From: Candidatus Fokinia solitaria
Lineage (GTDB): Bacteria; Pseudomonadota; Alphaproteobacteria; Rickettsiales; Midichloriaceae
Direction: 5' to 3'
Assembly (NCBI RefSeq): GCF_003072485.1
Contig: NZ_CP025989.1
Location: 690,001-722,000, forward strand
DNA: 32,000 bases
Translations under genes and position numbers: made by a program
In this document: piece after piece, positions 1 through 32,000 of the stretch
Position numbering within the stretch: position 1 is the stretch's first letter
How the letters are laid out: each line of letters begins with the position of its first letter
Notes under the pieces: model-generated
Database searches by the model: none
Seen by the model: the letters and a program-made list of their open reading frames with translations, nothing else
What the model was told of the DNA's origin: nothing

Positions 1-12
1 ATAGGAAATAGC

Positions 13-1365
13 ATGCGTAGTCTCGGCAAAGCAGAAGTAGGATGCGTGAATGAAGTGGAAGAGTACTTTAAGAGAGTATGCGAGGAGGATGAGCTGCAGA
101 ATTTAGAGAATAAGAGGGAGAAAGGAGATGATAAAGTGGCAAAGGTAGTGCAAGAAGTGGCGAAGGAAGAAGAGAAGGTAGTGCAAGAAGTGGCGAAGGA
201 AGAAGAGAAGGTAGTGCAAGAAGTGGCGAAGGAAGAAGAGAAGGTAGTGCAAGAAGTGGTGAAGGAAGAAGAGAAGGTAGTGCAAGAAGGTAAGAAGGAA
301 GAAGAGAAGGTAGTACAAGTAGGTAAGGAGAGAATAGTAGAGGAAGAGAAGAGGAGAGAAAGATGGGAAGGATTAAGTGAGGAGCAGAAGAAGAAAATGG
401 AGAAGCTGCAGATCTCAGAAGAAAGCAAGAAAAAAACTATTATTAGAAGGCAGGAGGAGATCAAAGCATATCCAGAGGTAAAAGATTACGACGATAAGAT
501 GATGTTCATTCGAAAAAAGCTAAGCGAGAAATCGCTTCAATATGAATTACTAGTGAATCAGATAAAACAGAAGAAATTACTAGGAGAGTTAGATTCTATT
601 CTGGAAATGGAAAAACAAAAGAATGAGAGAGAGTATGAGCAATGGGTAATAAGAGAAGAGAGAAACCGTGATCAGCTGAAACATGTACAAGAGCAGGAAT
701 TGCCAAAGTTTATAATCACTGAAAACGATAGAAGAGCAATTGTGTGGAAAGAAGCATCGGAAAAGCTTCTTCAAGCAAGTGTAATAGCAGCTCAAGCGTG
801 GCAAATGGAATTAAAAGGAGATGTAGGAGGAGCTGCTGCACTTCGAAAACAGTATCATTCTCCTCTCATGGAGGATGCTTATAAGATCAGCATGAAATTA
901 CACGATCTATACAGTATTGCACCGTTTGCTCCTGCTAGATTAGAAGATAAAGATGTTGTGATGAAAGGAGGTACGAGAACAGATTACAGGACTTATACCT
1001 CTCCTAATAATCCAAATGTGTTATTCACTCACAGTTCAAAGAAGTTTTATAATGCATTTAAGGACGTTATACATAAGATACACTTCTGTAAACCTATGAA
1101 AGTAGGAGACTTCAATCCTTCTATATTCGAAGGTGATAGAAAAAAGGAAATAATGGTCGCTCCTATGTGTACTTCTCCTCATTGTTGTCCAGGAACATCA
1201 GAGTTAACTCCTAGAGAGTTTTTTGTCACAGATGATCATTACAACAATGCCGATGTATTTACCCTCTCTACCAATGATATGTTATACACTACATACGACG
1301 GTGTAGTTCATCACAATGGCGGCATCGATTCCTCCATACTTCATACAGATAGCGTTATATCTTAG
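13..1365 (+). CDS. Glu/Lys-rich tandem-repeat protein (hypothetical; TRP-like secreted-effector candidate), possibly 5'-truncated by the window edge
   Basis: 450-aa ORF. The frame stays open back to nt 1, so the true start may lie upstream. aa 45-99 are 5 tandem copies of the 11-aa unit VVQEVAKEEEK. About 200 aa of E/K/R/Q-rich, coiled-coil-like sequence follows, then a roughly 190-aa non-repetitive C-terminal domain with a Cys/His cluster (HFCKP...CTSPHCCPG...VHH). No catalytic motif recognised. Confidence 0.7.
   Translation: MRSLGKAEVGCVNEVEEYFKRVCEEDELQNLENKREKGDDKVAKVVQEVAKEEEKVVQEVAKEEEKVVQEVAKEEEKVVQEVVKEEEKVVQEGKKEEEKVVQVGKERIVEEEKRRERWEGLSEEQKKKMEKLQISEESKKKTIIRRQEEIKAYPEVKDYDDKMMFIRKKLSEKSLQYELLVNQIKQKKLLGELDSILEMEKQKNEREYEQWVIREERNRDQLKHVQEQELPKFIITENDRRAIVWKEASEKLLQASVIAAQAWQMELKGDVGGAAALRKQYHSPLMEDAYKISMKLHDLYSIAPFAPARLEDKDVVMKGGTRTDYRTYTSPNNPNVLFTHSSKKFYNAFKDVIHKIHFCKPMKVGDFNPSIFEGDRKKEIMVAPMCTSPHCCPGTSELTPREFFVTDDHYNNADVFTLSTNDMLYTTYDGVVHHNGGIDSSILHTDSVIS
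145..309 (+). repeat. Tandem repeat, 33-bp unit x 5 (in-frame, inside the CDS 13..1365)
   Basis: The unit gtagtgcaagaagtggcgaaggaagaagagaag occupies 145-177, 178-210 and 211-243 as three identical copies. The copy at 244-276 has 1 substitution and the copy at 277-309 has a few. Degenerate copies flank the array to about nt 350. Confidence 0.95.
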
Positions 1366-1697
1366 TTCGTCCTCGCTTCCAAGTACAGCAGCACGTATTT
1401 GGAAGCTTTCCATCTTACTTCTTCTTAGCTCCTGTTTTCCCTCTCATACTCCATTTATAGAACAATGTTCTTTTCTCTTCTACCTCTTATACTCTTCTTA
1501 CTATTATTTCTCTCTTCTGGCTTATACTTCTCTATAAATGCCGTTCAGAATCCTTTCTACCAACTCTCTCCTTTACTCATAATCCTTCCTTGCATCGCTT
1601 TAAGCTGGATTCTCCATAATGGTACTTCGAAAACTAAACAATCCTCTTTCTTAAATGGCATCGCTAATCATGACATCCTCACGACGTGTATACCAGC

Positions 1698-3563
1698 TTA
1701 AGACTCGTCATTATTTCTAATTTTCTCACCTTTTACTATCATCTTCACTTCTTCTACAGTAAGAGTTTCGTACTTCAGTAGTGCATTTGCTATCAATTCA
1801 AGTTCATCTTTATGTTCTCTAAGAATTCTTTGTGCCACCATTCTCGCACCTTCTATAATAGCTTTTACCTCTTCATCTGCAATTTTTGATATCTCTTCCG
1901 AACAATTACGATAGTATGATTCTTGTTCCTGTACTTTTACATGCCCTATTCTTTCACTCATACCAAAATCTATTACCATTCTTTTAGCAATCTTCGTTAC
2001 CATAACAATATCTCCACTTGCGCCTGTCGTAATCTGCTCTTCTCCAAAGATCAATCTCTCAGCTTCTCTACCGCCCATACCAACTGCTATATCAGCGAGC
2101 ATCTTTTCCTTCGTCTCTAAGTACTTATCATGCTCAGGTAATCTCGCAGTTGCGCCTAATGAATATCCGCGTGGCATTATAGTGACTTTATACAAAGCAT
2201 CAGATGCAGGAGAATGCAAAGCTACAACACTATGTCCAGCTTCATGATATGCTGTTACACGTCTTTCATGCTCAGTCATTCCTATAGATTTTCTTTCTGG
2301 CCCCATCATCACTTTGTCACGTGCGTACTCTATACAATACATTTCCACTTTATTTTTACCGCACCTTACAGTGTAAAGTATCGCTTCATTGATCAAGTTG
2401 CTAAGGTCTGCGCCAGTAAATCCCGGAGTACTTCTCGCTATCGCCTTTATGTCTACATCGCCCGCAATAGGAACGTTTTGCATATGTATTTTCAATATCT
2501 GCTCTCTTCCTCTAATATCAGGCGCACTAACTACTACTTGTCTGTCAAATCTTCCTGGACGTAAAAGCGCTTGATCTAGCACATCAGGTCTGTTTGTTGC
2601 GGCTAAAACTATCACAGTTGGTGCTGAAGGCACATTACCGAAGCCATCCATTTCCACCAACAACTGATTAAGCGTCTGCTCTCTCTCATCATTTCCGCCA
2701 CCGTGTCCGCTACCTCTTTTTCTTCCTACTGCATCTATCTCGTCTATAAAGAGAAGGCAAGGTGCTTTTTCCTTAGCTTGTTTAAACATGTCACGCACTC
2801 TACCCGCACCAATACCGACAAACATTTCCACGAAATCAGAGCCGGAGACATTGAAGAACGGTACCGAAGCCTCACCTGCAATAGCTTTAGCTAGAAGTGT
2901 TTTTCCTGTACCTGGAGGCCCTACCAATAAACATCCTCTTGGTATTCTTGCACCTAATGCCTTAAATTTTTCAGCGTTCTTCAGAAATAGCACAATCTCT
3001 TCTAATTCTGCTTTCGCTTCGTCTACACCAGCAACATCTGCAAACGTGACTTTATGCCCGTCAGTAACAAGCTGCGCGCGAGATTTCGAGAAGCTCATAA
3101 CCTTCCCTCCTCCTTGCATCGTTCTCATATAATAGCTCCACATTCCAAGCAACAATAACCCTGGCACCCACGATAAAAGCACACCTAAAAATCCTCCTAA
3201 AGGAGTTTCTAGCGGAGTGAATAGCACCTTTACGCCTTTCTCGAGAAGAGTATTAACTAACGCCATACTTATATACAGCTCAGGCACTAAAGTACTGATC
3301 GTAGTACCAGAACTATCATTTGCTTCTACTATGCTTCCGCGAATCGTTACAGTTTTTAAGTGATTTTTATTCAGAAGCTCCATGAAATCCGAAAAACCTA
3401 CTTTTTTTACACTCACTACGCTATCAACAAAAATACCGTAGAGTGCTACTAACATACCTACGATGAGGCACCATGTTAAAAGACTTTTTCTCTTTTTAAG
3501 ATCGAACATTGTGTAAGTTACTATTATGTAGAAAAAATATAGTGCAAAATTCGTCATACGCAA
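1698..3563 (-). CDS. ftsH: ATP-dependent zinc metalloprotease FtsH
   Basis: Walker A GPPGTGKT, Walker [13 protein letters not shown] second region of homology ([20 protein letters not shown]), and the HEAGH zinc-protease motif. Two N-terminal TM segments. The start is more likely the internal Met (MFDLKKRK, nt 3509) than nt 3563. Confidence 0.95.
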
Positions 3564-3632
3564 TACCGATTACGTTAGTACGATCACAGTATGTCTCATT
3601 ATTTGCTTAAAACAGCGAAATAAAAGATCTGA

Positions 3633-3662
3633 TTGGTGTTTTTTGTTTTCGTCTGCTATATA
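3633..3662 (+). promoter_or_regulatory. Candidate sigma70-type promoter for the HlyD-family gene
   Basis: TTGGTG (3633-3638), an 18-nt spacer, then TATATA (3657-3662), about 25 nt upstream of the ATG at 3688. Chance matches are common in AT-rich DNA. Confidence 0.25.
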
Positions 3663-3687
3663 CCGATCTTATGATTGATGTTATTTT

Positions 3688-4773
3688 ATGACATTTAACG
3701 GATTGCACTTTCTCCGCAATAAGTATTACGTAGTTGTGGTAGTACTTTCGATATTAGTTCTGTGGATGCTCTCTGGTGTATTCACCTCAAAGCATGGTGA
3801 AATGCCTCAACAAGATGAGCACAACTACTATAAGGTAGAAACATTCACTCCAGGCAAGCACGCTTCTACCTTGAAAGCATTTGGTATACTGGAAGCAAGC
3901 GATAAAATTCTACTCACTGCTGTAACTGGTGGAAAGGTACTAAAGGTGTTCGTACAGTCTGGCACTTATTTAAAGAAAGGAGGTAGCATACTAAAGGTAG
4001 AAGACGGAAGTGCTAAGGAAAGGCTAACTAAGGCAAATGCAGCATTAGCGAAAGCACAGCTTATATATGATTCGATATCCAATTTATACAATAAAGGCAG
4101 TGCATCGAAGTTTGAGATGACAGATGCAACTGAAAAATTAGAACTTGCTACAGCTGAGTTGAAAGATGCAGAAAAAGCACTAGACGATACAGTTGTAAAA
4201 GCGCCATTTGATGGCTTCGTAGATTTTATAAGCGTAGCAAAGGACGATATGATAGGATATGGTACAAATGGCAATAGAGTAGTTGGAGAATTCTATAAAA
4301 TAGGTGCGTTTAAAACAAAAGTATACCTTTCTCAAACAGAAGTAAGTCAAATTACTTATAATACTCCAGCAACTATATCCGTAGTAAACGGAAAAGGCGA
4401 AAGTGTCTCTTTAAACGGTATCATTACTTTTATCAGTAAAGTAGCGGCAAAAGACACAAAAGCATTTCTCGTTGAGATCGCTGTAAGTGATAGCAGAAAC
4501 AATTTGATGAATAATATTGACGCAACAGTCACTTTCAATCTTGTTTTTGATAATTGTATCTTAGTACCAAAATCAGCGCTTTCTATAGATGCTTCAGGTA
4601 ATTTTATTTTAAAATCAGTACAGAACAATAAAGTGCAGTCGCTTGTAGTGAAGGTAGTATTTGAGAAAGACGATTATATCGGAATACTATATGAAGATAC
4701 ATTGAATATAGTCACAGTAGGTGCGCAATACCTTACGGACGGCACTGTTATTGATGAGTCACAGAAGAAATAA
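3688..4773 (+). CDS. Efflux/secretion periplasmic adaptor (membrane-fusion protein, HlyD/AcrA family)
   Basis: N-terminal TM anchor (YYVVVVVLSILVLWMLSGVF). Lipoyl-like half motifs (G.V..V.V..G..L.KG) and the characteristic second half VKAPFDGFV. An alpha-hairpin segment rich in A/K/E/L lies between them, followed by a beta-barrel-like C-terminal part. No cognate pump gene is adjacent. Confidence 0.7.
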   Translation: MTFNGLHFLRNKYYVVVVVLSILVLWMLSGVFTSKHGEMPQQDEHNYYKVETFTPGKHASTLKAFGILEASDKILLTAVTGGKVLKVFVQSGTYLKKGGSILKVEDGSAKERLTKANAALAKAQLIYDSISNLYNKGSASKFEMTDATEKLELATAELKDAEKALDDTVVKAPFDGFVDFISVAKDDMIGYGTNGNRVVGEFYKIGAFKTKVYLSQTEVSQITYNTPATISVVNGKGESVSLNGIITFISKVAAKDTKAFLVEIAVSDSRNNLMNNIDATVTFNLVFDNCILVPKSALSIDASGNFILKSVQNNKVQSLVVKVVFEKDDYIGILYEDTLNIVTVGAQYLTDGTVIDESQKK

Positions 4774-4778
4774 ATATT

Positions 4779-5759
4779 TCAAAAATCTTTTAAATTATCC
4801 TTAGGTTTCGCGCATCGCATCCAATCGCTCCTTACTTTTACGTGTAGCTGTAACTCAACTCTTTTATCTAAAGTAGCTTCTATCTGTCTTGTAACTCTCT
4901 CCCTCAAAGACTTTATCATCTTGCCTCCTCTTCCTATAAGAATCATTTTATGAGACTCTCTCGTAGTGATAATATTTTGAGATATTTGTATTCCACAATC
5001 TTCAAATTCTCTCCATACTACAGTTTCTACCATGCATGAATAAGGCACCTCTTGATGCACTAAAAAATATATCTGTTCTCTCGTAATTTCTTCCGCAAGA
5101 ACCTTCTCAGATACATTCGTATATGCTAATTCATCAAAGCAACGGTAAGTCGGAGTACTATAAGAAGCACAAATATCTAATACATCGTCATAACAACTTG
5201 ATGTTACTGAATTCATTATGCACTTCATATTATACTTCTCCGACAATTCTTCTAGACACTTAGCCACCATATCACGCATTTCATACGGTATCAGATCGTA
5301 CTTTGATAATAGTAGTAACTTTTGCTTTTTGGAAAAATCGGTAAATTTCTTTTTCGTAGAAACAATATGTGGAAGCTTTTCCATTAAGGAAACAATATCG
5401 ATTAACTCTTTTTCAAGAATAGAGTAAACTGCAGCTGTCTCATTACGTATACGTTCTGCTGAAATCATAATCATCATCACATTACACCAAGAAAGTGCTT
5501 GCACTGCTTGCGTAAGTAAATACTCGCGTAACTGATATTTAGATGCTTCAAAAACGCCAGGCATATCAGCAAATAGCATAGCAATATCTCTATGCTTTAC
5601 CATTCCTACTACATTATCTCTTGTAGTTTGTGGCTTATGCGTAGCTATAGCAAGTTTTTGTCCTATGATGGCATTTAAAAGTGTTGATTTACCTGCATTC
5701 GGTGCTCCGCATATACCAATTTTCACACTCATGCATGGCGTAGTAGTATCTCTTATCAT
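4779..5759 (-). CDS. era: GTPase Era
   Basis: G1 GAPNAGKST, G2 PQTTRD, G3 DMPG, a G4-like SKYD (canonical NKxD), and a C-terminal KH domain (LIGRGGKMIKSL). An alternative start at MSVKIG (nt 5732) is possible. Confidence 0.85.
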   Translation of the reverse strand: MIRDTTTPCMSVKIGICGAPNAGKSTLLNAIIGQKLAIATHKPQTTRDNVVGMVKHRDIAMLFADMPGVFEASKYQLREYLLTQAVQALSWCNVMMIMISAERIRNETAAVYSILEKELIDIVSLMEKLPHIVSTKKKFTDFSKKQKLLLLSKYDLIPYEMRDMVAKCLEELSEKYNMKCIMNSVTSSCYDDVLDICASYSTPTYRCFDELAYTNVSEKVLAEEITREQIYFLVHQEVPYSCMVETVVWREFEDCGIQISQNIITTRESHKMILIGRGGKMIKSLRERVTRQIEATLDKRVELQLHVKVRSDWMRCAKPKDNLKDF

Positions 5760-5927
5760 AATCGTAATAACACTTTCCGTATATCGTATTACATTTGATC
5801 AAGTTAGTAAAAGCCCCTTCATCATGAATCTGCAAGAAGTACATCGATCTTCTGAAAATTAATATAATCTTGAGATTTATAGAATATATATATATGATTA
5901 TCTTATGCTTCATGATGCTGCATTCGT

Positions 5928-8669
5928 TTGTCAAACTTCAAAAGTATCCGCTGCATCACTGGCATAATATTAGTTGTACTATCATTCTTACCAAGCACTA
6001 CCAGCGCTCGCCATCAAGGACAGTGCTACGCAGCAGATGATGTAAACGCAAGCAATACCGTTACAATATATTCTAATCCTCAAGAACTGATCTCTTCTGT
6101 GCCGCAAACACAGCAAGTCGCTCCATGGATAGACACAGGCTTGATATCAATAGGAGGCACAACTGCAGGCACATTTGCTATCACTGGCACTATACGTGGT
6201 TCATGGGGACCGCTTGGCAGTGCTGCTACTCCATGTAACTTGGTAGACTGTAATGTTAGCAATAGCACGGGATTTGGCAGCAATGAAGTAACAACAATAT
6301 GTCTTGTACAGGGCACACCTGGCATACAGCATACGGGGCAAAACGTGGTATTTACAAGTACCACTTATCCATGCATTTTATCAAATGGTATAGGACTATA
6401 TATGCTTATAACGGATGATTCAAACGGTTCATTCTCAGCAAATTACTCAGCGCAGCAAGCTATTAATTCAAATGATAACGTAGCACAACTTACGTCAAAT
6501 GCACTTGATCCAAATGCAGACATCTTATCTGCTTCTGCACCAATGAATGGAGAATATCTTGTGCCAACATGGCATATGAACGACTACGTTACTTCTTCTA
6601 CAAACGAAGTATCGCAATTTGCAATCAAAAGTGCAGTAAAGTGTCCAATGCTTCCAAGTACACTACAATGTGAAGAAATAAGCGTACCTGCAGGAAGAAT
6701 ATATTTGAAGATTGTAGACAGTTATTACGGCGATAACTACGGCTCTTACACAGTTACTTTTGATACTGGAGTATTTCAAGTAGGATTCTTATTTCGTGCA
6801 GTCCAAGCATTTGACACCATTCTTAGCAATAGCAGTAAGATAATCGCTACATATGTGATGCAGGCGCTACAGCCTATCTTCATAATTATACTTACTTTTT
6901 ACATCATGTGGTATGGCATCGCATTCGCAGTTGGCGCACTAGAAGTAAAAACTCACGATATGGTAATGAGAATGATCAAATTATGCACCATGAGTTTATT
7001 ATTTACTCCTTATGGTCTTTTCATTGTGGAAGCATATTTGATAGATCCGTTTTGGATGTTAGGAAGCGCAATGTCTGATATCATCTTAATGTCGGTACTA
7101 TTCAACGCCACTACTGGAGAAATTCCTACTCTTTCAACAGCAGCAGAAACTGTAATGAGTAAATTATGGTATATAGCAGTGTATGATGCAGTTCTTAATA
7201 TTTTATATTCTACGCCAATCAATGCTAAAATTTGGGGCATTTTATTCAGTTTGAAGTTTTACTACATACTGCTGTTATATGCTTTAACAATGGTATTGAC
7301 GCTTTCTATATTTAAGGCGGTCATATACTCTTTGGAGGCAATGATAAGATTCTATCTCGTAAAAATGGTATTTCCTCTATTCATGCTACTCAGTGTGATT
7401 CCTACATTAGAGGATTTTTTAACAACGCTTTTCAAACAGCTCACAGTGGTAGCAATCACACTAATACTAGTAGCGCTATGCTCTGCCTTGATGATAACAA
7501 TGCTCGATACATCGTTCCAATCTCTCTATAATTATACAGTTTGCTGGCGTTCTATCATCGATATTCCAGTATTAGCGCTAGTCAGATTCTTTATGCCTAC
7601 TCCTTATGCAGAAGCAAAGGAAGCGCTAAAATTTGACGTATATATGTACACTATCGTAACAGCTGCTCTATTTTATGAATTATTCAATAAATTAGGTGGA
7701 ATAATAGATAGTCTATCCAGTGTTACAACTGATATAGAAAAGATGATGAGTGGACGCACGGAAAAACTTTTTGAGAGTAAGATTAAAAGTAAGGTGAGGA
7801 GCGGTACATACAAAATACTCGCATATGCTGGAGATAAAACAATTGCAACTCCTTTATCGATACTCTTCTCTCCTCTAAAAGCACTTATTACGAAATTAAG
7901 AGGAAAAGGCGATCAATCAAAAATTTCACGAGATGGACTTTCAGGCGATTCCGCAGAAGCAGATACTCAAAAAGAGCACGAAGCACAACAATCTCGTGCG
8001 CAAAAAAAGAAACGTTCAGACTCATCGTCTGCTTCGCATCAGCATCAGCATCCGCATCACGGGCAAGAATCGCACTTACCGCCAGGAGATAATAGAGCAC
8101 TCTCAGAAGATGATCACGAATCTCAGTCGCATCATGCGCAAGAATCGCACTTACTACCGGGAGATAATAGGGTACTCTCAGAAGATGATCGCGAATCTCA
8201 TTCATATTCTCATAATCTAGAAAATGCTGATAGCTCTCTCTTCGATGATGATATGGAGGCGCATACTTCGAAACGTAGAAATACAAGACTTGGCAATCTT
8301 CAGCACGATAATGAAAATCTCAGTGTAGAGGAAAAACTTAATAAGCTGCGAGAGCAATTCGAAAATACCAAAAATAGAAAACAATCACATGTGAACAGAG
8401 ATGGAGAAGGTAGCAGTAGCGAAGAAAGTGGAGAATTTGCGGATAGAGAACATAATGTATTTCACGAAAATGCAGATTCTGCAGAAGATATGGTAATTCA
8501 TAGAGATAGCGGAAGTATGCAAAGTAAAAGTAATAGAAAATCCTCTCTAAGCAAGAGTTCTCCGGGCAAAAGTGATGATAGTTCTTCAAAAGGAAAAAAT
8601 AACAAGATAGCAAGAGCAAGGACAGTTACCGATGAATATGCTAATAATCATAAAAAGAAAAATTCATGA
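5928..8669 (+). CDS. VirB6/TrbL-like polytopic inner-membrane protein of a type IV secretion system, with a long disordered C-terminal extension
   Basis: 913 aa with a TTG start. Cleavable-looking signal peptide (IILVVLSFLPSTTSA). About 290 aa of hydrophilic N-domain, then about 8 hydrophobic helices (aa ~315-625), then about 290 aa of S/E/D/H/K-rich low-complexity tail. This matches the extended VirB6 paralogs of Rickettsiales. The call rests on architecture, not on an alignment. Confidence 0.5.
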   Translation: MSNFKSIRCITGIILVVLSFLPSTTSARHQGQCYAADDVNASNTVTIYSNPQELISSVPQTQQVAPWIDTGLISIGGTTAGTFAITGTIRGSWGPLGSAATPCNLVDCNVSNSTGFGSNEVTTICLVQGTPGIQHTGQNVVFTSTTYPCILSNGIGLYMLITDDSNGSFSANYSAQQAINSNDNVAQLTSNALDPNADILSASAPMNGEYLVPTWHMNDYVTSSTNEVSQFAIKSAVKCPMLPSTLQCEEISVPAGRIYLKIVDSYYGDNYGSYTVTFDTGVFQVGFLFRAVQAFDTILSNSSKIIATYVMQALQPIFIIILTFYIMWYGIAFAVGALEVKTHDMVMRMIKLCTMSLLFTPYGLFIVEAYLIDPFWMLGSAMSDIILMSVLFNATTGEIPTLSTAAETVMSKLWYIAVYDAVLNILYSTPINAKIWGILFSLKFYYILLLYALTMVLTLSIFKAVIYSLEAMIRFYLVKMVFPLFMLLSVIPTLEDFLTTLFKQLTVVAITLILVALCSALMITMLDTSFQSLYNYTVCWRSIIDIPVLALVRFFMPTPYAEAKEALKFDVYMYTIVTAALFYELFNKLGGIIDSLSSVTTDIEKMMSGRTEKLFESKIKSKVRSGTYKILAYAGDKTIATPLSILFSPLKALITKLRGKGDQSKISRDGLSGDSAEADTQKEHEAQQSRAQKKKRSDSSSASHQHQHPHHGQESHLPPGDNRALSEDDHESQSHHAQESHLLPGDNRVLSEDDRESHSYSHNLENADSSLFDDDMEAHTSKRRNTRLGNLQHDNENLSVEEKLNKLREQFENTKNRKQSHVNRDGEGSSSEESGEFADREHNVFHENADSAEDMVIHRDSGSMQSKSNRKSSLSKSSPGKSDDSSSKGKNNKIARARTVTDEYANNHKKKNS
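8058..8207 (+). repeat. 75-bp tandem duplication (25-aa unit x 2) in the VirB6-like C-terminal tail
   Basis: HGQESHLPPGDNRALSEDDHESQSH (8058-8132) is followed by HAQESHLLPGDNRVLSEDDRESHSY (8133-8207). I estimate about 85% nucleotide identity by eye. Confidence 0.9.
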
Positions 8670-8853
8670 TATTATAATATATATTACATCTATAATTAAA
8701 TACTATTTATTCTACTGCATCATACATAACATACTTCAAGACTTTTTATGCGTACTTCATAATCGAAAATACTTTTTAGTTAATTTATATATCGCTATTG
8801 CGCAATCTTTTATAGAATGGTTACACTTACCATGTAGTGTGGTACTCGTACTT

Positions 8854-9390
8854 ATGAATACATCTTCTATGAACATACTTCATCCTAAGAATACTAATGG
8901 CACTCATAAAGCGTTCGAACTTTTGAGCGAATTTGACGTGGCAAAAGATGCGATTGATGATTATATTCCATCTCCAGATGAGGAATATATGTCGGAAAAG
9001 CATCTACAATTTTTTAAGAGTGCAATATCTAACTGGAGAGGAAGATTATTACGTGCACTGGAAAATGCTAAAGAATATTTAGCTAAGTGCGCAATCAGCA
9101 AAAGCGAAGAAATGGACGGTGCTGTCGAAGAAGCGAATATACATATAAAAGTGAGAGAAACAGAAAGATTACGGAAATTAATTGAACGCATAGACAGCAC
9201 ATTACGTTTAATAGAAGATAAAAAATATGGCTTTTGTGAAGAAACTGGCGAACCGATAGGAATTATGAGATTACTTGCTAGACCTACAGCACGTAAGTGC
9301 TTAATGGCGCAAGAAATACATGAAAATTTTGAAAAACGACATAACAAGCAGATCTTCCAAGAACATACATTTTTTGAACAGATAGACTGA
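8854..9390 (+). CDS. dksA: DksA/TraR-family RNA-polymerase-binding regulator (DksA-like, degenerate zinc finger)
   Basis: The C-terminal region YGFCEETGEPIGIMRLLARPTARKCLMAQE aligns with the E. coli DksA finger ([29 protein letters not shown]). A coiled-coil region and an acidic tip-like EEMDGA lie upstream. The start is placed at the ATG at 8854. The listed ORF start at 8632 adds an implausible AT-rich leader and overlaps the previous gene. Confidence 0.75.
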   Translation: MNTSSMNILHPKNTNGTHKAFELLSEFDVAKDAIDDYIPSPDEEYMSEKHLQFFKSAISNWRGRLLRALENAKEYLAKCAISKSEEMDGAVEEANIHIKVRETERLRKLIERIDSTLRLIEDKKYGFCEETGEPIGIMRLLARPTARKCLMAQEIHENFEKRHNKQIFQEHTFFEQID

Positions 9391-9409
9391 ATACAGATGA
9401 TAGATTCAT

Positions 9410-9480
9410 GTCACTTTCGACTCTCATAAGCTTTAGCGATACAATATCACTTTGAAAGCTTCAAAAAGTTCGAAAGTGAC
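9410..9480 (+). other. Composite 71-nt hairpin (inverted repeat) 20 nt downstream of the dksA stop
   Basis: The outer stem is an 11-bp perfect pairing of gtcactttcga (9410-9420) with tcgaaagtgac (9470-9480). The inner stem is a 7-bp pairing of aagcttt with aaagctt. The loop is about 20 nt. No U-tract follows. Confidence 0.6.
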
Positions 9481-9775
9481 TGAAATCTTCTCAACTTGAA
9501 GAATACTAATCAGTGCTATGAGAAATCTCGAATCTAGCGGCATCGAAAAAGTAGTGCACGTTTACTTGCTACAAGTTTTGTAGTTATGCTCTCGTTATAA
9601 AAATGCCTTACAACTCTGTAGTGTTTTCTTAAATCATGCTCATAGTAAAGAACAACTGCCACCATGACTGAATTCAAAAACATCCGCTTATTGACCTTGT
9701 AAAATATCTTAGATACCATTAAGTGATTTCGTGTAACTTCACACTGCATGTTTTATAAAAAATTAGAAGTAATCA

Positions 9776-10594
9776 ATGTTTAGGTGCGCGTCGTACTGTA
9801 TCGGCTCTGGATGCGATTTATTCGCATTCTCTGAAGTCTTCACCAGTATTGAAACGCCGGTGAGAGTTTGCAGTTCTGATGCAATTCATGTGACAAATTC
9901 GTCAAAAACTCAGAAGGAAATATTCGTTTTTTCCTACGGATGCGTGATATTCTGGAATTATTCCGAAGAAGAGGAGGCGCTTTTCTTGAAGAATCTGATC
10001 GAATACGTAGATGCGCCTCTTGAAAACTATCTCTCAGACTTATGCTACTACGTTGTACTAGAGGATGGTCCAACTAATATAGATATGGCAAGTGATGTAA
10101 TACAAATTTCTAAGAAGAATGACGACAATCCATATACTAAGTTGGCACTTTCTTATGGATTATCACAATCTGTTAAGCTGAGAGTATTCGAGATCTCAGT
10201 TTTCTCCTTGATAGAAGAGAACAAAAAAATCCCTCTTGAGTTGGTAAAAAGAGGATATATAAAGGTACCTAGAAGAGAACTTGCAAAAAAAATAGGAATG
10301 CTTTTTATGGAAAGAAGCGCAATAAATCTGAGTAATGATGTTTTAGATATTCCAGGATTTTTTTGGAAGAATCCGAAATATGAAAACGTCTATGATGCTT
10401 CTCGCAAATTCATGGATATTCAACAAAGGAGTGATAACTTAAACAGAAGACTCGCAATAATATATGAGTTATATGAGATATTGCGAGATGAGGTCAATCA
10501 CTCGCATTCTCTAAGATTAGAAATGATAATAATATTTCTGATATTTGTGGAAATGGTACTATCAATGGTCGAAATAATATCCAAATTCTTCTGA
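9776..10594 (+). CDS. RMD1/DUF155-family protein
   Basis: 272 aa. The core pattern (IFVFSYGCVIFWNYSEEEE...), the middle helical region and a single C-terminal TM helix (MIIIFLIFVEMVLSMVEII) match my recollection of the DUF155 (RMND1-like) family. No alignment was run. Confidence 0.5.
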   Translation: MFRCASYCIGSGCDLFAFSEVFTSIETPVRVCSSDAIHVTNSSKTQKEIFVFSYGCVIFWNYSEEEEALFLKNLIEYVDAPLENYLSDLCYYVVLEDGPTNIDMASDVIQISKKNDDNPYTKLALSYGLSQSVKLRVFEISVFSLIEENKKIPLELVKRGYIKVPRRELAKKIGMLFMERSAINLSNDVLDIPGFFWKNPKYENVYDASRKFMDIQQRSDNLNRRLAIIYELYEILRDEVNHSHSLRLEMIIIFLIFVEMVLSMVEIISKFF

Positions 10595-10751
10595 ATAATG
10601 AAGATCGTAGTAACGTATAATAATTAAGCAAAAAGAACATATATAGGGAAAAGTAGCAAATGAATAAAATGAAATTACATATTCATACTTTATTTTGGTA
10701 AATTTCTATGATACAAGAAGTTCGCATTTCTCAACTTTCTCAAACTTGGTA

Positions 10752-11492
10752 ATGAAGCGCTTTCGCCGCATAATAAGCGCTATCATCTGCTCATCCCTCG
10801 TATGTGGATGTGCATCTAATGTGAGGAATTACTCTAAAAAAGATCCTGCGCGACTTTACAGTACAGCAATGCAAAAAAAAGATAGTCACCCTAACACTGC
10901 ACTAGAGGATATAGCAGAGATAGAAACATACTATCCTACTTCTTCGGAAGCAGAAAAGGCATTGTTGCTGAAGATATATATCTTATATCAGGAAGGTCGT
11001 TTTGATGAATCTATAGAAGCAAAAGATGACTTTCAGATTCGCTATCCAACGAGTAAGTATATAGCTTACTCTTACTATATGAGTGGTATAAATTACTACA
11101 CTCAAATTGTAGATATAGGAAGAGAGCAGTACATTACATATAAAGCAAAAGAAGCACTAGAGTTCGTCGCGCAAAATTTTCCGGATACAGATTATGGACG
11201 TGATGCCGCAAGAAAAGCTCGTTATTGTGCACATATACTAGCAGCAAAGGAAATGGATATAGGACGCTTCTATGAGAAAAAGGGCGATTATCTTGCAGCT
11301 TCTAACAGATATAAAAAAATCTTGGAAGGGCAATACGATAGTGCATTAACACAAGAAGCAACATATAGAATGGCTGTATCGTGGTATGGCATGGGGATGA
11401 AGCATATTGCAAATCTTTATTATTTATCCGCTAAGAAAGATTACCCTGATTCAATATGGACGAAAAGGATACACCAAGTGCTATTCCGGTAA
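10752..11492 (+). CDS. bamD: Outer membrane protein assembly factor BamD (TPR lipoprotein)
   Basis: Signal peptide with a lipobox-like LVCGC. TPR-like repeats with the Y/A/L periodicity typical of YfiO/BamD (YYMSGINYY, RYCAHILAAKEMDIGRFYEKKGDYLAASNRY). The start is placed at MKRFRR (10752) rather than at the ORF start 10695. Confidence 0.7.
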   Translation: MKRFRRIISAIICSSLVCGCASNVRNYSKKDPARLYSTAMQKKDSHPNTALEDIAEIETYYPTSSEAEKALLLKIYILYQEGRFDESIEAKDDFQIRYPTSKYIAYSYYMSGINYYTQIVDIGREQYITYKAKEALEFVAQNFPDTDYGRDAARKARYCAHILAAKEMDIGRFYEKKGDYLAASNRYKKILEGQYDSALTQEATYRMAVSWYGMGMKHIANLYYLSAKKDYPDSIWTKRIHQVLFR

Positions 11493-11494
11493 CG

Positions 11495-12202
11495 TTATAT
11501 AGATAAGTATACGCGCATCACAATAGACGCTAGCATCATACTGTCAAATCTATCTAGCACACCACCATGCCCTGGTATTATACTGCCGCTATCTTTTACC
11601 ATGAAATGTCTTTTAAAAACTGATTCTAAGAGGTCTCCGCAATGAGACGTAACACTCAGAAGCAATATGAATACTACATGCTCTAAATGCGATACAGTAC
11701 AGCTATAAACACCATACCTTTGCATCATCTCAATAATCGGATACACAATTATGACTGTCATTATAATACTAAGAAACAGCCCTTCATAAGTTTTACTAGG
11801 GCTAATATAAGAAGGTAGACATCTCTTGCCAAATAACTTTCCGCTAATATAAGCACAGGTATCTGTACTCCATACAATCATAAATAGTAATGTTACAATC
11901 CATTTTCCATTTTCTACCTCTCTTATATACAGCATACTGTCAATAAAGCATAAAACACATGCAATGCTCAAAAGCATCCATTCTAGTATCTTCAATCTTC
12001 TATGCGCACCGCTTGATATTTTTCCGTAATAAGACACTATCATTTTTCGCAACTCCACTATCATCAGTAGTCCTATAGCTGCTAAATACAACAGAAATAA
12101 ATATCCTCCAAAAAAATTGAAACATAATGACGCAGCTACTATGAAGCAACCGGAAAAACAGCGTGCTATAAAATTATTTCTCAAAAACCCTATATGATTC
12201 AT
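11495..12202 (-). CDS. cdsA: Phosphatidate cytidylyltransferase (CDP-diglyceride synthase)
   Basis: Polytopic membrane protein carrying the CdsA signature SVFKRHFMVKDSGSIIPGHGGVLDRFDS. Its start overlaps the tadA stop by 4 nt (ATGA). Confidence 0.9.
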   Translation of the reverse strand: MNHIGFLRNNFIARCFSGCFIVAASLCFNFFGGYLFLLYLAAIGLLMIVELRKMIVSYYGKISSGAHRRLKILEWMLLSIACVLCFIDSMLYIREVENGKWIVTLLFMIVWSTDTCAYISGKLFGKRCLPSYISPSKTYEGLFLSIIMTVIIVYPIIEMMQRYGVYSCTVSHLEHVVFILLLSVTSHCGDLLESVFKRHFMVKDSGSIIPGHGGVLDRFDSMMLASIVMRVYLSI

Positions 12203-12672
12203 TTTTTTCTTAAAGTATTAAAAAAATTCTTCAGTAATATACTGCTTTCCTCAGCAAACAGCCCTGAATATATCAAAGGCTTATGATTTGTGCTGGCATC
12301 ATCAAAAATACGTACTCCATTTTTTATCGCTCCGCCTTTTGCATCATCAGCAGCATAGTAGATACTTCTTACTCTACTCAATGACAACGCCTTCGCACAC
12401 ATCGCGCATGGCTCTAATGTAACATAAATAGCGTGATGATCAAGAAAGCCCATATTAATAGAATCTGACGCTTTCGATATTGCAATCATCTCCGCATGTG
12501 CATTTCTATTACACTTTTGTATTGTGAGGTTATGAGTAGCCGCAACAATAGTATCGTTCTTTATATTAACAATTACCGCTCCTACAGGTACTTCTTTTAC
12601 ATCTGCGCCTTTTTGCGCTATATCCAATGCTATTTGCATATAAAAGCGATCTTTAGCGCTGTAATCACTCAT
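12199..12672 (-). CDS. tadA: tRNA adenosine(34) deaminase TadA
   Basis: CMP/dCMP deaminase zinc motifs HAEMIAI and PCAMCA. 157 aa. ATGA overlaps at both ends. Confidence 0.9.
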   Translation of the reverse strand: MSDYSAKDRFYMQIALDIAQKGADVKEVPVGAVIVNIKNDTIVAATHNLTIQKCNRNAHAEMIAISKASDSINMGFLDHHAIYVTLEPCAMCAKALSLSRVRSIYYAADDAKGGAIKNGVRIFDDASTNHKPLIYSGLFAEESSILLKNFFNTLRKK

Positions 12673-15272
12673 AAGAAATACAAATAATTCTTTGCTCTAG
12701 TGACAGCGACATATAAAAGCTTATCAAGGTCCATTTGCTCGCACTGATTCTGAGTAGTCACACTCTTATAAAAACTCTCTCTTAGAGTTGGCAATTTCAA
12801 CACAATCTCTTGGCTATCATTAATAACAATTCTCTTTCTATTTCTGCTGCGAAATGGATAGTCTGCTATTATGACGTGAGATGCTTCCATCCCTTTTGCA
12901 CTATGCACGGTACTAAATACAATACCAGTATCTTTTTCTAAACGATCGTTTTTCTTTAATTTTTTGAATAAAACTTCAGAAAATTCATTCCATCGTAGAC
13001 ATAATTCAGCTATCGAAGTACACATCACATCAGATTCGAGATTCTCAAGTAACTTTTCTACGACAAAAATAGTAGAATCATTCATTAGAGATAGAAAACG
13101 ACGTAATAGTATTAGAAGAAATCTAAACTCACTCCATTTACCTAGCTCACAACACTCTTGCAAAAAAATCACAAACTTTTCATTACCTCTTTTACTTTGC
13201 AATACCTCCCATAACGAAGAAGAATGTTCGCGCTCGCTATCTATATCGTTTTGAATATCTTGTATATCTGTCACGCATGATAAAGCGTAAAGGAGATTAC
13301 TGTTATCATATGGATTGTAAATAAATTCCAACAAATATCTTATCTGAGTTAAAACTTTTTCATATTCGCTACTCGCACTGTGATGCGCTGTAAATCCAGC
13401 ATCAATTGCTGCTCGTACCATTTTTTCATACCCTGTTTTTGCCGTACGAAATAATACCAACACATCAGATAGTTCAGAAATTTTCGCGTTAGATAACTCG
13501 GCAATTCGACATAACACTTCTATCAATCTTTCTTCGCTACACTCGCTACTGCTTTGTATTACCTCTATATCGCTTCCTTCATCAGCTGGAATATTCAAAT
13601 ATATTTCTTTATATGCTGTAGTATCTTGGAAAAAATACACTGCACCATCCGAATCGTAAGATGCAATCATTGCTGTATATTGAGGAAAGCGACTGAATAA
13701 GCAATTCGCAAAATTCACAATACTTTTATTTGATCTGCAGTTATCGGATAGTTTATTGCGAATAAAATCCTTTCCTTGAGAGCGAAAATGATTACGAAAT
13801 TTCTGAAACTCTGCATCAAAAGAAGGAATTTCTTCGTTATGAAAGTTAAATATCGCTTGATTTGGATCTCCAACAATAAAAATGCTTTTACCTGTATCAT
13901 CAAACGCAAACTCATCCATAATAGAATGCAAAGCCTGCCACTGCAATGAGTCTAAATCTTGCGCTTCATCGATAAGTATATGACTTATCTTTTGATATAA
14001 CTGATACTTATTCGCCTCTTCTTTCAACATGAAGCACGCAGATGTCATGATATCATTATAGCTACGTACACATTCTGTATCTTTGAAATTAGAATACCCT
14101 ATATGAGACACTACAGAAAAAAGCGCGATACCGTAAAATGTTCTGATATATCTCAGTTTATCTATAGCAATACTTAATTTTTCGATTTTTTCTCTTTCAT
14201 TCTTAAAAATTCGTGCTGATAACTCACATGAAGAAAATTTGCATTTTTTTCTCATCTCTTTCTTCTCAGTAAGAAAGCATTCTATGTAATCATTGAAACG
14301 TGTTTTCTTACTCTCCGCACTCAGTTGCGTCCATTCTATAAACTTTTTGTACTCTACATTTGATTTCAAAGAATCAACCATTACAAACGGTGTAGACAGA
14401 TATTCCTCTTCTTCAAATGAAGCGATATAAATCTTCAAATGTTCATCTATCAATTTCGTACAACTCTCTGCTAAGCAAAAATTGTCCACAAGAAGATTTA
14501 TAGGATTCTCTCTATTGTACTCTTCTATTAAGCGAGTAATGCAAGTTTTGTCATCATCAATAGTGACTTGTTTCACGACATCAAGCAACTCTTCATACTT
14601 AATATTTTGTAACATTGATTCTATATCGCTAAAAATCGTCAGTACTGCTATCCGCTCTTTCAGCAGCATGTAATTGCTGCGCTTCTTGCTAAACCACATT
14701 TTTGTGAATTCATACACGAAATCACCACAACTATCTAAAAGACTAAAATTTAATTCCAACGATAGTATTCGTAATGCATTACATAATGATTCGATTACGA
14801 TATTACCAGTATGAGTACGCAATAAATTTCTTACGATAGTAACAAAAACTTTTTGAAAAATTGCTTTATCATCTTCCTCGGAAATAATTTTAGCATGTAT
14901 ATGTGATATAGCACTGAAATAACCGTGAATAGTTTTGATCAGTACAATCTCATCCAACTTTGCATACAATTCGCTAAACATTTGGATATTCGTCTCAGAA
15001 AGCCATGCTTCTCCAATATAACTAACATACCTAGCGTCCAATTTTTTCCCTAAAGCCAAATCGTTTATCACTTTTGCTAATCTGTGAGATATCTCATCAA
15101 CTGCAGTATTTGTGTGAGTAATACACACGATTTTGCAATAATTATGAGAGGAAAGAACTTTTGACACTGAAACACGCGACAGAAGTTGCAAAATATATCC
15201 TATTAATCTAGTTGTCTTGCCGCTGCCTGCAGATGCAGAGATAAAGCGAAAAGATGAAATATTCTGATCCAT
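12669..15272 (-). CDS. UvrD/AddA-family superfamily-1 DNA helicase (no C-terminal nuclease domain)
   Basis: Motif I SAGSGKTT, Ia THTNTAVDEI, II ILIDEAQDLD, III FIVGDPNQAIFNF, V TVHSAKGMEA and VI LLYVAVTRAK. The protein ends 6 aa after motif VI. Confidence 0.75.
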   Translation of the reverse strand: MDQNISSFRFISASAGSGKTTRLIGYILQLLSRVSVSKVLSSHNYCKIVCITHTNTAVDEISHRLAKVINDLALGKKLDARYVSYIGEAWLSETNIQMFSELYAKLDEIVLIKTIHGYFSAISHIHAKIISEEDDKAIFQKVFVTIVRNLLRTHTGNIVIESLCNALRILSLELNFSLLDSCGDFVYEFTKMWFSKKRSNYMLLKERIAVLTIFSDIESMLQNIKYEELLDVVKQVTIDDDKTCITRLIEEYNRENPINLLVDNFCLAESCTKLIDEHLKIYIASFEEEEYLSTPFVMVDSLKSNVEYKKFIEWTQLSAESKKTRFNDYIECFLTEKKEMRKKCKFSSCELSARIFKNEREKIEKLSIAIDKLRYIRTFYGIALFSVVSHIGYSNFKDTECVRSYNDIMTSACFMLKEEANKYQLYQKISHILIDEAQDLDSLQWQALHSIMDEFAFDDTGKSIFIVGDPNQAIFNFHNEEIPSFDAEFQKFRNHFRSQGKDFIRNKLSDNCRSNKSIVNFANCLFSRFPQYTAMIASYDSDGAVYFFQDTTAYKEIYLNIPADEGSDIEVIQSSSECSEERLIEVLCRIAELSNAKISELSDVLVLFRTAKTGYEKMVRAAIDAGFTAHHSASSEYEKVLTQIRYLLEFIYNPYDNSNLLYALSCVTDIQDIQNDIDSEREHSSSLWEVLQSKRGNEKFVIFLQECCELGKWSEFRFLLILLRRFLSLMNDSTIFVVEKLLENLESDVMCTSIAELCLRWNEFSEVLFKKLKKNDRLEKDTGIVFSTVHSAKGMEASHVIIADYPFRSRNRKRIVINDSQEIVLKLPTLRESFYKSVTTQNQCEQMDLDKLLYVAVTRAKNYLYFL

Positions 15273-15292
15273 AAAAAAGCGTTGTAATTACT

Positions 15293-15931
15293 TTAAAATA
15301 ATTTTCCTTCAATTTTCTTACAAAGCAGTTCTATAAGTAGTACTAAAGCGTAGTAATATAAACCTGCAGTTATTAGAGGCCAGAAGTATGAAAATTCCTC
15401 TGCTCCTACAATTTGCGCTCTTCTCATTATCTCCATTCCTCCAAGAGTAGCTACTAATGCTGTTTCTTTAAGTAAAGTGATAATCTCATTCGTAAATGCA
15501 GGAAATGTATTTCTGAAAACTTGCGGTAATATTATATCTTTCCACATTGGCAACACTGGAATTTGTAAAGCAATTGACGCTTCAAATTGCCCACTTGGAA
15601 TACTTTTGATACCAGCTCTCACTATTTCCGCTATATATGCTGCGCTATTAATACCAAGAGTGATAAAGCCTGCACTCTCTGCTTCCATGGAAAGACCGGT
15701 AACTTGCGGCACAACAAAATACATAAAACTTAACTGCAATATCATCGGCGATCCACGTACAAACGATACAAAAGCACCTATACTACGAGAAAGAATCCCG
15801 TTAAATCTGAGAATTGCAAGTAATGTGCCTAAAAATAAGCCTATTGTAAAGCTCACAAACAATAGCTTTAAAGTTAATAAAGCGCCTGTTCCTATAAATA
15901 ATATTTTAGGCAAAAATTCATCACTCATCAC
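15293..15931 (-). CDS. Polar amino-acid ABC transporter permease (HisM/GlnP family)
   Basis: 212 aa with 5 TM segments. EAA-type loop (AEIVRAGIKSIPSGQFEASIALQIP) and a conserved N-terminal GTGALLTLKL segment. No ATPase or binding-protein gene is adjacent. Confidence 0.85.
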   Translation of the reverse strand: MMSDEFLPKILFIGTGALLTLKLLFVSFTIGLFLGTLLAILRFNGILSRSIGAFVSFVRGSPMILQLSFMYFVVPQVTGLSMEAESAGFITLGINSAAYIAEIVRAGIKSIPSGQFEASIALQIPVLPMWKDIILPQVFRNTFPAFTNEIITLLKETALVATLGGMEIMRRAQIVGAEEFSYFWPLITAGLYYYALVLLIELLCKKIEGKLF

Positions 15932-16007
15932 ACTGATATAATAAGAGAACTAATATCGTAAAGTAGCATAAAAAACTAAAATGAACTGGTATTTTCCTTG
16001 TATTTAT

Positions 16008-16036
16008 TTGATTTTCGTATGGAAATTAAATAAAAT
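16008..16036 (+). promoter_or_regulatory. Candidate sigma70-type promoter for rpsU/tRNA-Cys
   Basis: TTGATT (16008-16013), a 17-nt spacer, then TAAAAT (16031-16036), about 55 nt upstream of the proposed GTG start of rpsU. Confidence 0.3.
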
Positions 16037-16091
16037 CCCGTGTAGCAGGACGATTACGTTCGCTATTGTATATAACTCTTTACGTATTATT

Positions 16092-16313
16092 GTGGCAATA
16101 AAAATCTTAGTTAGAAGAACGGATGATAAAACTTGCGATGTGAGTAGCGCACTTGCTGAGTTGTCACGCCGTATGTATAAGGAAAGGATATTAGAAACAG
16201 TGAAGATGAAGAGATTCAGAGAAAAGCCGTCTCAAGCAAAGAGAAGAGCAATGTTAGATGCTGCAAGAATGGTAAAAAGAGTAGCAAGGTTAAGAATGGC
16301 ACAGAAGAAATAA
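16092..16313 (+). CDS. rpsU: 30S ribosomal protein S21
   Basis: (V)AIKILVRRTDDKTCDVSSALAELSRRMYKERILETVKMKRFREKPSQAKRRAMLDAARMVKRVARLRMAQKK aligns along its length with bacterial S21 (..V.V......ALRRFKR...K.G.L.E.R.R..YEKP...RKR...A..KR..). A GTG start at 16092 gives 73 aa. The 110-aa listed ORF starting at 15981 adds a non-homologous leader. Confidence 0.8.
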   Translation: MAIKILVRRTDDKTCDVSSALAELSRRMYKERILETVKMKRFREKPSQAKRRAMLDAARMVKRVARLRMAQKK

Positions 16314-16354
16314 GATTCATACGGATTTTATATTTTCCGATATTTGTCGGCAAT

Positions 16355-16426
16355 GGCTGGATAGCAAAGTGGTAATGCAGCGGATTGCAAATCCGCTATA
16401 CGTCAGTTCGATTCTGACTCCGGCCT
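16355..16426 (+). tRNA. tRNA-Cys (anticodon GCA)
   Basis: Cloverleaf. The acceptor stem GGCTGGA pairs with TCCGGCC (one G-U pair). The anticodon stem GCGGA pairs with TCCGC around the loop TTGCAAA, with GCA at 16387-16389. The T arm is GTCAG-TTCGATT-CTGAC. Discriminator T; CCA is not encoded. Confidence 0.9.
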
Positions 16427-16441
16427 CTTTTAGAAAGTTTA

Positions 16442-17173
16442 ATGATACGATTCTTACTTTTCGTTATTTTTTCCAGTTTTCTTGTCACTGCTTTACGTTC
16501 TTTTTCGAATGCAGCGGAAGTAGATATGGATATCAAGCATAACTACTGTAGTTCCGGTGATTATGTCACTGCAAGTTACAATCTATTGAATATTCCATTT
16601 GCAATTATAGACGAAAAACAGATTTCTCTTGCGCATTTATACCGAAAAAAAGTAGTAGTCGCTTTTTGGACACAGTGGGATATAGAAGCATTCACTCTTT
16701 TAAAATCGATACATGTAATGGAGAGATACGCTATTATCAAAGATAGTAACGAACTCTTTCTCATGGCAATAGCAATAGACACGCCATCTATAGATGTGAT
16801 TAATGAGATATTCGAAAGAAATGGTATTACTCTACAAAATTCCTTTATTGACGCTTCTTTAGTGTTCTCAAATGCAATACCGGCAATAATGAATCGCACT
16901 AACGTTATGTTATTCACAGAGGGTAAATATTGTATCTTAACGGAAAAAGAAAGAGCAGTACTTTCACATCAAGAACCGGAGGAGAATGAATTGATGATGA
17001 TGAAGTATTTTTCTGATCTGATAAAAGCTACTGATAATAATACGAATAAAAACGATTTCGTTTTCCACGTGAATAATCAGAAGGAAAATCAAGCAACACA
17101 GTATAATGATAAAAATACTAATATCGTGATATATTCTTCACATTCTGAAGCAGCGCCAAAATTAATACAGTAA
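16442..17173 (+). CDS. Secreted TlpA/ResA-like thioredoxin-fold protein lacking the CxxC active site
   Basis: Signal peptide (FLLFVIFSSFLVTALRSFSNA). The pattern F.IIDEKQISLAHLYRKKVVVAFWTQWDIEAF...ELFLMAIAID...INEIFERNGITL matches the TlpA-like layout, in which canonical FWA.WC..C is replaced here by FWTQWDIEA. The C-terminal 60 aa are N/Q/T/K-rich and low-complexity. Confidence 0.45.
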   Translation: MIRFLLFVIFSSFLVTALRSFSNAAEVDMDIKHNYCSSGDYVTASYNLLNIPFAIIDEKQISLAHLYRKKVVVAFWTQWDIEAFTLLKSIHVMERYAIIKDSNELFLMAIAIDTPSIDVINEIFERNGITLQNSFIDASLVFSNAIPAIMNRTNVMLFTEGKYCILTEKERAVLSHQEPEENELMMMKYFSDLIKATDNNTNKNDFVFHVNNQKENQATQYNDKNTNIVIYSSHSEAAPKLIQ

Positions 17174-17176
17174 TAA

Positions 17177-18454
17177 CTATAATAATTCTCCAAATAACTT
17201 TAATTCGTCTTTATTTTGCGTAATTTCAACAATTTTCACTGGTAATAGCGCATTCTCTTGCACCTGCGTATTTACATATACCTTACTATTGTTTTCTGTT
17301 TTACCTTCATTACCTTTCTCAAAGAGGACGGTAACAACTTTTCCTATACATGTGCTATAGTATTCCCGTAATATACTATGACCTATCTCACGTAATTTAT
17401 ACGCTCTTTCTCTACGTATATGATGTGCAATCTGTGGCATTTTAGCTGCAGGAGTGCCATCTCTCTGAGAATATGGAAACACATGTAAATGCGAAATGGC
17501 ATTTTCCTCTACCAGCTTGCAAGTATTATTAAAATGCTCCTCCGTTTCAGTAGGAAATCCTGTAATAATGTCGGCGCCAAATACTGCATCTTTTCTATAT
17601 TCTCTTACTATTTTACAAAAATTCGTAACATCCTCGGGAGAATGACGACGCTTCATCCTTTTTAAAATCATCGCATCTCCGGATTGCATACTAATATGAA
17701 AGAAAGGCATCAATCTTTCCTCTTCGGCAATAACTTGTAACAATTCTTTATTTACCTCTGATACATCTATAGATGATAATCTCAGACGTATAATATTCGG
17801 CACACATGATAAAAGTCTTTTTACAGCTTCTCCTAATGTTATCTTTATCGGTAAATCTTGGCCATAATCTGTAATATCAACTCCAGTCAGCACCACTTCC
17901 TTATATCCGTAATCAATCAAATTTCTAACACGCTTCACTAAACTACCTAACGGTACACTTCTATTATTACCTCTACCAAATGGGATAGTGCAGAAAGTGC
18001 ATCTATGATTGCATCCATTTTGTATTTCTACAAATGCTCTTGTCTTACTACCTTCAGCTATTACGTATTCATCTTCATACGTATGCTGTACTGACATGAT
18101 ATCACCAACTGCGACACTACCATATTCATTACTCAACATCTTTTCTTGTATATCGAAATATGTCGTTTCTTGCATTTTCTCTTTATTTCCTATAACAAAA
18201 TCTACTCCATCGAAATTCTTGTAAAAATCTGGAGATATCTGCGCAGCACATCCAGTTAAGATGATAGATAAATGAGGATTCTTTTTCTTGAGACCTTTTA
18301 TTGTTTTTCTCAATTTTTTTTCCGCTTCATTCGTAACAGCGCAGCTATTAATGATAACAGCATTTGTCAACGACGCTGTTTGCGCATTTCTCTTGATAAT
18401 ATCACTCTCATATGAATTTAGCCGACAACCAAACGTAATAACATGCACACTCAT
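17177..18454 (-). CDS. mtaB: Radical-SAM tRNA methylthiotransferase, MtaB type (MiaB-like)
   Basis: N-terminal UPF0004 domain (TFGCRLNSYES). Radical SAM motif CNHRCTFCTIP. C-terminal TRAM-like domain. The 425-aa length and the TFGCRLN start fit MtaB better than MiaB or RimO. Confidence 0.75.
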   Translation of the reverse strand: MSVHVITFGCRLNSYESDIIKRNAQTASLTNAVIINSCAVTNEAEKKLRKTIKGLKKKNPHLSIILTGCAAQISPDFYKNFDGVDFVIGNKEKMQETTYFDIQEKMLSNEYGSVAVGDIMSVQHTYEDEYVIAEGSKTRAFVEIQNGCNHRCTFCTIPFGRGNNRSVPLGSLVKRVRNLIDYGYKEVVLTGVDITDYGQDLPIKITLGEAVKRLLSCVPNIIRLRLSSIDVSEVNKELLQVIAEEERLMPFFHISMQSGDAMILKRMKRRHSPEDVTNFCKIVREYRKDAVFGADIITGFPTETEEHFNNTCKLVEENAISHLHVFPYSQRDGTPAAKMPQIAHHIRRERAYKLREIGHSILREYYSTCIGKVVTVLFEKGNEGKTENNSKVYVNTQVQENALLPVKIVEITQNKDELKLFGELL

Positions 18455-18754
18455 ATTTCATATGATAAAATAACTAAAAGAACTTTCACTTCCTTACTAT
18501 ACAGTGATATCACTCGCATATTCTTTTTGATATCAGAGCGAAAATGCAAATTGTAATCAAACTATTACTCCAATATACTATACTATTCGCCTCGAACAAA
18601 TAATTATCTAACTGTAAAAGAATGCAGAAATAACACTTAGCATTACTAGTACTATACTATTCTGACGTTATCGATTCACTGTCTGAAAATACAGTAAATG
18701 CTAGTACGCTTATTTGCATTAAATCATCACTCCTTTACTGCTATTTCACGAAAG

Positions 18755-19477
18755 CTACCTCTTACATTTCTCTTTATATACTGAACTTTTACCCCTCACA
18801 TGAAGAAAATCGTGAGATATCTTACAACAATTACGATTTTTCATAGAATAATAAAGTGACTTTGTAATAATCAAATGATCGAATAATTTAATATTTGCTC
18901 TTCTTAAATGCTCTTCTATCACATTGGTAACTTCTATATCAGCTGATGAAGGATAAGGATTCTCGCTTACATGATTATGCACTACTATTAATGACGAAGC
19001 TTTCTTCCATGCTGCTAATTTAGCAAGTTCTTTCGGGTACACTGGTACTCTATCTGTTGTACCGATACCTACTACATCTTCGTCAATAATGATATTTTTC
19101 GCATCTAAATGAAAGATATACATACTTTCTCTAGGTGCAAACGACATAGTAATCCTGCAATACTCTACTAGCTGATTAATGTCCTTAGAAACATATAAGC
19201 CTATTAATCCTTTAGGCGAAATGAATCTGAAGAACACATTAGATAGCAGTGACATAAAAAATTCTACTTTTTCATTGATCTCGCCACGATACGGGAGATA
19301 GTAGCCGTGAACTATACTGGTGAGATTATCAAAATATGAAAGAAGCTGCTTTGCTATCACCTCCCCTTGATCTCTCCTTGCTACGTACTTACACACATAT
19401 GCGAGAAGTTCTACATCTGTCATTGAAGAGAAATACGCTTTCAAATCTATTTGAGAATCTTTTTTCCGAATCATCAC
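18755..19477 (-). CDS. radC: RadC-family JAB/MPN-domain protein
   Basis: JAMM motif HNHVSENPYPSSADIEVT (canonical HNHPSG..PS..D). The N-terminal helix-hairpin-helix-like region is MTDVELLAY...LLSYFDNLTSIV. Confidence 0.85.
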   Translation of the reverse strand: MMIRKKDSQIDLKAYFSSMTDVELLAYVCKYVARRDQGEVIAKQLLSYFDNLTSIVHGYYLPYRGEINEKVEFFMSLLSNVFFRFISPKGLIGLYVSKDINQLVEYCRITMSFAPRESMYIFHLDAKNIIIDEDVVGIGTTDRVPVYPKELAKLAAWKKASSLIVVHNHVSENPYPSSADIEVTNVIEEHLRRANIKLFDHLIITKSLYYSMKNRNCCKISHDFLHVRGKSSVYKEKCKR

Positions 19478-19522
19478 TCATAAACAATTTACTCTCAATG
19501 ACAATATCGCAACTAAGAAAAG

Positions 19523-20800
19523 CTAAAATTTATAAGATAACTCAATTATACCATACAGTGATGTACTTCCGGATTTACTTATCGATGAAGGGGTGATTAC
19601 ATATGTTCTATCCGTCGATGATTTGGAAGCATTAAAAGTACCATATTGTGAACACTCTCTCACGACATCATTCTTCAATGTTGCATCTAATATTCCGCTA
19701 TTTTGAAAATTCTGCTCTATTTTAGCGCCAAAACTGACAATCACATTTCCATCAGTAATACGAATACCAGCTACTGCCGCTCCATACATTCCTGATACAT
19801 CATCTGCGGTAACTTTTCCTCGAATACGATAGCCCTCACTCTCTTCACAATCTCCTCTATCGATTATCCTTACGCTGGAACTCGACACATCAATAACATC
19901 TTTTAGAGAAGTATAGCTCATAATAGACCATCCTAACTGCCCTTCAACATATGGTATGATGTGAACATCACTCTCCGTGCTTAGCGGTAGCATAAGCAAT
20001 TTTGAACTTACGCCGAACATCATACCTCTTCCACTTAAGATATCTCCTGCAACAAATTTACTACCTAAAAATGCCCCCACAAGTACAGCAAATGTTTTAG
20101 ATTTCTGCACTTCTCTGCTAAGCGATAAGGTAAGATTATACAACGAAGCACCAACAACTCTATTTCTCTCTACAGTAGAGTTATCTATCAATTGCAATGA
20201 GTGTCCTATATTTCTGCCTATATCGATACCTATACCGATCTCATTTTTACACTCTACATCTTTGGAAGAACGCACTTCTCTCGATACTCCAGCATCTAAA
20301 GTTTTATTCGAATTGCTTATAGTTAAAGCATTATTACGATTATCTGTCGTAAATTTTGCCGCCGAATGACTAGCAACAACTACAGGAGTGCTATATTTTG
20401 CGATAGCTGCAGTAGATGCTTTTCTTAGCACAATAGCGCTATTCGAGATAGTGCTAGAAGGCTTCTTCTTAGCAGAGTGAATCTTTTTCTTATATATTTT
20501 CTTCATACGCTTTATCCTCGAAACAACTGCCACTTTCTTCTTGGCAATCTTTTTACGCTTAGTAGTTACAGATTTTTTTGTCGATTTCCTTATGGATTGC
20601 GTAGAGGAATATACATTAGTGAAAGTAGTAGAAGATCCTGTAAGATCTGCTTCTCCAGCACATACTTTATCATCGACTACGATATCATCTATATTACTTG
20701 CTGAGGCTACTTTTGCACCAGGATTTGCGTAAGCTACTTCCTCACGTACTTTAGGAATCAAAATAAATAATGATATCAATATTAAATAATATACTCTCAT
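19523..20800 (-). CDS. Outer-membrane beta-barrel protein (surface-antigen-like) with a lysine-rich N-terminal linker
   Basis: Signal peptide (YLILISLFILIPKVREEVAYA). aa 71-113 are about 50% Lys/Arg. The C-terminal ~250 aa show alternating hydrophobicity, an IPYVEGQLGW strand similar to WSP/Msp4-family strands, and a terminal ...ELSYKF (aromatic C-terminal OMP signature). Confidence 0.55.
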   Translation of the reverse strand: MRVYYLILISLFILIPKVREEVAYANPGAKVASASNIDDIVVDDKVCAGEADLTGSSTTFTNVYSSTQSIRKSTKKSVTTKRKKIAKKKVAVVSRIKRMKKIYKKKIHSAKKKPSSTISNSAIVLRKASTAAIAKYSTPVVVASHSAAKFTTDNRNNALTISNSNKTLDAGVSREVRSSKDVECKNEIGIGIDIGRNIGHSLQLIDNSTVERNRVVGASLYNLTLSLSREVQKSKTFAVLVGAFLGSKFVAGDILSGRGMMFGVSSKLLMLPLSTESDVHIIPYVEGQLGWSIMSYTSLKDVIDVSSSSVRIIDRGDCEESEGYRIRGKVTADDVSGMYGAAVAGIRITDGNVIVSFGAKIEQNFQNSGILDATLKNDVVRECSQYGTFNASKSSTDRTYVITPSSISKSGSTSLYGIIELSYKF

Positions 20801-20894
20801 GGCACCACCGCACTATTTATAGAAGCACTTTGCATGCTTACTTAACAGAAAAAGCACATTTTGTAAACGCTGTACTTTTTACATAATTAGCAAT

Positions 20895-21593
20895 CTACTT
20901 ATCATTTTTCTCTGCTTTCGCACTGTATTTGACGACATAAGCCGCTTTCAAAGCCGCATACTCATCAAGAGAGATATCATTAATCTCTTGAAGCAAATCT
21001 AAATTCTCATCAATTGCTACTATTATTTCACCAGAAGAAATCGCAATTAATGCACCAATTGGAAGTACGAAATTTAACGGATCTAATATAAGATCCATTG
21101 CAAGCGCAAACGTATCTCTCGAGCAAGATGGACCAAAAAGAGGTAGCATATTGTAATTTCCTGCACGAATACCCCATTTGGTAAACGTGACGGAAAATCC
21201 ATTTTTAATCTCCGCAATACCAATCTTTGAAGCAACATCGATAGTACCTAGCAATCCCGCTGTAGTATTAAACATGAATCGACACATACTTTGCGCAGCC
21301 GCTCTTGGATCGCCCTGTAATAATCCGTTCAAAGCGTATAATGGCTCTCTCAGATTATAAAAGAAGTTGTGTATAAAATTTCTATGATATTGCTTATGAT
21401 TGCCTCTTATTGCCTTCGCAATCGGGAAAAGGACTTTATCACCTAATACGGCATTGAATGCCATAGTATTTCTGTGCGTACTTTCGCATACATCATTCAG
21501 CTCACGATACGTATTTTCCGCTGCAAAAATATCATGCGATATCGCAATGCAATGCCATAAAAAAATGAGTGAAATAACAATTTTACCTAACAT
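20895..21593 (-). CDS. mlaA: MlaA/VacJ-family lipid-asymmetry maintenance protein
   Basis: The core NFFYNLREPLYALNGLLQGDPRAAAQSMCRFMFNTTAGLLGTIDVASKIG ... WGIRAGNYNMLPLFGPSCSRDT matches the MlaA signature (NFF.NL.EP....N..LQG.......RF..NTT.G..G..DVA; GPY...P..GPS..RD). The start is set at Met-81 of the listed ORF (nt 21593). The longer form would overlap the virB8 promoter and start. Confidence 0.85.
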   Translation of the reverse strand: MLGKIVISLIFLWHCIAISHDIFAAENTYRELNDVCESTHRNTMAFNAVLGDKVLFPIAKAIRGNHKQYHRNFIHNFFYNLREPLYALNGLLQGDPRAAAQSMCRFMFNTTAGLLGTIDVASKIGIAEIKNGFSVTFTKWGIRAGNYNMLPLFGPSCSRDTFALAMDLILDPLNFVLPIGALIAISSGEIIVAIDENLDLLQEINDISLDEYAALKAAYVVKYSAKAEKNDK

Positions 21594-21601
21594 TCGAATA
21601 T

Positions 21602-21630
21602 TTGACTTTCTAAAAGTGTATCCATAGAAT
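21602..21630 (+). promoter_or_regulatory. Near-consensus sigma70-type promoter upstream of virB8
   Basis: TTGACT (21602-21607), a 17-nt spacer, then TAGAAT (21625-21630). An AAGGA Shine-Dalgarno-like element at 21664-21668 lies 7 nt before the ATG at 21676. Confidence 0.5.
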
Positions 21631-21675
21631 TGTAGTGCTACTTGCACCGGTAAGATAGATCTTAAGGAAACGTCA

Positions 21676-22323
21676 ATGCAAAACAAAGAACAAAACGCAC
21701 CTACATGGTATAAAGAATCATACGAAATAGCCATTGTGCAACGTAATGTTTTAGCAGTACTAGTTGTGTTATGCTTACTTGGATTAATAGCTTCCGCGCT
21801 TTTAATAAAACATATCAAGAATACAGAATCCATAGAGCCATTTGTCGTAGAAATCGATAGTATTACTGGTATTCCTACAGTCGTAAAATCTGTTCCAGTT
21901 GAAGAATATTCAACAAGTGTCGCAATGAAGAGAGCATTAGTAATGCAATATATCAGAGCAAGAGAGGAGTATATTCCTCAAACATTCAGATATCAGTACA
22001 AAATCGTAGTACCATCAATGTCATCTCCCGATTCTTACGATAGCTATGTGACAAAAAATACTCCTTCTAATCCTCAAAGTCCATCTGCAGTATATGGAGA
22101 AAAGGGGATTATTACGGTAGATTGGAAATCTATAGTATTTTTAAATGATAACACCGCACAGGTAAGAATAAATGTGAATTATCCTGGTAAAACGCCTGTA
22201 GGGAAATTGGTACTGGTAGCATTTGAATTTAAGAACAATAGACCACTTTCAGCAGAACAAGCCCTTGCTAATCCATTGAATTTTTACGTCACTCTCTATA
22301 GAGTCACTGACGAAAATGCATAG
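21676..22323 (+). CDS. virB8: Type IV secretion system protein VirB8 (stand-alone paralog)
   Basis: Short cytoplasmic N-terminus and one TM (VLAVLVVLCLLGLIASALLI). The periplasmic domain begins with EPFVVEIDSITGIPTVV (compare EPYVIRVDKTTG in Agrobacterium VirB8). It also carries YIRAREEY and the terminal VirB8 motif NPLNFYVTLYRVTDE (canonical NPLGF.V..YR.D.E). Confidence 0.9.
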   Translation: MQNKEQNAPTWYKESYEIAIVQRNVLAVLVVLCLLGLIASALLIKHIKNTESIEPFVVEIDSITGIPTVVKSVPVEEYSTSVAMKRALVMQYIRAREEYIPQTFRYQYKIVVPSMSSPDSYDSYVTKNTPSNPQSPSAVYGEKGIITVDWKSIVFLNDNTAQVRINVNYPGKTPVGKLVLVAFEFKNNRPLSAEQALANPLNFYVTLYRVTDENA

Positions 22324-22332
22324 CTTAACAGA

Positions 22333-23238
22333 ATGTCACCTTCTACTTCTGAAAAGAGCAAAAAACCGGATTGGATCAGAGTAAAAGCACCAAGTGCGCA
22401 CTTTGACGCTACACATGATATTGTACAGCGCCACTCTCTTCATACTGTATGCGAAGAAGCATCATGCCCTAATATAGGTGAATGCTGGAGTAAAAAGCAC
22501 GCAACTTTTATTGTAATGGGAGATACGTGCACACGCTCATGCGCATTTTGTAACGTCAAAACAGGAAAACCGCAAAAATTAGATTCTACAGAACCATTTA
22601 GAGTAGCCAAAGCAGTTCAAGAAATGGCACTAAAACATGTAGTCATCACCTCTGTAGACAGAGATGATCTAAAAGATGGTGGCGCTTCTCATTTTTCTCA
22701 ATGCATCAAACTTATAAGAGAGTATTCTCCACATACAACAATAGAAGTACTTACTCCGGATTTCAGAAATAAGAACGATGCGCTCCACATTATAGCATCT
22801 GCAAAACCTGATGTGTTTAATCACAACTTAGAAACAGTACCAAGCAAATACATTGCAATCAGACCAGGTGCAAGATACTTCCACTCTTTGCAATTACTCT
22901 TTCAAATGAAGCAACTCGTACCAGATATTTTTACTAAATCTGGCATTATGCTTGGACTTGGCGAAACAAAAATTGAAGTCATACAGCTTATGGATGATCT
23001 AATCGCCGCTAAAGTAGATTTTATCACTATAGGACAATACTTACGCCCTTCTCCAAAGCACGTAGAAGTTTCAGAATATATCACACCTGCCGTTTTTGAT
23101 GAGTACAAAACAATAGCACTGAGTAAAGGCTTTCTAATGGTAGCTTCAAGCCCGTTAACTAGATCCTCTTTTCACGCTGAAGAAGATTTTTTACAACTAA
23201 AGCGAAATAAAATCCTATCTTCACAGTCATTTAAATGA
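22333..23238 (+). CDS. lipA: Lipoyl synthase
   Basis: The auxiliary cluster motif [12 protein letters not shown] and the radical-SAM motif [10 protein letters not shown]. 301 aa. Confidence 0.95.
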
Positions 23239-23324
23239 AAGGTATAATGTACTTTTTCTTGTGCTGTTTTTATGCTATAGATTGTGAACTGTATCGGCAG
23301 TTTTTAACAGATTATCACCGCTGT

Positions 23325-24011
23325 ATGAGTAGAATGAAGTTTATGCTTATAATGCTTTTATGCATGCCTCTTTTCCTCAATAGCGCACACAGCATAAACG
23401 AAAATAATATATCATTCGGTTTTGGTGCAAGCGTAGGTACAATTGAACAAATAAGATTACGTACTTCAGAAAAAGCAGGTAGTATCGGCGCTGCTGAATC
23501 ACTAAAAGGAGAATTTCCATATTATCTCGAATGTAGCTATGGTAGAAGTCTTTCAGACATCGCGCGTATAGGAGTTGATGTAATTTTCTCCAATATACCA
23601 ATACAGAAAATCGCTTCTCTCGAACCAATTTTGCAGTGCTACGGTATTATGGCCGCAACAAAGCTTTTCATACCATCATCTATGCGAGTAGTGCCATATT
23701 TGAACATTGGCATAGGATATGGATGGTATAGCAGCAAGACAAGTGACGATTTATTCTCTGAAGAGATGGAGATTTATCTTATGCGCGAGTACAAAAATGT
23801 ACGGTACAATCTTTTCAATGATATAGAGAGAAACGGCTTGTTATGGAAATTAGGCGCCGGCACAGAGTATAGATTAAATTCAAATTTATCATTATTCTTA
23901 CAAACAGAAGTATTACGCCAGCCAAGTCTTACGCCTGCCGGTTCATTCGGTAATAAAGCAGCAATAAGATGGAGAGGTGTTCTATTTGGAGGAGTGTCAA
24001 TGAATTTTTAA
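23325..24011 (+). CDS. Small beta-barrel outer-membrane protein, WSP/Msp4 (surface antigen) family-like
   Basis: A signal peptide appears after the internal Met (MSRMKFMLIMLLCMPLFLNSAHS). It resembles Wolbachia WSP strands (VPYLNIGIGYGWYS versus TPYIGVGVGAAYIS). The C-terminus ...GGVSMNF resembles ...GVAFNF. The listed ORF start at 23235 (ATGA overlap with the lipA stop) would bury the signal peptide. Confidence 0.55.
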   Translation: MSRMKFMLIMLLCMPLFLNSAHSINENNISFGFGASVGTIEQIRLRTSEKAGSIGAAESLKGEFPYYLECSYGRSLSDIARIGVDVIFSNIPIQKIASLEPILQCYGIMAATKLFIPSSMRVVPYLNIGIGYGWYSSKTSDDLFSEEMEIYLMREYKNVRYNLFNDIERNGLLWKLGAGTEYRLNSNLSLFLQTEVLRQPSLTPAGSFGNKAAIRWRGVLFGGVSMNF

Positions 24012-24021
24012 TATAATACGT

Positions 24022-25419
24022 ATGACTAAGAATAAAAATATTATCAAAATTCTGATAGGCGTATTCTTCACCGTCTTTCTAGGTTATAGACACATTATAA
24101 GATATTCAGTAGGAGTACTAGGTACTATCATAGGACGTTATATACCGATAAAATATCGCAGTGCACTATCGCATAACAGCAAATATCTCAGAATCCTTAT
24201 TACCGTATTCTTAAGCTGTTTTTATGGCTATCAATACGTTATAAGAATACTACCAGCAATTTTGATAAATTACTTTCCAGCAAGATATCATGTCAGCCCT
24301 CATGAATTTGGACTTTTCGCAAGTATTTATTATATCGCATATTCCACCGCACACATTCCTGTTGGATTAGCATTAGATAGATTTGGACTAAGAAATGTAA
24401 TTTTTCTATCTGTATTCTTATTGTCATCTAGCTTGATACTGTGCATTGTATGCGACACATGGTATGCGGTAATCTTTTCGAGAGTGATAGCTGGTATAGT
24501 ATCATCTGCTGCCATTCTTGGCTGTTTTAAAGCATTATCAACAATGTTCTCGCCACAAGTATTCAACTTCAGTCTTGGCATTGCTGTGTCTATAGGATTA
24601 GCTTTAGCCGCTATTGGTAATGTGTTAGTGAATAACATGTTTTTAGCACGAGGATTTGATGCATTATTCATACATCTTTCACTCATCGGCTTAGGACTGA
24701 CATTGATCATTTTCTTATTAATACCAAATGCTAAAAACTTCTCACTAATTTCGTATCATCATCAAAAGAGTGATGCGAAAATTACTTTTTCTGCGATCTG
24801 GTCTATCTTTAAGAATAAGCAAATAATCACTTTATTCTTAATAAATGGTGCAATGATAGGCGTAATGGAGGGATTTATGGATGCTTGGGGTAGCACATTT
24901 TTGCAAGAGAAAATAGGCATTTCCGCATTAGAAGCTTCTTACGTAGCGACAGTGATTTTGTCGGGACATGCTATCGGTGCTCCTATAATAGGGTATTTAA
25001 GCAGTAGATACATAGGATGCATACCATTAATCAGATATTGCGGTGTCGCTCTGCTAACGCTTCTTGTGTTCTTTGCTACAGTCTCTTCTGATGTGTTACA
25101 ATACAGCATACTAGAGATAAGAAGTTGTTACATCGCATTATTCATCATGGGTATCGCAACTGCTTACCAAATACCGCTGATCGCCGCTACTATCGCGTTA
25201 GCAGATCCTAAAGTAAGCGGCCTTACTGGCGCTCTTTGCAATATGGTAGGAATGGCATTCGGCAGTCTTTTTCATCATACTATACCATTCATTAACTCAC
25301 TGTGCGATAAAAAGATGGAAGGTGCACTGTACACACTACTTTGCGGTACAATCTTCGGATTGCTAGGCACTTTTTATCCAAAATGGACTCAGAAGCTTAC
25401 AAAAATTTCAAATCATTAA
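24022..25419 (+). CDS. MFS transporter
   Basis: 465 aa with 12-13 hydrophobic helices. The MFS motif-A-like GLALDRFGLRN lies between TM2 and TM3. The N-terminal helix is duplicated (see findings). Confidence 0.8.
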   Translation: MTKNKNIIKILIGVFFTVFLGYRHIIRYSVGVLGTIIGRYIPIKYRSALSHNSKYLRILITVFLSCFYGYQYVIRILPAILINYFPARYHVSPHEFGLFASIYYIAYSTAHIPVGLALDRFGLRNVIFLSVFLLSSSLILCIVCDTWYAVIFSRVIAGIVSSAAILGCFKALSTMFSPQVFNFSLGIAVSIGLALAAIGNVLVNNMFLARGFDALFIHLSLIGLGLTLIIFLLIPNAKNFSLISYHHQKSDAKITFSAIWSIFKNKQIITLFLINGAMIGVMEGFMDAWGSTFLQEKIGISALEASYVATVILSGHAIGAPIIGYLSSRYIGCIPLIRYCGVALLTLLVFFATVSSDVLQYSILEIRSCYIALFIMGIATAYQIPLIAATIALADPKVSGLTGALCNMVGMAFGSLFHHTIPFINSLCDKKMEGALYTLLCGTIFGLLGTFYPKWTQKLTKISNH

Positions 25420-25469
25420 TGAATTTATAATGCTTAGGTATTTTATTATGAATATACTGACTCACTTTA

Positions 25470-25498
25470 TTGCAAATACCTATCTCTCAATATAGTAT
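25470..25498 (+). promoter_or_regulatory. Candidate sigma70-type promoter for rpmF-thyX-tpiA
   Basis: TTGCAA (25470-25475), a 17-nt spacer, then TAGTAT (25493-25498), about 35 nt upstream of the rpmF ATG. Confidence 0.35.
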
Positions 25499-25532
25499 TA
25501 CACCACCTTTATGTGATGTAGTTACCTATAGC

Positions 25533-25706
25533 ATGGCTGTACCTAAGAGAAAAACTTCTCCTTCTAAGAGAGGCACAAGAAGAGCGCATAATGCACTCAA
25601 AGCACTAAATATAGTGATAGATCCAAAGACAGGAAAACATCACCTCCCTCATATGATGTCTGACGACGGTTTATATAGAGGACGTAGTATACTAAAAAAG
25701 TCCTAG
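25533..25706 (+). CDS. rpmF: 50S ribosomal protein L32
   Basis: MAVPKRKTSPSKRGTRRAHNALK is the canonical L32 N-terminus. 57 aa from the ATG at 25533. The listed ORF start at 25470 is an upstream extension. Confidence 0.9.
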   Translation: MAVPKRKTSPSKRGTRRAHNALKALNIVIDPKTGKHHLPHMMSDDGLYRGRSILKKS

Positions 25707-25727
25707 TTATAATTATAACTTGGATGT

Positions 25728-26561
25728 ATGAAACATAGTGCAGTTAATGCACTTGATGAAGTACTTGGTCAGCGATTTGATGTACTAGACAAAGGCTTCA
25801 TAAGAGTGATCGATTACATGGGTGACGATAGTGCAGTTGTTCAAGCTGCTAGAGTTTCTTATGGAAAAGGCACAAAGAAGGTGCTAGAGGATCGAGGTCT
25901 CATCAGATATCTGATGAGAAATCGCCACACCACGCCGTTCGAAATGTGCGAAATAAAATTGCATATAAAACTTCCAATATTTATAGCTAGACAGTGGATG
26001 AGACATCGAACTGGTAGTTTCAATGAGTATTCTGCGAGATATTCAATACTTGATTCTGACATGTATACTCCGGATGATTCTACACCATGTTTGCAATCAT
26101 CATCCAATAAGCAAGGGCGTGATACAACTGTAGATACCACCTTAGGCAAACAAATTAGCAGTTCTATTCAGAAAAATAATGAGACAGCATATCTACTATA
26201 TGAAGAGTTGCTTGCAAATGGAGTAGCAAAAGAAATAGCAAGAATTGTACTACCTCTAAATTGTTATACGCAATTTTACTGGAAAGTTAACCTTAATAAT
26301 CTGATGCATTTCATAAAACTGCGTCTTGATAGACATGCACAGTATGAGATAAGGCAGTATGCTAAGATACTGTACGATATCCTAAAAATTTGGGTACCAA
26401 CGTCGTTAGAAGCATTTAACGATTATCTGCTGAATGGTATGTACCTTTCCGAAAAAGTAATGACGATATTGAAACGCAAAATAAAAGGAGAAAATATACA
26501 ATACGAAGATTCAGGATTATCTAAACAAGAATGGGCTATCATAGAAGATTGTTTTATTTAA
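25728..26561 (+). CDS. thyX: FAD-dependent thymidylate synthase ThyX
   Basis: ThyX motif RHRTGSFNEYSARY (RHR..S.N..S.RY), plus the conserved TPFE and KLR.D..AQ.EIR regions. Confidence 0.95.
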   Translation: MKHSAVNALDEVLGQRFDVLDKGFIRVIDYMGDDSAVVQAARVSYGKGTKKVLEDRGLIRYLMRNRHTTPFEMCEIKLHIKLPIFIARQWMRHRTGSFNEYSARYSILDSDMYTPDDSTPCLQSSSNKQGRDTTVDTTLGKQISSSIQKNNETAYLLYEELLANGVAKEIARIVLPLNCYTQFYWKVNLNNLMHFIKLRLDRHAQYEIRQYAKILYDILKIWVPTSLEAFNDYLLNGMYLSEKVMTILKRKIKGENIQYEDSGLSKQEWAIIEDCFI

Positions 26562-26574
26562 ACATCATTGAATA

Positions 26575-27270
26575 ATGATCAGAGATTTTTTCGTAATCGC
26601 CAACTGGAAAATGAGTGGCTCATTGCTATTCATACAACAGATGAACACATTTATTGCATCATGGCAAGAAATAAAGGACGTCGCGTTTCGTAAAAATTCC
26701 GTACGCATTAAGATTGTAATATGTCCTCCACATCCCTATATCTCATCACTACATGATGTTATTACATCACTCGATTCAGATCTGCTTTACTTGGGTGCGC
26801 AAGATTGTAGCAAGTATGAGAATGGCTCTTATACAGGAGAAGTAAGCGCTAAAGCGCTGAAAGAATTTGGATGCTCATATGTAATACTTGGCCATCAAGA
26901 AAGAAGGCAAATGCATGAAAATCATGATATCATTACACAGAAAATTGAAGTAGCCAAGAAATATGATATCGTAACAATACAATGCGTAAATGATCACGAC
27001 ATACAAGACAAAGTTGCTTTATCTGGCGATATAATAGCATATGAGCCTGCACAACATATTGGTGCTACAGAATGCGAATCTATGGATAAAATATCATCAA
27101 TTACGCAATTAGTAAAAAGTACCGAAAAGCGCAAAGTAATATACGGAGGCGCCGTCAACTCTGATAATGTGCATCTCTTATACCAAATCACTGAATTAGA
27201 TGGCATACTCGTCGGAAGAAGTAGCCTCGATTATACAGAATTCACGAGGCTGCTATATAACGTAGCATAA
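26575..27270 (+). CDS. tpiA: Triosephosphate isomerase (short, divergent)
   Basis: ANWKM (catalytic Asn/Lys), GHQERR (catalytic His; canonical GHSERR), AYEP (catalytic Glu), YGGAVN and LVGRSSL. 231 aa, against about 250 for typical TpiA. Confidence 0.85.
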   Translation: MIRDFFVIANWKMSGSLLFIQQMNTFIASWQEIKDVAFRKNSVRIKIVICPPHPYISSLHDVITSLDSDLLYLGAQDCSKYENGSYTGEVSAKALKEFGCSYVILGHQERRQMHENHDIITQKIEVAKKYDIVTIQCVNDHDIQDKVALSGDIIAYEPAQHIGATECESMDKISSITQLVKSTEKRKVIYGGAVNSDNVHLLYQITELDGILVGRSSLDYTEFTRLLYNVA

Positions 27271-27373
27271 TCGTCATACATATAGTTTTCTTCTCATATC
27301 TTCATTTAGCAGAATCTAGATAGTTGCTTTTTGTAATAGTCAAAACACTCTACAAACTTATTAATAAACACAT

Positions 27374-30300
27374 TTAGATCCCCTCCTCTTGATGAGGCCC
27401 TCCAACCACAAGATTTATCTCCTGTCCGAAGAGATTATCCGGATCGTGTGGCACTTCCTCATAATTAACTTCCTCATGATTAACTTCCTCATTATCGTTA
27501 ATGTCATGAAAAACTTCTTGTACTGAGCTATCCCGATTACTACCATCAGCTTGCGGTACTGCAATATCCCGATTACTGCCAACTTTCCGAGCACCACTGA
27601 CTGGTAAAGGAATCATCCTAGAACTACCGAAATTTGGTATCTCCTCAGCCATAAAGATATTATTTGCATCTCCGATATCAGAACCACTTGCAACACTTGA
27701 AACATCTATATCATCCTCTTTTTGCAATAGTGGTGTAGAGAAAATATCGAAAGAAGAGGTGCCATCATTGTACTTTCTCTCTTCTAAAGAGATTTTATTA
27801 TAAGCGGCTATTTGTAACATTTCGTTATATAATTTCACCCCTTCTGAGGCAATATCTTTAGCATTAGGATCTTTCTTCAACATCTGCATCTGTGCATTTA
27901 ATACAACAATTTTTCTATCATGCTCCAACGATAGATCTTCTATTTTATGCAAATGATCTATACGTTTCTTCTGAAGCGATGAAAAGAGCGCATGCTCTCT
28001 TTTATGAGGCTTTACTTGCAATAAAAATTCTGTTGTTCTGTCGCTTTCATCTGCATATGCACTTTCCTCTTCCTCATACTGTAATCCTAATGCAATCAGA
28101 TCTTTTTTTCGCGCATCTCCTCCTCTTTGAATCTCCTGCAACTTCTGCTTCAATCCCTCAACTTCTATAATCCCTTTATCGAATTTCATCTTTTGCATAC
28201 CTGCATCGCGCACCTCTTCTGCATACGTCACGCCATTAACAAAACTGATGGTAGCAGCGTCAAAATCAGCAGACTTCTGATTACGTAGTGCGATTTGATC
28301 ACCACTATACTTACCATCTACAATTTTCCCTGCACCATCCTTAACAGGTCGTAAGCTTTTGATATATTCTTCTGCAGCATTCAATACATTTTCATACTTG
28401 CTAGATAATGCATCTCTCTCGTCCTTTATAAAAGACGCTGCATCTTGAGCATTTTGATCCAACGTCAATTGAATAGCATTAGATTGGCAATTCAAATCCT
28501 CTCGTTTCCTAACGTTTTCTTCACTCTTCTCTGATAGCTTTTTTTCTTCCTCTCTTATTTCATTAATCTCATCATGCAGCTTATTCATTCTATCAGCAAC
28601 CACTTTTATCTCATCATCATGCACTACACCGTCTTGTATCAGAAGTTGATACTCTTTATCATTTTTAGGCATGCCGTGCTTATTTAATGCTACATGTATC
28701 ACATCATTAAGTTGAGCAGCTAAAATATACTCACGTGCATCAAATGCTTTAGTCAGATAATGTAATAGTTTTCGCATCTCCTTCACTACATTCTTGATCT
28801 CACTCTCTAATACATATTCTTTTCTCTCTAACGTACGTATTGCTCCATCACAAGTTAATAAAGCATTTTCATCATACAATACTCCAAACTGCTTTGCATG
28901 CTGCGCTAGAGTTGTAATTTGCTTGAATTTTTCACGTACTTCAGGGAGAGAAGTGTCTTTACGTATAATTACTTTTTCATAAATTTTGGCAGTTCTCGTA
29001 AAGCCTTTTAATGAAATCACATTTTCCAATATCTTTCTGGCTTCACTATTACCGTAAAGTATAGAATTTTTATTCAAATAATCGCTATTAACTGCAGCGA
29101 GAAAATACTCTTTATCATCTGGACCTAAATGATCGCGACGTAATGGAAGGCACGTAGTACTTTTATACATTGAGATCTTATCCGTTATTTCGAGAAGCTC
29201 TTGCTTTAAACGTTGTTGCTCTATTTTTGATAATTCCACTTGTGCTGAAAGGATATTCTGTCTTTCAAAGCTTTCTGTCTCCTTCCTGAGAATAGCATCA
29301 CCTTCCTTCTCTAGAAGCATACTATTCTCTGCATGCACATCAGCTTTAAATTCATTCTCTATTCGCCACATTTGGTTATCTATCTCATCATAAAATCCCG
29401 GCTCATTGGCTTGAATTTTTAATTTTGCATTATTGGCTATCTCCAGCTTACACTTTACAATAAAATCATTTATCTCGTTTTCTTCTCTATAAGAAGCGAG
29501 ACGTAGCACTTCTTGAGCCCTTACTTGCTCCGATAGCTCTATCATCACTGTTGTTCTGTCAATTACACTCTGCTGACGCACCGCTGCTTTTTCATTCAGT
29601 ACTCTTATACCCTCTTGTAACGCTGCATGTTCTTTCTGAAGATTTAGCAGTTCTTTTGAGTAGCGCGCATGCTCTTCTTTACGCGAAACTTCATCATCAA
29701 TTGGCATTCCAATATCTCTTAACTTTTCCTCCAACAAATTGAGATATAGAGATGATATAATAGGGATATCTGAAGAAATATTAAATTCAACTTTTATAGC
29801 TCGCAACTCGAGTGCTATAATTTTCTCCTGCACAGCTAATATTTCAGCGTCTGAAGCGCCATTGTCTAACAATCTTCTTTTTTCTTGCTGCATTTGCGGC
29901 AATTCCGGATACTGTAAGGTAAACTTCCCCTTCAATGCATTATCATACTGACGATTATTCAGTTGTAATATCACATCTCTTTGCATTAATTTTATTCCTT
30001 GCTCAGATGCTGCTTTTTCTAATGAACTTTTTGTTTGGTCTTTTTGGATCGACTGCGCTGTAATCATGCTTTGTTTTAATCCAATCAGTACTTGCAACTT
30101 CGGATCTTGGAAAAAAATACTGCCTTCTACACTATAACCAGCTTCCATTACTCTGATCATATCATCGACATCTACCATCACTTTATTCACTTTTTGCTCA
30201 TATTCTTTCGAAGTAGATTGAAACTTCTTTGCTAGCACCCTACTCTGCTGCGAAAGAGATGATACTTCTGGTTCTGTTCCTGTCTCTGAATTTGGTATTT

Positions 30301-32000
30301 TCAACTGCGAACCTCCTTTTCGCGCTGAGCTTTGCGAAGTTTGCACTATCTTGCGCTGCATTCTATCATGAAAATCTTTTCTAGCATTACGTTCTTCAGC
30401 GAGTTCAGATATATTCTTCGCTTTCTTGAAAGCATCATATAATTGTTTTTGCTCCGCGCTAAAAGCATTGTCATTCTCGATCATAAGAGAATTTAGCTCA
30501 GATATTTTCTGAGTAAGTGCGATTTGATTTTTGTCTAGTTCTATAACATCTTTATTCATTAGATTAATTTTTTCCTGATATTCTTTCAATATCTCTTGAT
30601 CTGTCTCATGCATTCTCTTGTATTCCTTTTGCGTTTTCTTCATCACAGTATACGTCTGCGTCTCGCTCTGATATCGCTCACTTACTTCTCGTTTTTTTAT
30701 GAGAGATTTGTCCAGCACCTTCATTACTGCGAATTGCCGTATTTCTGGTGACGTTGCTGCTGGCTGTATACTTCCTTCTAATATTTTTTTATTGTTCTCT
30801 AATCGCTGCACATAAGCATCCTGCAGAGGCAGCAGTTTTTGGAGCTTGTCTGATATGATTTTCTTTTTATACGCTTCAGTATAAAGATTTACGCATTCAT
30901 CTGTAATATCTGGGACGCCATGTTTCATCATGTTTATATTATCCGTGCCTATTACTGCTCTCTCCTCCTCCAATATTGCGCCTCGTTCGTCATACATAAG
31001 CTCGAGCTTTTGTTCTGATACAACTATAACATCCTGCACTACCTTTAGCTTCTCGAGAGTCGAATCATGTATTTCCTTTGCCGCATCTACAACGGTTTTT
31101 TCAGTAATCTTCATGATTCCTAATTTCTTCTGACATGCTAGAATAAATGCACGTAACGCAGAATCGTACTCTTGCATTAATACTGCTTCCATCGTCTCGT
31201 CTATTGTATCTTGAGACTGAAACCTTCTAATTTTCACTCTCGATTGATCCAAATCGCTCAAAGCTTTCTGAGTATCTGCATCAGATATAACGGGATTATT
31301 TTTTTGAATTTCATCTACTATGTCGCTAAAATTTGAATCACTAACTGGCTTTAATATTTCTAGCTTTTTTGTATTATCACTTATTTCGTTCGTTATTTCC
31401 GATCGCTTCTTCTTTAGATGCTGCCATCTCTCGTCTTGCTCTAGACTACGAAAAGGACGTTCGTCTAATTCTTTATATTCCACATTCATCGTCTTCAGCG
31501 ACTGCTCATCAGCGTCAACTTTGCGCTGTAAAACTAGTAATTCACTCAAGTTCTGTAACTTTTTATAATAGCCACTACTTGCGGCATCACTTGCATCCTC
31601 AGCATCTAATATCTTTTTCTTCTGGTCAAGAGTATACTGTAACAACTCTTCTTCGTCCATTTTTTTCCCTTTCTCATCCGATACTAGGTCTATTCTCTTG
31701 TCTATTTTTTTTTGCTCTTCTAGATAAAACATGCGAGCAGCTCGCACTTTTCCTATCTCCTCGGATAGCTCATTACCCCCGAACCTTTCATTTATGGACG
31801 TAAGCTCATGCTGTGCTATATCTTGCAGGTTACTCGTCTTTATCGTAGAAAGAGATGATTCTTCCATCTGTATAAGTTGAGTATGTAACGAAGATGCTTC
31901 TTTCTTTATCTGTAGCAGCATTGCACCATTTGACAACGTAACTTCGCCGCCCTCTTTTTTCTCAGCATCTTCTACTGTTTTTAGCTCATTCTCAGCACTT
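27374..32000 (-). CDS. Giant E/K/Q-rich coiled-coil protein (hypothetical; effector or surface-protein candidate), N-terminus beyond the window
   Basis: The reading frame is open from the window edge (nt 32000) to the stop at 27374. That gives at least 1,541 codons; the listed 1,520-aa ORF merely starts at an internal TTG. Composition is dominated by E, K, Q, L and I with heptad-like periodicity. I recognise no TM segment, signal peptide or enzymatic motif. The acidic C-terminus carries micro-repeats. Confidence 0.75.
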   Translation of the reverse strand, partial: SAENELKTVEDAEKKEGGEVTLSNGAMLLQIKKEASSLHTQLIQMEESSLSTIKTSNLQDIAQHELTSINERFGGNELSEEIGKVRAARMFYLEEQKKIDKRIDLVSDEKGKKMDEEELLQYTLDQKKKILDAEDASDAASSGYYKKLQNLSELLVLQRKVDADEQSLKTMNVEYKELDERPFRSLEQDERWQHLKKKRSEITNEISDNTKKLEILKPVSDSNFSDIVDEIQKNNPVISDADTQKALSDLDQSRVKIRRFQSQDTIDETMEAVLMQEYDSALRAFILACQKKLGIMKITEKTVVDAAKEIHDSTLEKLKVVQDVIVVSEQKLELMYDERGAILEEERAVIGTDNINMMKHGVPDITDECVNLYTEAYKKKIISDKLQKLLPLQDAYVQRLENNKKILEGSIQPAATSPEIRQFAVMKVLDKSLIKKREVSERYQSETQTYTVMKKTQKEYKRMHETDQEILKEYQEKINLMNKDVIELDKNQIALTQKISELNSLMIENDNAFSAEQKQLYDAFKKAKNISELAEERNARKDFHDRMQRKIVQTSQSSARKGGSQLKIPNSETGTEPEVSSLSQQSRVLAKKFQSTSKEYEQKVNKVMVDVDDMIRVMEAGYSVEGSIFFQDPKLQVLIGLKQSMITAQSIQKDQTKSSLEKAASEQGIKLMQRDVILQLNNRQYDNALKGKFTLQYPELPQMQQEKRRLLDNGASDAEILAVQEKIIALELRAIKVEFNISSDIPIISSLYLNLLEEKLRDIGMPIDDEVSRKEEHARYSKELLNLQKEHAALQEGIRVLNEKAAVRQQSVIDRTTVMIELSEQVRAQEVLRLASYREENEINDFIVKCKLEIANNAKLKIQANEPGFYDEIDNQMWRIENEFKADVHAENSMLLEKEGDAILRKETESFERQNILSAQVELSKIEQQRLKQELLEITDKISMYKSTTCLPLRRDHLGPDDKEYFLAAVNSDYLNKNSILYGNSEARKILENVISLKGFTRTAKIYEKVIIRKDTSLPEVREKFKQITTLAQHAKQFGVLYDENALLTCDGAIRTLERKEYVLESEIKNVVKEMRKLLHYLTKAFDAREYILAAQLNDVIHVALNKHGMPKNDKEYQLLIQDGVVHDDEIKVVADRMNKLHDEINEIREEEKKLSEKSEENVRKREDLNCQSNAIQLTLDQNAQDAASFIKDERDALSSKYENVLNAAEEYIKSLRPVKDGAGKIVDGKYSGDQIALRNQKSADFDAATISFVNGVTYAEEVRDAGMQKMKFDKGIIEVEGLKQKLQEIQRGGDARKKDLIALGLQYEEEESAYADESDRTTEFLLQVKPHKREHALFSSLQKKRIDHLHKIEDLSLEHDRKIVVLNAQMQMLKKDPNAKDIASEGVKLYNEMLQIAAYNKISLEERKYNDGTSSFDIFSTPLLQKEDDIDVSSVASGSDIGDANNIFMAEEIPNFGSSRMIPLPVSGARKVGSNRDIAVPQADGSNRDSSVQEVFHDINDNEEVNHEEVNYEEVPHDPDNLFGQEINLVVGGPHQEEGI
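27453..27497 (-). repeat. 15-bp in-frame micro-repeat x 3 (EEVNH/EEVNY/EEVPH) near the 3' end of the giant gene
   Basis: acttcctcat recurs at 27453, 27468 and 27483 (period 15). A second pair, atcccgattact (encoding GSNRD), recurs about 36 bp apart at roughly 27530-27580. Confidence 0.8.

Follow-up and report, generated by a model that had tools for sequence, protein, structure and literature searches.

A giant, predicted all-helical orphan protein shared by the two sequenced Fokinia species

What does a gene of ~17 kb do in a genome of 837 kb, the smallest described for any Rickettsiales as of 2018? We analyzed a window of 32,000 nucleotides from Candidatus Fokinia solitaria (contig NZ_CP025989.1, positions 690,001 to 722,000), a member of the Midichloriaceae rather than the Anaplasmataceae with which an earlier note on this DNA had drawn a comparison. 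As that note described, a minus-strand frame starting at 27374 runs off the window, with 1,541 codons and no stop up to the edge. Its translation is identical to residues 4120–5660, the C-terminal 27%, of the product of Fsol_00664 (P0026; AWD33442.1 / WP_108673453.1), annotated 'hypothetical protein'. The size first given, more than 1,540 residues, holds as a lower bound but greatly understates the complete protein, which has 5,660 amino acids, a mass of 646 kDa and a pI of 5.0. The gene (16,983 nt) takes up ~2% of the genome, and its remaining 5' 12.4 kb lie past the window edge. A TTG start at 31936 in the list of open reading frames is an artefact of start-picking by the ORF tool. The parts of the gene within the window are:

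27374..32000, minus strand: 3' part of Fsol_00664, residues 4120–5660 and the TAA stop (27374–27376); open frame, translation match
27737..31999, minus strand: window share of the collinear helical core, residues 4120–5540; BLASTP, identity 23–37% per 100 residues
29654..29896, minus strand: second conserved helical patch, residues 4821–4901; conservation and AlphaFold2
29024..29143, minus strand: best-conserved island of the window part, LRRDHLGPDDKEYFLAAVNSDYLNKNSILYGNSEARKILE, residues 5072–5111; sliding-window identity of 63% to Candidatus Fokinia cryptica
28697..29056, minus strand: predicted compact helical domain, residues 5101–5220 (641–760 of AlphaFold2 model m33baad27562b; block pLDDT 59–86)
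27377..27775, minus strand: acidic tail, residues 5528–5660; pLDDT 22–31, no helix by DSSP after model residue 1067

The window part of Fsol_00664 is a native coding region. At a stop probability of 0.072 per codon, the chance of 1,541 stop-free codons is log10 P = -50, and the RSCU correlation with the housekeeping genes of the window is 0.86 in frame versus 0.49 and 0.74 out of frame, those genes themselves ranging from 0.60 to 0.92. The only homolog found with HMMER among 1.84 billion representatives is a 4,423-residue protein (P0027) of F. cryptica; the exhaustive phmmer search, queried with residues 4320–5519, matched the protein itself and its F. cryptica counterpart only. A single BLASTP HSP (29.7% identity) aligns residues 1326–5540 collinearly with residues 44–4365 of P0027, and over these ~4,200 residues the two are 32% identical with 6% gaps (~29% identical for the whole window fragment, residues 4120–5660). 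The LRRDHLGPDDKEYFLAAVNSDYLNKNSILYGNSEARKILE island carries a near-invariant EYFLAA[VI]NSDYL..NSILYGNS motif. In the second patch, residues 4821–4850 are modeled with moderate confidence (pLDDT 68–75), and the island SDIPIISSLYLNLLEEKLRDIGMPIDDEVSRKEEHARYSK (residues 4862–4901) is 55% identical to F. cryptica. The residues best kept between the species are Trp (67%), Tyr (60%) and Leu (58%), the least kept are Ala, Val, Thr, Ser, Gln and Asp (18–27%, with Ala, Val and Thr at ~19%), and hydrophobic character is preserved at 77% of positions.

Between the two species, the neighboring tpiA shows 67% identity, compared with 32% for the giant protein. Judged by these alignments, the giant protein is evolving much faster than tpiA, yet its frame stays open. 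A collinear ortholog in the only other sequenced Fokinia, combined with the conservation of Trp, Tyr and Leu, indicates purifying selection on the gene and not decay, in agreement with the earlier suggestion that a reduced genome keeps such a gene through selection. Frameshifts or stops in relatives, named beforehand as signs of decay, were looked for, and the sole known ortholog has an undisrupted frame. Since the core is kept, with conservation falling on aromatic and aliphatic residues, we take the product to be a folded, selected protein, neither a spacer nor a pseudogene. One might still suspect a chance frame, an annotation or assembly artefact, or a decaying, non-functional relic, as the gene has no known domain, its models are of low confidence, and it goes undiscussed in the published genome paper. 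That reading is effectively refuted by the chance probability (P ~1e-50 for the window part alone), the native codon usage, the selective conservation of hydrophobic residues, a genome closed with PacBio and Illumina reads, and a collinear ortholog open over 4,423 codons where tpiA has diverged to 67% identity. The restriction to one genus may be due to rapid divergence and need not mean that the gene is young, since with only 32% identity between the two Fokinia species, any orthologs from other genera would be undetectable.

On the searches made, the giant protein is without a detectable relative, domain or fold match outside Fokinia. Pfam, NCBIfam, PADLOC, PHROGs and PDB sequences gave zero matches across the whole protein, and scans of genomes, metagenomes and viral contigs found no relatives. 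A word-index search found none either, but it also missed the query protein itself, which weakens its negative results. The protein lacks a signal peptide, TM helix, lipobox and RTX repeats; the highest 19-residue Kyte-Doolittle mean in the window part is 0.89, which agrees with the absence of a TM helix reported before. Neither Walker A nor HExxH occurs, so the impression that the protein lacks a catalytic motif or known domain was borne out, and on its sequence it is most likely non-enzymatic. Foldseek returned no significant fold match. Among its top, non-significant matches (E >= 0.03, TM <= 0.1) were the coiled-coil elbows of cohesin and MukB, and condensin; the talin R13 bundle also appeared at non-significant scores.

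Could the protein be an SMC/MukB/Rad50-like chromosome-organizing ATPase, with its heads in the N-terminal part missing from the window? The appearance of cohesin and MukB elbows and condensin among the top, non-significant Foldseek matches is what speaks for this. We rejected this possibility, which the earlier note had named as a refutation, as the least probable of the readings considered: the full 5,660 residues contain no Walker A and match neither SMC nor AAA families in Pfam, and the predicted helices do not reach the length that paired 50-nm arms would need.

The product had been characterized as almost entirely E/K/Q/L-rich and heptad-like, which overstates the case: these four residues make up 37%, the entropy is 4.0 bits, and a global 3.5-residue periodicity is absent. 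GCN4-like heptad scores occur in ~3% of 35-residue segments of the window part (0.3% in shuffles), and in the full protein ~19.5% of residues fall within such heptad segments (2–4% in shuffles); the term coiled coil thus fits only about one-fifth of the residues. Two AlphaFold2 models are of low confidence (mean pLDDT 42 and 48) and therefore usable for secondary structure only; they contain 71% and 82% helix and zero β-strand. Their helices are mostly 15–55 residues long with medians of 25 and 19.5, and the proposed likeness to SMC or myosin tails does not suit helices of median length 20–25 residues. Short helices split by loops suggest, in these models, chains of helical bundles and not a single rod. 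Residues 5101–5220 are the sole long confident stretch of model m33baad27562b and overlap the conserved island (5072–5111) at its 3' end.

Along the protein, an N-terminus of ~150 residues with ordinary composition is followed by an acidic low-complexity region outside the window, with a tandem array (residues 312–696) of acidic 108-residue copies up to 97% identical. These acidic repeats occur in F. solitaria only and are missing from the F. cryptica ortholog. Next come a heptad-rich stretch (~750–1100), a basic, Ser/Asn/Gln-rich linker, the core of ~4,200 residues with α-helices only and scattered coiled-coil-like segments, and an acidic tail of ~130 residues that is predicted to be disordered. 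The description of the protein as non-repetitive holds for the window part, where chunked BLAST and profile-profile comparison gave no larger repeat, but not for the whole protein with its 108-residue array. Profile-profile comparison also detected a cryptic ~100-residue repeat at residues 3090–3580; for most of the protein it revealed no regular repeat. The tiny C-terminal repeats reported earlier are present: GSNRD twice and EEVNHEEVNYEEV, a 15-bp x 2.7 repeat at 27453–27492 (Tandem Repeats Finder) within the acidic tail. The C-terminus was also correctly described as acidic, unlike basic T4SS signals: the last 120 residues (5541–5660) have a pI of 4.1, the last 41 lack Lys and Arg, and the net charge over the last 50 is -14, compared with -10 in F. 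cryptica. This tail is among the least conserved parts of the protein (20–23% identity, many gaps).

Whether the protein leaves the cell is a question on which the neighboring genes also bear:

26575–27270, plus strand: tpiA, neighbor of the giant gene; 100% identical to F. solitaria
27271..27373, no strand: intergenic spacer of 103 bp where the 3' ends of tpiA and the giant gene converge
21676–22323: VirB8 (Pfam E = 1.6e-34)
5928–8669: candidate VirB6-like multi-TM protein (TrbL E = 0.67, sub-threshold)
3688–4773: membrane-fusion protein, RND-type, not HlyD-type

No intrinsic-terminator-like hairpin was detected in the 103-bp spacer. Two T4SS components were said to share the window; one of them, VirB8, is firm, and the other is no more than a sub-threshold candidate resembling VirB6. 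VirB8 lies 5 kb from the giant gene, with lipA, an MFS transporter, thyX and tpiA between them; the giant gene is flanked by housekeeping genes, and within the window it shows no operon-like linkage to T4SS genes. Export as a T4SS substrate has VirB8 and possibly the VirB6-like protein in its favor, and some T4SS effectors are likewise helix-rich orphans. The T4SS is also conserved almost universally across Rickettsiales (PMC10847448). We nevertheless consider this route improbable, as the C-terminus is strongly acidic in both species, the gene is unlinked to T4SS genes, and the published T4SS signal criteria do not single out the protein. Type IVA secretion uses basic or hydrophobic signals, and to our knowledge 646 kDa is several times the size of any T4SS effector.

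The reading we tentatively prefer, plausible without being probable, is that the giant protein is a putative exported, non-enzymatic, elongated scaffold that faces the host. Lineage-specific helix-rich orphans of obligate intracellular bacteria are often effectors, and the largest exported bacterial proteins known to us are type I substrates. Should the protein be exported, the rvh type IV system would be a less plausible route than a one-step export of the type I kind, with an unfolded substrate and dependence on the C-terminus, given how large, acidic and cysteine-poor the protein is and that it has no N-terminal signal; the two orthologs have pI values of 5.0 and 5.7 and 0.46–0.52% Cys, and acidic pI, low Cys, tandem repeats and the absence of an N-terminal signal peptide or TM helix are listed traits of type I substrates (PMC10225607). 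Neither ortholog is singled out by the composition published as a mark of T1SS signals in Rickettsiales: in the C-terminal 50–60 residues the LDAVTSIF share is 0.38 in F. solitaria (protein mean 0.49; 6th percentile) and 0.46 in F. cryptica (mean 0.47). Export is opposed by the absence of LDAVTSIF enrichment and RTX repeats, the poorly conserved C-tail and the unlinked secretion genes. F. solitaria lives as an endosymbiont in the cytoplasm of Paramecium; it lies naked in the cortex, where fine fibrils form a ribosome-free rim around it and at times a fibrillar tail is present (PMC4701390), and both species tend toward the host trichocyst layer, F. cryptica being reported inside a vacuole and without a halo (PMC5118934). 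As F. cryptica has the core yet no reported halo, the core and the fibrillar rim cannot simply be the same thing. An exported scaffold would leave the bacterium and act on the cortical cytoplasm of the host or within it, where it might, for example, position or shield the symbiont within the trichocyst layer; in that case the acidic repeat extension found only in F. solitaria would be a module that faces the host in this species alone.

A protein that lacks a signal peptide would by default stay in the bacterial cytoplasm, and a cytoplasmic or envelope-associated scaffold of the bacterium itself (cytoskeletal, nucleoid or cell-shape) is possible, though on balance rather unlikely. It would fit the lack of a signal peptide, TM helix, lipobox or recognized T1SS or T4SS signal, the all-α prediction with scattered heptad segments as in bacterial coiled-coil-rich proteins, and the housekeeping genes on both flanks. 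A core conserved in spite of differing host compartments, naked versus in a vacuole, also fits a role inside the bacterium. The length would be suitable too: an extended helix would span ~850 nm (5,660 x 0.15 nm), or a few hundred nm as bundles, comparable to the 1.2-µm cell (1.2 x 0.25–0.35 µm; PMC4701390). On the other side, the protein evolves much faster than tpiA (32% versus 67% identity), and near-identical acidic tandem repeats are more typical of host-exposed Rickettsiales proteins (PMC10225607), while inclusions or filaments inside F. solitaria cells are unreported (PMC4701390). The known coiled-coil proteins of bacterial cytoskeletons are several times smaller and are usually conserved across a wider range of bacteria.

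How does the protein compare with known systems? With SMC, MukB and Rad50 it shares great helical length and superficial Foldseek listings, but it has no ATPase heads, hinge or Walker A and is not a member. Spectrin, plakin and talin rods are similar as long chains of short-to-medium helices, and the cryptic repeat at residues 3090–3580 recalls them; unlike them, the Fokinia protein has no regular repetition along most of its length, no significant sequence or fold match, and no detected actin-binding or other terminal domains. Crescentin, Scy/FilP and Mycoplasma HMW2 are coiled-coil-rich bacterial cytoskeletal proteins. They resemble it in being all-α and non-enzymatic, with heptad segments, no export signal, and a fast-evolving sequence with a conserved hydrophobic pattern, but the Fokinia protein is 3–10x larger, its helices are mostly short, and only ~20% of its residues are heptad-like.

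The giant RTX adhesins LapA, SiiE and MpIBP, which type I systems secrete, consist of Ig-like repeats arranged in β-rich chains and carry GGxGxD nonapeptides close to the C-terminus. The Fokinia protein shares with them a length of thousands of residues (~0.5 MDa and above), acidity, few cysteines and no Sec signal, and its N-terminal part is distinct from the rod and could in principle be a retention module; it differs in having no β-strand or RTX motif and almost no internal repetition. LapA is also covered as such a substrate in PMC10225607. Non-RTX type I effectors of the same order include Ank200 and the tandem-repeat proteins of Ehrlichia (PMC10225607), which are similar in acidic pI, few Cys, no N-terminal signal and orphan sequence, and the N-terminal extension of F. 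solitaria has acidic Ser/Glu-rich tandem repeats like theirs. The Fokinia protein is ~10x larger and without sequence similarity to them, its C-terminus shows no LDAVTSIF enrichment, and the F. cryptica ortholog has no repeats. While tandem-repeat domains dominate the Ehrlichia proteins, the Fokinia protein is mostly a conserved, predicted folded all-α core.

The reverse-strand frame at 27374-31999 reads through 1,541 sense codons, open from the window edge to a TAA at 27374-27376. With a per-codon stop probability of 0.072, taken from the window base composition, the chance of such an open frame is ~1e-50. Its RSCU correlation with the pooled window housekeeping genes is 0.86, compared with 0.60-0.92 for single housekeeping genes and 0.49 and 0.74 for the two wrong frames of the giant gene. 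These values confirm what the earlier note had described as an uninterrupted minus-strand frame running off the window: it is a native, genuine coding region that continues past the window edge. The translation matches exactly residues 4120-5660 of P0026, the full-length F. solitaria protein (AWD33442.1 / WP_108673453.1, annotated 'hypothetical protein Fsol_00664'). The size of more than 1,540 aa proposed from the window was right as to a large protein, but the true length is 5,660 aa, of which only the last 27% is visible here, illustrating how greatly a window-limited reading can understate a feature. The whole gene is 16,983 nt long, or 2.0% of the genome, and encodes a 646 kDa product with a pI of 5.0. 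Its ortholog P0027 (WPX98166.1, 4,423 aa), a 'hypothetical protein' of Ca. Fokinia crypta/cryptica, is encoded by 1.6% of the genome of that species.

F. solitaria lives as an endosymbiont in the cytoplasm of Paramecium. At 837 kb its genome was, as of January 2018, the smallest on record for Rickettsiales, and it has neither the Krebs cycle nor LPS synthesis nor flagella (PMC5905368). Spending 2% of a shrinking genome on one domain-less gene points to a major lineage-specific function. Fsol_00664 is not mentioned in the genome paper (PMC5905368), and no paper citing its accessions was found. The family is not Anaplasmataceae, with which a parallel was once drawn: Fokinia is placed in Ca. Midichloriaceae (Rickettsiales). 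The segments of P0026 are as follows.

Segments of P0026, with the basis of the assignment in brackets where one applies
1 to ~150: ordinary composition; neither a homolog nor a match in the PDB
~150 to 700: strongly acidic (pI 4.05), holding 108-residue units arrayed in tandem at 312-696
~750 to 1100: the part richest in heptad-like sequence, with the longest segment (114 aa) at 947-1060
~1110 to 1230: basic linker rich in Ser/Asn/Gln/Lys (sequence inspection)
1326 to 5540: conserved helical core (collinear alignment with P0027)
5528 to 5660: predicted disordered acidic tail (AlphaFold2 model, charge)

Neither P0026 nor P0027 contains a hydrophobic segment of transmembrane grade (the maximum 19-residue Kyte-Doolittle mean is 1.42), and neither N-terminus resembles a Sec signal peptide, with acidic residues falling within the first 15 positions of both. 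A motif scan of the two proteins found no RTX nonapeptide, LPxTG, Walker A, HExxH or twin-arginine motif; the remaining matches, one CxxC and two RGD tripeptides in P0026, are not considered meaningful in a chain of 5,660 residues. When all parts of both proteins were searched against Pfam, NCBIfam, PADLOC and PHROGs, no family scored above threshold, and sequence and profile searches of the PDB gave noise-level matches only (E >= 0.025). A match to DUF7623 in Pfam (E = 0.065, 13.8 bits against a 27-bit cut-off) fell below threshold and was dismissed as noise, as were matches to the Rho-GEF7 coiled coil.

Internal repeats were sought by chunked BLAST and by hhalign all-against-all comparison of 300-residue blocks. 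Copies of the 108-aa unit in the acidic array are up to 97% identical, and the annotated P0027 contains no such array. A cryptic zone of ~100-residue repeats lies at ~3090-3580 of P0026 (hhalign, 3191-3298 vs. 3463-3576, E = 1.5e-5), with a recurring Y..A...Y.DL.N.L-like motif and a weak counterpart at ~2000-2390 of P0027. Neither method detected other internal repetition in P0026. Repetition in the window part is limited to a 15-bp x 2.7 repeat, located in the tail, and to three short arrays that are weaker. The description of the protein as non-repetitive, with only tiny repeats, thus holds for the window part but fails for the full protein, whose acidic array lies outside the window.

In the window part E+K+Q+L make up 37%, the entropy is 4.0 bits, and a 3.5-residue periodicity is not seen globally. 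The a/d-position score reaches the level of GCN4 in ~3% of its 35-residue windows (0.3% in shuffles), and over the full protein heptad-like windows hold 19.5% of residues (2-4% in shuffles). AlphaFold2 was run twice on the two-species alignment, each time on a 1,200-residue segment of P0026.

AlphaFold2 models of P0026 segments
m33baad27562b, P0026 4461-5660: mean pLDDT 42.5; helix 71%; 27 helices of median length 25; 4 helices of at least 60 aa
mb4a922ab09ad, P0026 2481-3680: mean pLDDT 48.3; helix 82%; 40 helices of median length 19.5; 0 helices of at least 60 aa

Model confidence is low, so the three-dimensional arrangement is not trustworthy. The predicted secondary structure is unambiguously all-helical, with no β-strand in either model and a longest predicted helix of 89 residues across the two. 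In m33baad27562b, one compact helical domain is confidently predicted (pLDDT 59-86); it spans P0026 ~5101-5220 (window 28697-29056) and adjoins the island EYFLAA[VI]NSDYL..NSILYGNS, which is the best conserved in the window. Foldseek searches of the PDB with both models returned nothing significant, only generic long-helix proteins (best E 0.03 and 0.2, TM-scores <= 0.1). On these predictions, the protein is best described as a long chain of helices or helical bundles with scattered coiled-coil segments. The earlier note had seen heptad character over nearly the whole length, which was overstated; the scattered heptad-like segments are real. An SMC- or myosin-tail-like rod, also suggested there, does not agree with median helix lengths of 19.5-25 and the lack of global periodicity. 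Among giant lineage-specific proteins from intracellular bacteria, Fsol_00664 is unusual in being all-helical as modeled, essentially non-repetitive, devoid of known domains and huge relative to the genome.

P0026 1326-5540 aligns with P0027 44-4365 as a single collinear HSP with 32% identity and 6% gaps. Identity is fairly even along the core, at 18-43% per 100 residues, and rises to as much as 70% in sharper islands measured over 40 residues. Conservation is highest for Trp (67%), Tyr (60%), Leu (58%) and Phe/Ile (45%) and lower for Glu/Lys (~41%), polar residues (~27%) and Ala/Val/Thr (~19%), and the hydrophobic class is retained at 77% of positions. This is the pattern that marks helices packed together and held under purifying selection. 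The product of the adjacent tpiA is 100% identical to the triosephosphate isomerase of F. solitaria and 67% identical to that of F. cryptica, and a decaying gene is ruled out because 13-17 kb have been kept open in two AT-rich genomes at that divergence. The proposal that selection maintains the gene is therefore upheld by the collinear open ortholog of 4,423 aa and its preferentially conserved hydrophobic residues, and the scenario of decay that would have undone it did not materialize. With the frame open and the hydrophobic class conserved, a non-functional relic or an artefact is highly improbable. The giant protein changes much faster than tpiA, which is compatible either with a host-facing protein or with constraint on the hydrophobic pattern alone.

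The distribution was examined by an exhaustive phmmer search of 1.84 billion representative proteins with window residues 201-1400, covering P0026 4320-5519 only. There were exactly two matches, P0026 itself (100% identical) and P0027 (29% identical, E = 3e-95). Pattern-based scans of 185,579 species-representative genomes, JGI metagenome contigs and viral contigs found no relatives, with few usable patterns and limited sensitivity. Since identity is only 32% within the genus, orthologs in other genera are probably undetectable, and 'genus-restricted' may mean fast-evolving instead of young.

The giant gene shares the window with ordinary housekeeping genes, among them tpiA, thyX, an MFS transporter, lipA, mlaA-like, radC, mtaB, addA-like, bamD, dksA, era and ftsH, and with the features listed here.

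Other features of the window
1-1365, forward: orphan open from base 1 and running off the left edge; VVQEVAKEEEK units are encoded by a tandem repeat at 142-319 (33 bp x 5.4, 95% matches), after which come a stretch rich in E/K and a C-terminal part with Cys and His; no Pfam or NCBIfam match
3688-4773: membrane-fusion protein, RND-type and not HlyD-type
5928-8669, forward: 913-aa orphan that starts with a signal-like segment and has TM-like segments clustered at aa 300-530
9776-10594, forward: clear member of DUF155 / RMND1-Sif2-Sif3-Mrx10 (Pfam E = 8e-44)
19523-20800, reverse: 425-aa orphan with a signal-peptide-like N-terminus, then an extremely Lys-rich stretch (e.g. KKSVTTKRKKIAKKKVAVVSRIKRMKKIYKKKIHSAKKK); no family match
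20895-21833, reverse: mechanically called mlaA ORF, overlapping VirB8 by ~160 bp
21676-22323, forward: VirB8 (Pfam E = 1.6e-34), solitary between the mlaA-like gene and lipA, with no other recognisable vir gene nearby
27892-28170, 31320-31568 and 31369-31803, forward: antisense ORFs of 82-144 aa within the giant gene

The antisense ORFs are most likely by-products of the purine-rich codon bias of the giant gene and not genes. Given the overlap with VirB8, the real mlaA start is probably further downstream. The DUF155 family is best known from eukaryotic mitochondria, which makes a member noteworthy in so reduced a Rickettsiales genome. Paralogy between the giant protein and the other window orphans, including that at 1-1365, was rejected (blastp E > 1).

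Two T4SS components had been reported in the window. VirB8 is firm; the second, the 913-aa ORF, is sub-threshold only, its multi-TM block aligning to TrbL/VirB6 at E = 0.67, and by sequence its product may be a very divergent rvhB6-type component. Neither adjoins the giant gene, from which they are separated by housekeeping genes, and the gene context gives no support to either a type I or a type IV route. The known type IVA secretion signals are basic or hydrophobic C-termini. Both giant orthologs are strongly acidic there, with a net charge over the last 50 residues of -14 in F. solitaria, which has no K or R in its last 41, and -10 in F. cryptica. They do not fit such signals, for which the earlier note had already called the acidic C-terminus atypical, and to our knowledge a T4SS substrate of such size would be unprecedented; on both grounds an rvh T4SS effector is improbable. 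The C-termini themselves differ, ...HQEEGI in F. solitaria and ...YDAVV in F. cryptica. The latter has three hydrophobic residues after an acidic one, which resembles the motif at the very C-terminus of some protease-type T1SS substrates and is a lead only.

We infer export from lifestyle and general features. Our preferred reading, held tentatively and somewhat short of even odds, is that the protein would be an exported, non-enzymatic, host-facing scaffold, for which a type I-like route would be more plausible than type IV. A scaffold within the bacterial cytoplasm is a less probable but serious competitor. F. solitaria is found naked in the cortex of its host, among trichocysts (PMC4701390), surrounded by a ribosome-free rim of fine fibrils. 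F. cryptica also tends toward the trichocyst layer, but without a halo and inside a vacuole (PMC5118934). Because F. cryptica has the core yet no halo, the conserved core cannot simply be the fibrillar rim, and the rim was rejected as the main explanation of the protein. The 1,325-residue N-terminal extension with its acidic repeats is found in F. solitaria only; the F. cryptica ortholog, as annotated, lacks it. The extension tracks the naked, rimmed lifestyle, an intriguing correlation in two species only, resting on the annotated F. cryptica start. Going beyond the preferred exported scaffold, we consider it a speculative idea, rather unlikely as it stands, that the protein represents a new class of giant non-RTX all-α exported fibrous protein, which would build or organise the F. 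solitaria rim and 'tail' or tether the symbiont among Paramecium trichocysts, the core being the fibre or tether and the acidic extension an adaptation to naked cytoplasmic life.

If exported, the protein would be an unusual substrate, of giant-RTX-adhesin size yet all-helical and essentially non-repetitive, and it may account for the fibrillar rim and for the position of the symbiont in the cortex. If cytoplasmic, it would rank with the largest structural proteins known from bacteria. In both cases it offers a defined target for antibodies, in a Paramecium symbiosis that can be cultured.

The protein compares with known systems as follows. SMC/MukB/Rad50 proteins have N- and C-terminal halves of an ABC-type ATPase head with a Walker A motif, and two very long antiparallel coiled-coil arms with a hinge, whereas the helices of the giant protein have medians of 19.5-25 and a maximum of 89 residues. 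ATPase heads had been envisaged in the N-terminus missing from the window, but the full protein has no SMC match, [AG]xxxxGK[ST] occurs nowhere in P0026 or P0027, and neither has a Pfam/NCBIfam match. Foldseek matches to SMC elbows reach only E >= 0.03 and TM <= 0.1, and the probability of an SMC/MukB-like ATPase is close to nil. Myosin-tail and tropomyosin rods have continuous heptads over most of their length, which the giant protein does not show. Spectrin and talin rods consist of recognisable tandem bundle repeats, unlike the giant protein, in which hhalign found a single internal repeat pair and Pfam no match (talin R13 was matched by Foldseek at E = 0.26). The giant RTX adhesins of type I systems carry GGxGxD nonapeptides near the C-terminus and long arrays of Ig-like β-sandwiches; neither ortholog has GG.G.D, and the models are without β-strand in a core that is nearly repeat-free. 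Type I substrates are acidic in pI, poor in cysteine or free of it, and tandemly repeated, and their C-terminal signal is not cleaved and is enriched in LDAVTSIF residues (PMC10225607). Unlike the non-RTX T1SS effectors of Rickettsiales (TRP/Ank200), the giant proteins show no LDAVTSIF enrichment at the C-terminus. In F. solitaria these residues make up a fraction of 0.38 of the last 50, which is at the 6th percentile, the mean over the protein being 0.49; in F. cryptica the fraction is 0.46 and the mean 0.47. As to tandem repeats, the F. solitaria protein has its acidic array, and none is present in the F. cryptica ortholog as annotated. What both giant proteins share with these effectors is their acidic, cysteine-poor composition, with a pI of 5.02 and 5.68 and a Cys content of 0.46% and 0.52% for P0026 and P0027, respectively.
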